Origin: Zootoca vivipara
Taxonomy: Eukaryota
Length of the DNA stretch: 64,000 nucleotides
Direction of reading: 5' to 3'
NCBI RefSeq assembly: GCF_963506605.1
Contig: NC_083282.1
Location: 868,001-932,000 of the forward strand
In this document: positions 1 through 64,000 of the stretch, piece by piece
Layout: the number at the start of each line of letters is the position of its first letter
Position numbering within the stretch: position 1 is the first letter of the stretch
The notes under the pieces: generated by a model
What the model saw: only the letters and a program-made list of their open reading frames with translations
The model's database searches: none
What the model was told of the DNA's origin: nothing
Translations under genes and position numbers: made by a program

Positions 1-132
1 CATCAATAAGGGGTTTTGGGTTTTTTAAATTGTGGATACAATGTCCCATTCAAAAGAGAAACATCATATTGTGGGAGCATTTGGAGACATATACCTACAT
101 ACAAGGGAACGGGTGTAGAAAAATACCATGTA

Positions 133-376
133 CAGTCGTACCTTAGATCTCAAACGCCTTGGCTCCCAAATGAATCGGCTCCTGAACGATCAAAACCCGG
201 AAGCGACGTTTTCAAACGTTCTTTTGGAAGCCGAACATCCGACAGGGCTTCTGCAGCTTCCGATTGGCTACAGGAGCTTCCTGCAGCCAATCAAAAGCCG
301 CACTTTGGTTTCCAAATGTTTTGGAAGTTGAACGGACTTCCAGAATGAATTCCATTCGACTTCCAAGGTACGACTG
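133..376. mobile_element. Tc1/mariner (Tigger-like) MITE
   Basis: TIRs CAGTCGTACCTT...AAGGTACGACTG flanked by TA on both sides. Confidence 0.75.
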
Positions 377-3089
377 TACACATGACCTAAGTATTTCCAA
401 ACACAATAGTGATTTCTACAGCTAAGAGTGAGAGCTAGACACAATATAAGAATTCATAGTCGCATAGAATCATAGAACCTTGTTGATGCATTTCATTAGT
501 AAAAGCACAAGTCCATGTAGGAATAAATCTTTCAGGAAATATCTCTAAAGAAGGAACAGCAGAAACCATTTCTGAGGACCCATTAGTAGGCGGAGGCCTG
601 GGCCACAAACGGAAGAACTGTCACATTCAAATATAAGGGAAAGGGTTAAGAAATGAGTCCCCAAATGCATAGGCTTAAAAGCAGGTCCTGGGTCTGAAGA
701 TACCTGTCTTATTGTACCAGGAACAACTTGTATGTTTGTGTGCTCCCTATTCACCTCACCATCTTCCTCTGCTCACACATCCAGCTTCAGCAAAGCTTTT
801 CTTGTTTAAAGCTCTCCTTCCAGAAACATCTGAACTGAGATCTGAGCACTACCAACAAACCAGGATATCAAACAGCATCTCTAAGATCACTGAGACCAGT
901 TTCCCAATTTGGATAGCAGAGAAACTATGACTTAAGAAACCAGGAAAGCTCTGTCAAAGCTGGGAGTGCAATGAGGACCACATGGCTAATTCCTGGTCCA
1001 GTATTGTTCTGCTGAAACTAGGCCAGTAACTGGTCCAAGTATCTTTCCTGAGAAATTCATACAGGTTTTCAATTCTGACTTTAATGCTTCCCACGCATAT
1101 TTCTCACAGGAGTCATTAAAAAATTATTAGATTGTCTCTCTCATATCATGCTCAAGAGAACAGAACTCCCCCAGAGAGCTGAAGAAAGAATATGTGCTAT
1201 TCCCATCACAAACATGATTCCAAGGAAAGGGATAATGAGTTTTTTCACCCCCACACAAATGTCTTTAAATAGAAAACAGCAAATTCGTCTTCCTTTGTGT
1301 GTTTACTTGCAGATGGTGGGAGGGAAACAAGCACACTGGCTGATGCATAACTCCTTCACAGAAACAAACAGGAAGGTACCATTGTGATGTCATTTGCTTC
1401 ACTGAGCCTCAACCAATTCCAGGAAGGAAAAGCGAACAATGCGCAGCAAATCCTCAGCATGGAATTGATGCCTGACTGGGTGTAACAAGGGAATGGTGCA
1501 CGCTAATTCCATTAGAAAGGGATCTGGTGAGCGCTTGGGTCCCCCTAAATTGCTGTCTAATTTAAAACAGCAATTCCCAGAACAAAAGCTGTCCAGGCAG
1601 AACAGAATCTGGCTGGGCCATTATGCAGTGGCTTGTTGTTTAGTCGTTTAGTCATGTCCGACTCTTCATGACCCCATGGACCAGACCCACATTTTGGACC
1701 ATCTACTGCTGAACAAGAGGTCATGAAGGCAAGAAAGTGGCAGTAAAAGAGGACTTGGCTGCATTCTTAGTGCCTCCTTTGACTGACTGAACTAAACAAA
1801 CCAACACCCAAGATTTAGAAACTGCCTTTCTGAGGTGTTCAGCACTTGCTTAATTTAACACAAAAAAACAGTCAAGCTGCCAAGTTAAGGACCCTAAAAT
1901 GATGTCCAGAAACCCATCACATGGTGGCTCATGAACTGCCCGGGTCTCACTTGTTCACCTTCATTCTGTATTAATGACATTTGGGGCAGAGAATATGATA
2001 TTCTGATCATCCTGGAAGCAGAGCCGTAGCTAGGTGGTATTGTGCCCCTGGCAGAACCGTCCAGATGGCACCCCCTAGCCATGGACAAATGAGCTCTTAT
2101 TTCCACCTCTCCTCCAACCCACCCCCCTCCACCCATTCAATTCACCCTTTATTTAAAACCATTTCTTATGAGGCAATAATCAATATTTATATTTATGGAC
2201 ATACTTTTAGCCAATTTTGTGCCCCCCAATCCCCTGCGCCCCTGGCAGGGGCCCACCTTGCCACCTTGCCTAGCTATGGTCCTGCCTGGAAGATGGCTAC
2301 ATGAGATCTTCAAACTCTCATGCAATATACAAAATTAATGTGTGGGTCTATGCATGGGGAGCCCCACTGCATCCTACTGAGGCTCCAGTTCTCTCTCTCC
2401 TGCTCTTGGCAACAAGAATGCAGGATTCCTTGACCTCAGGCACCTGCATTGCATGCCTTCTCACCTATAAACAGCTTCCAATAACAACAAAAAATGGGAA
2501 GGAGCCAGTTGCAGCTTCTCATTGCAAGCCTATGGTATGCTAAGTAGGATGGGGTGAAGTCGGGGTGTGGCTCCACTTTTCTACAACCCCCAACACACTT
2601 GACATGCGCTTAGCGAATGGTTTCGCCCAACACTTTCTCTCTCACACCCACCTGCCTGTTCTTGCAGACCAGGGGGGGCTGCTGGCTAGATAGCTGCTGC
2701 TGCTGCTGCTGTTCATTTTTAATTGACCATTTTGTTTAGGAGGACATATGCATGATTAGCCCTGCGCTAAAAAGAGGAGCTGGTAACCTAGCAACAAACT
2801 GAGTGCTATAAGAACTGAGTGCTCCAAGGTTCTTCTTTCAGTAGGAGAGGGAATCTGGCAGGAATGAATGCGCTGGGTAGGAAAGCGAATTTTTGACAAG
2901 GAGAAATGATTGGAGGAGGAGGCCTGCGAGAGCAAATGATTCGATAAGGAGAAAATATTTCCAGCAAAGTACATTTGGACTAGTGGAGTGGCTTGAGGTT
3001 TGGTTGTTGCATAAGAGCATCCCTGCCGGGTCTGGCTCAGGTCTCTCCATTTCCCAAGAGCCGCCGCCTATTCTCTATTCTGGGAATTC

Positions 3090-3975
3090 GCGAGGCGGGC
3101 CGCCTGCTGCTTCTCGAGAGCGCCTGATATTCCGCGCTAAACTGCCTCTGAAGAGGGAGGCTCCATTGAGCGAGCGTGGCCAAGCTGAAGCGCGGAGACC
3201 CACCAAGCAGGAGCAACTCGGAGGCGCGCAGCTGTGCCGGGAAGGATGGCAGGCAAAGACGCCGCGCGCGATGGAGCGCCACGGGGACAGCGCACGCACA
3301 AGGACGGTGGTGGCGGCCGCTCTCCGGGTCCCCGGGGTGGGTGGCGGGGTGCCTGCGCTGGGGCCACCCAAGGCGTGGCAAGGGGCGCCAGTGCCGCTAA
3401 GCGCAAAACTCGCCAAGGCGGCGCCCGCGGGCTTCTTTTGCATTGCTTTGTCCCCGCCCGGGCATGGCCTCTGAGCATGGGCAGAGCGCCCGGGCGTGGC
3501 AGCGAGGGGAAGGCGAGGCGACCAGCATCTTCGCTCCGGCGGGCGCGTCTTAGGGAGGGACAGAAGGAAGGAAGGAAGGAAGGAAGGAAGGAGCCACTCA
3601 CCGAAGTAGACGGTCTTGTCGCACTTGGGACACTTGGATGCCATGGCGCGCGCTGGAGGCGGACGAGCGGCAGAGTGGAGCGTCTCCGGCGCCGGCGCCC
3701 GACCTCCCTCCCTCCCGCGCGCCCGCCTCCGCCCCCGCCCGGCGCCCATTGGCTGCGCGCTCCGCCCGGACCGAGAGGGGGCGGAGCCCGTGGCGCTGGC
3801 GGGCGGCGCGAGGAGCAGGCGCCCCCCCCCTCACACGCCAGACGCCGCCCGGGCAGCCGGGGGGACGGGCGGGGCGGGGCGGGGCGGGGCAGGGCGGCGG
3901 CTGCGGTGGGCGCTGCTTCCCACGGGGCGCGCCTCTCCCACGGGGCGCCTCACCCCATCGCCCACCATGGGCGGA
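3090..3975 (-). promoter_or_regulatory. CpG island / CRIP2 promoter
   Basis: Very CpG-rich; CCAAT box (attgg ~3748); stacked GGGCGG boxes ~3868-3890. Confidence 0.8.
3602..3644 (-). CDS. CRIP2: Cysteine-rich protein 2 (LIM domain), coding exon 1; the gene continues beyond the left edge
   Basis: GCCATGG Kozak start; encodes MASKCPKCDKTVYF, matching the CRIP2 N-terminus; phase-1 donor G|GTGAGT at 3601. Confidence 0.92.
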
Positions 3976-4024
3976 GAAGGGGCTTCTTCCATGTGACAGC
4001 CCTCTAGTCTAGATAAATGAAAAT

Positions 4025-4470
4025 GGTCATCCTATCTCCTCTTCAACTGTTCCTCACAAGGCTTGGTTTCCAGACCCTTGAACACCTTGGTTGCCCTTCT
4101 CTGCACACGTTCCAGCTTGTCAATCTCCTCCTTAAATTGTGGTGCCCAGAACTGGACACAGTATTTCAGGTGTGGTCTGACCAAGGCAGAATAGACTGGT
4201 ACTTTACTTCCCTTGATCTGGACACTCGACGTCTGTTGATGCAGTCTAGAAGAGCATTAGCTTTTTTTGCTGCTGCATGACATTGTCCACTCATGTTCAT
4301 CTTGTAGCCTAATAAGACCCCTAGATCCTTTTCACATGAACTACTGGCAGGCAAGGTGTCTCTCATCTTACACTGGTGGAGACCCTTCTTCCTGCCTAAG
4401 TGCAGAACCCTATAGCCTATCCCTATTGAACTTCATTTTGTTTGTTTGGGCCCAGTTTCCCAATCTGTTA
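4025..4470 (-). mobile_element. CR1 LINE fragment
   Basis: Minus strand encodes CEKDLGV...[14 protein letters not shown]...SRSREV, typical of the CR1 ORF2 C-terminus. Confidence 0.8.
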
Positions 4471-5124
4471 AGGAGGTGGTTTTTAACCCGTGTGCCATGG
4501 CACCCTGGGGTGCCTTGAATGATGGTCAGGGGTGCCTTGGGCAACCCTGGCCTCTGTCCCTTTTTCTTTCTGTCCTTCCCTCCCTCCTCTGATGCCCTCT
4601 TGCGTCACGGCCTCGGAGTAAGCAAGCAAGTGGATGGGGGGCCAAGTCAGCCAGTCCACCAGCCCTTGGTGTTGGGAATGCACAGAAAGGGGGAGGGCAG
4701 GAAGGCAGGCAGGCAGGCAGGTGCAGCCCTGGACCTTTCTTCTGCTTGCTGTGTGCAGTGCCTGCCTGGGAGCTGAAGGGGAGCTGCTGCCTCCCAAGGC
4801 AAGTAAGGTGCTGGCCTGACATCCACCTTGGGCCAGTCAGGCCACTAAGGCTGGGGACATCCTCTTGTGGGGCGACGGAAGGAGGCACCTCTTGTGGGGG
4901 TGGGAGTGGCTCATAGACCAGATGACTCCCAACGAGAGGAGAGAGGAGGTTGGGGAAACACTCCGCAAGGGAAGGTGTTCCAAAAGGGGTGAGGGGCTGC
5001 CAGCTTTGCAGGCAAGGGGTGAAATGGGCTTCTGAGGCTCAGAGTGTGATTCCCTACAGGGGAGCCGCAGAGAGGATGTAGCTGGTCAAGGGAGCCATGG
5101 ACTCAAAAAGGCTGAAAACCTCTA

Positions 5125-5725
5125 TGTTAAGGGGATCTTGAATCCCAATTCTGTCTTCTGCAGCATTAGCTATCCCTCCCCCTTTGGTGTCATCTGCAAA
5201 TTCCCCGTTCAAGTCACTTATAAAGATGTTGAACAACAACGGGCCCAGGACAGAACCCTGTGGCACCCACTTGTCACTTTTTTCCAGGATGATGAGGAAC
5301 TTTTTATGAGAGATTTACTACAAGCGAAGACTGCTAAAAAATCTCTGTGCCCACACGCTTCCTCAGTGCAAGCCTAGCAGAGTGGAAGCCGTTGGAAGAC
5401 TATTAATGTGGTTCAATCAGTTGATCAGCTACAAATCCACCTAGCAGTCACCTTATCCAACTCACATTTTACTAGCATGTCTGCAAGTATATCATGGGTG
5501 ACTTTTTCAGACGTGTTACTGAAATCAGTAGGTACCAATTCCACTGCTCTCTCCTCATCCACCAAGCTTGTAGTTCTATAAAATAAAAAAGAGGTTTGTC
5601 TGGCTTGACTTGTTTTTGAGAAACCCTTTCTGGGTCTTAGTAATCACAGCATCCTTTTGTAAGTGCTCACAGACTGACTGTTGAATTATCTGTTCTAGGA
5701 CCTTCCCTGGTATCAATGTCAATGG
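5125..5725 (-). mobile_element. CR1 LINE RT fragment, interrupted by an L2 element and resuming at ~6140-6390
   Basis: Peptides VPQGSVLGPLLFNIFISDL..FADDTK and LTLIPGKVLEQII. Confidence 0.8.
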
Positions 5726-5730
5726 TTGGT

Positions 5731-6140
5731 AATAATAATAATAATAATAATAATATTTATACCCCACCCATCTGGCTGGATTTCCCCAGGCACTCTGGGC
5801 AGCTTCCAACAAAATATTAAAATACAATAGTCTGTCAAACATTGAAAGCTTCCCTAAACAGGGCTGCTTTCAGATATCTTCTAAAAGTCTGGTAGTTGTT
5901 TTTCTCTTTGACATCTGATGGGAGGGCATTCCACAGGGCGGGCGCCACTACCGAGAAGGCCCTCTGCCTGGTTCCCTGTAGCTTTGCTTCTCACAGTGAG
6001 GGAACCGCCAGAAGGCCCTCAGCGCTGGACCTCAGTGTCCAGGCAGAAGGATGGGGGTGGAGACGCTCCTTCAGGTATCCTGGACTGAGGCCGTTTCGGG
6101 CTTTAAAGGTCAGCACCAACAATTGTACTCAGAAACATAC
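5731..6140 (-). mobile_element. L2-type LINE 3' end with (TAT)n tail
   Basis: Reverse complement of the 3' end of the 13170-14266 element. Confidence 0.8.
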
Positions 6141-7677
6141 CCAATTATCTTGGTCTTATTTTTTTCCACTTTTTGAACATGGGAGCAACATTTGCCCACC
6201 TCCAGTCTGCAGGGACCTCCCCTGATCCCCAGTAATTCTTAAAGATCATAGACAAAGGCTATGACGTTATATCCACAAGCTCCTTTGGTACCCTTAGGTG
6301 CAGCTCATCAGGCCCTGGAGATTTGAATTCATTTAAATCTCCAGGTGTTCCCTGACCACCTCTTTCCCTATCTTGGGCTGCAACTCTGTGACAGACAGCA
6401 GAGCCTGGACAGTCTGGTGATGCGATGCAGTCCCTTGGAATTCCACCAGAGGGCTAGAGCCTTTCTCTGAATGGCTACCTGGCAAGACAGCACTTGGGGA
6501 GGGGGAATAAAAGGAGCCGTTTCTGAGAGAGAGAGAGTTCCTACTGGGTGGATGATGAGTGTAGTGCCTAACTGTAAAGGTAGCTGTGCTGTGGGGGAAA
6601 GTGTATGGTTGCCATTTTCTGCCTTTGGAACAGTTTGCTTGTGTCAGAGCTGGGCAAGAAATGTACAGTAGACCCAAATATATTTCAAAAGCATCATTTG
6701 CTTCCCACTGAAAACAGAGAGAAGCACTCAAGAAAAACCAAAATAGTTTTGGAAACTTATTCCCACAGAACCTTGGATCAGACCATTGCCTGTGGAATTG
6801 AACTTACGGCCTGGAGGTTAGGGGGGCAAGTGGCTCTGGTGGCCCCCTCTCCTCCCCCACCCCCCATCTTTCAAGAGAGGGAGGGGCGAGCAGCAGCTGC
6901 TCCTCCAAGCAACAGGTGGTGTCTCTATGCTCTTTGGGCAGCCCTGTTGGGGCTCCGAGAGAAAGAGTGGAATGAGCAGCTGTTCTGGCAAGAGGCAGAC
7001 AATGGGTCCACTCACCCACTTTCGGGGTTAGCACCTTGTTCCTCCCAGAGGGAGGGCAGACACATGCCGCTGGGAGAGAGAGAGAAGCCACTAGAGACAT
7101 GGCTGGCAGCTCTTTGCAACTGATATGTCCTCCACAGGATGGTGGAAGGCAGGAGGCCAAGGTACAGCTGCTTCACAAAATACACAGTGAGGAACCTGGG
7201 CCACGCAGCCTGGCACTCAGAAGAGAAATGCTGGGCAAGGCAGGAGCTGCAGCTCTTTAAAGGGTTGTGCCATTATTATTATTATTATTATTATTATTAA
7301 ATTTAAAACTGAGACTGGCGCCTGTAGCTGTGGACCTCAATGCTTGCTGGGCCCTGCTAGGTGCTAATGCTACGTCTGATTATGATTGCACTTAAGAAAA
7401 TGCAAAGGAAGGATTAGGTGAGCTGGCACTGTAAGCTGTGTTTCTTATAGGGCTAATAGACCCCTGGGCATGAGACACAAGAGAACTATCAGTCTCCTTC
7501 GCCAAGAAAATAACTTTTTGCAATCACAACCAAATAATTCAAGTAATGGGGCTGATTTTTAATGATTTACATGACAGTAGAACAACATCTACAACAATAG
7601 GTGCAACAGGGGTGGGTTCTGGAGACATGGCAAAAAGTCAGTATTTCAAAGAAGAATGGAATCTGAACTCTTAGGAG

Positions 7678-9133
7678 CAGGGATCAGCAAACTAAGGCCC
7701 GTGGGCCAGATTCAGCCCAATTGCCTTCAGGATCCAGCCCACGGACCGTCCGTGGATTGGCGTGGGGATTCTGATCATTCAGGCTGCGCCATTCCCGCCC
7801 CTCTCCCTCACACACACCGCAGCAGTGCCTCCTCCCTAGGAAATCATGTCAAGAAAAATAAAAGTTGACTCTGAGTGCAGGGTTTTCAATTAACAGTGGA
7901 CTTTTGATTACAACCATTCACATCCAATTGCCATACGCTGTCTCATCCACCAACAAGCACTGTGTTGTAAAAAATCACTGAAGTTGGACTGTCATGAAAA
8001 CTGTAGTATCTTGTGTTAACTTCATTAGAGCTCATGCACTAAACCACAGACAGTTCCAGGAATTTCTGTCTGAGTTAAATGTTGAGCATGAAGATATTCC
8101 GTACCACACAGAAGTCTGTTGGCTGAGTCAAGGGAGAGTTTTGAAACATTTTTATGTCTTACCTCCGCATGTTTATGATTTTATGCTTATGAAAAACAAA
8201 GAGTACTTGAGCTCCAAGATGCAGAATGGAAATGGCTGCTTGCCTTTCTGACAGACGTAACAAAAATACTCAACATTTTCAATCTTCAACTGCGAGGAAA
8301 GGGGAAGCTCATGTGTGATATGTTTTCACATGTGAAAGCAAAATTCAAGCAAAATTAGACCTCCTCATTAAACAAGTGAAGGAGGAAAACTTCTGCCATG
8401 TGCCCACAACTCAAAACTTGTCAGCGGGAAAACCAGCAGTTGCATTCCCAAACGAAACATGTGTGGATTTACTGGACATTTTGCAAAAGGAGTTTCAAAC
8501 TCGATTTAAAGAGTTTCACATCCATGAGCAGAACATACAGCTTTTCCAGGACCCATTTTCTTTTGACATTGAAACTGCTGATCCAATTTACCAAATGGAT
8601 TTGGTCATACTACAGAACTGTGACTCTTCGAAAGACGCTTACAAATCAATCAGCCTCACAAATTTCTATGCAGCTATCCCCTCTGAGACGTATCTGAATC
8701 TCAGGAAGCTTGCACTCAAATTTGCAACCATCTTTGGCGGCACCTCTATCTGTGAACCAGACTTTTCCCCAAATGAAACATCTGAAATCTCCAACCTGAT
8801 CCAGACTAACTGATGAACATGTGCATCACTTGCTACGACTAGCAGTGACAAATATGGAACCGGATATCGACCATCTCATTAGTCAAAAGCAGGCCCACAC
8901 TTCCCATTGAAATACTTATAAGTTTATTTATGTTGATTAAAATCATTCTTCATTTTAAAAATTGTATTGTTTTTCCTGTTTTTTGTGTACTACAAATACA
9001 AAATGTGCAGTGTGCATAGGAATTCATTCATTCCCCTACCCAAAAAATATAGTCCAGCCCCCTGCAAGGTCTGAGGGACAGTGGACTGACTCCTGCTTGG
9101 AAGCGATGAACTCAGTCTTCTTGACCCCACCTG
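7678..9133 (+). mobile_element. Decayed hAT DNA transposon (Charlie/SPIN/OC1 group, GTF2IRD2-like transposase remnant)
   Basis: Left TIR CAGGGATCAGCAAAC; frameshifted peptides [38 protein letters not shown] and FGGTSICE (dimerisation domain); 3' subterminal sequence shared with MITEs at 41169 and 48902. Confidence 0.85.
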
Positions 9134-9874
9134 CACTGAACAGCAGAGAGCAGCTCATTCTCAGGTTTGTCTTCTGTGGCATCAGCACACAAGTCAGTGT
9201 TTCTTTTGGTCACCAGCTTGATTTTCCCCAGCCATGTTGCAGTTTAGTATAGCTTTAAATGCTGATAGAAGCATGGGCGTAGGCAGGGGGGCAGGAGGGG
9301 GCAGCTGCCCCCCCTAGAAGCAAAAAAATAATGTATTTTACAGACCATAACCAGCACTTTTCCCCTCCAAAAACTGAAGTGGAAAGGGCTTTGCTTTAGC
9401 AAGAGCAGCTAAGTCTCCGCTTGCTGGGGGGGGGGACACAGCTGTAACAAAAACACATCAAATAAATAAAGCAAAGTGGCTACCAGTAGTTAAGCAGTTA
9501 AGACAATGGAGCATATATCCCCAGGCAAGATTCGATAGCTGACCATTTCACCCTATTGTTCTTAAGTGGGAGTTGTTAATGAGCATTCAGGAGCATTAAG
9601 AGTTCTGTTGGCGATTTAATGAGGGTGCAGGCTCAGAGGATTCAATTTGACTAAGGTGGCTCTGCAAGGCTAAAAAGAAGTGAATAAGAAAGGGGGGAGG
9701 CTGTAGCTTTGACAGACACAGTGATGTTTATAAAAAGCACAGGTGTTCCAGTCTGCCCCTCCTCCTGCATCTGTATACTGTAAATCAGGGGTGGCCACCT
9801 CCCAAGAGACTCTGATCTACTCAGAGTTTAAAACTGGGGGTGATCTACCCCCTTTTGGGGGGTTCAGGTCAAAG

Positions 9875-10250
9875 CTGTTGGGGTGGGGTGAGGGTTGGGG
9901 TTGGGGTAGGTTTAGAGGCAAGGGTGAGGTTTAGAGTTAGTGTTAGATTTGGCTTAGGATTTAGTGTGATGGTTATGGTGAAAGTTTGTTAGGATGGATA
10001 CAGGGCCGTCTTAAGCACCTCTGGCGCCCTGGCGCGACAGATCCCTCCAGCGCCCCCCCCCCGGCGCCCCATTTTCCAGCACGGCAGGCGGGCGGGCACA
10101 GCGTAGGGCCGGCCCTGGATGGATATAGGGTTTGGGTTAAGGTAGGGGTAGGGGCTGGGGTTAAGTTAGGAATAGGTTTAGCATGTTAGAGTTAGGGGGT
10201 GGGGCGAGTTGAGGGTTAGGGGGTTTAGGGTTGGGTTAGGGATTAGATTC
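9875..10250 (+). repeat. Degenerate telomere-like (TTAGGG variant) tract
   Basis: Hexamer-periodic GGGTTA/GGTTTA/GGGTTG/GGGGTA units with several exact TTAGGG. Confidence 0.6.
10001..10117. mobile_element. hAT MITE (CAGGGCCG TIR family)
   Basis: TIRs CAGGGCCG...CGGCCCTG; perfect 8-bp TSD GATGGATA. Confidence 0.85.
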
Positions 10251-10858
10251 GGATTCTCTACAAAAAAATAAATAGAAAGTGCTGCTGCATTAGGGGGACA
10301 AAAGGCAACTAGCCATTCATAATTTCTGCCTGTAACCAGGTTGCAGGAGCCATGTGGCAAATAGCTTTTCTATCCCAATTTCTAAAACTGCCAGGAAGAT
10401 GTGTGTTGTTCATCCATTTTGTATTCAAAATTTTCCAGCTTTTCATTAATGATTAGGAACTCTGCCACATGCTCATTACAATCCTTCTTGGATTCAAACC
10501 TCAGAATAAAGAAATCTCTCACAAATATACAATGTGAACACTTGCTTGTGAATCATATGCTTTTTCTAAGTTTTGGAGCATCTTTGCCTCTTACCTTCTT
10601 TGGTGGAAATCATCTGGGAAATTTTTGAAGATGATAGACACTGCTCACCTGTTTTGCTTCCCCCAGGACTTTGAGTCTTCACCTCTATCGGGTTTTGCTT
10701 TCTTAATACATTCAAAAATGCAAAAGAAAGAAAAAAGCTTCCAAAATTATTATTTTTAAAATGCACACATAGAATGCAAAAATGCTAGTATTTCAAAACT
10801 TTCCCAGGATGCAAAAAACAAGAATTTAAAATTCAGAAATCAAAAAATCCTGCCTGTA

Positions 10859-11324
10859 GAGTGGTACCTTGGTTCCTAACTTAACCCATTCTGGAAGTCC
10901 GTTCCAAAACCAAAGTGTTCCAAAGCCAAGGCAGGCTTTCCCATAGAAAGTAATGCAAAATGAATTAATCCAATTTAACATGAATTTTACTATCTAACAA
11001 GACCATTGGTCCATAAAATGAAAACAATAAACAATGTACTGCAGTGACACAATCCATCAATCAGTAGCTGAACTGGGTTCCACACAGTCACAAAAACAAA
11101 CAAAGCGCCGCAAAAACAAAAATGCAAAATAGCAAAAACAGACAGACCTCAGCATAACACTCAAAACGGAAGTGTGGCACTCAACTTGGAAGCGTAACAC
11201 TCAAAATGGAGCACATTCAGCTTCCAAAAAAAGTTCACAAACCGGAACACTTACTTCCAGGTTTGCAGTTTTTGGGTTCCAAGTTGTTTGAGTGCCAAGT
11301 TGTTTGAGAACCAAGGTACCACTG
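10859..11324. mobile_element. Tigger-like MITE
   Basis: TIRs AGTGGTACCTTGG...CCAAGGTACCACTG. Confidence 0.7.
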
Positions 11325-13169
11325 TCCTGCATTGAATTTAAAGTGTAGAGAAAAAAAGGAGAAGCTTGATAGCTCGGCTGTGTCACATCACAACATTGCC
11401 ATCTATTGGCCAAAACAGAAGTTGCAACAGTAAAACTTGTTTAAAATTCATTTTTTAAAATCAAAAAATGCTCAAAATCTCTGAAAAATACTTTTAGCTC
11501 TGAGATTAAGCTACCATATGCCTGGGGCCATGAATTTTTGATAGGGAGTTAGGTGGATATTGAATGCTCTAGAGTACAGTCAGTGATCCCTGCTACCCAC
11601 GTGCATTAGTAACAATGGGACCACAGGCACCAACTTTGGGGGGGGGTGCAGGCCCATGTGTGTGATGTCACATAGTGAAAGGATGCTGCAAGGCCTGGTG
11701 CAGCTGTGGGAAGGCTTGATGGGGCCGGCTGCAGGCCGCAAAATATTGAAAATGGGGGTGGGGGGTGGGAGGCCCTTGGCGCCACCTAGATGGGGGACCC
11801 TGATTGGGGCTCACGGTTATGAGACTTGCATTCCAATCCATGGGGCTTGACTCTCTCCTTACAGCCTATTGCAGCAGAGTTTAATAGTTTGCACAGCAAT
11901 ACAGAGGCAAATCAGGCAGTGAAGCATCTATGAGAAATGGTCTGCATTAAATCTCTGACCCAGGTGACCCCACTTTTTGGACCAGAGTCCTGGCGGGGAG
12001 CAGCTTCATGGAACAAGGATCCCATGGGGCAATATTGCCTGCCAGTAGATGGAGCGTGGGGTGCTGCAGTAGTAATAATTAATAATAATACTAACATTTT
12101 TATGATTTGTACTCCTCCTATCTGGCTGTTTCCCCAGCCACTCTGGGCAGCCTGCAGAAGATATAAAAACATAGTAAAACCTCAAACCTTAAAAACTTCC
12201 CTGAGCAGGGCTGCCTTCAGATGTCTTCTAAGAAGAGTCAGCTCATTTCCTTGACATCTGAAGGGAGAGTGTTCCATAGGGAGGACACCAGAAGACTCTC
12301 GGAGGAGGCGGAATGCAGCAGCCCCCCCCCCGCCGCCGCCCCCGCCCCCCGTGTTGGAGGCTGCTTGGCCCCCTTTCCCTCACCAGTCCCCTCCTCCTGC
12401 ATGTGAGCTTGCAGGGGGGAGGCCTCTGCCCTCTTGACGTGCCCTCGCTGCATCAGGAGCCCTCCGTCCCCTTGGCCATCCTGCTCTGGGGAAGGGGGTG
12501 GTGGTGTGTCTTTGCAGGCGTTCATGAAGGGGGAGATAGTGCCCTCCTCCGATAGGGAAGCGGTCGGTCTCGGTGCCCCCTCACCTTCTGGAATTGGCTG
12601 GAGCGCCTCCCCCGGCTCTCTGCTTACCCACACGCTTGGTTTTCCTTCTTCTTGGGTGCCCGCCCTACTTCTTTTGTGTAGCAGCCAGGGGGAGTCGGGG
12701 ACGTGTGGGACAGAGGGACCCCCCAGGACCCTCGCCTGCTTGACCTAGCAGCCCCCAGGGCAGCTGTGGGCCTTTGTCCCTCAAGGGCAGGAGCTCTTGG
12801 CGCTGCTTGGCTGATGGAGGAATGAGGGGAGGGTCGCCCCAGGAACTGCCTCGAAGGGGGAGGGTCCCCACCACCCCACCTCTGGTGTCTTGGCTGGGTG
12901 GGGGTGTTGGGAGGGGTCTTCCTCCTTTTCTTTGACAGTGATACACCCCCCTCTCCTCCTCCCTTCCTAAAGTGGCCCCCCCTCTCTTGGCCTGGCAGTC
13001 CCTGCGGATTTCACCCGGCCAGACTTTGCTCCATTTCACCAGCGGCGATGTGGTCTGGGTCCTGGCCCTGGCCCTGAAGCCCCTTGCGCCCGCTGGGACA
13101 TCCAAAGAACCCCCAATTACAAGGTACCTGGAAGCAGCTTCCTCTCCAGTATGAGACCCCCACTTATGG

Positions 13170-14266
13170 TGGGGGATGAGTGTTCGGACCCCTAGGCTCT
13201 AACTTGTGGGGTGCCTCAGGGCTCTGTCCTCTCCCCCATGCTTTTTAACATCTACATGCGGCCACTGGGAGAGATCATCAGGGGGTTTGGGCTGGGTGTT
13301 CATCAGTATGCGGATGACACCCAGCTCTACCTCTCTTTCAAATCAGAACCAGTGAAGGCGGTGAAGGTCCTGTGTGAGTGCCTGGAGGCGGTTGGAGGAT
13401 GGATGGCGGCTAACAGATTGAGGTTGAATCCTGACAAGACAGAAGTACTGTTTGTGGGGGACAGAAGGCAGGCGGGTGTGGAGGACTCCCTGGTCCTGAA
13501 TGGGGTAACTGTGCCCCTGAAGGACCAGGTGCGGAGCCTGGGAGTCATTTTGGACTCACAGCTGTCCATGGAGGCGCAGGTCAATTCTGTGTCCAGGGCA
13601 GCTGTCTATCAGATCCATCTGGTATGCAGGCTGAGACCCTACCTGCCGGCGGACTGTCTCGCCAGACTGGTGCATGTTCTGGTTATCTCCCGCTTGGACT
13701 ACTGCAATGCGCTCTACGTGGGGCTCCCTTTGAAGGTGACCTGGAAACTGCAACTAATCCAGAATGCGGCAGCCAGACTGGTGACTGGGAGCGGCTGCCG
13801 AGACCACATAACAAGATCTACATTGGCTCCCAGTACGTTTCTGAGCACAATTCAAAGTCTTGGTGCTGACCTTTAAAGCCCTAAACGGCCTTGGTCCAGT
13901 ATTCCTGAAGGAGCGTCTCCACCCCCATTGTTTAGCCTGGACACTGAGGTCCAGTACCGAGGGCCTTCTAGCGGTTCCCTCGTTGCGAGAAGCCAAGTTG
14001 CAGGGAACCAGGCAGAGGGCCTTCTCGGTGGTGGCGCCCGCCCTGTGGAATGCCCTCCCATCAGATGTCAAAGAGAAAAACAACTACCAGACTTTTAGAA
14101 GACATCTGAAGGCAGCCCTGTTTAGGGAGGCTTTTAATGTTTAATAGATTACTGTGTTTTATTTTTCTGTTGGAAGCTGCCCAGAGTGGCTGGGGAAATC
14201 CATCCAGATGGGCGGGGTATAAATAATAAATTACTATTACTATTACTATTACTATTATTATTATTA
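13170..14266 (+). mobile_element. L2-type LINE, 5'-truncated, RT domain to tail
   Basis: ORF 13211-13876 [17 protein letters not shown]...YADDTQLY; frameshifted C-terminus; (TTA/CTA)n tail. Confidence 0.88.
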
Positions 14267-14881
14267 GGGGTTCTCCTTGGGCAGGGACCCACTGCGGCGG
14301 GGCAGGAGAGTCTCTCTCGGGGTCCTGGTGAGAAAGGAAGCCCCGAAGGCCGAGGCGGCTTCGTCAACTGCTGCCCAACCGAGGACGGAGGAACCCGGCA
14401 AGATTGCCCCTTGTCCTGTAACCTCCAGAGGAGCCCCCAAGAGCGGACTTGGTGCAAGCCAAGCCGGGTGAAGGCGGCGGGCCGAAGAGGTTCTGGCGAG
14501 CGCAGAGTTGCGCCCTCGGCTCAGGATCGCGGAGCAAGAGCAGCAGACCCCGCGCGAGAGGCTCAAGAGGCAGGAAGAAAACGCCAATAGCGCAGCCAGT
14601 GAAAACTCTGCACATGTCAAACATGCCGGGACTTGCACCTGCTTTAGTCTGGATTCCGACGAGCGCAGCCGAGAGAGTCGCCGTGGGGCCAAGCTGGCCC
14701 TCCTGGGCGCACCTCTCTTGGTCAGCGGATGTAGCGCAGCTTTTGCCTCCCGCCCCCGCCAAGGACCCCACGCGCTGCACCGGTTGCACTTCTGCCTTTG
14801 AGACGCTTTGCAAGCGGAATCGAAACCTCGCCGGGAGCCCGTTATCTGCAAGCCTCCTTGATTGGCCGAGAGCCCTCTTTC

Positions 14882-15106
14882 GTTTGCATAGGACGCACCC
14901 ATAATGCTACACGGCGCTTTTCCTCGCCTTTGATGCAAGAATCGAACAAAAAAGCGAGATATTTTGCTCCTGTAATGTCTGAAGGCTAGTTTTGATATTT
15001 GGACGAAGTCGTCGTAATTATCCTCACAATCCAGTTGGCTTTTGTTTACGGGAGGGGGAATCATTCACCATGACCTGTATGTCTATGTATAATACAGCTA
15101 TAAATA
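14882..15106 (+). promoter_or_regulatory. Type-3 Pol III promoter of Y3 (DSE, PSE, TATA)
   Basis: Octamer-like GTTTGCAT at 14882 (-249); SPH/ZNF143-like CACCCATAATGC at 14896; PSE TCACCATGAC at 15065 (-66); TATAAATA at 15099 (-32). Confidence 0.85.
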
Positions 15107-15130
15107 TATTTGTAGGCACTTGGTAGTTTT

Positions 15131-15232
15131 GGCTGGTCCGATTGCAGTGGTACATATAATTAATTGATCACAGTCAGTTACAGGTTTCTTTGTTCTTTCT
15201 CCACTCCCACTGCTTCACTTGACCAGTCTTTT
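15131..15232 (+). ncRNA. RNY3: Y3 RNA (Ro60-associated)
   Basis: GGCTGGTCCGA...TTTCTTTGTTC.TTCTCCACTCCCACTGCTTCACTTGACCAGTCTTTT closely follows vertebrate Y3; lower stem GGCUGGUC/GACCAGUC with bulged C; upper stem GCAGUGG/CCACUGC; T4 terminator; next to PDIA4 as in human. Confidence 0.93.
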
Positions 15233-15533
15233 GCCTACAGAGAGAAAGTGTGGAAACAGAGGTTCGCTTCCCCAAGAGCTTTTGAATGGCTGGTTTGGGA
15301 GATTTCAAAGGACGTGGTGCTCAAGAAAATCTGACCAAATCAGCAGTTCAGGATCAACTTGTCCCCAGGGGTCATCTAGCCCAACCCCCTGCAATGCAGG
15401 ATTCAAATTCCGAGGTATGGTGTGGATTAAGTTGTGGCAGGAACTGGAAGCCCGTCCTGCTGTTGGATCTTCCCACTGAACCCATCTGCCCCCCCCCCAG
15501 CACTGCTCACTTACGGTTTTAGAGCTACTAGAG

Positions 15534-16089
15534 CAGAGGTTGGCAACCTAATCCCAGGATGGCCGGAGCGGAGGTGTTATGCATTGAAGTTCTCCCCCTG
15601 GGCCAGCAGGGAGGTACTGTATACAGTATAATTTCCACTCAGGTCCTCGTCGGTTAGTTCAGGCGGGAAACCCTGAGTAGTTGTTGTTGTGTTACAATGT
15701 CGCATTATTGCCAGCTGGCTGCCTATCAAATGAGGTGGCTGAGCTGTTCTGCCAGTTCTGTTCCAGCTTCCAAATACAGTAAAGAGCTGATTTGGAGAAA
15801 TAGCTGTGTCCTCTGCTATGTCAACCCACTGTTCAACAGTACGCACGCTCTTCCAGGTGGGAAGAACACCCGTGCAGGTGCGCACACGCTATTTCCAGTG
15901 CTCCTCCGACCCAGAAGTGCACCAGAAATAGTGTGTGCACATGTGCACAGGCGCTTCTCTGTCCCGCACACTTGCACACATGCTTGCGCCATCAACCCGG
16001 AAGTCAGTCGCTGCACCGGTAAGAGTGGGGGGGGGGGTAGCAGGGGTTGCTATGGGCCGGTTAGACAAGCCTTAGGTTGCCAACCCCTT
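15534..16089. mobile_element. hAT non-autonomous element
   Basis: TIRs CAGAGGTTGGCAACCT...AGGTTGCCAACCCCTT; perfect 8-bp TSD TACTAGAG. Confidence 0.8.
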
Positions 16090-16974
16090 TACTAGAGGCT
16101 TAATTGCTTATTATTTGCCTAGTTTGAGCTGCACTTAAACTGCACCCCTTTTGTTTTGGCTCTGTTGAGTCTGAATCCTGACACTTCACCAAATTCTGTT
16201 ATTTTTTTTCTAAAGCTTAGGGAATACCTTTTTTTGTATCGTCAACTGTTAATATTAAATCATTGGCAAAAGCTTTTAGTTTAAAGAACCTTTCCCCTAA
16301 CGCAATGATTTCTTCCTCCTTCCTTATTCTCTATTGCAGGAAAATTATATGAAAATGATGTATAGATGGTATATTACACCAGTAAAATTGGCAAAAATAT
16401 ACAAAACTGGGTCAAATAAATGTTGCTCTACAGCTGAGAAGGGAGGAGGGGAGGGGGCCCGTCGACTAGTCTCCCCACAAGGGCCTGTTTCTGCCTCAAC
16501 TCCTTCCTCCTCCTGCTCTGGTCTTCCCTCTTCCCTATCTGATTCTTCCTCTTCTGAGGAGAGCCACCACCAGTCTTCTCCAGGTATGAATTCCTCAACC
16601 CTGACATATGCATTGTTAGATTGATTGCAAAATCTCCCACATATAGTGCATAGGATGGGTGGTCACTTCTTGGGCGCCCAAACAATGCTGCAGAATGGAG
16701 CATGAGAGGTGAGCGGTGCTGAATTTTAGCATTGCACATGGCACCACTGAAAGTTGAGAACCCAAAGTCTGCCACTGGGCAAATGCAAGGCAGAACCCAA
16801 CAGCTCCATGGTCATGCACACACAGGCCTCAGCAAAGGCTTTTGCTCCCTGCTCACTCCTCCATCCGCATGCAGCAGTCCTGGAAAAAATGGTCCAAAGG
16901 AATGGCAACATGTCTGAGAGCCTTTTAGTAATATTATTTATTTATTCATCCTATTTATAAAAAATAAATAGACC

Positions 16975-17870
16975 AGACCCAGGCGCTTTTGGAAGAAACT
17001 GATTTTCTGGAACCATTTCAATTGGGGTTTTGGCACAGAAACTGCTTTGGTCACCCTGTATGATGACCTCTGTTGAGAGAGAGACAAGGGAAACATGTCC
17101 CTGTTAATTCTTCTCAACCTCTCAGTGGTTTTCGATACCATAGACCAGGCACGTCCAACAGGTAGATTGTGATCTACTGTTAGATCACTGGGTGTCTGTG
17201 GTAGATCACTGGTAGATCACTGGCTCCCCTCAAAGAAGCTCAACAACTTTGACTCCCCTAAAAAAGCTCAACAACTTTGACCTGAACCCCTAAAAAACGA
17301 GCTTTCCTCCCTAAAAAAAAGCTCAACAACCTCAACCCCCCAAAATGGGGTAGATCACTGCCTCTTTTTAACTCTGTGAGTAGATCACAGTCTCTTGGGA
17401 GTTGGCCACCCCTGCTATCCTTCTGGAGTGACTCTCCAAACTAGGAGTGGGTGGCACCGCTTTGCATTGGTTCCAGTCCTACTTGGATGGTCGTTCCCAG
17501 ACAGTGTTCCTTGGGGAATGTTTTTCAGCCCCCTGGAACCTTCAATGTGGGGTTCCGCAGGGATCAATCCTATCCCCCAATTAGTTTTCAGCCCCAATTC
17601 AATGTGCCGGTTTTGACCTCTAAAGCTTTAAATGGCTCAGGACCACCTCTTTCCATATGAACCTAACTGTACCCAGAGATGATCTTCTGAGGCCTTTCTT
17701 TGTGTACCTCCTCCTTGAGAGGTCCGAAGGGTGGCAATATGAGAATGGGCCTTCCGCAGTGGTTCCGCATCTGTGGAATGCTCTTCCCAGGGAGGTTCAG
17801 CTGGTATCTTCATTATACACCTTGAGGCACCAGGCAAAAACATTCCTTTTTAACCAGACCTTTGGTTGAT
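16975..17870 (+). mobile_element. Old L2-type LINE fragments with a nested hAT MITE at 17146-17414
   Basis: Degenerate RT motif (GFGTETALVTLYDDL) and SAVVPHLWNALP 3' end; MITE ends CAGGCACGTCCAAC...GTTGGCCACCCCTG. Confidence 0.65.
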
Positions 17871-18168
17871 TTGATTGACATCCCATGCCCTTTTAAGATG
17901 TGGGGTTTTCTTGGGGGGGGGTGTGTTATTGGGTTATTTATATGCCACTGTGTATCATAAAAACACATCACAGCTGTTTACAAAACAATACAGTAAAACC
18001 AAATAATAAAGTTAAAAACAAAAGAATTACAAATGTTTTTTCCTTTATAAAAATATTTATAAATACTGCCTCCCTTGTGAAAGAGATCTATAGGCCTGCT
18101 ATAAAGGCAATTGCTCAATGTTCCTTTTCTCCCTTCCAGATTCTGTTCTTTCCTCCACACTCACATGT

Positions 18169-18304
18169 CAGGCATCCTCAAACTGCGGCCCTCCAGATGT
18201 TTTGGCCTACAACTCCCATGATCCCTAGCTAACAGGACCAGTGGTCAGGGATGATGGGAATTGTAGGCCAAAACATCTGGAGGGCCAAAGTTTGGGGATG
18301 CCTG
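18169..18304. mobile_element. Palindromic 136-bp hAT MITE
   Basis: Near-perfect hairpin CAGGCATCC...GGATGCCTG; further copies at 43776, 45901, 49852 and 57645. Confidence 0.85.
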
Positions 18305-18462
18305 CTCTAGGTTTTGCATAAGCCTTCCTGGCATGCACCAACACACACTCAGTTTCCCAAGCTTGTTTTTTGGGCATGAAGAACATTGAACCTTACTATT
18401 TGGGTGCCAGTCCACAATTATTATTTTAAAGTTTGCCTTGTGTATTTTTTTTAATAGAAAGT

Positions 18463-18634
18463 ATTCCCGCTCTGGCGGGAAGGCAAACGGTGTTTCTGTG
18501 CGCTGCTTTGGTTTCGCCAGAAGCGGCTTAGTCATGCTGGCCACGTGGGCTCCCTCAGCCAGTAAAGAGAGATGAGTGCCGCAACCCGAGAGTCGTTCAC
18601 GAGTGGACTTAACTGTCAGGGGTCCTTTACCTTT
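18463..18634 (+). mobile_element. Sauria SINE, 3' half
   Basis: Matches the full copy at 59827-60170; (ACCTTT)n tail. Confidence 0.8.
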
Positions 18635-18661
18635 ACACTATTTTTTTAAAAAAAATGGAAT

Positions 18662-18733
18662 ATTGTTCACAGTCAGTAGATCTCCCTTTTTCACTCTCTA
18701 CTCCCTCCCGACGACTGCCGTTCACTAGTCTTT
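18662..18733 (+). pseudogene. Y1 RNA-like relic lacking its 5' strand
   Basis: ATTGTTCACAGTCAGT..AGATC..pyrimidine loop..ACTGC..ACTAGTCTTT follows the 3' two-thirds of Y1; no GGCTGGTCCG 5' arm found. Confidence 0.7.
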
Positions 18734-19800
18734 GTTTTAACACTTTTCTCTTCTGGCCACATCAAAAACACAAGGGCTTGTATATAAAATATGCAATTCT
18801 CCAATAACTTAACTGAAAACACATCCAGAGTATACAAATGCCTTATTTTCACTGTGATGCATACGGATGTTGTCTATTGGATCCCCCCCCCTTCAACGTT
18901 GCATTTCAAGGGAAACAGTCATTGTTCCCTTTGTATTAATACAAACATGGGGGTTGGGCATGAGACTCTACAAGGATTCCACTTAAAACTGCCGATTGTG
19001 ATTTTAACATGTTTAAACAGTAGGAATCTGTAGCCCTCCAGATGTGGTGAGTCTACAACTTCCATCCCCCCTGACCATTGGCCGATTGTTCCCCTGGGCC
19101 TGGCCTAAATGGTTTGAATGAGGAGGTCAATAGCATCACCCACTCCTGTCTGCCGGTTGGGAGAAATAGGGGGGGGGGGTTCAGCATGCTTTCCCCTAAT
19201 ATTTAAGTAGCTTCTTAGTAAGGCCCAGCCTAACATCCTCCTTCCCAAGGCGAAGGACAAGATTTTATTTATTTATTAAATTTATATACTGCCCTTCATC
19301 CAAAGACCACGGGGCAGTTTACAATACAGCATAATGGTGCAGTTCAGAGTACAGTACCTAAGTTGTATTACCATTCAAAGTACAAAAAGCCGGTTGGATG
19401 GGCAGCTGAATCTTACTCCCAGCAAGGATGATGGACAAGCATTCTGCCCTGATCTTGCCTGCAGTGGCCTGTCTTAGGAAGTGCGGGACTGCCGGGCACA
19501 ACACCTCCCTGACACTCACCAGCAGTGGCATCCTGTGGCCTTAGGTCAGGGTGGGCCATCACACGGCCCTTGAGGCATTTTTTGTGGCCCTCTGCAACAT
19601 TTGGGCATGCATGAAAACCAACAGTGAAGGCACTTGCTCGGTCTCCCTCCTCCCTCCTGCTTGTGGCCTCTAACCTCACCCGTGAGCCATGGGGCTGCCT
19701 TTCGCAGTCACCCTAGCAAACTTGCAGCATGCTATTCCGGGGGGCTTGCAGCAGCATCCATGGGTACAGGCAGGGGACAGCTGATCCCCTAAAACAAATA

Positions 19801-19972
19801 CAGTGGTACCTCTACTTACGAATAACTCTACTTACGAATGTTTCTATTTACGAACGGAGCTCCGTCCGCCATCTTGGATGCGGTTTAGATAGGGTTGCTT
19901 CGACTTACAATTTTTTTCGACTTACGAATGTGCATTCGGAACACATTAAATTCGTAAGTAGAGGTACCACTG
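19801..19972. mobile_element. Tigger-like MITE
   Basis: TIRs CAGTGGTACCTCTACTTACGAA...TTCGTAAGTAGAGGTACCACTG; TA TSD. Confidence 0.8.
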
Positions 19973-20740
19973 TAAATAAAAATACTTAAAGGTAGAAATA
20001 ATCAGAATATTTGGAATTGAAATGCTCGCTGAGGTCAAAAGCAATTTAAAACAACTGTTGAGGCATTTCATTCCAAATCTGCTAGACTGAGTCAGACAGA
20101 GGGTGACGACAGGTGGATATCCTGTCCCCGCAACATAAATCCTGGTGATGCTCAGGGCAGCCTCCCTCCCCACCTGCTTTGCACTCGCTCTGCCAAGCTT
20201 TGGAACGTTTTGTTCTTTTGGAGGTTTCCTTTTATTATTTTGGGCATTGCATAATTTGAGCACACGGGAAAAGCAGGATGTCTTGCGGGGAAAGGCAAGA
20301 GCAACCACAGGACCAGGATTACGCAGCAGCCGGTGGTGAGATTCAAGCTCCCAACTTCAGCACCAGTTGGTGCTCTGGGGCAGCCAGAGCAGCAGCACTG
20401 AGTCCCGGGGCTGGTGTGTGTGTGTGCTTCTCTTGTTGAGGGGGAAGGAGAAAGAGGCAATCTTGAAGGGACAACAGCTCTAGAAGTGATTTTATTACAA
20501 GGATCTGGAAAAAGTATTATAGCTTTGCTTTCGTGGGGGGGGGGGGAGGAAGCTCAAATAAGTGACAAAAAATAATGTATTTTAAAACCATTTACATCAA
20601 AAAGTTCAGTGTTCAGATTTCTTTTGTAATACAAAAATCTCATACAGCATTGTTTTGCCATCCCTCCAAATCCTCTTTGCTCCAGGTGTTGTTTCCCCCA
20701 AACACTATTTCAGTAAGTTCATCAATGATTGTTGTTCCGC

Positions 20741-21156
20741 CTAAAGTTCTTCTTTTGTCCTACTTAGTTTGGTGGCATATTCTTCTACAAATTTGCTCAA
20801 GCTTTCCAGATCTCTTTCTCCACCTTCAAATTTAATAGGATCCTTTTTCTTATTGCTAGGAGCAAAATAGATGGTAGGGAATCCTTCCACTTTGTAATTT
20901 TCACTGGTGACATCATTGGCAGTAGCATCCATTTTGGCAATGACCAGGTTTTTCTGAGTTTTGTATTTTTTACCCAGCTCCGTATAAATGGGCTCAAGCT
21001 TCTTGCAGTGTCCACACCAGGGAGCATAGAACTCTATGAGAACATCAGTCTTTGGATCCATCACTATAGATTCAAACGTTTTGCCAACTACAATCTTCAC
21101 AGGACCCTTGTTATTTTTTGGTATTGGTTGGGACTTCAAAATGGGTTTCAGTTTAC
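20741..21156 (-). CDS. PDIA4: PDIA4 (ERp72) exon 10, last coding exon
   Basis: Acceptor TAG|; [10 protein letters not shown] thioredoxin site; C-terminal KEEL ER-retention signal, then stop. Confidence 0.97.
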
Positions 21157-21549
21157 CTAGGAAAGGAAACAGGAAAACTGTCATAAAAGACCATGTCCCT
21201 TGCAGTTAGTTCACAGAAGTTGGCAACAACACTACTAACAGAGATGAGTTACTGCCAAACCCCACCCCCCTGATCCACAGCTCCAGTTTTTCTGTAAATA
21301 GCTCCTTGAATGATCACTTGTGAAAAGTCTAATCACAAAATACAGTTTGACAAAAATTGCCTTTCACAGCAATTTTGGTCCATAGTGGGACTTGTTGCAT
21401 ATTGATCCATAGGGAAGAACAAAACTAAAATATTTCCTATTTTGCTATTTAAGATACAGAATTCAGCAGCCAGGTTGCTCACTGAGGCAAGATGGGCCTC
21501 ACTGCAAATCAGTTTCAGGGCCCAATTTAAAGTAATGGGTTTTTACCTA

Positions 21550-22690
21550 CAGTGGTACCTCGCTAGACGAATGCCCTGCTAGACGAATTTTTCGCTAGAT
21601 GAATGTGTTTTGCGATCGGAGGTTGCCTCGCAAGACGACAAGGTTTTCTATGGCTGCTGCTTCGTCTCGCAAAGCGTGGCCATAAAAACCTCCGATCACA
21701 AAACCTACAGGGTATTCCTCTAGCGAAAGGGGAACCAGCTGTAGCGTGGAAAGAAGGCAAAGGAAGATGAGCTGTCAGCGCCTGTCAGCTGATCTTCCTT
21801 TGCCTTCTTTCCGCGCTGCAGCTGGTTCCCCTTTGTGTTCTGCTGGTCTCTGCCGGCTGCCGTGAGCAGTGAGGGGCAACCGGCAGAGACCAGCGGAACA
21901 CAAAGGGGAACTAGCGCGGGAAGAAGCGGAGGAACAGATCCGTTCCTCCGCTTCTCCCCCCCCCCCCGCCGCCTCGCACAGAGCTGGCATCCAACGGGGA
22001 TTCTGAGAGGCCCCGTCCGATGCCAGCTGTGAGCCAGACGGCGGGGGGGGGGGCCGAAGTGGAGGAACGATCCGTTCCTCCGCTCCCCCGCCGCCTCACC
22101 CGACAGAGCCGGCATTTGACGGGGCTTCTGAACCCCCATCAGATGCCAGCTCTGTTGGGCGGGGTGGGGGGGACAGACGAACAGAGAGAAAGCTGCCCGG
22201 GATCTGTGCACGCTCAGCAGCAGGGGGAGAGGAACGAAGGAAGAGAAAGGGCAGCTTTCTCCACCGACAGCAAGGAGCTTTTCGCTTTCGCACCGTCGTG
22301 CTTCGGCAGTGAAGGGGCTTTTCGCCACCTGCCTGGCTCAGGGAAGGCAGGCAGGCAGGCGGCAACAGCTCCGGGGCTGTTGCCGCCTACCTGCCTGCCT
22401 CCCCCAAGCAAGCGCCCTTCCCCGAGCTGAAGCGCAGCGGCCGCTTGCTTGGGGAAGGCAGGCAGGCAGGCGGCAACAGCCCGGGGAAGCTCCGGGGATG
22501 TTGCTGCTTGCCTGCCTGCCTTCCCCGAGGAAGCGCCCTTCCCCGAGCCAAGCGGCCGCTGTGCTTCAGCTTGGGGACTGCTGTCGGCAGCGGCGCTTGC
22601 TCTCTTGGCTCAGGGAAGGCAGGCAGGCAGGCGGCAACAGCCCAGCAAGGCTCCGGGGCTGTTGCTGCCTGTCTTCCCCTGGTTTTACTA
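21550..22690. mobile_element. Tigger-like element with GC-rich internal tandem units (PDIA4 intron 9)
   Basis: Starts TA-CAGTGGTACCTCG; duplicated ~115-bp unit and three GGGAAGGCAGGCAGGCAGGCGGCAACAGC-containing units; right end not resolved. Confidence 0.55.
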
Positions 22691-23065
22691 TATCTATGTG
22701 AGGGTTTTATTCCCTTGTCAGTTCCCTTGTGTTGCCCTGAGCAAGCTAAAGCCACTAACCAATTTAATAAATAATATTAATAACCTGGTGAAGAGCGGAA
22801 AAGCTGGCTCACTATTTGTGACATTTTGGGTGGTTCATCTCAAGACAATTTCCCTATGATAAAATAGTAATATCAAGTATGCACAGGGTAGGACTAGATA
22901 TTTCAAACTATTTTTGCTGGCATTTGAAGGGGGAAAGGCTCAGTATTCTCTTTAAATGGTGCTACATCCATGTTTATCCAGCTTCTGTGAAAGAGTGAGA
23001 GAGAACTAAGCTCATGAATTACACAGGGGGCTGGCAAACCTACACGCAAATTTAAGGAAGCAAAA

Positions 23066-23113
<48 letters not shown>

Positions 23114-23243
23114 AGCCTGCCCATCTGGCTGGGTTTCCCCAGCCACTCTGGGTGGCTCCCAACAGACTATTAAACAAAATAAAACTTTAAAAACTTCCCT
23201 AAACAGGGAAGCATGGATTGTCCACAATCCAACTACAGTTTAC

Positions 23244-23477
23244 CTTTTTTGAAGGAGACAACAAATTCCCTCAGCACATCAGAATCAAACTCTTCTGGTT
23301 CCATGGCATACTTTTTACCACCTTCATCAAAGATAGCAGCATTGACATCCTCTCCACTGTCCACAAGTCCCAGGTCCTTTATCTCAGAAGAAAAGTCTTC
23401 TTCATCCGCAATTGCAAAAGTATATTCTGGGAAGTCCTTAGCCACTTCCAAGACTTTGTTTCGCCAGTACTGAGTAG
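23244..23477 (-). CDS. PDIA4: PDIA4 exon 9
   Basis: ATQYWRNKVLEVAKDFPEY...FKKG; CAG acceptor, GTAAA donor. Confidence 0.95.
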
Positions 23478-23649
23478 CTGAAGACAACAAACACACAATG
23501 AAGTTAGAGACATCTGGTTTATTCTTAGCTGGTTGCAGATTCTTGGAGCTCATGACCAGGACTTGGAAATAGGGGCCTTTGCGAGAGATTGGTGAAGGAG
23601 ACTGAAAGAGGGTGAGCTTGTCTCTTGGATTAAGGCTGGTTGCTTGTCT

Positions 23650-24530
23650 GAACTGTTTGATCAGAAAACTGGGCCCAAATTAACAAAATGAAGTTCAGTA
23701 GGGACAAAAGTAAGCTACTGCACTTGGGGGATACCTGGCTTGCCAGTTGCACATGTGAAAAGGACCTTGGGGTCTTGGTGGTCTACAAGCTCAACATAAG
23801 TCAACCATGTGATGCAGCAGCAGCAAAAAAGCTAATGCTCTTCTAGGCTGCATCCACAGAAGTCGAGTGTCCAGATTAAGGGAAGTAATATTACCACTCT
23901 ATTCTGCCATGGTCAGACCACAACTGGAATACTCTGTCCAATTTTGGATGCCACAATTTAAGAAGGATATTGACAAGCTGGAAGGTGTGCAGAGAAGGGC
24001 AACCAAGATAATCCAGGGTCTGGAAATGAAGCCATATGAGGAACAGTTAAGAGAGTTGAGTATGTTTAGCCTGGAGAAGAGACTGAGAGGAAATATGATA
24101 GCCATTTTTAAATATTTCAAGGGGTGTCACATGGAAGATGGAGCAAGCTTGTTTTCTCCTATTCTGGAGGGTAGGACTCAAACCAAACAGAATTGTAGCA
24201 TTGGAATGGACCACGAGGGTCATCTAGTCCAACCCCCTTGCAATGCAGGGATCCTTTGCCCAACATGGAGCTCAAACCCACAACCCTAAAATTAAGAATC
24301 TTATGCTCTACTGACTGAGCTCTCTTCCAGTTAACTTTGACAGTAAGAGCTGTTACAGTGGAATGGTCTCCTTTGGGAGGCTGCGGACTCTCCTTCCTTA
24401 GAGGCTTTTAAGCAGACGTTAGATGGTTCTCTCGCATGGATGCTTTAGCCGAGATTCCTGCATTGCAGGCAGTTGGACTGGATGACCCTTGGGGTCCCTT
24501 CCAACTCTACAATTCTATGATTGTATGACT
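23650..24530 (+). mobile_element. CR1 LINE 3' part with a nested tRNA-derived SINE (~24190-24320, -)
   Basis: REVILPLYSAMVRPQLEYSVQFW..DIDKLEGVQRRATK; ATTCTATG tail. Confidence 0.85.
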
Positions 24531-24589
24531 TCATTGGGGCCATTCCAAGTATGAGATTGGGTACAACACTAACTAAAAGTAATACTTAC

Positions 24590-24746
24590 CAACACGATAA
24601 TCAAAGCTGAAGTCCACTGTATAATAAACAACTACCAGAGGCCTTTGGGTGTATCTCTTAGCATCATTGGCAGATTTGCGATGACCCACAAGAGGCAAGG
24701 CATGCTTCACCACATAGTCTTTCATTTCAGTGGCATCAGTGGAATC
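24590..24746 (-). CDS. PDIA4: PDIA4 exon 8
   Basis: DSTDATEMKDYVVKHALPLVGHRK...FSFDYRV; canonical splice sites. Confidence 0.95.
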
Positions 24747-25392
24747 CTGTTTACAGAAACAAAAATCAGTGGGATGTGACCGTTGGAGGAGTTTACCATC
24801 ACAGAAGGCACTGACCCTAACCTTTTCTTTAAAAAAAACCACCACCACCACGCAGGAGAAACAACAGTTTAGGAGGTCTGATGAAAATATTTCAGTTTTC
24901 AGTCTCAGGAAATAGGATTAGCTACAGAATTCAGGATTTCCTGCTATCTTACAGAAAGCCTGGCTACCATGATTACAAGACAGGTTGGGTGACAGGCTCT
25001 GGCGATGTGCAGCTTACTTCCAAGTGTCTGCTAAGCGAAACAGCTTATTCCATTACATGTTGGCTCGCTAGATTTCTTTCTCTCCACCCCTGCCACAACA
25101 ATACACCCCCCCAAAAAAGCCTAGATTTTTGTGCTCTACTCTCCACCAAGATTTTTCATTTCTGAAGCCTCCCTAAGAACCCGTTACCATTTTCTCTTAG
25201 CTTAGTCTCTCCTGCAAGTGACTGTTCAGATTTTGCACATCTATCACTTTGGAACTTGCCAGGGTTTGCTTCAACTGGGCACACTCAGAATTCTCATATG
25301 CTCATTTCAGTAGTCACAGCTCTAGCACCAAGAAATAGGAGACAAATAAATGAAAGAAAACCAACTTGTTTGTACTTGACAGAAGTACTCAC

Positions 25393-25544
25393 TTTAATGT
25401 CTAAAACATGCATTTTAGGCTCATATTTTGAGTGAAATTTTTCAGGTTGCATCACTACCAGTTTTCCTGGGTTCACTTTCAAAAAGCTTGAAATTTCATT
25501 GCTGAAGGTATGATGGAACTTGAATTCTTCTCTTAGGTTATTAG
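25393..25544 (-). CDS. PDIA4: PDIA4 exon 7
   Basis: ANNLREEFKFHHTFS...HVLDIK; GTGAG donor. Confidence 0.95.
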
Positions 25545-27106
25545 CTGAAAAAATATACATAAAAGGTTTGGAGGAATACCAAAGAGAAGAAAGGAAATTG
25601 CTGGGTCAGAAATACAAAAGTATTGACACCTGGAGTGAGGGTTTGAAACAGACCAGCTGGGTCTAGGGTACTGCTGAGTTCCCAGATCTCCTCTTGGAAG
25701 GATTTATTGCCCAGATAACTCTGGTCTTAAGTTCTGTTGCTTAATATATGTAATGATATGGTTTCTTACAGAGACTGAGTGGATACACATCCGGTTGCTG
25801 TTGTTTTTTCCCTTTTGTATTTGTTTTATGCATTTTATGTTGAGCTTGAAAACTCAAATGAATGCAGAACGATTGAATATTTTGCATAGCATTACTCTCC
25901 TTTAATTGTGGAACTATTTATGTGACAAAGCTTCAAACAGTACACACAAATGCAATAATGAACCACTACCAACCTCCACATGGATCTGGAAGCTCACAAA
26001 AGGGCACGAAGGCAATGCTCATCTCTAGTTTGTCCCCAGCAATGAGAATTAAGAGGCACTCTCTCTCTTGATCAGGTGCTTCCATGTAGCTATGAAGACT
26101 GTTGTCAGACCTCTTCCATGAACGTGTCTAATCCTTTTTTTAAAAAAGGCCTGTTCGCTAGTGGCCTCACCCCCATTCTTGTGCTTTTGCATTCTGTAAA
26201 TTAATTACTCATTGGCATGGTTTGGACAACAGTATTTCCCATCATGAGACCTAGTTGGGGAAAATATGAGGCTCATGGGCTCCCTTGCTCTTCCAAGGGA
26301 AGGTGAACTGCAACTAATTCAAAACTGGATGTGGGAGTTTTCAAATCTCCTTCTGTCTTGCATGAAGGAAGGAATCTTGCTAGGTTTGTTCTTGTAACAT
26401 TACATCTGAACCAAACCAATGTGTAGAGTAGAACCTAATATTTTCTGTCCTGAAGCTACTACAAATCTATTTCAGTGGATGACCAAGAAAGTTACACTTG
26501 CAAATTTCTCCATATTATTCATAATTTTAAGAACCTTTCATGTATTCCCCGTAGTCATCCCCCCCTCAAAGAGTCTGAATAGCATTTGTCTCTCTTCATA
26601 GGGAAAGAGTGCTAACCACCTAAACAATTTAGTAGTTCTCTCCAGTACTCTGTTGGAGAATGCCCTTTCTGAGCTGGGATGACTAGAACAGGACCGAAGT
26701 CTTCAAGTTCAAGTCCCAGATAATAAAACCATTCTTTCCTGCTTTAGCTCTTTTCTGTCGCTCTGCACATGCTTGATTACATCAAGAGACACAGATGCTG
26801 CTTCCACTTGCTTAAATTTCATTTTCATGGGCTCATGTGTTTTATACCTATATTTCATGTTCTCTATGAATTCCAATATATTGTTTTTGCCTCCATTCTT
26901 GAGGCAGTGACCCCAGAAAACATCAAAAGGGAAAAGCCAGAAAATGGATGTGGGCAACATTTTGAGAACTGACAAGCCACTGAAGCTGCAAGAAAATAGA
27001 CTAATATTTCTAAGATGCAAGTTTGTCTCCTAGTCTGCAAAGCACTTTCCAAGTGTAGGAATTGAGCAAATGTTGATATACTATGGACAAGAGATAAAGG
27101 GCTTAC

Positions 27107-27265
27107 CAGCATCTTGATACAGTTGGTAGGCTGGGTCCTGGTCTCCTTTGAAAACCCCAATAATAATGACATCGTCTCCCTCTTTCACAAATTCTTGAAC
27201 CTGTTTGACAGCCTGTATCTGTTTGGATGGAGGGCCAGCCTGTTCTATCATGTAATCAACAATGC
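27107..27265 (-). CDS. PDIA4: PDIA4 exon 6
   Basis: GIVDYMIEQAGPPSK...YQLYQDA; GTAAG donor. Confidence 0.95.
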
Positions 27266-28518
27266 CTGGTGAACAAAAAGAAAAACACAAACTTGTGTTA
27301 TTGCTTGACAAAAAGCATTTTATTTCTTAAAGTGAAAACTGGTTATGTTTTGCAAGTGCTCTCTTCTCTGAAAGAGGCACTAGGAGGTGGCCACAAAACT
27401 GCAAATTAACAACATGTTCCAAAGTCTTATTTTCCTCAGGGCTTTTTTTTAAATTAAAAAACCACCTGTTGATAGTTTTATTATTATTCTATTATGTTGC
27501 TGCTAACTATTGCCTTATTAGTGTTAAAGTACAGTAGCAAATAAATCAGATGAACCATGTTGCAAGTTTTCAAACTGAAAGCAGTAATACATATTAAAAA
27601 TAAATAAAGTTTATTTATGACCAAACACAAGCAGTGCCAAGATTCAAAACAACTTTAAAAGTGCTGTCATCATGCAGTACGGAGTTTATCCTGGTTCAAA
27701 ATGATAGGCCTTGTGCTACAGTTACTGCTTGTCTGATTATGGTTCCCTGGTGCTTTGCTAATGTCAGTGAGAAAATAGTGACGCTCAAAAATCCTAGCAA
27801 TCTTCAGAATACAGTGAGGTTCTGTGTCACATCTTCAAGAGCTCCTCAGTTGGTGTGGAATGAGCTCTCAGGCTGGAAGCTTAAACCCACAGAAGAAACA
27901 AGATTCCACTTTCTCCCTCCATTGATAAGCTTATGCCTTAGCCATGAAAAGTGTTGGGGCACGTCCCACGGAGTGTGTCAAAGCAACAGAGAAACACCAA
28001 GTTCTAGGAAGAGTCAGTTGCTTTACTGACAGCATAATGCATTTTCAGTTACATACTGTACAGTTATAGATCCATATTACCCAGCCAAGGGCAGGGGCCA
28101 AGAGCAAACTTGCCTTAAACACAACAGTATTTATACTATATGTTGTGCTGAGTCATTCCCACTTGCTTGACTAGCTGCAGGTGCAAGACAACACACACCC
28201 AAATTAAACAAAACACTGAAATTAACCATTTTGTCCTTTTTCTCTGCATGCATAAACCCTTATATTAACAAAAACTTTCTATAACATTTCAAAATAAGGT
28301 GCAGGCAAATACCAATCACAGACCAATTGTACAAACAGCATTAACAGAAACAAGTAATGCTGCACCACAATAAATGCAGCTCCAATGCCGAAGTCCAGGG
28401 CAGTTTCAACATCATCTTACATACATATAGAATGTAATTCTTAGCTCAGTGTCTATGAAACAAACAGGACCAAACTCACATATTTACTGTGAAGAAAAAG
28501 AAGGTGCTTTACCCATAC

Positions 28519-28724
28519 CATATTTTTCTCTTGGACCATTGTAGTCAAAAGGTTTGCCTTTGCGGAAGATCTTGAGTAATGGATATCCAGAAATGTCAAA
28601 TCTCTTAGCAAGATTGGTTTCAGCAGTAGCATCAACTTTAGCAAGGGGAATTGGAGGTGTTCGCTTGCTCAACTCCTTAGCTGCTTTCTCATACTCTGGA
28701 GCCAGCCGCTTGCAGTGTCCACAC
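28519..28724 (-). CDS. PDIA4: PDIA4 exon 5
   Basis: [33 protein letters not shown]...GPREKY. Confidence 0.94.
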
Positions 28725-29087
28725 CTCAATAGGGAACAAGAATGGGTAACTTGGTAGCCAAAAGCTCTCAAAGATGGAGAGAAATCTATTTTCACTGCTT
28801 GAATAGATAGTCCTGTTCAACTCCCCATAGTGCTTAAAATTCCTGTCTTTTCTGAAGTGCCAATTCTTACATCTGTATCCATTTTGTAGGCAAGTGCCCC
28901 AGAGATGCAGCTGGCTTGAAAATATTGTCAATGTTTTGAGCTGGATCCCCAAGCTCCTATGCAAATTGCAGATAACAGGCATACACACAAAGGACCTTGG
29001 TTATCCAGTGGCTGCTTAATAACTTACATATGCAATGAAAATTACACATTTGCATAGAGGTTCAACAGACTGAATACTTGGTCAATA

Positions 29088-29328
29088 CAGTGGTACCTTG
29101 GTTTAAGAACGGTCCTGTTTAAGAACGATTCGGTTTATGAACTCCGCAAAACTAGAAACAGTGTCCCGGTTTGTAAACTTTACCTTGGTCTAAGAACAGA
29201 ATCCAAACGGTGCAAGGGCCCCAGTGGCGGGAGGCCTCATTAGGGAAAACGCGCCTCAGTTTAAGAACGAATTCGTTTTAAGAACAGACTTCTGGAATGG
29301 GTTAAGGTTGTAAACCGAGGTACCACTG
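29088..29328. mobile_element. Tigger-like MITE
   Basis: CAGTGGTACCT...AGGTACCACTG with TA TSD. Confidence 0.75.
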
Positions 29329-29825
29329 TATTCAAATGCAGCAAACAGGAAGGCAGAAATAGAAAATGATATTTGCCAATCCTCATCTCAAGACATTACA
29401 AGTTTTCATTTCATTTGAATGCGTGCCGCAAAACTAATAAGACTCCAGGTCTACTCCAAGTATTGCCTAGAAGCAACCTACATCAAAAACTGAATACACT
29501 ATATAGCTATCATTTCTGTTACCCAGATTTTTAAACAATTCAAACGCTTGAAAAGATAAACCATGATGTAATGTTTTTGCACATACCAGATAAAAATGTG
29601 CACTGGAGATTACAGAGATACAGCCAGTCCCCTCCCACTAGCTCCAAATTTTTCCAAAGCTCTAAATGCAGCAGGAATATTGACTCCATAAAGCCAAACT
29701 GAACATGCCCTATACTTTTGTACCTGGGGCAGGGCATACGAACTCTGCTTGCGGTTCCTATATCAAATGAAGGAAGAGATAAACACTATGAAAGATAAAA
29801 GGCAAAAATCTCTCTTTTCCTTTAC

Positions 29826-29964
29826 CATGGAGCATAGAATTCAACCAGGATTATGTCAGCCTCGTTCACGACTAAATCAAAGTTTTCGCTGGTCAACACT
29901 AATGTGACTTCAGGTGGTGGGACCCAATCAGGCTGCGAAACTTCTTTCACTTTAGCCACAATTT
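29826..29964 (-). CDS. PDIA4: PDIA4 exon 4 (missing from the ORF track)
   Basis: Hand translation EIVAKVKEVSQPDWVPPPEVTLVLTSENFDLVVNEADIILVEFYAPW; TAG acceptor, GTAAA donor. Confidence 0.95.
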
Positions 29965-31478
29965 CTACAAAAAGAATATGAAGAGAAAAATGAGCAATGA
30001 CAGGTGGAAGGGGCAGCTTGTCTACTGCAAAGGCCTTGCATGTGCAGAAGGAACCAGGTCACCTTTGCCTTGACAATGTTCTCGAAGAAGTGTATCTGAA
30101 GAAGTGTGCATGCACACAAAAGCTCATTCCAATGACAAACTTAGTTGGTCTCCAAGGTGCTACTGGAAGGAATTTTTTTATAATGTTCTCGAACGACAAC
30201 TATCCCTTTATGCGGAAAGAACCTTGGCAGAATACTGCCTGCCAACTAATTCTATTCCCTGCCTATTCCTCTTACATATGCTCAACTTGAATTCTATGTC
30301 ATATTACAGCATGTCAGCACACAGAATTTTTTTTAAAAAAAATCCAATATACTAAATGTTAATCACACAGAAACCTTATCTGTTTGTACGCAGCACTATC
30401 AGTCTTCCAGGCACCCATTTGGAATGATGGAGAACTGGCAGGTTGGGTCTTAGGCTTTTCTGGCTGAGCTATCCAAAAAGCTCAAGACCCTTAATCTCAG
30501 GGTTGTGGCTTTGAGCCCCACATTTGGCAAAAGATTCCTGCATTGCAGGGGGTTGGATTAGATTACCCCCGTGGTCCCTTCCAGCTCTATGTTTCTACTT
30601 CACATCCCACAGGAGTTAAAATGCACAAAAACAAGCCCTTCTTAACTGACTTTGCTCTGAAATTCTATGTTGCAGTTCTACAATTGCACAGAAAAAGGAA
30701 ATTGCTACCACAGTTTTGCTGATTACAAAAATCACCTACAGATTTGCTGCTAGCTCACCTAGCTTGGAGCTGGGGGCAGGAGGCATGGTTCCTAGAAAAT
30801 CCTTCAGTCAACACAGCTTATTTTTCTGGTGATACTGCAATGTGTTTAAGCCATTTTAAAAGCTTTTAATGCAAAATACTCTGCATTAGGATTATTTTCA
30901 TATTACAGTGCTGTGATAAGCATCCTATGTATCCCTTTCCCGGAGCTCCTGCCCCAAGTGGAAATGAAGAGGCCCCTGGTGTGGGGACAGCTAGCACAAC
31001 TCCCTGTGGAGGGAATGACACAATTTCTTTGCATGATATCCAGAAACATGGATATCAATTGTACACGAGTATCATGGGAAGTCAATTGTACATCCTCTAC
31101 CAATGCAAGCTTGCAACATGCCCTTAGAACCACAGGTAGGACCCTCAGACCTCCCTGGCTCTACTTCACAACTTGGACGGTGTCCCTGACCTCTGAAAAT
31201 GCCTCTGCCTTGCCTGGATGGAGGACAGAGGGGTGTCCAGGTGTGGGTCCAGAAGCCAATTTACTGCACAAAGGCAAAAGGTACATACAGGCCCTGTTCT
31301 GCTCTTTTGCCCCGGCCCTTCTGCTACCACGGCCATGTGGCCCCCAGGGGAAAAAAGGATACTCACCCACCTTCCTGTATTTTAGAAGACACCACTCAGA
31401 TTTTGAGTGAACAAAAGGGTGTATTAAACAGAAGAACCTGAGAAAAGCCTGCAGGATCAGAAGTGTGCTGCTGCTCAC

Positions 31479-31684
31479 CTGCTTCTGTTCTGGATCCCTC
31501 ATAATCCACAGGCTGCCCCTTCTTCAGAATTTTGATGGTTGGGTAGCCACTGACGTCAAAACGCCCGGACACCGTGGAGGCTGCTGTAGCATCTATTTTG
31601 GCAACTGGGATGGGAGGGTCATTTTCTTTCAATACTTGGGCTATTTTTTCATATTCTGGTGCAAACTGCTTGCAATGCCCACAC
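31479..31684 (-). CDS. PDIA4: PDIA4 exon 3
   Basis: CGHCKQFAPEYEKIAQVLKENDPPIPVAKIDAT...YEGSRTEA. Confidence 0.96.
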
Positions 31685-32180
31685 CTGAAGAAAAATGAAT
31701 TAATTCTGCAAGAGTTTAACTTCCGCACTCAATTTCTACAGCACAACTTTTGAGAAACTATAGGGCTGGTTTTACAACACAGCAGTCGGGTACGTCACAT
31801 GTCTGTATAGCTTGAACAGGTTGGGTCATATTCTGGAAAGAAACAAAGTCACTGCCCAGAAGGGCAAAGCCCACCAGGAAATAAATCCCAGGGTCACTCA
31901 AACACTGGGGCTTTGCTGGCTGCAGGCATTACTGAAGCAGTGTCCACCCAAGTGCTTCTGGTCTGCTCACACTGCTCCATTCCTCTCTACAGCCATGTAT
32001 GGAGCCGCACAGTCATGTTAAGAAAGGAGTTTGACTAGCAGATTTTAGGTGTTCTTCAAAATGACTATGAACTACACTGTGCAAGAGCAGAGCTGTATGC
32101 CATTCCTGTGGGGCTGCAGGAATCAGCACAGCGTAATCATGGGAACTCTCCAGTACTTTTTTAAAAAGCAGTACCAAGTA

Positions 32181-32415
32181 CCGTGTTTCTCATATTATAA
32201 GACATGTCTTATATTTATTTTTTCCTCAAAAAAACACACTATGGCTTATTTTCAAGGGATGTCTTATTTTTTTCCTCCTCCTCCTGCCACGGCCGGCATT
32301 GCTGCTGCGCCTATCACTATGTCTTATTTTCGGGGTATGGCTTATATTCCCTGAATGCTTAAAAATCCTGCTATGGCTTATTTTATGGGTATGTCTTAAA
32401 ATATGAGAAACAGGG
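32181..32415. mobile_element. pogo/Tigger-type MITE; near-identical inverted copy at 48146-48382
   Basis: TIRs CCGTGTTTCTCATATT...AATATGAGAAACAGGG; TA TSD. Confidence 0.8.
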
Positions 32416-32594
32416 TAAGTCAAGCCTGAGCACAGAAGATTTAGAATTGACCCACACATTCAGAAAAGTCAGAATTGGGTGCAGAATTCCCAAGACTGTG
32501 CCACTTCCGGCAACAGATGTGAAAGCTCCTTGCTTGTGAGATGCTCATGTGAGGGCTCAGTGGAAGGGAGCAGCTGCCAGGATGATAGCACAGT

Positions 32595-33030
32595 GGTCTT
32601 AAAGGATCTACATTGGCTCCCAGGATGTTTCCGCGTACAATTCACTGCTGGTGCTGTCCTTTAAAGCCCCAAATGGCCTCGGCTCAATATACCTGAAGGA
32701 GTGTCTCCACCCCCATCATCCAGCCCAGACAGTGAGGTCCTCCTCCAAGGGTCTTCTGCTGGTTCCCTCACTGGAAGAAGTGAGGTTACAGGAAACCAGG
32801 CAGAGGGCATTCTCGGTAGTTGAGACTCCACTGTGGAACACCCTCCCATCAGATGTCAAGGAAATAAACAATCATATGACTTTTGGAAGACATCTGAGGG
32901 CAGCCATGTTCAATGAAGTTTTTAATGCTTGATGTGTTATTGTTTTAATTTGTTGGGAGCTGCCCAGAGTGGCTGGCGGAACCCAGTCAGATGGGCGGCA
33001 TATAAATTATTATTGTTCTCATTATCATTA
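32595..33030 (+). mobile_element. L2-type LINE 3' end
   Basis: Same family as 13170-14266. Confidence 0.8.
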
Positions 33031-33384
33031 TCATCGCAAACATCACACAGACACTTTTTGCAATTGGATGTAAGTGCACCATGAGATTATGCACTCCCAC
33101 TCCAGCATGCACATTTCAACAGCACCAACCATGTTTTTTTCTTCTGAACATTTTAATTCCTTCCCATCTCCCATCAACAATTGTGGTTAAGTACAGAAAA
33201 GGGCATTTAATATATAGCGCACCGATTTAAAATAAACACAAAGAGCACCAAGTAGCTTTTGTCTTGTTTTATGGGAACTCACAGCGGGAAGAAGAAACAT
33301 CCTACTGCAAGTGCAGCATAGCAGACATGAAATATAAATTAACTTCAAGGAGGAGGATGGAAACACTGGGACAATCAGACTTAC

Positions 33385-33547
33385 CATGGGGCATAGAACT
33401 CCAAAAGCACAGTGTCCTTGCCTTCAACAAAAGTATCAAAGTTTGCATCATTCAATACGACAACACCATTTTCCTCTTTTATTTCTGAACTATCATCTTC
33501 ATCATAATCATCAATGTCCTCGTCATCATCATCAACACTGGTTTCCC
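33385..33547 (-). CDS. PDIA4: PDIA4 exon 2 (missing from the ORF track)
   Basis: Hand translation GETSVDDDDEDIDDYDEDDSSEIKEENGVVVLNDANFDTFVEGKDTVLLEFYAPW, including the acidic N-terminal tract. Confidence 0.95.
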
Positions 33548-33934
33548 CTGGGGCAATAAAGTCTAATTAAGGGGAGGGAAAATATATTGTTGTCATTTTT
33601 CATAATGTAAAAAACCCCGTAACATTAAAATCAGCTATAAGAACAATAATAAAGCAAGAACCTAAAATGCTCATACATAAAAATATATTAAATGACAGAT
33701 CTAAACCACCCCCAAAAAGACGAGTACAGCAAGAGGCCACAAACGTACCCAAGTACCCTCTAAATTCATGACCCAGAATCTGGTGTCTAAAAACAGAGGT
33801 GGTGTCAGTTGCCCCTCCCTGGGCAAATGGGGAGCCACCACTGAGAAGGCCTTCAAATATATATATAAACAGGGTTTGGGTTGGTTCACATGGGAAGAGG
33901 CAGCCCTCGAGATATTGGGGTGCTGAGCTGTGTA

Positions 33935-34312
33935 GGTAAAAAAGCTAAAGGACCCCTGGATGGCCAAGCCCAGTCAAAGGCGACTATGGGGTGCGGCACT
34001 CATCTGCTTTCAGGCCGAGGGAGCTGGCGATTGTCCACAGACAACTTTCTGGGTCAGTAGGACTAAACCGCTTCTGGTGCAATGGAACACCGTGACGGAA
34101 ACCAGACCGCACACAAATGCCGTTTACCTTCCTGCCACAGCGGTACCTATTTATCTACAGTACTTGCACTGGCATGCTTCTGAACTGTTAGGTAGGCAGG
34201 AGCTGGGACAGAGCAACAGGAGCTCACTCCATTGTGCAGATTTGAACCACCAACCTTCTGATTTGCAAGCCCAAGAGGCTTAGTGGTTTATACCACAGCA
34301 CCACCTGCATCC
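33935..34312 (-). mobile_element. Sauria SINE
   Basis: Reverse complement of the 59827-60170 family. Confidence 0.8.
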
Positions 34313-36590
34313 TTGAGCTGCGTAAGGCTTTATAAGTCCAAAGCACCACCTTGAACTGAGCCCCAAACCTAGTTTGTAGCCAATGCAGTCATGCCAAGAT
34401 TTATACTCCGACCATCTTGCTCCAGCCAGCAATCAATTAAGCAATCCTGGCCACTGAATTCTGCATCAGTCACAGTTCCAAGCTGTTCAAAAGGCAGCCT
34501 GATGCATAGCACATTGCACTTGGTTTGTCACATTAATTCTATCAATGCATGTCCTTTTTTTGAAGCACTACCCCCAGCAGCATGGCAGCAAATGATGCAC
34601 CTTTTTTGCTGCCACACGAATTAGGTGTTTGGTGGGGTAGAGCGGGAGCAAAATAAATAAACCAACCAGAATAGACAATTCAGCTGCCCTGCCTATTGGT
34701 TCTTGGGCCTTCGTGACCCAGTGTCTTTTACCCAGAATCAGGAGAGTCCCCTCTCTCTTCCATTTATTGTGCTTCTATTACAGGCCCTCCCTAATCCCAC
34801 CAACCTCCCAAAGAATAGTGGGTTTCATTTGGCTTGGCAGGCTAGCTTTAGAAAAAAACAAAAGTAACAATTGTTAATGAACAGGCCTTACTGTGGAGTA
34901 CAGTATGCTGTTAGTGTGGTGTGTTGGGAACCAAACAACAAACATCAATGTGGAAAAGATAAGTCATTCTCTGAACAAGAAACATGCTGCTATAATATTT
35001 GGTCACAGAAAAATAGGCATAAGATTCACTACTATTATCTTGCCACCTGTACAGCTTCTCCAACATCAACATACCTAAATTCAAGCTTGCTATCCAGCTT
35101 GTGTTAGAATGGAAAGGTTTCAGTGACTAATAAACTGAGAGAAAAGAAGCAGATAAGCTATGAAGGACATTTATTTTCTAGCTTTCACAGCCCTGACCTA
35201 CAATCATTTATAGAAGATTCTTAAAACACGACCCATGTTGAAAGGTACTTGGATAATAATAATAATTTATTATTTATACCCCGCCCATCTAGCTGGGTTT
35301 CCCCAGCCACTCTGGGCGGCTTTCCACAAAAGATTAAAACTACATTAAAACATCAGTCATTAAAAACTGTTAAGTACCTTTTCCAAAATTAGAATACTTA
35401 ATTCTAAAGGTCCCTAAAACACTGACCTTGGAATAACTCATAAGTTTCTTCCAACAAGATGAAATGAAAAAGAATGCTGGGATAACAGCAAATTGTGTGA
35501 GGGAGAAATGATTGTTTCATGCCCAGTATATAAATGAAGAGTTTTTATCCCAATATACACATGCAAGCTGAACTGATAATAGGGTTTAGGCAGATTTAAT
35601 TACATGTGTTTAAATCAGTATGGTTAAAATTGCAAACATAGTGTCTCCAGAGAACTCATTTGTATAACAATGCAAACAACTGTGACACAATCCAGTATGA
35701 ACATCTCCTGTGAAAACACAGTGCCTTGGAGCAGGACACAACACAACCCTGATTCCATTTTCTGCGGAAGAGGACGCAAGTAAAAAAAACAGACAAAGTT
35801 GTGCACACAGGAAGCTGCCTCACAATGTCAGACCATAGTTTTTGCTTTGTCTTCAGTACTGAATAGCAGCTGCAGCTTTTCAGGGTTTCTGGAAGGCGTC
35901 TTCCCAGTCCTACCAGGAGATGCCATGGAGTGAACCTGGGACCATTTGCAACTGTGTTACAGACCTCCCTCCCTGAAGGTCACTCAAGTCAGAAACAGAT
36001 CTGGCATTTACTGCCTTTTAGTGCTCCTTAAGCCTAGATTTACGTTCATAAGGAGGCCAGAATCATCTTTCCAGATCAGACAAAGGGGTTCAGCACTCTT
36101 TTCTGTATCTTTCTGAGGAGCATCCAGATTAGTTGCTGCAGGAAGAACCACCATCCCAGACAAGTATTTGTGGCACCTTAAAAGACTAACCAGTTTACCA
36201 CGGCATGAGCTTCCCTAGACGGCAGACCCCAGATATTCCCAGCAGTGGAAGCTGCAGCTCTGGCCCAAGGCAGAGAAAGAGGCAACCACTGAACGGAACA
36301 AACCAGTAAATAGACATTTGGGCCGTTCTTCATTTTGGAAGGAACGGAAGGCGTCCAGCCTCGAAGCCAATGTCAGCCCCGGGAACTCGCATTCTGAAAG
36401 TCGCTGCTTGTTTCCGCTAGTCCCGGCTCCCGTCGGGCGAGAGGGGACCTGGCGGGAAGGAGGCCCGAGGCGCCCGGGAGAGGGCTCTGAAGGCGCCGCG
36501 GGGCCCAGAAGCCCTTCCTTCCTTCCTTCCTCGCTCGCTCGCTCGCTAGCTCCGGTTCAGCCCGCCCTTCCCTTCCTTCCCCGCGCTCAC

Positions 36591-36690
36591 CGTCTGCTGG
36601 GCCCCCGTGCTCCGCCTGGGCGCTGGCGGGCGGGGCGAGGCGGGCCACGGCCAGCAGCAGAGCCAGCACGAGCAGCTTCGCCGCGCTCAT
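36591..36690 (-). CDS. PDIA4: PDIA4 exon 1 (signal peptide)
   Basis: MSAAKLLVLALLLAVARLAPPASAQAE hydrophobic signal; phase-1 GTGAG donor; the ten exons total 1932 nt (643 aa plus stop) in frame. Confidence 0.92.
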
Positions 36691-36739
36691 CTCCCTCTCT
36701 TCCCGGACTCGGCAGCAGCAGCAGCGGCAGCGGCAGCAG

Positions 36740-37118
36740 CAGCAGCGCCCCCTCCCGCCTCCCTTATAGCCGCGAGGCGCGCTCGCCCTCACGCGCAGCC
36801 GCCGCTCCGCCGAGAGGGGGCGGGGCAGGTGCGCGCGCAGCGGACGAGGCCTTCCCCTTGGAGAGACGCGCCCACACGCACAAGCCCTGCGAGCATGCCC
36901 TGAGGTGCCTCTCTCGGATTGGACAAGCCTGGAAGACCACCAATCGCGGCCTGCCACTCGTGTGGAAGCGGCGGCAAATCCTGAAGGGCGGGGCGTGGAA
37001 ACGAGGAGCCACTTCTCGCGTCGGGATTGGCTCGAGGGTGGCGACGTCACGAGGGAGGCTCTCGAGCTGGGACGGGTCGCGAGGAAGGCGGGAGCCGCTG
37101 GGGCGCCTCCACGTCAGC

Positions 37119-37155
<37 letters not shown>

Positions 37156-37450
37156 ATCGGCGGGCGGCTGGGCCGCTGCGAGAGCTTCGTCGAGGGGCGT
37201 GAACGACGGAGGGTCCCCCTCGAGGCCAGCCTCCCTCTCGGCCTCGCAGGGACGAAGGTCCCACATCGCCCGGGAAGGAGGATTGCTGCTGGAGAGGGAG
37301 GCTCCCTCGGCGGCTCCTGGATCCGGCCCGGGGGCTCCACAGAGGCTCCCTCGAGGCCCACCAGGGAAACACCGCAAGCGCGACGACGTTGGCGCAGCCG
37401 CCGCTCCCCCAGCTCGCGAATCCCCTCCGCGGGCCTCTTGCCTCGCAAAA
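36740..37450 (-). promoter_or_regulatory. PDIA4 CpG-island promoter with TATA, ERSE-like and UPRE elements
   Basis: TATAA at 36764-36768 (-); CCAAT-N9-CCACT at 36940-36958; TGACGTGG at 37109-37116 (-); additional CCAAT and GC boxes. Confidence 0.8.
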
Positions 37451-38026
37451 AGGAAGCAGAGCACAGTTAGGAGCCCTTTATCTCCAATAAAGACAATTAG
37501 TCAGGTGGGTGTGAGGAACTGGGGAGCTTCCAAGGCCTGCTGCTCATTTATGGCTTTCACATTGGTTTGAAAGGTAAACTCGGTATTCTTAAATATGTTA
37601 ACTGGTAAAATAGTAAAGGAACACAGCAATGGTAAATGAGACCCACAAGGAAGGGGTCATCTCCTGGGTCCCCCCTCCACCGAAGCATCTTGGGTAGCTT
37701 TTTCCTTTGTGTGTTTTTCTGACCAGATAGGCAGAGGTCAAGGTCTCTAGCTTCATTTCAGCACAAGGAGATGATCTTCCTCTCAGAGCCTGCCAGCTTG
37801 TCAGAGGAGGAGGAGTTTTGCAAAATGCAATTTGACACTTGAGGGAACTTTCAGTGAGGATCTTTTGCACCTCTTTGTGTAGCATTGTGGTGGTTGTGAC
37901 TTGCCTCTGCTCTCTTGCATATCCTTTCATGCTGAGACAGGTACACAACCATTGTTAAAGGGTTAATATTTTTCTGAAGGATAAATGGAGAATGCATATA
38001 CTTCCCTGAGCAGACACAGGGAGCTG

Positions 38027-38098
38027 GGGGATGTAGCTCAGTGGTAGAGCGCGCGCTTCGCATGTGTGAGGTCCCGGGTTCAATCCCCGGCATCTCCA
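38027..38098 (+). tRNA. tRNA-Ala(CGC)
   Basis: 72-nt cloverleaf GGGGATG...CATCTCCA; G3:U70 identity pair; anticodon loop TTCGCAT; intact A and B boxes; T6 terminator at 38102. Confidence 0.96.
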
Positions 38099-38373
38099 GT
38101 GTTTTTTATTCTCTTGTGCACATTTTCCAATTTCAATCCCCTTCGTCTGCCCGTACATATAAAACATGTATACTTTTGTCTATTGGGTTTATTTGTTTCT
38201 AAGACTGATTGAAATACATTACTTAGTCTTAGAACACTGAAAATACAGGCTAATACGTGAGTTTTCTTCCTCATTTTAAGTAACACAGAGTTCTTGCAGA
38301 TTTTCTAGATTGTAAGAAAACACTTGTTACAGTATACAGTATTATGAATTTGTAATGTAAAAAAAAAAAAAGT

Positions 38374-38440
38374 TGCATTGGCAATCAAACCCGGACCTCC
38401 TGCGTGGCAGTTGAGAATTCTACCACTGAACCAGCAATGC
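38374..38440 (-). pseudogene. tRNA-Gly(GCC) pseudogene
   Basis: GCATTGCTGGTTCAGTGGTAGAATTCTCAACTGCCACGCAGGAGGTCCGGGTTTGATT----GCCAATGCA: 4-nt T-stem deletion, TTC>TTT, mispaired anticodon stem; long T run downstream. Confidence 0.85.
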
Positions 38441-39782
38441 ACATGCTTGAATCTATTCCTCAGATGCTCCTTCTGGGAAAAGTTTTTCTGCCTTTATACT
38501 AACCTAACTCACTGACTAGAATTCTAGTTACAGGTAGGTAGCCGTGTTGGTCTGGTGTAGTCGAAACAAAATAATAATAATAATAATAACTTTAAGGTGC
38601 TACTGGAAGAAAAAAATTTTTTATAATTTTTTTATTTTGTTTCACTGACTAGAAGCTATTTCATGAGTTCCATGAAGTGTTATATTCAATTGGCAGGTGT
38701 CTGTATACATGTTTGTGGAGGGGGGAATGTAAACAATGAGGTCAAATGAAATAATAATAGTAACAATAACAATAATAATAATATTTATTTATACCATACC
38801 CAGCTGGCTGGGTTTCACCAGCCACTCTGGGCAGCCTACAGCATATATAAAACATAATAAAACATCAAATATAAAAAACTTCCTGATACAGAGTTAGAAA
38901 TGAAATGGGGGAATACAGTTGGGCAAATTTGTTAAAATTTAGATGATTGCAAAATAAACACAGTAATTTGCAACAGTAGCATTTGATTACTCAAATTCTA
39001 GATGAGATTCTGTGGCTTCATGCTGGTGTCACCCCTTTTTGAAAAAAAAGGTTTCTTTGTTAAAGACTGGCCCCTTACAAGTCCACAGGAGAGTGTCTTT
39101 TCTGGTTTAGTGTCATAGAGGACGTTGAGCACAATGAATTAGAAGTCTTCAGGCAGATCTCTAATTTAGCAAAAGAATGGAAACCATCAGTACAACCTTT
39201 CCCATCCTCTCTGCAGATTTTATATCCAGGAAAATGCCTTCTCCCGTTTACTGCCAGCATTAGCACCCCTCTCCTTTCCCAAATGGTGGCAACTGCTGTC
39301 AAGAGCAGGCTGGCTTGGTCTCACAGTGGCTCAGAGCTCCAGGCTAGGTTTATTGGCATGATGTGGGAATGACCCCCCCCAATCCTCTTTTCTCCTTTTG
39401 TTTCTTATAAGGTCCTGAAACACCTCTTGGACCCATCAGGGGGTGCTGCAGAAGCTGTGTGGCCTCTCCCTACTTTACTCTGGTTGAATGAAAAGGAATA
39501 TTCCATTAAAGTGGGTATTAAAAAGAAAGTGGCTGTAGTGTAGGGAAAAGGATGATGAGATTAGCAGTGGCAGCTGAAACGGTCCCTGCCTTGTGCATTC
39601 ACATGGGTAGATGAACCTGTGTTTTAGAACTCGGGATGAGCTCCTGGATGATGATAGCATAGGGTCACCTCTTCAACAGGTAGGAGACCCTATTGGTGGC
39701 AATGCTTGACAAACTGCAGACCTCTACAAGACCTAGCCATCAGACTGGCTATGGCTGAGGGTCAAACACCATGACCCTGGAG

Positions 39783-39950
39783 CAGGGCCATCTTAAGCAT
39801 ATCTGGCACCGTGGCGTGAAGATCCCTCCGGCGCCGCCGCCCCCCCCGTTTCCCAGCGCGGCTGTCCGCGGGTGCAGCAGCGCGGTGCCCCCTGGTGGCC
39901 CGGCGCCCTGGCGCATTGTGCCACCCAGCCTTGCCTTAGGGCCGGCCCTG
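39783..39950. mobile_element. hAT MITE (CAGGGCC TIR family)
   Basis: TIRs plus perfect 8-bp TSD CCCTGGAG; related to 10001-10117. Confidence 0.85.
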
Positions 39951-40354
39951 CCCTGGAGGGCTAGGGCATAAAGTAACCCTCAGGACAGCTCTTACTCCTA
40001 GGAAGAAGGGTGATAAGATAGAGCACTCCTGCTGGATATGTGGTTGGGGCCAGCAGACAGGAACTCCACAATATGCAGGGACCATCCAGCATCACAGGTA
40101 CGGGAGTCTTAACTGGTCAAATGGGTCCATGATTATGTCCATGCTTTGTCAGAAGACTCAGATATACAACAACATACCAAGGTGATTCTTGGCACAGGTA
40201 CTTTCCTCCAGAGGGGACTGTCTGTGAGAGCCAATGAGCTCTTAAAACAATTGGTCGTTAGATTCAGGTTCATTATGGGCGGCTGCACCCCCTTACTCCA
40301 CTCACCAACACCTTGCTATTCCCCCCTCGTTAACCCCCTAGGGCTTCCCCATAG

Positions 40355-41160
40355 TAGTAATAATAATAATAGATTATTTATACCCTGTCCATCTGGCTGG
40401 GTTTCCCCAGCCACTCTGGGCAGCTTCCAACACAATATTAAAATACAACAATCCTTCAGATATTAAAAGCTTCCCTAAACTGGGCTGCCTTCAGATATCT
40501 TCTAAAAGTCTGGTAGTTTTTTCTTTTGACATCTGGTGGGAGGGTGTTCCACAGGGCCAGCGCCACTACCGAGAAGGCCCTCTGCCTGGTTCCCTGTAAC
40601 TTCGCTTCTTGCAGTGAGGAAACTGCCAGAAGGCCCTCGGCGCTGGACCTCAGTGTCCGGGCAGAACAATGGGGGTGGAGACGCTCCTTTAGGTATACTG
40701 GACCAAGGCTGTTTAGGGCTTTAAAAGACAGCACCAACGCTTTGAATTGTGCTTGGAAACGTACTGGGAGCCAATGTAGGTCTTTCAAGACTCCCAGTCA
40801 CCAGCCTAGCTGCCACATTCTGGATTAGTTGTAGTTTCCAGGTCACCTTCAAAGGTAGCCCCACATACAGCACGTTGCAGTAGACCAAGCGGGAGATAAC
40901 TAGAGCATGCACCACTCTGGCGAGGCAGTCTGCAAGCAGGTAGGGTCTCAGCCTGCGTACTAGATGGTAGACAGCTGCCCTGGACACACAATTGACCTGT
41001 GCCTCCATGGACAGCTGCGAGTCCAAAATGACTCCCAGGCTGCACATCTGGTCCTTCAGAGGAGTCCTCCACACCTGCCTGCCTCCTGTCCCCCCAAAAC
41101 AGTACTTCTGTCTTGTCAGAATTCAACCTCAATCTGTTAGCTGCCACCCATCCTCCAACC
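40355..41160 (-). mobile_element. L2-type LINE 3' part
   Basis: High similarity to 13390-14230 in reverse orientation. Confidence 0.85.
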
Positions 41161-41168
41161 ACCTTGAC

Positions 41169-41375
41169 CAGAGGTCCCCAAACTAGGGCCCTAAATCTGG
41201 CCCGTGAACAGTCCAGGAATCAGCATGTTTTTACATGAATAGAATGTGTCCTTTTATTTAAAATTCATCTCTGGGTTATTTGTGGGGCATAGGAATTCGT
41301 TCATATATTTTTTTCAAAATATAGTCCGGCCCCCCACAAGGTCTGAGGGACAGTGAAAAAGTTTGCTGACCTCTG
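41169..41375 (+). mobile_element. Non-autonomous derivative of the 7678-9133 hAT family
   Basis: TIRs CAGAGGTC...GACCTCTG; perfect TSD ACCTTGAC; shared subterminal sequence. Confidence 0.85.
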
Positions 41376-41543
41376 ACCTTGACACTCAACCATTACACTT
41401 TACAACTACGAAGCTCACGTTCATCTTCCAACCCCACTTCTGAAAATGTTCCTCTCTTTTGTTCGACATACCTGCTTTACACCATTTTTAACATTCACCC
41501 CCATGTCCATGCCACCTCCTCCCCTTCCTTTTGTGCACCCCGA

Positions 41544-43047
41544 TGTCAGGGCCTGGCCGGATGAGGAAGAGTGGTGTGCGTCACCCATCCAAGAACCCCC
41601 CCCCCCCGGATGAAACAGAAGAAGAAGACTTAGATCCAGGGCAGTGGTGGTGGGACACAGGAGACCAGTCAGAGGTGGGGACAAGCTGGGAGGTGGTAGA
41701 AACAGGAGGCTAGAGAGAACACGGGGTCAGAACAAGAAAACCGTTCAAGGATAGGGCTGGGCGCTGAGGGTCTCAGTTTGAGCGCAGACGCTGAAAGAGA
41801 CAACGGAGGAGCCACACAATGCTGCAGTTTCACGGCAGCTGTCTGCTATAGTGAGTGGTGAGCTTCCTCCACTGACACCAAGGTCATGAAAAGCCTTGTG
41901 TGTAGCTGAGCAATGGGCCGGACAGGCCCAGAGGGGTTCCTCCTCCTTGTAGTTTATCACTGCTTAGGAGGAGTCCAGAGGAAAACGACTAGAAAGGGAA
42001 GGAGGGGCCAGACAACAGCCTCTGCAATGTATTCATAGAATCATAGAGTTGGAAGAGACCACAAGGGCCATCCAGTCCAACCCCCTGCCAAGCAGGAAAC
42101 ACCATCAAAGCATTCTTGACATATGGCTGTCAAGCCTCTGCTTAAAGACCTCCAAAGAAGGAAGGAGACTCCACCACACTCCTTGGCAGCAAATTCCACT
42201 GTCGATCAGCTCTTACTGTCAGGAAGTTCTTCCTAATGTTTAGGTGGAATCTTCTTTCTTGAAGTTTGAATCCATTGCTCCGTGTCCGCTTCTCTGGAGC
42301 AGCAGAAAACAATCTTTCACCCTCCTCTATATGACATCCTTTTATATATTTGAACATGGCTATCATATCACCCCTTAACCTTCTCTTCTCCAGGCTAAAC
42401 ATACCCAGCTCCCTAAGCCGTTCCTCATAAGGCATTGTTTCCAGGCCTTTGACCATTTTGGTTGCCCTCTTCTGGACACGTTCCAGCTTGTCAGTATCTT
42501 TCTTGAACTGTGGTGCCCAGAACTGGACACAGTATTCCAGGTGAGGTCTGACCAGAGCAGAATACAGTGGTACTATTACTTTTCTTGATCTAGATGCTAT
42601 ACTCCTATTGATGCAGCCCAGAATTGCATTGGCTTTCTGAGCTGCTGCATCGGCTGTTCGGCCGTGGAATTTGCTGCCAAGGAGTGTGGTGGACTCTCTT
42701 TCTTTGGAGGTCTTTAAGCAGAGGTTTGACAGCCATATGTCAAGAATGCTTTGATGGTGTTTCCTGCTTGGCAGGGGGTTGGACTGGATGGCCCTTGTGG
42801 TCTCTTCCAACTCTATGATTCTATGATCATACTGTTGACTCATGTCAAGTTTGTGGTCAACCAAAACTCCTAGATCCTTTTCACATGTACTGCTCTCAAG
42901 CCAGGTGTCTCCCATCCTGTATTTGTGTATTCACCTAGGGCAGTTTCGCTTCGAAGAACTCTGCTGTGTTTTGACTTTTCTGAATAAAAAAGCTGATTGC
43001 ACGTTGAGTTTACCTTCTGATCTGTGGATGAACCTGCCTTCCTGATA
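41544..43047 (+). mobile_element. Possible solo LTR split by the CR1 insertion
   Basis: TGTCAGG...CCTGATA ends and AATAAA at ~42984; no convincing TSD. Confidence 0.35.
42036..42925 (-). mobile_element. Young CR1 LINE 3' part with an inverted copy of its own 3' end inside
   Basis: ORF 42142-42915 ...[20 protein letters not shown]...; flanking TGTATTCA duplication. Confidence 0.88.
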
Positions 43048-43775
43048 GCCCAAACACCCCCTTGCACACAAAACTACCCCATGGTAACCTGTACCTTTCT
43101 CCTCCCGCATCCTTTTCTCCTTCTAATTATAAAGCCACCATACACTTCTATTCTGTGGACCCTTTTATGCCCCTGCTTTAATCTTTACTCCTATTTTGAT
43201 GCCTCTTACCCACACAGATGTATGGGGTATATGGAGAGGGGTAGCACCTCTGTTGGTGGAGACGTCATGTTCCTCCAGGGCTAGTTTGCCTACCTTCGGC
43301 CCCCATCATGCACTCAGCTCTCACCTTTGGCTCCTAGAAGCTGTCAGCATGTGACAGCAGCCACACACACACCCGGAATGGATTTGTCTGGCCAGCTAAA
43401 CCAGGTGAGGGGAACCGATGGGTCTCAAACCCTTGGTGAGTTAGGGACTTCTGCATGGAAAGGCAGGCTCCAGCAGATTGAGTGGACAAGAGCAAGAGTG
43501 GGTCCAACGATCGAGAAAGCAGTTTCTGCACATGTTGAGGTATGTGAGGGGCAGATGGGGCTCGTCCACCTGGGAAGGTAGCCCATCTAGAAGGAAAACT
43601 GTTCCTAAACCTCTGCTGCCTTGTGGGATATCTTCAGAAGAAGAAAAGACTCAGAAGTAAACCCTACACGAATCCGGAGTGGAGTCCCTAAAATGGTTAG
43701 ATGACGGCTTGGACGCATCTGATAACACCTGCAGCTGAGCTGGTGCCGAATGTATTGCTCTACTTTCCTTTGGAC

Positions 43776-43912
43776 CAGGCACCCCCAAACTTCGGCCTTC
43801 CAGATGTTTTGAACTACAATTCCTATCTTCCCTGACCACTGGTCCTGTTAGCTAGGGATCATGGGAGTTGTAGGCCAAAAGCATCTGGAGGGCTGCAGTT
43901 TGGGGATGCCTG
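43776..43912. mobile_element. Palindromic hAT MITE
   Basis: Hairpin family; TSD CTTTGGAC/CTTTGGGC. Confidence 0.85.
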
Positions 43913-45433
43913 CTTTGGGCCATATCAGCAAGGCCAAGGGGTGGCGTCTTGTCTGGACAGTACAGGACAATACACGGTCCAGGTCTGCGTCACAGGGAGC
44001 TCACTTCGATGCTGCTAACACAGTGGTTTGACTTCACCCCCAGAGGTGCACTACATTGTTTCTCGAGACAAGTCAGATGCCAACAATACTTGCAGATCAC
44101 CCCCATATCCATCCCTTAGCTTTTCTCCTATTCTGCATTCCCCATATGTTACTCCATCTTTAAGATGAATAGAATCTTAAGAGCAAGCCTCCCAGTTAGC
44201 TTCTTCAGTTAAGATCAGTTGGGGGGGGGGGGTTGCACACATATGGGTGGTTTGCCTGCTCACAAAATATCTCTTCTAAATTACTACATTGAATCTTGCA
44301 CTTCATGTTGAGCACAACACAGTGTACCAGAAGTGAAAGACATCGTGGGAAGGTATTATGGAGTATTTGCGGGCTCTGCATCATTATCTATCTCACACAA
44401 GACAGCTGAGCAATGGCAGAGAGAGATGCTTGAGTACAGCAAGAAGGGTAGTATGATGAAGGGGGGAGGGAGTGGTTGTTTACAATAGCAGAAGTTTGAA
44501 TAAAGTAGTAATGGCCATACGTACATAATTTTATTGGTATTCCACCTTTTCCTAGTTCAAATCATGTTTAAGGCGGCTTACAACATGAAAAAATAAAAAT
44601 TGCAAACATAACAAAAGTGGTCATAAACAAAACATCAAAAAGTACGCAATCAAATTAAACCATTTCCACATAAATCATGTAGTAACACTGAAAGGAGAAA
44701 TGGCAGTTTTAAACAGCAGTAAAGGTTTGAGTAAAGCAAGGGTGGTGGAACACTGAGGAGTTTTAAAAAAAGGTTTTAACAAGAAATTAAAGAGATGGGT
44801 TCAACACAGACACTAACTCCAAAAAGCTAACACTCCTAACTTCCTTCTTGTACATTTTAAACTGTCACTTCCTCTCCTCAGTGTCACCCGTGCTTGCTCT
44901 ACTTAGACTTCTGCCATTGTTTAAAATGTCCCCTTTTTATATCAGTGCTTTATGCAAATCCAGGATTGCAATGTGGCAATGCAAATCCTCCAATGCAATG
45001 ATTCTTACAATTCTATTATATACAATGTTTGCAAATAAAAAGATAACAAATGTAGCAAATGTGCTTTTGTTTTCCAAATATAAAATGCCTGTAAGCAAAT
45101 TTTAAGTACAGCTTACACTCTCTTCTGCCTTTTAAATGAGTTGTGACTGCATATTCATATTTCACTTTCTCATTTAGATAGTAGTAGTAGTAGTAATAAT
45201 AATTTCTTGGCATCCTCCAGTGTCTTGCATTATCCGATTCTAAGCATAATAATATTAATTAGAAAAACAAACCATAGATTGCCTTCTGATGGCTCCCAAA
45301 GAGGAAGGTGTTTTGGGGATCAAAGTCCATCCCCCAAGAAATTCTGCTCTGGAAACAACACTGAGCAGCAGCAGCAGCTGGAACATATTATCCTTTATAC
45401 TGTCATGCTAAATATGTAGTTCTAATGCTTTTA

Positions 45434-45697
45434 CAGTGGTACCTAAGTTTGCGAACGCAATCCGTTCCGCGGTGGCGTCCGCTCGCCAAGGCATTCGCTC
45501 GCCAAAGGCACGCTTCTGCGTGTGTGCGAAGCGCTGATAAGCGCTTCTGCGCACGCATGAGCTGCACAGATTGCTTCTGCGCATGCGCGAGCTGCGCAGA
45601 TCGCATCTGCGCATCAGACGCCACGGAACCCGGATGTAAACACTTCCGGGTCTGCGGCGTTCGTAAATGGAGGTTTTCGTAAACCGAGGTTCCACTG
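45434..45697. mobile_element. Tigger-like MITE
   Basis: CAGTGGTACCT...AGGTTCCACTG; TA TSD. Confidence 0.75.
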
Positions 45698-46434
45698 TAT
45701 ATTGTGCTACTTGTGGAAGGAGGCATCACTCCTCCCTCCCCGCAATGACCAGCTTTGCATTCTATAGCAGTGTGCATGTTACAGGCACTATAAAAAGCAC
45801 TGTTTTCTATATGTTCTCTAATTAAAATGGTAGATGGGGATAAAACGGTGCCAGAACCTGAAATGTAGAAATAGATTTGGAACTTTCATACCATTTAAAT
45901 CAGGCACCCCCAAACTTCAGCCCTCCAGATGTTTTGGAATACAATTCCCATCTTCCCCGACCACTGGTCCTGTTAGCTAGGGATCATGGGAGTTGTAGGC
46001 CAAAACATCTGGAGGGCCGCAGTTTCTGGATTTGAATTATGTTCAAATAAAATTCAATTTTCAATTTGATATTACTGCTCACAGTCTTCATGTTACTGGC
46101 CAACTTATAATTGGAACAATGCATAAACCAGTAGCTAAACTCTAACCAGAGTAGGCAAACTTTTTGCATCCAATGGCTAGATCCAGTCCAGTGGGGGGGG
46201 GCAGTTGGGATCCATGTGCCAATGGTGTAGTTCAGGTGTGTGCAAGTGTGCACGCAGGTGAACATAGTCTTTTCAGCCTGCTACACAACTCTTTGGTCCC
46301 CTAAGAGGCATGTGGGTTTCATGAGGAGGAAGGCACAGGATGGAGACTTTCTGCTTGGCAGGGGGTTGGACTGGATGGCCCTTGTGGTCTCTTCCAACTC
46401 TATGATTCTATGATTCTAACATGTGTCGTCGTCG

Positions 46435-46465
<31 letters not shown>

Positions 46466-46799
46466 ATAAATAGACTGTATACCATCCTTCATGTGAAGAT
46501 CTCAGGGTGGTTCACAGAATAAAAATACATAAAATAAATAAAAACAAGAACAAAAAAACAAAACCTATTACTTCTCAGCAAACTGCAGCGATAGAGATTT
46601 TTTTGGGGGGGGGAGTAAATTTGGCAGGTGGGAGGACAGCTTGGGCACCCACAGCCTAAACAGGAAAGCTGATGTTTAGTACATTTGACCATGTGGTCTC
46701 CTGTCATAGTCATTTATAAATCTGCTTGGTAGTTTATGCAGCATCTATGAGTAGAATAGACTAGAACAGAATAGAAACAAAACAAAACAAAACAAAATG

Positions 46800-47290
46800 A
46801 AACTTTATTGTCATTGTACATAGTACAACGAAACTGAATGCCATCCCATAAAATACAATCTAAAAACACAATTACAGCCACACAGACACATACATATACA
46901 CCCATCACGACTCCCGGGATCATATTATTTAGATACAGCATTTAAGATGGTTATAGCTCTCGGATAGAAACTGTTTTTTAATCTATTCGTTCTTGATTTA
47001 ATTGTTCTGTATCTCTTGCAATGGTGCAAAAAGACTATATCCAGGATGAGATAAATCCTGTAAAATATTTCTTTCTTTTTTAAGGCAACGGGAGTTGTAT
47101 AGCTCTTCGAGAGATGGGGGAGGATGACCGATAATCTTTTGGGCTGTGGTTAAGACCTTCTGGAGCACTTTCCTATCCATGACTGTGCAGCGGGAAAACC
47201 AAGCACAGATACAGTATGTAAGAATGCTCTCTATGGAGCCTCAGTTGAAGGACACCAGCAGTCTGTCACTCAGCTTGTTGTTTTTTAAAA
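46800..47290 (-). mobile_element. Rex1/Babar-like LINE 3' fragment
   Basis: DRKVLQKVLTTAQKIIG..PSLEELY..RCLKK..I..D.SHPG..LF pattern; AATAAA and simple-repeat tail. Confidence 0.6.
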
Positions 47291-47665
47291 GTCTGTAGTT
47301 CGAATTTGTAAAGCTACCACAAGATGTACAGGTAAATTCTGAACACACCATCTCACCAGCAAGAGACATTAAGACTGCCATCCTCTGCACACTTTAGAAT
47401 AAGTCCCACTGAACACCTCGGCCCCTGTGGTGCTGGATTTTCAAGGCAGGAAACGGCAATGAGCTGAAGTACATTTAAGAATTTTAACACTGTTCCTGAC
47501 CAGTTGGATTTGTGGCATACAATTTTCAGGCCTGGATTGGAAGTGAAAGATTTGAGTCACTTAACCTAAAAAGCAAAATGTACAAAGGGCAATTGTTAGT
47601 GATTTTGGTATTTTCAGAACATGAAACATATAGATGCTCAATTTGGTTTTAGAGAACCTACTCGG

Positions 47666-47939
47666 ATATGTAGCAGTTTTTAGTGTTCAGCAGAAATGCT
47701 CCATTTGCTGAACAATATCATACAGCAAATTTACTCTTACTGTTGATAGATGGATAATGACACTAGGACAATCATTATCTCCGTGGCAACAGTACTGAGT
47801 ATGTCAGAGAAACATTGCACATGGAGCTGATGCTACTTTTTACAGTCCTGCCTCGGCTTCCTCAGTCAGATACTCTTTCTGCAAAGCCAAGATGCCCAGA
47901 GTACAAGAGCAACCAAGGGCAACTCCAAGGCTGCAGATT
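47666..47939 (-). ncRNA. SCARNA13: Small Cajal body RNA 13 (U93), tandem H/ACA
   Basis: 274 nt; AATCTGCAGCCTTGGAG...CTGTTGCCACGGAGATAATGA...TGTCATTATC...AACAGTAAGAG...GATATTGTTCAGCA...CTGCT-ACA-TAT tracks human U93; two H boxes (AGAGTA) and terminal ACA+3 nt; upstream of GLRX5 on the opposite strand, as in human. Confidence 0.9.
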
Positions 47940-48901
47940 TACTGCAATGAATGGATAAGCTTGGCATGCCATGCAAATCAGTCTTGTGATACCTTCAAGA
48001 CCAACAAATTGATTGTGGTGTTTTTTTGGTAGGAGCCCTTACAAATGCACTACACATGTGCTAGTCTTTAAAGAAGCACAATAGTGTTGCTTTCTCTGTG
48101 GTCAACCAACATGGGTACCTTTCTAGAATTTATTCAAAACACTTACCCTGTTTCTCATATTTTAAGACATACCCATAAAATAAGCCATAGCAGGATTTTT
48201 AAGCATTCAAGGAATATAAGCCATACCCCGAAAATAAGACATAGTGATAGGCACAGCAGCAATGCTGGCCGCGGCAGGAGGAGGAGGAAAAAAATAAGAC
48301 ATCCCTTGAAAATAAGCCATAGTGTTTTTTTTTTTGAGGAAAAAATAAATATAAGACATGTCTTATAATATGAGAAACACGGTAGTAAATGTTCAGTGCT
48401 GGTGGTTTTCAACAACAGCCATATGCTTCTGCACAGCCCATAGGCGAATATGAACCAGCCGTTCTCTGAATTTTGTTCCCCACTCCTAGCAATTAGCATG
48501 CCAAATAATACCACCTCTGGTCCTGGAGGCTCCATTTAGCAATTGGAATGATCAGCAATACTGATCTTCCCAGACTAGTTTCATATTCTGTCCCAGTTCT
48601 ATTAAATTAAATTAAACTGAAACATTTCCATTAATATTAAAAGGTGGGAAGTACTTGCCTTTTTGAGAATTCGGCCATTCTTTACTAACTTCCAATGAGT
48701 CAGCTCATTGACAGCTTATTGCAGTTGTATAAACGTTTCAGGCAGGAATTCTAGGTCAGTGTCAAATGTAGCCATTGATATGCTCAGTGAAGAGGTTCTT
48801 TTGTTCAATCACAAAAGGAACACCTGAAATAAAAGGCAGAACCTATAAATTAGGGTTCTTTGCAGAAGACCTAAAGGTCACAACACCAGACCCCCCTAAA
48901 C

Positions 48902-49090
48902 CAGGGGTCAGCAAACTTTTTCAGCAGGGGGCCGGTCCACTGTCCCTCAGACCTTGTGGGGGGCTGGACTATATTTTGGAAAAAATAAATTGAACGAATT
49001 CCTATGCCCCACAAATAACCCAGAGATGCATTTTAAATAAAAGGGCACATTCTACTCATGTAAAAACACGCCGATTCCCAGACCGCCTGT
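48902..49090 (-). mobile_element. hAT MITE fragment, same family as 41169-41375
   Basis: CAGGGGTCAGCAAAC TIR and shared subterminal sequence. Confidence 0.75.
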
Positions 49091-49436
49091 GAGTCCACAA
49101 GCAGTCCCACATACTGTATAGTCATTCATCTTTACCCCCAAATTTTAATTCTAATGCAGGGCCGATAGTTACATTGATATGGAGCTTATAATTCCTTCAG
49201 GCTGCCCCTTTGAAGTCTAGAATACAGATCACAGTTCAGCCAGTAAATAGGAAAGGAGCGTTCTTATTTTTACACATTTACTACCCTTTGATTCCTAACA
49301 GTTTTTGCAGACTGAGGAAGGTGAAGGGACCAAAGGTCTCAGTGGGTAGCAGGCAGCTTCTGGTGTCTCTACGAACCTTGTGGGCTGCCGTAGAGGTTAA
49401 CGGGGCTGGATGACGGGCGGGAAGCGCCTTAAACAG

Positions 49437-49799
49437 AAGGTAAAGGTAAAGGTAAAGGTATGTCTGACCATTAGGTCCAGTCGCGGACGACTCTGGTGTT
49501 GCGGTGCTCATCTCGCTTTACTGGCCAAGGGAGCCAGCGTACAGCTTCCAGGTCATGTGGCCAGCATGACTAAGCCGCTTCTGGCAAACCAGAGCAGCAC
49601 ATGGAAACGCTGTTTACCGTCTCGCCGGAGCGGTACCTATTTATCTACTTACATTTTACGTGTTTTTGAACAGCTAGGTGGGCAGGAGGTGGGACCGAAC
49701 AACAGGAGCTCAACCTGTTGCGGGGATTCTAACCGCCGACCTTCTGATCAGCAAACCCAAGAGGCTGAGTGGTTTAGACCATAGCGCCACCCGCGTCCC
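49437..49799 (-). mobile_element. Sauria SINE, full length
   Basis: GGGACGCGGGTGGCGC head and (ACCTTT)n tail on the minus strand. Confidence 0.88.
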
Positions 49800-49851
49800 C
49801 TTAAGAAAGCACTGCGCAAATACTTGTACAAATATCGCCTACCTTCTTGCT

Positions 49852-49987
49852 CAGGCATCCCCAAACTTCGGCCCTCCAGATGTTTTGGCCTACAATTCCC
49901 ATGATCCCTAGCTAATAGGACCAGTGGTCGGGGAAGATGGGAATTGTAGTCCAAAACATCTGGAGGGCCGAAGTTTGGGGATGCCTG
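49852..49987. mobile_element. Palindromic hAT MITE
   Basis: Hairpin; perfect TSD TTCTTGCT. Confidence 0.9.
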
Positions 49988-50019
49988 TTCTTGCTGTTTC
50001 CTTGGACCCCCAGGCCCCA

Positions 50020-50643
50020 TCTCGGCCGAGGTCGGGCTGCTCGGACTTCCAATGGGTGGGGCGGAGGGATTCGGACGGAGCAGGGCTAAGCGAGGCGGGC
50101 TGCTCTATCTCCACTGCCACAGGCCGCGCGCTTCGCTGTGCTCTTCTCGAGAACCGCCGAGGGGCCGGACCGCGCAGGCGGCGGGTCTGAGGCAGCTAGA
50201 CGCTTAGCCTTGACGCCCACACCACTACCACACCGGAAGCGGAAGTGCCGCCGCCGCCGCTCCCTCCCTCTCGTCTTTTCAAAACTCCAACTTTCCCCGC
50301 CTCCCATGGGAAAGTGACAGAAAGACCTATCAATCACAGCACAGCGCGCTGTACTTCCGGTACTTCCTTGGCGCAGTCATAGGAGTCAAACAGCTCCCCT
50401 CCCACAGGAGAGATTTTATTCAAAGGACCCCGTGTGGTACGATTGGCCATTGGGGGACGAATAGGAAGCGGCCGGCCGGCCTTTCCGTCCCTGCGTGTAC
50501 GGGGCGGGGCTAAGGAAGCGCAGACAGCCCCGCTTAAACATTATTGGTAGCCCGAGCGTGAGTGACAGAAGCAGTATCGAGGCCTGCGTCCCTTTGGCGA
50601 GGCCTCGAGGTCGCCTGAGGGAGCCTCCGGCGAGCCCGCAGCC
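50020..50643. promoter_or_regulatory. Bidirectional CpG promoter (GLRX5 / scaRNA host)
   Basis: Tandem ETS/GABP sites CCGGAAGCGGAAGTG (~50233) and ACTTCCGG (~50353); several CCAAT boxes and a GC box. Confidence 0.75.
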
Positions 50644-50965
50644 ATGAGCGGGTCCTTCTGCCGGCTGCCCGCAGCCCTGCGGCGGTGGCGCGACGTGCGG
50701 CCCACGACACTCTTGGCTCGGCCGCTGAGCCAGGCCGGCCCCGGAGGCGGCGGAGCGGAGGGCGGTGAGGGCGTCGCTGCGGCCGCCGGGTCGAAGGAGG
50801 CGGTGGGGCGCCTGGTGCGCGCTCACCCGGTGGTGGTGTTTATGAAGGGCAGCCCCGCGCAGCCCCAGTGCGGCTTCAGCAACGCTGTGGTGCAGATCCT
50901 GCGCCTGCACGGCGTCAGCGACTACCGCGCCTACGACGTCCTGCAGGACCCCGGCCTGCGCCAAG
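50644..50965 (+). CDS. GLRX5: Glutaredoxin-5, mitochondrial, exon 1
   Basis: Arg-rich transit peptide; [24 protein letters not shown] monothiol CGFS motif; G|GTAGG donor. Confidence 0.96.
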
Positions 50966-53096
50966 GTAGGCGGGCCCGGCGACTCCGCGGAAGAACTCGG
51001 CGGGCGGAGGGGCCTCTGCGCCAGCGCCAGCCCCGCGAGGGGAAGGCTGGCTTGGCTTGGGGGGCGGCAGGGAAACCTCGCTGGCTTCGTTCTCCCTCTG
51101 GAAAGGGGGGCTGCTGCTGCTGCTGCCCTCCTGCATTTGCCCCTCTTTCCTTAGAAAGGCCTGGTGTGGTTCCACGTACAGTATTACATTCCCTGGCGGG
51201 TGGGAAGCGTCGCTGCGGGTTACGACTGTGGGGCCGGGCGTGGGACGTCTTCTCTGCCGTGGTGCCCAGTGCCCTTCCCCGCCGGGGAAATGGGAAGAGT
51301 GGGCGCTGCTGGGTGCCACTGCCTCTTTCGGCAGAAGAGCACAACCCTCCCCTCTCTCCTTCAATCTGATGTTTCCCGAAAGGCCGTGTGTGAAGTGTTG
51401 CGTGTGCACATGGACCCATCCAGGCTGCTGTAGCCTCCAGCGCTTCTCTCCACCGGCCTTTCCTGCTCTGGAGCAGGCCCAGACAGGGGAGGGGGGCATA
51501 CGGGCCACTTGGCCCGGGCCTCCGATTCCAAAGGGGGTCTCGGTCAGCATATTCACAATCAGCAAAATGAAAAAAGGAGCACAGCGTAAAAAAGGGGGAG
51601 GCACATTATCTACCTGGCCCGGGCCTCTGCCTGGCTCTGCAAGAGCCTGCTCTGGAGTAATGTGAGGGGAAGCGGTTGCCCTTTGGTCCTGCCAACTGGA
51701 TGGAAATGTCCATGCAAGTGATCGGATGATCCTTGTAGGATCGCCAGTCTCTTTTTGCAACTCAGGAGGGCCCTGCAACCAAATTGAGATTTCCAGTTGC
51801 AGGGTTTGCATAAGTTGTTCTTAATAATATTTTATTATTTATTAAATTTATATACTGTACTGCCCTTCATCCGAAGACCTCAGGGTGGTTCAGAAGATAA
51901 AAATACACGATAAAAGCACAAAATAAATACTTAAAAAAACAAAGCAAAACAAGAACACCCCCCTCCCACAAGCACATTTAAAAGGCTGTAGAATATAAAT
52001 CACCCAAAGGCCTGGTTGAAGACAAACGTTTTTGCCTGGTGTCTAAAGAGTTATGAGATTGTATCATTTGTCAGAGCACTTCTAGAATATACACAAGAGC
52101 TTGCACCACTCCCTCAACTCCAAATGTCTGTCAGGAAGAGATAAAGAAATTGGACAGAGCTAAAGAATTTGTATTTGCCAAACAGAGCAAATAGGTGTTG
52201 AAAAGCAGTAAAATATCCCAACAAAATTTTTAATAAGCAAAGACATTTAAGGTTAGGTCCAAGAAGTGCTATATCTTTGTTCAAAAGCTTCTGTTTAATG
52301 CATTAGGAAAGTCTTTGTGTAGTTTCTGTGAATCTGTTGGCCAGGGATCAGTGCTAGAATTTGAATCTTGAATAAGTTGCAGAAAGAAAAATTTCTACTC
52401 AATCATGAATCAGGCTTGGCCGAACCTTCCTCACAGGTTGGTTGTGAAAATAAAATGTGGAGGTGGAGAAAGATGTGCTTTACCTTGAGCTCCTTGAAGG
52501 AAATGTGGGATATAAATGTAATAGTAAAAATAAGAATGCATTGCTATTTGAACATGCTAAGTAGCCATGGAATATAGAGTGACAGTTGAAAGGAAAAATG
52601 GGGCCGTGAGAGCAGAATCTTTTGCTTTGAAGGAAAATGGCTGGATAGAATCTGGAACCAGGAACTCTCCTTTTTGGAGGAAGGATACACTGCAACATTT
52701 GTTTTGCAGGCCTCCCTTGTATACAGGCAATGATTGATTGTGCTGTGGTTTAAAAAACTAAGCCTAGGGCTTGCTGATCAGATGCAGGAGCAGGGACCGA
52801 GCAACAGGAGCTCACCCCATCGCGGGGATTTGAACCGCCGACCTAATTGGCAAGCCCTAGGCTCTGTGGTTTAACCCACAGCGCCACCAGCAAAAGGACA
52901 GGCCCCTTGCCCCAAGTGGAGGAGGAGAAGAGAGAAGGTGATACAGACTTACAGCCAATAAGATTTGCAAAAAGGCTATGGGTTGTGGGCTTCCTTTCTT
53001 ATCTCCAGTATAGTCTTAACTGCCTTGCCTGTTCAAAAACACTGTTATCAGTTGTCTAATGTATTTGGTTTAACTTGTCTTTCTGTTTTGATTCAG

Positions 53097-53275
53097 GAAT
53101 CAAAAACTATTCAAACTGGCCTACTATTCCCCAGGTCTTCCTGAATGGTGAATTTGTAGGGGGCTGTGATATACTTCTTCAGATGCATCAAAGCGGCGAC
53201 CTAGTGGAGGAGCTTAAGAAATTAGGAATTCGCTCTGCACTTCTGGATTCGGAGAACAACCATGAAAAAAAATAA
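53097..53275 (+). CDS. GLRX5: GLRX5 exon 2
   Basis: [36 protein letters not shown]; joined CDS 501 nt (166 aa). Confidence 0.96.
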
Positions 53276-56200
53276 GCAAGTGACTGCTTTGACTTTGACA
53301 AAGACAACTTTTTACAATTTGGTACCAGAAAAGCCTTATGCGATTTAGCTCACAAAGGCAACTTTTTGAACTAACAATGAGGTTTATATCATTAAGCATT
53401 ATGTTACCCATGTTACAGTACAATAGACTTGATATGTGGCTATTCTGTCTTGAATTTTTTTAAGCATAGCTCTGTAAATCAAATGTTTTACAATCAAAGT
53501 AAATAAGTAGTTCACTTCTATTTTTAATGATTTTGTGTGCATTTTGCTGGAGTCACCAAAAAGTGGAACTTCTTTTTCTAAGGTGCTTCCATACTAGCTG
53601 TTTATACTCCAGAATTGTTACTCTTATTTACTCACTTTACAGTATCATTAAGTTTTTGCTGTGCTTTCACTGTGGTTATTTCATATTTCCCCTTGCTGCA
53701 TGAAGTCTGACTTTAAAAGAAGAAAGAGCAATGCTAGTTCCACAGGTGCAGATGGCCTAGCACTTCTCTTCCATTTTGAGATGTGTAGTGGCTATTTTTA
53801 AATTGGTGCTAATGCACTGTGATGAAATTGCATGGATTGAAAATAAACAATAAGGAAAGGAAAAGACAAGCATTTAAGGATGGTGGGCGGGAATAAGTAA
53901 CTATTTCCTGAAGCACCTGATGAGCGAGAATGAAACAATTTGAAGAAGTAATCAAATAAATTTAAAGTGGCTGCTTTGGAATTTACATCAGGCATAGGTT
54001 GAATTAGGCAAGTTCAAGGTCATTTGTTACCTGCCTACTGTTCTTTCACCAGCAGAAACTTACAAAGATTTCTCCCAACACATATGCCCCCGAATCCCAA
54101 CAATGCTAACAATAGGAATAAACTCCATTTAAACTCAGTGGGATTTACTTCTAAGCAAATATTTGAAAGGTCATTGCTGCTACTGTTTGTTTCTTCTCCC
54201 ATTGCTAGGGTTGTTGAACAAAAATAACAAAAAGCAGGGTTGTTTTTAAAAGTTCCTTAAAGGGCATCTAAGTAATCAGACAGTTGCTCTTTAAAAAACA
54301 CTATAATGCAATGAAACTGCTTTTAAAAATTCCACTGAGGAATTATTAATGAACAGTTTCCTGGATGTGAATTGTACTCTTCTGCACTGGTGCAGCTATG
54401 TAACATCCAAGAGTGTGAACATAGCTTAGTGGAGCGTATATGTGGAAAAGGCACAATAATCCCTGCAGTGTGGGAAATCTCTTGCAAGTCTGCTCATAAC
54501 TAACACTATGTGAAGCAGTGATTGGGTAGGTCTAGGAGCTGTGCATCTGGAAGCATCCTTGGATCATCTTCCTATCTTGCAAATTGTGTTCGAGGCACAG
54601 TGTGAGTTTCCTTTGCTTCTCAGTGAAAAATGAAGGAAGTTGATGCCTTCATTTTATTTGTGTAGGGTTTAGGAACCTAATCAGCCTATATTTAGGGACA
54701 CATATTAAGAGTAAATACTTTAAAATGTTATTTCTTAGCTTGAAAACAAATACCACAGTAGTCATGATTACTGTTTCCAAAGTCAATAAGTGGGTTTGGG
54801 GGGAAAGCCAGAAGTTTGGGTTAAAAGCCAAGAAGTAACTTCTACCTCTGCCCAAAAGACTGTCTCAATTAATAGAAAGTCTATAATCAGTGCTTTAATA
54901 TATTTAAACTTAATTTTGTGGCTCCAAATGGAAAATGTGCAGTTTTGGTATCAGACATAGTTTATTGCCAGTGTCCATTTTTCTATAAGTGCACAAACCC
55001 CTTGGAACCAATAATTGTTATGCATGGACATGTGTTTTCAAAACCTGCAGTGATTTGTGCTTCACTGAAATATATTTTCTATCCAGTTGAATGAGGAAAT
55101 AAATCTGTTTCATGTTAGACTGAAAAATGTAGACAGCATAATATTTGTTGGAATGTTTTTTTAAAAAACTCCATATATCAAGCTCCCTTAATGTTTCTGT
55201 TTCTAGGCACAAAAATATATTCATTAAAAGCTTATACATTGTTTTGTGCAGCTACAGTAGTAGTAAAATAAGTAAAAGAAAGTTAAAAAAACTTTTTTAA
55301 ATAGGTGAGCAGTTTATACCACTGGATACAAGTAAATAATCTGAGAGATTTGTCTATTATTGGTCTGTGATTATTTCAAGTTTCCTTTTGAGGTAAATGG
55401 CCTAGAACATGAATTTTAAAATCCTGTCTCTTCACTGATTTCTTGATTGTCATTTTTGAAGCCAGCAGTATGATGGAAAGCTCTGAAAACATATAAGGAA
55501 CAGTTTTAACAGCACAATCCTAACCATGTCTATTCAGAATTGAATAGGACTTATCAACAATATTAAGGAGCATGAAAGCTGGACGGGATTGAGAAGGTGA
55601 CATGTTGGAGTCATGTCACTTCCATTTCTCTGTGTGCTTTTGACTCTCTCCCCACCCATTGCAGGCATGTGACTCCCAGAAGGTTGTCTGTGAGGAAAAG
55701 TGTTCCCTCATCCCTGATATGTAGGAACACATACTTCAGCGCTGACAGAGCAGAGATGTAGACGATAATAAAGTGAATGGAAATATGTTAGACAAAGTTG
55801 GCTTTACTAACCTGAGGCACCAAAGACTAAAATTGAAGCTGTCTAGTCTGCACTTGTGCAACATCACCCATAAATTGGGTTTCAAGTCCAATATGATGGG
55901 AGAGCGGATGCTGGTGTGCTGGAAGCATGGCTTGTACTGCTGCTGCTTTAGTGCAATTCCTTTTCTGGCCAGTGAAAAGCAAAGTCATCCACTGGCGGAG
56001 GAAGGGGGTGCGGTGGGTGTGGTTCGCCCCGGGTGTCATCCCTGAAGGGGGTGACATCGCCCCCCCAGGACGCTCGCCACGAGTGGTGCCCCCCGGGACA
56101 TTCACCATGGGCATTCACCCCCCGGGACGCTCCCCCCACCCCCAGGTGCACAGCAGGTGCGCCACTCCAGGTGCCGGAGCAGCTAGCTCCCCCTCTGAAG

Positions 56201-57087
56201 TCATCCAGTGTATAAATTACTCTTAGTTGAACAAGCTACACTTTTAGTTAACATACTGTAGCTGAAGGCAGCTGTGGTGAAGGGAAGCAGAAAATAAAAT
56301 AATCAGTTCACTTGTATTGGGGTTAAAAAAAAAAGCTGCCTGCTTTTTTAAAAATTACAAATGCTAGGGTGTTGCCCTGTTCTCATCTCCAAACCACATT
56401 GTAAACAAAAAACATAATATCCAAGAAAAGTGTTACATACAGACTTTATTAAGACAGGCACAGAATAAACAATTATGAGCCATCCAGTCCAATCATTTTC
56501 ACAATTAATAACCAGAATGCTTAAATAGAAAGTTCTGTGAATGCATGTAGAACTTACCTTGAGCAAATTTCCTGGAGAAATTAGGCGTTCTAGTTTTCCA
56601 GCAACACTGTAATACTTACGTGAGAGATAATATTTGGAAAATAGTTTTAATAGCTTAACAAATAAAGCATGAAGAAAACAAAGAAAACCTAATAGCAACT
56701 GACCAAACTACTGCACTAAGGAAAATACAAATCCTAATATCTGAACCATATGAAGAGCCAAATTATTTGAGTGTATTTTACACACTTACCAATATCAATA
56801 GGCTTTCCCATATTTTGCACTTTCCCTGTGCTTGACACTTTGAAGGCTCAAATCCCTAAAGGTCATATAAGCTCCAATTAGCTCAGTTACTTCTGAGTAA
56901 ATGTGCATAGGCTTACTCTGCAAATGCTGTCTTCTACAACTTGCTGAACCAGCCAAATAGGCCATACATTATTGTCTGCATTGTTATATATTATATGCAG
57001 GCAGAAATGTAAGATGAGGCTGCTACATTTATATTACAGAAAACAAAACAATGCAAGTAATATTTGACATAGCCTAATTCTATGCAT

Positions 57088-57382
57088 TCTGAAGGAAATC
57101 AGCCCTGAGTGCTCACTGGAAGGACAGATCGTGAAGCTGAGGCTCCAATACTTTGGCCACCTCATGAGAAGAGAAGACTCCCTGGAAAAGACCCTGATGT
57201 TGGGAAAGATTGAGGGCACTAGGAGAAGGGGAAGACAGAGGACGAGATGGTTGGAGAGTGTTCTCAAAGCTACCAACATGAGTTTTGACCAAACTGTGGG
57301 AGGCAGTGCAAGACAGGATTGCCTGGCGTGCTCTGGTCCATGGGGTCACGAAGACTCAGACAGGACTAAACAACAAAAACAA
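57088..57382 (+). mobile_element. BovB/RTE LINE short 3' copy
   Basis: Matches 59000-59300; 14-bp TSD CTAATTCTATGCAT. Confidence 0.88.
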
Positions 57383-57644
57383 CTAATTCTATGCATGACT
57401 CACTATTCCAGTTTTTTAAAATGTGACTGTCTTGCAGTTGATAATCAGGTAATTCTTACAAAATGCTTTGCTCCTAAAATATACAAAAAAACACATTTGG
57501 AATAAAAATATTGTGCTTAAGTCAGCAGCCCACAAACATTTTGTATAAAAGGTAAAGCTGATTCAAAAACACCCACCCACCCCACTCACACACAAAAACA
57601 AAGTTCACCAGTGCCAATCACAAACAAGCAACGACACTCTAGGC

Positions 57645-57740
57645 CAGGCACCCCCAAACTCCGGCCCGCCAGATGTTTTGGACTACAATTCCCATCATCC
57701 CTGACCACTGGTAGGCCATAACATCTGGAGGGCCGCAGTT
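57645..57740. mobile_element. Palindromic hAT MITE, right TIR disrupted by BovB
   Basis: Left TSD CTCTAGGC at 57637-57644; partner copy at 59304-59311. Confidence 0.8.
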
Positions 57741-59302
57741 GCACACTACACCCCAGGTAGTGTGGTTGCTGACCTTGAGCCAGACATCTTGGAGAGTGAA
57801 GTCAAATGGGCCTTAGAAAGCACTGCTAATAACAAGGCCAGTGGAAGTGATGATATTCCAGCTGAACTATTTAAAATTTTAAAAGATGATGCTGTTAAGG
57901 TGCTACACCCAATATGCCAGCAAGTTTGGAAAACTCAGCAATGGCCAGAGGATTGGAGAAGATCAGTCTACATCCCAATTCCAAAGAAGGGCAGTGCCAA
58001 AGAATGCTCCAACTACCGCACAATTGCGCTCATTTCACACGCTAGCAAGGTTATGCTTAAAATTCTACAAGGAAGGCTTAGGCAGTATGTGGACTGAGAA
58101 CTCCCAGAAGTGCAAGCTGGATTTCGAAAGGGCAGAGGAACCAGAGACCAAATAGCAAACATGCGCTGGATTATGGAGAAAGCTAGAGAGTTCCAGAAAA
58201 AGTCTACTTCTGCTTCATTGACTATGCAAAAGCCTTTGACTGTGTCGACCACAGCAAACTATGGCAAGTTCTTAAAGAAATGGGAGTGCCTGATCACCTC
58301 ATCTGTCTCCTGAGAAATCTCTATGTGGGACAAGAAGCTACAGTTAGAACTGGATATGGAACAACTGATTGGTTCAAAATTGGGAAAGGAGTACGACAAG
58401 GTTGTATATTGTCTCCCTGCTTATTTAACTTATATGCAGAATTCATCATGCGAAAGGCTGGACTAGATGAATCCCAAGCCGGAATTAAGATTGCCGGAAG
58501 AAATATCAACAACCTCAGATATGCAGATGACACAACCTTGATGGCAGAAAGCGAGGAGGAATTAAAGAACCTTTTAATGAGGGTGAAAGAGGAGAGCGCA
58601 AAATATGGTCTGAAGCTCAACATCAAAAAAACCAAGATCATGGCCACTGGTCCCACCACCTCCTGGCAAATAGAAGGGGAAGAAATGGAGGCAGTGAGAG
58701 ATTTTACTTTCTTGGGCTCCTTGATCACTGCAGATGGTGACAGCAGTCACGAAATTAAAAGACGCCTGCTTCTTGGGAGAAAAGCAATGACAAACCTAGA
58801 CAGCATCTTAAAAAGCAGAGACATCACCTTGCCGACAAAGGTCTGTATAGTTAAAGCTATGGTTTTCCCAGTAGTGATGTATGGAAGTGAGAGCTGGACC
58901 ATAAAGAAGGCTGATCGCCGAAGAATTGATGCTTTTGAATTATGGTGCTGGAGGAGACTCTTGAGAGTCCCATGGACTGCAAGAAGATCAAACCTATCCA
59001 TTCTGAAGGAAATCAGCCCTGAGTGCTCCCTGGAAGGACAGATCGTGAAGCTGAGGCTCCAATACTTTGGCCACCTCATGAGAAGAGAAGAATCCTTGGA
59101 AAAGACCCTGATGTTGGGAAAGATTGAGGGCACTAGGAGAAGGGGACGACAGAGGACAAGATGGTTGGACAGTGTTCTCGAAGCTACGAACATGAGTTTG
59201 ACCAAACTGCGGGAGGCAGTGCAAGACAGGAGTGCCTGGCGTGCTATGGTCCATGGGGTCACGAAGAGTCGGACACGACTAAACGACTAAACAACAACAA
59301 AA
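57741..59302 (+). mobile_element. BovB (RTE clade) LINE, 5'-truncated, RT domain
   Basis: KGVRQGCILSPCLFNLYAE...NLRYADDTTL...HGVTKSRTRLND; one stop and one frameshift upstream; (CAA)n tail. Confidence 0.95.
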
Positions 59303-59784
59303 GCTCTAGGCCAACCCCAACCTCTCTCACCACCAAAGACACAAGCAAATAGCAAAGAGAACCTGCACAAGTGACGCTGACACAAAACTCCACACAAACA
59401 TTAAGCAAAATAGAAACATCACCATGTGACCCCCCATCCCCGCCCACCAAGACCCCCTCCACCTCTTCCCTCCTTTTGTTACTAATGTAACCCTAATGTC
59501 TCAACAAATGAAATGGACCTATAGAAAATGTAACCTGAAAAAAAGAAAGGCAAAGCCTTTTTTAAAAAAAAACGTAAAGGCATTCAAAGCAGCAAGGCAT
59601 TTGATGTGAAAAAGGGATAAAATTGGGAAATTGCATTGTTTAGTCGTGTCCAACTCTTTGTGACCCCATGGACCAGAGCACGCCAGGCACTCCTGTCTTC
59701 CACTGCCTCCCGCAGCTTGGTCAGACTCATGTTGGTAGCTTTGATATAGGACACCTATTTCTTCATAGTGTAAAACGTTAATTG

Positions 59785-61083
59785 TCTGCAAAATTCACTG
59801 CCAACATTAGGAAGCGGGTAACATTTGGGACACAGGTGGCGCTGTGGGTTAAACCACAGAGCCCCTAGGGCTTGCCAATCAGAAGGTTGGTGGTTCGAAT
59901 CCCTGCGACAGGGTGAGCTCGGTCCCTGCTCCTGCCAACCTAGCAGTTCAAAAGCACGTCAAAGTGTAAGTAGATAAATAGGTACCACTACAGCAGGAAG
60001 GTAAACAGCGTTTCCGTGTGCGGCTCTGGTTCGCCAGAAACGGCTTAGTCCTGCTGGCCACATGACCTGGAAGCTGTATGCCGGCTCCCTCAGCCAATAA
60101 CGTGAGATGAGCGCCGCAACCCCAGAGTCTGTGACAACTGGACCTAATGGTCAGGGGTCCCTTTACCTTTAAGGAAATAAAGAGTAATCCAAAATATACT
60201 TTGGTAATAACTCTTTGATAAGCACCCTTGGAGTCTTACACAGATAACAATTTAAAGTTTCAGGTGTCACAGGCTTATACCATGATTGCTTTTCGGGGAA
60301 CTGCACAAAAGAGGGCACTCGAACCCTTCCCAGCACTTAACTGGCATCCTCACTTAGTCTTTTGTAGGAGCCAATAAAATCATACCTAACCGTGCAAGGC
60401 TGGCACAGATTGTAGATGGGCATCCAGTGCTCATTCATGCTCTCCACTTCTTCATCTAAGAGGTACTGGATGAATTCAGAGAAGGTGATGTCATCTCTGG
60501 GGCTTCACCCAGTGCCATTTTACTATTTCAATGCCATACTTTAACTGATATTCTTTGATCTCTCTGAATTTATTCTTTTAAGCAGACAGCAGTCTCTCCA
60601 TTGGGTCCCAGACAAACATGAACTTGAAGTAGTGCTTAAGTCGGTAGTGGATTCATGTTGCTGAGGAAAACTAGGTCTCTCCGGTGGTCCATCTTCAGCT
60701 TTGCATACACGTTCCCCAGGGTGCTGCCCAGCACCTTGAGAATGTGCTTCCAGTTGGAGCAGGCCACCTTGGGCACGTAGCAGTACAGGAAGCGGTGCTT
60801 GTCGTTCACCAGGAGGTGCTTGAGTGTCGTCCGCCAGTGCGCTGCTGAGAGCTCCCACATGCTGCAAGGCGCGTCTGCTTGGCCGCACGCAGCACGCCTT
60901 GCCTGGATCTCACCGTGAAAAGGGTGCAGCAGTGGGGGTTTCACCTCTGCCAGAATGCCCTCGATCATCAGGAGCAGGCCACTTGACGCCACATGGAAGG
61001 CACGAGAAAGCGGGAGCCGCTGCTGCCACCCCGCAAGCAGGCCTAGGAGACGCCCCCATGGGGGCGGAAGAGCACGGAGATAT
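59785..61083 (-). pseudogene. CHST14: Dermatan 4-O-sulfotransferase 1 pseudogene
   Basis: [68 protein letters not shown] and YPLPNV all collinear with CHST14; likely start ATG>ATA, at least 3 frameshifts, 2 TAA stops and a SINE insertion. Confidence 0.9.
59827..60170 (+). mobile_element. Sauria SINE inserted in the CHST14 pseudogene
   Basis: tRNA-like head with GGTTCGAATCC B box; ACCTTT tail. Confidence 0.88.
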
Positions 61084-61089
61084 GGCCTG

Positions 61090-61990
61090 CTGGGCGGGCG
61101 GCCTCAGGCTGGAGTGGCACGCGGGTGCCAGTGCCACTTGATGGTGAGCCTGCCAGCCTCAGCCCGGCCAGCAGCCGCTCTGGCCACCGCTGCCTGTCTG
61201 AGCCTGCAGAGGGCGCTTGGGCAGCGGGGCAGGACCCGCCCCCTGCAGCTCCGCCTCCACGTGAACGCCGCGAGACAGGCAGGCAGCCGCTTGGAGGGAA
61301 GCGTCTCCTCGAGGGGGAGGCGCCGGAGGAGACGTCAACGCGCAGTCCAGCGTCGCTTCCTCCTTCCGAGGCGGCTTTCCCGAGAAATAGCCGCGAGCGC
61401 CCGCATTGGCTTTCGTTGCACCACGTGCTCCGGGCGCTGCCCTTCCATTGGACGCTTTCTCTCGCGCTCCGAAGGCGGCGTGTGGGCAAAGCGGTGCGTG
61501 GGTCTCGGCGCCTGCTGTTGCTCCGAGAAGGGCAAGAGCCGCCGCCCGCCTCGAGGGTCCCAGAAGAGAAGCGCCGAGAGAAGCGCCGCTCCAGTCCCTC
61601 CCTCGCTCGCTCGCGCGGGCGCCAGGTAAGCCTCAGGCTTCGCGGGGCCTCGCGCGCCCGCTCCCCCGCCGAGAGGCCTCGTTCTCCGGAGCCGCCCTGC
61701 CTCCCTCCCGAGTCCCTTCCCCGGGCGCCCTTCTTCTCCCACGAGGGGTCTCGGGGCGCCGCTCTTGCCCTTCAGCCTCTCAGGAGTGGACCGCCTTTTA
61801 ATGTATCTGTGAGGGGGGGGGGCTTTGCGTGCTCTTGGTCGCCTTGGGCAGATGTCACATGACGCCCGCCCCGTTTCTCTTCAATGCTCCCGTTCCGGTG
61901 CCTGCGGGGATCCGAAGAGCCTCGTGCCCTTGGAGCATCCCTGGGCTGAGCTTGGCTTTCGAGCGGCGCCTCTGCGCCCTGGCAGGAAGA
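61090..61990. promoter_or_regulatory. CpG island with CCAAT boxes and a + strand splice donor
   Basis: CpG-dense; ATTGG at ~61406 and ~61447; CAG|GTAAGC at 61625/61626. Confidence 0.65.
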
Positions 61991-62079
61991 GTGGGCTTTT
62001 ATTTGTACAGTAGTTGCTTTCCTAGTGCTGTAGTCCAAAGTCTTGCAGAAATGCAGCTACCAGTGGCAGCAGCACCGTT

Positions 62080-62335
62080 GTTAGTGAGGTTACAGGGAAC
62101 CAGGCACAGGGCCGTCTCAGTAGTGGCTCCCGCCCTGTGGAACGCCCTCCCATCAGATGTCAAGGAAATAACGACCTGACTTTTAGAAGACATCTGAAGG
62201 CAGTCCTTATAGCGAAGTTGTTAATGGTTGATGTGTTTATTGTGTTTTTAATATTCTATTGAGAGCTGCCCAGAGTGGCGGGGGAAAGCCAGCAAGATGT
62301 GCGGGATATAAATAAATAAATAATTGTTATTATTA
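62080..62335 (+). mobile_element. L2-type LINE 3' end
   Basis: Same family tail as 14000-14230. Confidence 0.8.
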
Positions 62336-62612
62336 ATAACTCAGAAAAGCTAGGAGAAATGGCACCCTCAACCTAGGTTTCAGTCACCACAACAATACAT
62401 ACAGGCACATTTTTAAAGACAATTACAAAAGCAAATGAGGACAAGGTGGGGGATTTAGCTAAAGATGGAATAAATGCTGTGCACAAAAGACAAGTTCTTT
62501 TGAAACAAAGAATCAATCAAGTCTCACTGGAGGTTTTAAAGCAGAGGTCCAATGGCCGTTTGTTCTGGGTGCTTTAGTTGAGATTCCTGCCTTGCAGTGG
62601 GTTGGTCTAGAT

Positions 62613-62753
62613 CAGGGGTTGTCCACCTGGTCCCTACTGCCCACTAGGGGGCGTTTCAAGATTCCAGGTGGGCGGTAGGGGGTTCTACGGCACAAGCTGA
62701 ATCAAGAAAGATGCATTAGTGGGCGGTAGGTATAAAAAGGTTGACTACACATG
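62613..62753. mobile_element. hAT MITE nested in a CR1 3' end
   Basis: TSD GTCTAGAT/GCCTAGAT; CR1 tail sequence on both sides. Confidence 0.7.
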
Positions 62754-63539
62754 GCCTAGATGACTCTCAGGGTCATTTCCAACTCTACAATTTTATGATT
62801 CTAAGTGGCAAAGCAGTCTAGAAGAGTTGTGAATGCAGTTTCATTCCAGCAAAAGTAAAAACCAAACCTCTTTTACGCAATTAGAGCAGGTAGCTTACCC
62901 AAACCTTTATCTTCATAAATTTGCAAAAAAACAAAACCAAAACTTTGCATAGAGAATTTATGTGGTCCTTTTTGTGGTACAGTCATACCTCGGTTTAAGT
63001 ACACCTCAGTTTGAATATTTTCAGTTTAAGTACTCTGCGGACCCGTCTGGAACGAATTAATCCACTTTCCATTACTTTCAGTGGGAAAGTTTGCCTCAGG
63101 TTAAGTACGCTTCAGGTTAAGTACGGATTTCCGGAACCAATTACAATCATACCTCAGGTTAAGTACACTTCAGGTTGAGTACTCCGCGCACCCGTCTGGA
63201 ACAGATTAATCCACTTTCCATTACTTCTTCTTTTAATCAATTTTTATTAGATTTTCACTTACAAACCAATCATATCATATCAATTATTCCAAATTATATA
63301 AATACATATCTATTCATTATAGTCCAATATAGTCCCGATCTTTCCCAACAAGTCTATTCTTATTTTTCTTTCTCTTGTCACAGCTTTTGAGATGATTTCA
63401 AACAAGATTTAACACAAAGTCACTGTTTCTGTGAGGATTTTCTGTCCAGCCTCCCCATAAATCCTTGCAAGGGCGTACCCACCATGCGGCAAGTTAGGGC
63501 AGCTGCCCTACTCTAGAAGCAGGGCTGGTGGGCAGAGGT

Positions 63540-63975
63540 GGAGCACAGCCCGGCGGAGCGTGAGTTCGCCATTCCCGCCGCACCGCGCCGCACCCTCCCT
63601 CCAGCTCCCCGGCGCGCCCTCAGGCAAGGCCAAGCGCGGCGGGGAACCAGGGAGCGCAGCGCGGTGGGCGGGAACGCCGAACTCGCGCTCCGCTGGGCTG
63701 GGCTCCGCCTCCGCCCACCAGCCCTGCTGCTAGGGAGGGGCACAGCCCGGCGGAGCGCGAGTTCGCCGTTCCCGCCCGCCGCGCTGCGCCCTCCCTCCAG
63801 CTCCCCGTCGCGCCCTCTGGCAAGGCCAAGCGCGGCGGGGAACCAGAGAGCGCGGCGCGGTGGGCGGGAACGCTGAACTCGCGCTCCGCTGGGCTGGGCT
63901 CCGCCTCCGCCTACCAGCCCTGCTGCTAGGGAGGGGCACAGCCCGGCGGAGCGCGGGTTCGCCGTTCCCGCCCAC
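63540..63975. repeat. GC-rich tandem repeat, ~195-bp unit, ~2.2 copies, probably TE-internal
   Basis: GCACAGCCCGGCGGAGCG recurs at ~63543, ~63739 and ~63936. Confidence 0.7.
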
Positions 63976-64000
63976 TTTATGGCCCCTCCCCTTCCGTACC

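Follow-up and report, generated by a model that had tools for sequence, protein, structure and literature searches.

The window, by which we mean the whole 64,000-nt stretch of DNA that was analysed (G000:C7:868001-932000), contains an intact Y3 RNA gene at positions 15131-15232 on the plus strand, recognized by the Rfam Y_RNA model (RF00019, 80.1 bits) and by comparison by eye with mouse Y3 as given in PMC6060611. Its promoter comprises a DSE formed by an octamer and an SPH site (14882-14913, +), located by a motif scan and used as the reference for the second DSE described below, together with a PSE at about −66 and a TATA element at about −31 (15065-15107, +), which were read from the sequence and named by motif. 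At a distance of 3.4 kb from Y3 lies a broken gene, consisting of a DSE remnant with octamer-like and SPH-like sites (18312-18342, +), a 5'-truncated SINE (18467-18636, +), a deletion breakpoint (18661/18662, +) and a 72-nt relic of Y1 (18662-18733, +), in which the loop, the pyrimidine tract, the 3' strands of both stems and a shortened T-run terminator are preserved. A PDI gene follows 2.0 kb beyond the relic (20744-33467, −), with three thioredoxin-type segments and a last exon best matched by PDIA4, and its matched exons provide the 3' syntenic anchor of the locus.

Upstream promoter remains

The DSE remnant was located with a scan for an octamer (≤1 mismatch) plus an SPH site (≤3 mismatches), using consensus motifs that were picked after the site had been seen. 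Over 264 kb and both strands the scan returned four matches, two of them in the window, namely the Y3 DSE at 14882 and the relic DSE at 18312, with a chance expectation of about 0.003 per 400-nt one-strand stretch; it recovered one of the two intact Y promoters, missing the DSE of Y4. In the relic, the octamer-like 8-mer occupies 18312-18319 and the SPH-like site begins at 18324, and by these consensus motifs the relic carries the DSE of a type-3 Pol III promoter. The contig of organism D, one of the relatives considered below, aligns from 18321 only and so does not cover the octamer of the relic.

The proximal part of the promoter is missing. The best PSE candidates near the relic had 8-9 mismatches out of 18 when compared with the PSEs of Y3 and Y4, no TATA-like match was obtained for the relic, and between Y3 and PDIA4 there was no Y 5' stem strand with fewer than 3 mismatches out of 11. 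One stretch, AAATGGAAT, suggested by MAFFT as a 5' stem remnant, was rejected as a low-complexity alignment. We infer that the deletion took the PSE, the TATA and the first ~38 nt of Y1, which would amount to about 110-120 bp if the spacing was like that of Y3. A type-3 Pol III gene requires both a PSE and a TATA, and since these are gone together with the 5' strand, the relic is predicted to make no Y RNA. The first-pass annotation had described an octamer and SPH pair resembling that of the Y3 promoter, a 5'-truncated SINE between this pair and a 3' portion of Y1, and the absence of PSE, TATA and 5' stem strand, all of which our scans bear out.

Just upstream of the relic DSE, comparison with other copies revealed a MITE-like palindromic DNA element (18169-18304, strand unassigned). 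Its 8-bp flanks do not match each other, whereas in all seven other copies listed the two flanks agree to within 0-1 mismatch, and one side of the element was probably also removed by deletion.

Identity and position of the Y1 relic

The relic fell below the threshold of RF00019, with no match even at E≤10, and a DNA search of the genome with the relic as query returned only the relic itself. A profile built from seven other Y copies of this genome, from which the relic was excluded, recovered it with E=2e-4 in 364 kb. The human gene order is EZH2, RNY5, RNY4, RNY3, RNY1, GHET1, PDIA4, as given in an excerpt of PMC8606216, and since the relic lies between Y3 and PDIA4 it occupies the slot of Y1. 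Its loop letters 18662-18677 are identical to mouse Y1 at 16 of 16 positions (by eye, against the sequence in PMC6060611) and match this lizard's Y3 at 15 of 16, and the last 21 stem letters (18710-18730) match mouse Y1 at 16 positions and this lizard's Y3 at 13 (by eye). At the positions of these two stretches that are diagnostic between Y1 and Y3, the relic carries the Y1 letter in four of four cases, again by eye. Raw local alignment scores preferred Y3 (49-53) to the in-genome Y1 copies (25-32), because the latter lack the 3' half. The junction of the relic is not an assembly error, since 18637-18860 is covered without a break, and with two other letters, by a contig that comes from a separate study of this species.

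The remaining Y1 body is itself damaged. The upper-stem CAC reads GAC (18710-18712), the lower-stem letter 18723 is a C, and the terminator consists of three T, below the 4-T criterion, a 4-T run coming one base later. In an excerpt of PMC4726728 the Ro60 site is described as a helix with a single bulged C and the upper stem as GUG-CAC; the relic has neither such a lower stem nor such an upper stem, as its 5' strand is absent. An RNA run from the same species (X21; 150-nt reads, of which ~6% were read, not a small-RNA library) placed a single read on the A-rich flank and no read on the body, which is evidence neither for nor against transcription.

Compared with RNY1 (RF00019), the relic is alike in its loop and 3' stem sequence, its type-3 DSE and its position between Y3 and PDIA4, but differs in lacking the PSE, the TATA and the 5' 38 nt, in its broken stems and in its orientation, as it lies on the strand of Y3 (+), whereas human RNY1 is on the strand opposite to the other three Y genes (PMC11825425, legend of Fig. 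1). It is Y-derived and non-functional like the dispersed Y retropseudogenes, but unlike them it has a DSE, synteny, a 3' end and no poly(A) after its body, while the five Y1 retrocopies described below are scattered 5' fragments. Rodent Y4 and Y5 'fossil genes' at syntenic sites have been reported in PMC4702372, according to which Y1 is highly conserved in rodents. The relic resembles these fossils as a unitary Y pseudogene in cluster position with promoter remains; unlike them, the lost paralogue here is Y1 and most of the promoter has been deleted. Our verdict from the sequence is that the relic belongs with them as a syntenic Y fossil gene, that is, a unitary pseudogene. Taken together, synteny, the diagnostic letters and the outcome of the genome-wide search for an intact Y1 (below) support the identification of the relic as a real Y1 orthologue at the syntenic site and a fossil of Y1 loss. 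This agrees with the first-pass annotation, which had also noted that the relic runs in the orientation of Y3, opposite to that of human RNY1, and that the hallmarks of a retrocopy are lacking, both of which hold; it had overlooked the possible 11-12-nt TSD of the SINE.

Other Y genes, retrocopies and an apparently split Y cluster

Genome-wide searches covered 1.44 Gb in 48 contigs. With RF00019, for which 51 of 283,167 candidates were scored, four matches were obtained among those 51, corresponding to Y3, a gene on contig C12 and two Y3 retrocopies. A degenerate 5' stem pattern gave five matches genome-wide (control, one) and a degenerate 3' stem pattern six (control, four), with no Y1 or Y5 gene in either search; what the two patterns returned was Y3, Y4, pieces of Y3 and chance matches. 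Four loci (L007, L040, L055 and L057) were dropped as chance matches, and L006 and L010 were set aside as short Y3-like pieces in a common repeat; these two (C2:5.42 Mb and C13:54.72 Mb) belong to one repeat, each copy of which contains 19-20 nt identical to the 5' end of Y3. As far as the completeness of the assembly and the strictness of the patterns allow, no intact Y1 turned up elsewhere in the genome, and Y3 and Y4 look to be the only intact Y genes.

Y1 is represented outside the locus by five retrocopies, all 3'-truncated and scattered over contigs C1, C2 (two copies, C2 and C2b), C3 and C5 (L060, L037, L061, L038 and L035, respectively), which made up three of the seven matches to one loop pattern and all four matches to the other, two being common to both. 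The existence of these copies indicates that the lineage formerly expressed Y1. Each was compared with the majority of the others, from which they differ at 6/40, 7/52, 9/36, 4/51 and 6/52 sites; among the retrocopies found, Y1 thus appears to have left no young copy, all five being old. In comparison, a Y3 retrocopy on C9 (L004, C9:31536259-31536354) differs from Y3 at 0 of 94 positions; it lies inside a DNA-transposon-like element, and Y3 is still generating copies. All the Y1 retrocopies end within or after the loop, and the source states of the loop are AG in three of them and TA/CA in two. One further stretch on C12 at 17.87 Mb (L063 1480-1540, −) has a start like the 5' end of a Y gene followed by a loop like that of organism F, but was at chance level by the controls (6 control matches, E=0.08 in 3 kb) and was not counted as a retrocopy.

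The gene on C12 (1558544-1558635, −) was identified as Y4 by eye in comparison with human Y4, and has a TATA-like element at −31 and a PSE-like element at about −66. An EZH2 exon (C12:1598425) is found 40 kb away, with Y4 upstream of it and in the opposite orientation; the other EZH match is EZH1. In this assembly the Y cluster is found on two chromosome-scale contigs, with Y4-EZH2 on C12 and Y3-Y1-PDIA4 on C7, the latter by SCARNA13 and GLRX5. The 200 kb around Y4 and the 100 kb to the left of the window contained no further Y gene that could be detected, nor was a Y5 found. When 142 selected ORFs were scanned against Pfam, the genes on the left-hand side of Y3 (C7) and of Y4 (C12) received no name. 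To the right of PDIA4, SCARNA13 (47666-47939, −) and a GLRX5 exon (50566-51366, +) lie 14-17 kb away; in human, these two are on a different chromosome from PDIA4. From its gene content, Y3-Y1-PDIA4 looks like a moved block. The neighbourhood of SCARNA13 and GLRX5 suggests a second breakpoint to the right of PDIA4.

This arrangement corresponds to the tetrapod Y5-Y4-Y3-Y1 cluster, which extends from EZH2 to PDIA4, in that Y4 lies by EZH2 and both Y3 and Y1 lie by PDIA4, but it differs in that the two halves are on different contigs and Y5 is missing. In birds, a conserved Y4-Y3-Y1 cluster has been reported in which breaks mostly coincide with assembly breaks (excerpt of PMC4378963, the synteny figure of which covers birds, alligator and turtle), whereas the 364 kb examined here on both sides of the split are free of N. 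If the split is real, Y genes need not remain clustered. It had gone unseen in the first-pass annotation. The literature searched contained no report of Y1 loss in lizards or of a split Y cluster, and Y RNA is not mentioned in the portions of PMC6381762 and PMC13005343 covered by a term look-up; this coverage does not extend to Mosig 2007, Perreault 2007 or Farris 1999, so that such a report may already be in print.

Timing and cause of Y1 loss

Of the 23 sequencing runs listed for the stretch, seven were from five other organisms, whose shares were small, and five of the seven were aligned. Informative read-based cover of the body, from 18678 onwards, was available for organisms B, D and F, while organisms C and E (runs X15 and X19) gave SINE words only. 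Organism B had no cover of 18300-18449. In B and F, 30 loose letters were visible 5' of the aligned body, the 5' stem, PSE and TATA lying outside this view. These loose letters are Y1 loop; they match the Y1 retrocopies and extend 12-13 letters past the breakpoint of this genome, and no joint to the A-rich flank was reported for either organism, i.e. both lack the junction seen here. The loop of B and F shares a TA dinucleotide with retrocopy C2b, and the 5' loop letters of the relatives fit the Y1 retrocopies and not Y3. Compared with this genome, the terminator is one T longer in B, D and F (four versus three) and 18720 is a C in all three; B and F, in addition, carry a C at 18710 and three extra letters at 18677. 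These letters, together with the loop of B and F, indicate that the decapitation and four small lesions are private to this lineage, and on this comparison we take the decapitation to be recent.

Other changes are common to this genome and its relatives. A C stands at both 18719 and 18723 in all four species (for organism B, the lack of change at these two sites was deduced from the tally of change kinds), and 18713 is a purine in this genome, B and F, with organism D having a 3-nt gap there, as read from one contig with a depth of 4.3. In Y3, Y4, mouse Y1 and human Y4, 18713 is a T and 18723 a G; the pairing partner of the former, A16, is kept in four of the five Y1 retrocopies, and that of the latter, C8, in all five. 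Since the stem-breaking changes are common to this genome and the relatives, Y1 was probably dead before the deletion, and thus probably already in the ancestor of this species, B, D and F, with the qualification that the upper-stem changes of B and F could be wobble-tolerant and that loops vary in live Y RNAs.

Each relative has also accumulated damage of its own, comprising a 2-nt loop loss and a change at 18712 in B, three changes in F and the 3-nt upper-stem loss in D. These six private body events in 200 site-branches compare with about 8 expected at the flank rate, which includes a poorly aligned poly-C stretch; at one fifth of that rate 1.6 events would be expected (P=0.006), and at half of it the observed number is unexceptional (P=0.22). 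Over all four species, changes amounted to 6/56 in the body and 5/90 in the flank, both small counts. The body rate of the relatives is consistent with neutral change, making strong constraint unlikely and mild constraint possible.

We consider it probable that Y1 stood in its ancestral place and died by point changes in its stems ahead of the divergence of this species from B, D and F, and that the SINE and the loss of the promoter and 5' end were later decay. The stem changes would have inactivated the gene first; the SINE, the loss of PSE, TATA and 5' stem and the further small lesions would have followed in this lineage, likely as neutral decay, leaving a locus predicted to have no type-3 Pol III transcription, no Ro60-binding lower stem and no GUG-CAC upper stem. 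The loss was probably tolerated, given that Y3 and Y4 are intact and that vertebrate Y RNAs are reported to be redundant in a replication assay, by way of the upper stem (PMC4726728). A separate rearrangement would have parted Y4-EZH2 on C12 from Y3-Y1-PDIA4 on C7. The first-pass annotation, correct on orthology, was in this respect only partly supported: it had ascribed the inactivation to a deletion at the SINE junction, which is at odds with the 12-13 loop letters kept by B and F and with the stem-breaking letters at 18713 and 18723 that B, D and F share.

A different history, which we regard as unlikely, is that the ancestor carried a divergent yet transcribed Y1 that survives in B or F and was lost in this lineage alone, through the deletion or through the SINE landing between DSE and PSE. 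By eye, a helix in shifted register, formed with Y1 nt 10-14, would be lengthened by the common letters at 18719 and 18723 at the cost of a 2-nt bulge, and both B and F retain the 4-T terminator, F also the upper-stem CAC; this genome has four private lesions in the 72-nt body as against four substitutions and one indel in 297 nt of flank, and the weak C12 match at 17.87 Mb resembles the loop of F. That match, however, is at chance level, the CAC has been lost in D and two loop letters in B, and the body of the relatives changes at the speed of the flank. Moreover, none of the retrocopies that reach the end of the loop (three of five) has the derived loop, and the Ro60 site as reported in the excerpt of PMC4726728 needs a single bulged C. 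Distinctly unlikely, in our estimation, is the specific form in which B and F still transcribe a re-registered Y1, with a two-base bulge replacing the canonical Ro60 site and the final loss here occurring after the cluster split.

The SINE itself bears on a further possibility, namely that Y1 was canonical and working until a deletion arising at the SINE junction destroyed it. Comparison with other copies shows the SINE, which we take to be of the Sauria type, to be 5'-truncated with an internal gap. Of its 169 letters, 18 depart from the majority of 15 other copies, seven of the differences being private and non-CpG; this private share (7/169) is slightly higher than the branch of this species in the flank (3/90, or 4/297), and the SINE may be older than supposed here. 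Both of its ends are flanked by an 11-12-nt T-run/A motif (18443-18454 and 18639-18649, both +), which may represent a TSD but is of borderline significance (P of 0.008-0.010 versus genomic controls and 0.06-0.10 versus AT-rich controls); many other copies of the SINE bear TSDs of 8-27 nt by eye. The contig of organism D tracks 18321-18452, with 56 further letters after 18452 and 137 before 18321 unaligned, and we infer that D is probably without this SINE. Only 25 nt separate the 3' end of the SINE from the breakpoint, and, with D seemingly devoid of the element, both SINE and deletion could be lineage-specific; the TSD, besides, is only borderline. Even so, the relatives without the deletion share the stem-breaking letters, implying that Y1 was no longer canonical when it was deleted, and the possible TSD on both sides suggests, at its borderline level, a clean insertion, with the breakpoint some 12 nt beyond the right copy, so that we find a deletion caused by the SINE quite improbable. 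An origin of the relic by tandem duplication of Y3 and subsequent decay, or as a Y retrocopy that landed beside a fortuitous DSE-like motif, is very improbable, since the relic's 15 of 16 loop letters in common with this lizard's Y3 and the best raw alignment score for that gene are set against the Y1 letters at all four diagnostic positions, the exact syntenic slot of Y1, the relatives' 5' loop letters agreeing with the Y1 retrocopies rather than Y3, a DSE on the right strand and side, and a 3' end that all five Y1 retrocopies lack.

With Y1 dead in the common ancestor, as we favour, lizards living on Y3 and Y4 alone would represent a natural knock-out of a gene kept in mammals and in the bird cluster, and could be used to tell a specific role of Y1 from redundancy. 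As the fossil is present at different stages in four species with ~6% divergence, the order of its decay would be directly readable.

Several other features were noted in or near the window. An intact-looking tRNA-Ala(CGC) gene is located at 38027-38098 (+), after the GC-rich stretch 5' of PDIA4. Inside PDIA4, the region 21720-22580 contains several long near-perfect hairpins with many weak matches to miRNA families, which are probably palindromic repeats. About 15 kb to the left of the window, at C7:849.6-852.9 kb (L050 1573-4940), there are Ty3/gypsy-type gag and protease frames, with a chromodomain frame on the other strand. On C12, a partial 7SK match of 40.7 bits at 1506305 (L017 6305-6574) is probably a retrocopy.

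What the first reader, a model, noticed from the sequence alone, without database searches (positions are those of the whole stretch)
59785..61083. CHST14 (D4ST1) is dead at this locus: unitary loss or decayed duplicate?
Seen: a full-length collinear remnant with a probable ATG>ATA change, frameshifts, TAA stops at 60578-60580 and 60337-60339, R>W in the RDP 3'-PAPS-binding motif, and a SINE splitting the last codons. It still abuts a CpG island with CCAAT boxes, unlike a typical retrocopy. Known: CHST14 is a single-exon gene and its loss causes musculocontractural Ehlers-Danlos syndrome through dermatan sulfate deficiency. Inference: if it is the only copy, connective-tissue glycobiology in this lizard would be unusual. 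A relocated functional copy is at least as likely.
Basis: partly seen in the sequence, partly recalled or inferred. Interest (0 to 1): 0.7.

Follow-up and report, generated by a model that had tools for sequence, protein, structure and literature searches.

The report
Dead CHST14 parent, relocated working copy
This lizard has not lost the connective-tissue gene CHST14: the broken copy here likely marks the gene's older home beside PIGA, and an intact copy on another chromosome, likely made from the gene's own mRNA, has probably taken over its job.

Summary
The remnant is real (ATG>ATA, four frameshifts, two TAA stops, R194W, a SINE), but it is not a unitary loss. An intact 357-aa CHST14 lies on contig C15, and the genome holds only these two copies. 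The dead copy looks like the parent, not a decayed daughter. It sits head-to-head with PIGA, whose promoter is the CpG island. CHST14 and PIGA have adjacent or near accession numbers in 9 of 14 squamates (snakes, monitor, agamid, amphisbaenian), but not in lacertids. The C15 copy matches from about 175 nt upstream of the ATG to just past the parent's AATAAA, then runs into an A-rich tract, which suggests retroposition. The two copies are sisters on the lacertid stem (100/100). A crude simulation suggests both worked for about half the time since the split. The BAHD1–CCDC32 site has no CHST14 trace, so the gene has moved at least twice in squamates. Verdict: a likely orphan-retrogene replacement. 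Expression was not tested; no intron loss or target-site duplication supports the retro step.

The parts
60170..61083 (-). CHST14 pseudogene, codons 1-345 (ATA start, 4 frameshifts, 78-nt deletion, R194W, TAA at 60580-60578 and 60339-60337)
59827..60171 (+). SINE inserted in codon 345 (Sauria-SINE type; name recalled); 71-89% identical to 21 other full-length copies in the 424 kb held
59780..59821 (-). last codons of the CHST14 remnant
61084..61258 (-). 5' UTR remnant shared with the C15 copy; homology is near shuffle level beyond about 61259
56434..59779 (-). 3' UTR remnant, shared with C15 in blocks 59746-59779, 59557-59636, 57387-57569, 56798-57076, 56481-56778, 56434-56486, broken by repeat insertions
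   Evidence: 705 of 838 aligned bases identical over 5 blocks
56445..56450 (-). AATAAA polyadenylation signal; homology to C15 ends about 11 nt downstream, where C15 has an A-rich tract
57746..59300 (+). young LINE fragment with a reverse-transcriptase-like frame (RTE/BovB type; name recalled), 99% identical to a copy on C15; shorter pieces at 59636-59744 and 57080-57386
61001..62000 (.). CpG island with CCAAT boxes (61451, 61409); promoter of PIGA and likely the former shared promoter of CHST14
61623..61631 (+). predicted splice donor (CAG/GTAAGC, exon ends at 61625) of a non-coding first exon of PIGA; the first coding exon lies about 8 kb beyond the window (C7:939702-940428)
50644..53275 (+). 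two-exon glutaredoxin gene (GLRX5 by recall), tail-to-tail with the remnant

Best explanation
The window holds a broken CHST14 head-to-head with PIGA, and an intact CHST14 lies on contig C15; the broken copy is likely the parental gene, and the intact one is likely an mRNA-derived copy that replaced it. Proposed sequence: (1) in early squamates CHST14 left the BAHD1-CCDC32 site (absence shown for this genome, inferred for others); (2) before snakes, monitors, agamids and amphisbaenians split it settled beside PIGA and likely shared its CpG-island promoter (linkage inferred from accession numbers); (3) on the lacertid stem its mRNA was likely retroposed to C15, about 10 kb past the end of a DDAH1-like gene, and because the coding region is one exon the copy was complete (boundaries and A-tract shown, mechanism inferred); (4) both copies likely stayed under selection for a while; (5) the parent then decayed, while the island was kept for PIGA. 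Dermatan 4-O-sulfation is predicted to be normal.
For: Intact 357-aa ORF at C15:15958488-15959561, with the full Pfam domain. It is identical to RefSeq XP_034996093.1, which the source names CHST14 of Zootoca vivipara. It keeps 161 of 166 columns invariant in 34 outgroup rows, against 138 for the dead copy. Only two copies exist; the other 6 hits are 33-42% paralogs. All 5 lacertid CHST14 records lie on 44-47 Mb contigs, while PIGA lies on 95-102 Mb contigs in the 3 lacertids listed. CHST14 and PIGA are linked in 9 of 14 squamates with both records: Varanus KAF7247942/43; Python XP_007423226/27 on one 531-kb scaffold; Ophiophagus ETE61802/61800 on one 127-kb scaffold; also Crotalus tigris, Ahaetulla, Erythrolamprus, Liasis, Pogona and Rhineura (same contig, 101 numbers apart). 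The 5 unlinked are Heteronotia, Hemicordylus and 3 lacertids. Homology ends about 11 nt after the parent's AATAAA, and C15 then has T6 followed by 15 A in 18 nt. There are 5 such tracts in 100 kb, about 0.001 by chance for a 25-nt window. Beyond the 3' end the score is 82.5 against a null of 83±10; beyond the 5' end it is 55.5 against 44.7±6.2, below the null maximum of 68.5. Dead and live lacertid copies are sisters, 100/100, sharing 19 residues found in at most 2 of 26 named outgroups. Of 62 amino-acid differences, 40 fall on the dead branch, 12 on the live branch and 10 are unresolved. Pairwise dS is 0.40 and dN 0.106. Simulated death at birth gives 100-125 nonsynonymous differences against 72 observed.
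Against: No intron loss can be shown, since both copies are single-exon over the shared span. No target-site duplication was found (best score 4.0, null mean 4.5, 69% of 300 shuffles reach it). The A-tract cut-off was chosen after seeing the tract, and T/A runs occur elsewhere in this UTR. The live copy's matching signal reads TAAATA, so it would need another one (AATAAA at C15:15956852, ATTAAA at 15957563). The dead branch is long (0.35) and was flagged by the tree tool. The simulation is crude: the live CDS stands in for the ancestor, the rates are assumed and the grid is coarse. Expression and promoter of the live copy were not tested.
Confidence: 0.72

Rival explanations
1. The parent died and the C15 copy replaced it, but the copy arose by DNA-level duplication or transposition of about 2.3 kb, not through mRNA.
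For: No intron loss, no target-site duplication. A GC-box-like motif lies inside the copied 5' stretch (61243-61233). PIGA itself appears to have moved with its introns, so DNA-level moves happen in this lineage.
Against: The copied stretch ends about 11 nt after the parent's AATAAA and is followed by an A-rich tract. It starts about 175 nt before the ATG and stops short of the PIGA exon 370 nt further on.
Confidence: 0.19
2. The window copy is an ordinary daughter duplicate of the C15 gene that was dead, or nearly so, from the start.
For: It carries most of the amino-acid changes (40 of 52 assigned) and shows CpG decay (28 CpG against 69).
Against: The PIGA-linked position appears to be shared with snakes, monitor, agamid and Rhineura. 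The A-tract is on the C15 copy. Nonsynonymous differences (72) are well below the 100-125 simulated for neutrality from birth.
Confidence: 0.06
3. Functional loss of CHST14: the C15 ORF is intact but silent, so the lizard lacks D4ST1.
For: No direct expression evidence was obtained. The only CpG-rich 500-nt bin next to the C15 copy is its own coding region.
Against: The ORF is kept on the same-sized chromosome in five lacertids (one record is a 217-aa model), with both PAPS-binding motifs and 161 of 166 invariant residues. That is not expected of a silent gene over the lacertid radiation.
Confidence: 0.03

Closest known systems
Orphan retrogenes (Ciomborowska et al. 2013, PMC3548309; Carelli et al. 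2016, PMC4772013; passages read)
   Same: A copy at a new site stays constrained while the parent becomes a pseudogene. Parent and copy coexist first, as the paper describes for CHMP1B.
   Different: Those cases were found through intron loss from multi-exon parents in mammals. Here the parent's coding region is intronless, so only transcript boundaries and the A-tract show the route. Carelli et al. report CpG-island promoters for 9 of 10 orphans; here the parent has the island and none is seen directly upstream of the live copy. CHST14 occurs 0 times in the main text of either paper.
CHST14/D4ST1 of amniotes (mcEDS gene; PMC8872221, passages read)
   Same: Sulfotransfer_2 enzyme with KVACSNWK and RDPMERL motifs. 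The live copy is 94% identical to L. agilis CHST14 and 77-81% to most other lizards.
   Different: Location. Goat keeps the order RPUSD2-C15orf57-CHST14-BAHD1 (PMC10763158). This genome keeps BAHD1, CCDC32 and RPUSD2 on C1 without CHST14.
Unitary pseudogenes such as GULO or UOX (recalled)
   Same: The gene at the orthologous position is dead.
   Different: A working paralog exists in the same genome, so the function is predicted to remain.

Membership tests
Unitary pseudogene | No intact copy elsewhere in the genome | tested here: not met
   Intact 357-aa ORF on C15
Unitary pseudogene | Disabled gene at the position of the working ortholog in relatives | tested here: met
   Indirect: CHST14-PIGA accession adjacency or shared contig in 9 of 14 squamates
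Orphan retrogene (C15 copy) | Parental gene disabled or lost in the same genome | tested here: met
   Lesions; no third copy
Orphan retrogene (C15 copy) | New location without the parent's neighbours | tested here: met
   Next to a DDAH1-like gene; flanks at shuffle level
Orphan retrogene (C15 copy) | Copy bounded by the transcript, with a poly(A) remnant | tested here: met
   Ends about 11 nt after the parent's AATAAA, followed by T6 and 15 A in 18 nt; 5 such tracts per 100 kb. Threshold set after the fact.
Orphan retrogene (C15 copy) | Loss of the parent's introns | tested here: inconclusive
   No intron in the parent over the shared span, so none could be lost
Orphan retrogene (C15 copy) | Target-site duplication | tested here: inconclusive
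   None above chance; short repeats may not survive dS of about 0.4
Orphan retrogene (C15 copy) | Purifying selection on the copy | tested here: met
   161 of 166 invariant columns kept; 12 of 52 assigned changes on the live branch
Orphan retrogene (C15 copy) | Expressed, with a profile like the parent's | not tested
   No read-level evidence was obtained
CHST14/D4ST1 (C15 copy) | Sequence orthology to CHST14 rather than to other CHST paralogs | tested here: met
   Every named hit among the best 120 that names a gene is CHST14/CHSTE; other genomic paralogs are 33-42% identical
CHST14/D4ST1 (C15 copy) | 4-O-sulfation of GalNAc in dermatan | not testable with these tools
   Needs an enzyme assay

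The most novel reading that the evidence does not exclude
CHST14 stayed beside BAHD1 in most amphibians, birds and mammals sampled but became a serial hopper in squamates. It is off the BAHD1 contig in 20 of 21 squamates, sits at a separate site in geckos, has two copies in Hemicordylus, sits beside PIGA in snakes, monitor, agamid and amphisbaenian, and retroposed again in lacertids. Each move would have handed an essential gene to a borrowed promoter. The C7 chromosome end (CRIP2-like, PDIA4, GLRX5, CHST14, PIGA) would be a collecting site for displaced housekeeping genes.
Probability: 0.5. Interest if true: 0.55.

Novelty: new member of a known kind. Interest (0 to 1): 0.36.

Why it matters
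It removes a false 'disease gene lost in a lizard' claim. It also shows a trap: synteny-based pipelines would call CHST14 lost in lacertids, and intron-based retrogene pipelines cannot see this replacement. If it holds, it is a reptile example of a retrocopy replacing its parent with the parent's remains still readable. That allows a direct comparison of expression between the relocated gene and the PIGA-linked gene of snakes and monitors.

Tried and rejected
Unitary loss: rejected. A remnant at the BAHD1-CCDC32 site: tblastn of 160 kb of C1 gave nothing better than E 0.3, and blastn gave only short hits of 16-60 nt, none below E 0.74 within the coding sequence. The C1:42.52 Mb hit is a 34% paralog. 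The BAH family search did not list BAHD1; it was found from its long exon instead. Target-site duplication: none above chance. The alignment labelled '3p end' did not recover the junction block (score 80, null maximum 99); the junction rests. Sequencing runs: no RNA holder listed, and no read-level test of expression was obtained. A promoter or neighbouring gene upstream of the C15 copy was not identified. Earlier findings: none returned. Literature searches returned 0 papers for CHST14+BAHD1+synteny, CHST14+lizard (42), CHST14+PIGA+snake (48) and CHST14+squamate (62). Searches returned nothing on this locus. PMC13320880 has 0 mentions of CHST14 in its main text; its supplements, which catalogue retrocopies, were not seen and may bear on novelty. 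The supplements of the two orphan-retrogene papers were also not read.

Full report
Observation. The window is C7:868001-932000 of the genome held as G000. On the minus strand, 61083-59780 is a collinear CHST14 remnant. Against the intact copy it shows ATG>ATA, frameshifting indels of +5, -19, -11 and -11 nt, in-frame deletions of 3, 78 and 3 nt, TAA stops at 60580-60578 and 60339-60337, R194W in the RDP motif, and a SINE at 59827-60171 in codon 345. Identity is 810 of 949 aligned bases.

Not a unitary loss. A 73-aa query found 8 matches. One is an intact 357-aa ORF at C15:15958488-15959561; six are paralogs of 33-42% identity. A 1.5-kb DNA query finds only these two loci, apart from short paralog hits. 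The intact protein is identical to RefSeq XP_034996093.1, named CHST14 of Zootoca vivipara by the source. It clusters with four other lacertid records, all on contigs of 44-47 Mb. It keeps 161 of 166 columns invariant in 34 outgroup rows; the remnant keeps 138. No second lacertid-named cluster appears among the best 120 of 279 hits, so the C7 copy is probably dead in those species too. That is an inference from annotation, not from their DNA.

Neighbourhood. The CpG island beside the remnant belongs to PIGA, the only PIGA-domain match in the genome (C7:939924, plus strand), with a predicted first-exon donor at window 61625. The remnant therefore lies head-to-head with PIGA and tail-to-tail with a glutaredoxin gene. 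PDIA4 lies further on. The intact copy lies tail-to-tail with a DDAH1-like gene whose last coding exon is near C15:15946500.

Which copy is older. No related genomes are held, so I used the accession numbers and contig lengths printed, counted by eye. Fourteen squamates had both CHST14 and PIGA records. Five are not: Heteronotia, Hemicordylus and three lacertids. The dead copy therefore likely occupies the position of the working gene in snakes, monitor, agamid and amphisbaenian, and the live lacertid copy is the mover. Accession order is only roughly positional; CHST14 and BAHD1 in four birds, on shared contigs, were 9-184 numbers apart.

An earlier move. Goat keeps RPUSD2-C15orf57-CHST14-BAHD1 (PMC10763158, passages). 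This genome keeps BAHD1, CCDC32 and an RPUSD2-like gene within 150 kb on C1, with no CHST14 trace. CHST14 and BAHD1 share a contig in 18 of 23 non-squamates with both records. Four differ (Geococcyx on tiny scaffolds, Rhinatrema, Xenopus laevis, Eleutherodactylus) and Protopterus is uninformative. A shared large chromosome is weak evidence, but Urocolius has both on a 242-kb scaffold. Among 21 squamates, 20 have them on different contigs. The exception, Hemicordylus, has two CHST14 records about 4,800 and 7,900 numbers from BAHD1 on a 459-Mb chromosome. In Heteronotia the three genes lie on three different contigs.

How the live copy arose. Homology between the loci starts about 175 nt before the ATG (window 61258) and runs through about 1 kb of shared 3' UTR, interrupted by repeats in both copies, to window 56434. 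That end is about 11 nt after an AATAAA in the dead copy. At the same point C15 has six T and then 15 A in 18 nt. Five such tracts occur in 100 kb of that strand, about 0.001 for a 25-nt window, with the cut-off chosen after the fact. Beyond both ends, alignment scores fall within shuffle range. This fits a reverse-transcribed mRNA. Against it: no intron could be lost, no target-site duplication is detectable, and the matching signal in C15 has decayed to TAAATA. I put retroposition at about 0.8, given that the parent-died direction is right (about 0.9).

Timing. In a 39-row protein tree the remnant is sister to the four full-length lacertid copies (100/100; live clade 99/92), to the exclusion of Rhineura and Salvator. 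The 217-aa P. lilfordi record was left out. The remnant's branch is long, but 19 residues shared by both copies and found in at most 2 of 26 named outgroups support the grouping. The duplication thus falls on the lacertid stem, before the Zootoca-Lacerta-Podarcis split. Pairwise dS is 0.40 and dN 0.106; 40 amino-acid changes map to the dead branch, 12 to the live branch and 10 are unresolved. A rough simulation matched the 72 nonsynonymous differences best with about 40-50% of the dead branch neutral; neutrality from birth gave 100-125. The parent likely kept working for a while after the copy appeared.

Comparison and verdict. This works like the orphan retrogenes of Ciomborowska et al. (PMC3548309) and Carelli et al. 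(PMC4772013), of which I read passages only. Parent loss, new site, transcript-bounded copy and constraint were met. Intron loss and target-site duplication were inconclusive, and expression was not tested. Loss of CHST14 causes mcEDS in people (PMC8872221, passages), but no such deficiency is predicted here. Searches found no paper on this relocation; supplements were not seen. The gene names GLRX5, CRIP2, PRLHR-like and RPUSD2 and the repeat names are recalled, supported only to family level by Pfam where cited. The striking claim is false; what remains is a well-preserved case of a known process, with a possible wider pattern of repeated moves in squamates. Interest 0.36.

Noticed in passing
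window 3650-64000 and C7:939702-955619: A CRIP2-like exon 1 (about 3690, minus), PDIA4 (about 20744-36600, minus), GLRX5 (50644-53275, plus), the CHST14 remnant and PIGA lie within about 90 kb near the end of C7. Their human orthologs lie on 14q32, 7q36, 14q32, 15q15 and Xp22 (recalled). This may be a site that collects relocated genes.
   Followed up: partly
C7:939702-955619 (L019-L021): PIGA keeps its introns here and is single-copy. Bird and cattle gene models fuse PIGA with ankyrin repeats (P0165, P0170, P0172), consistent with the ASB11 neighbour recalled for other amniotes, so PIGA itself seems to have moved in squamates.
   Followed up: partly
proteins P0008 and P0126: Hemicordylus capensis has two CHST14 records, sisters in the tree (100/99): an independent duplication.
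   Followed up: partly
tree: The branch leading to both lacertid copies is long (0.21 against a median end branch of 0.042): CHST14 changed fast on the lacertid stem before it duplicated.
   Followed up: no
C15:15920740-15946600 (L013, L012, L011): A multi-exon DDAH1-like gene lies on C15. Whether it is DDAH1 itself at a new site or a paralog was not checked.
   Followed up: no
C1:41585500-41591400 (L045, L032): An LTR retrotransposon with long open frames (1380 and 418 aa) and near-identical terminal repeats lies between BAHD1 and CCDC32, in the interval where CHST14 sits in goat.
   Followed up: no
C1:41652258-41653400 (L038): An intronless 381-aa rhodopsin-family receptor (PRLHR-like by recall) lies between BAHD1 and CCDC32.
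   Followed up: no
window 63504-63975 and beyond: A GC-rich tandem repeat of about 180-nt units lies in PIGA's predicted first intron.
   Followed up: no
C1:42519565-42520458 (L007): An open 297-aa carbohydrate-sulfotransferase paralog, 34% identical to CHST14, lies about 0.85 Mb from CCDC32; not named.
   Followed up: partly
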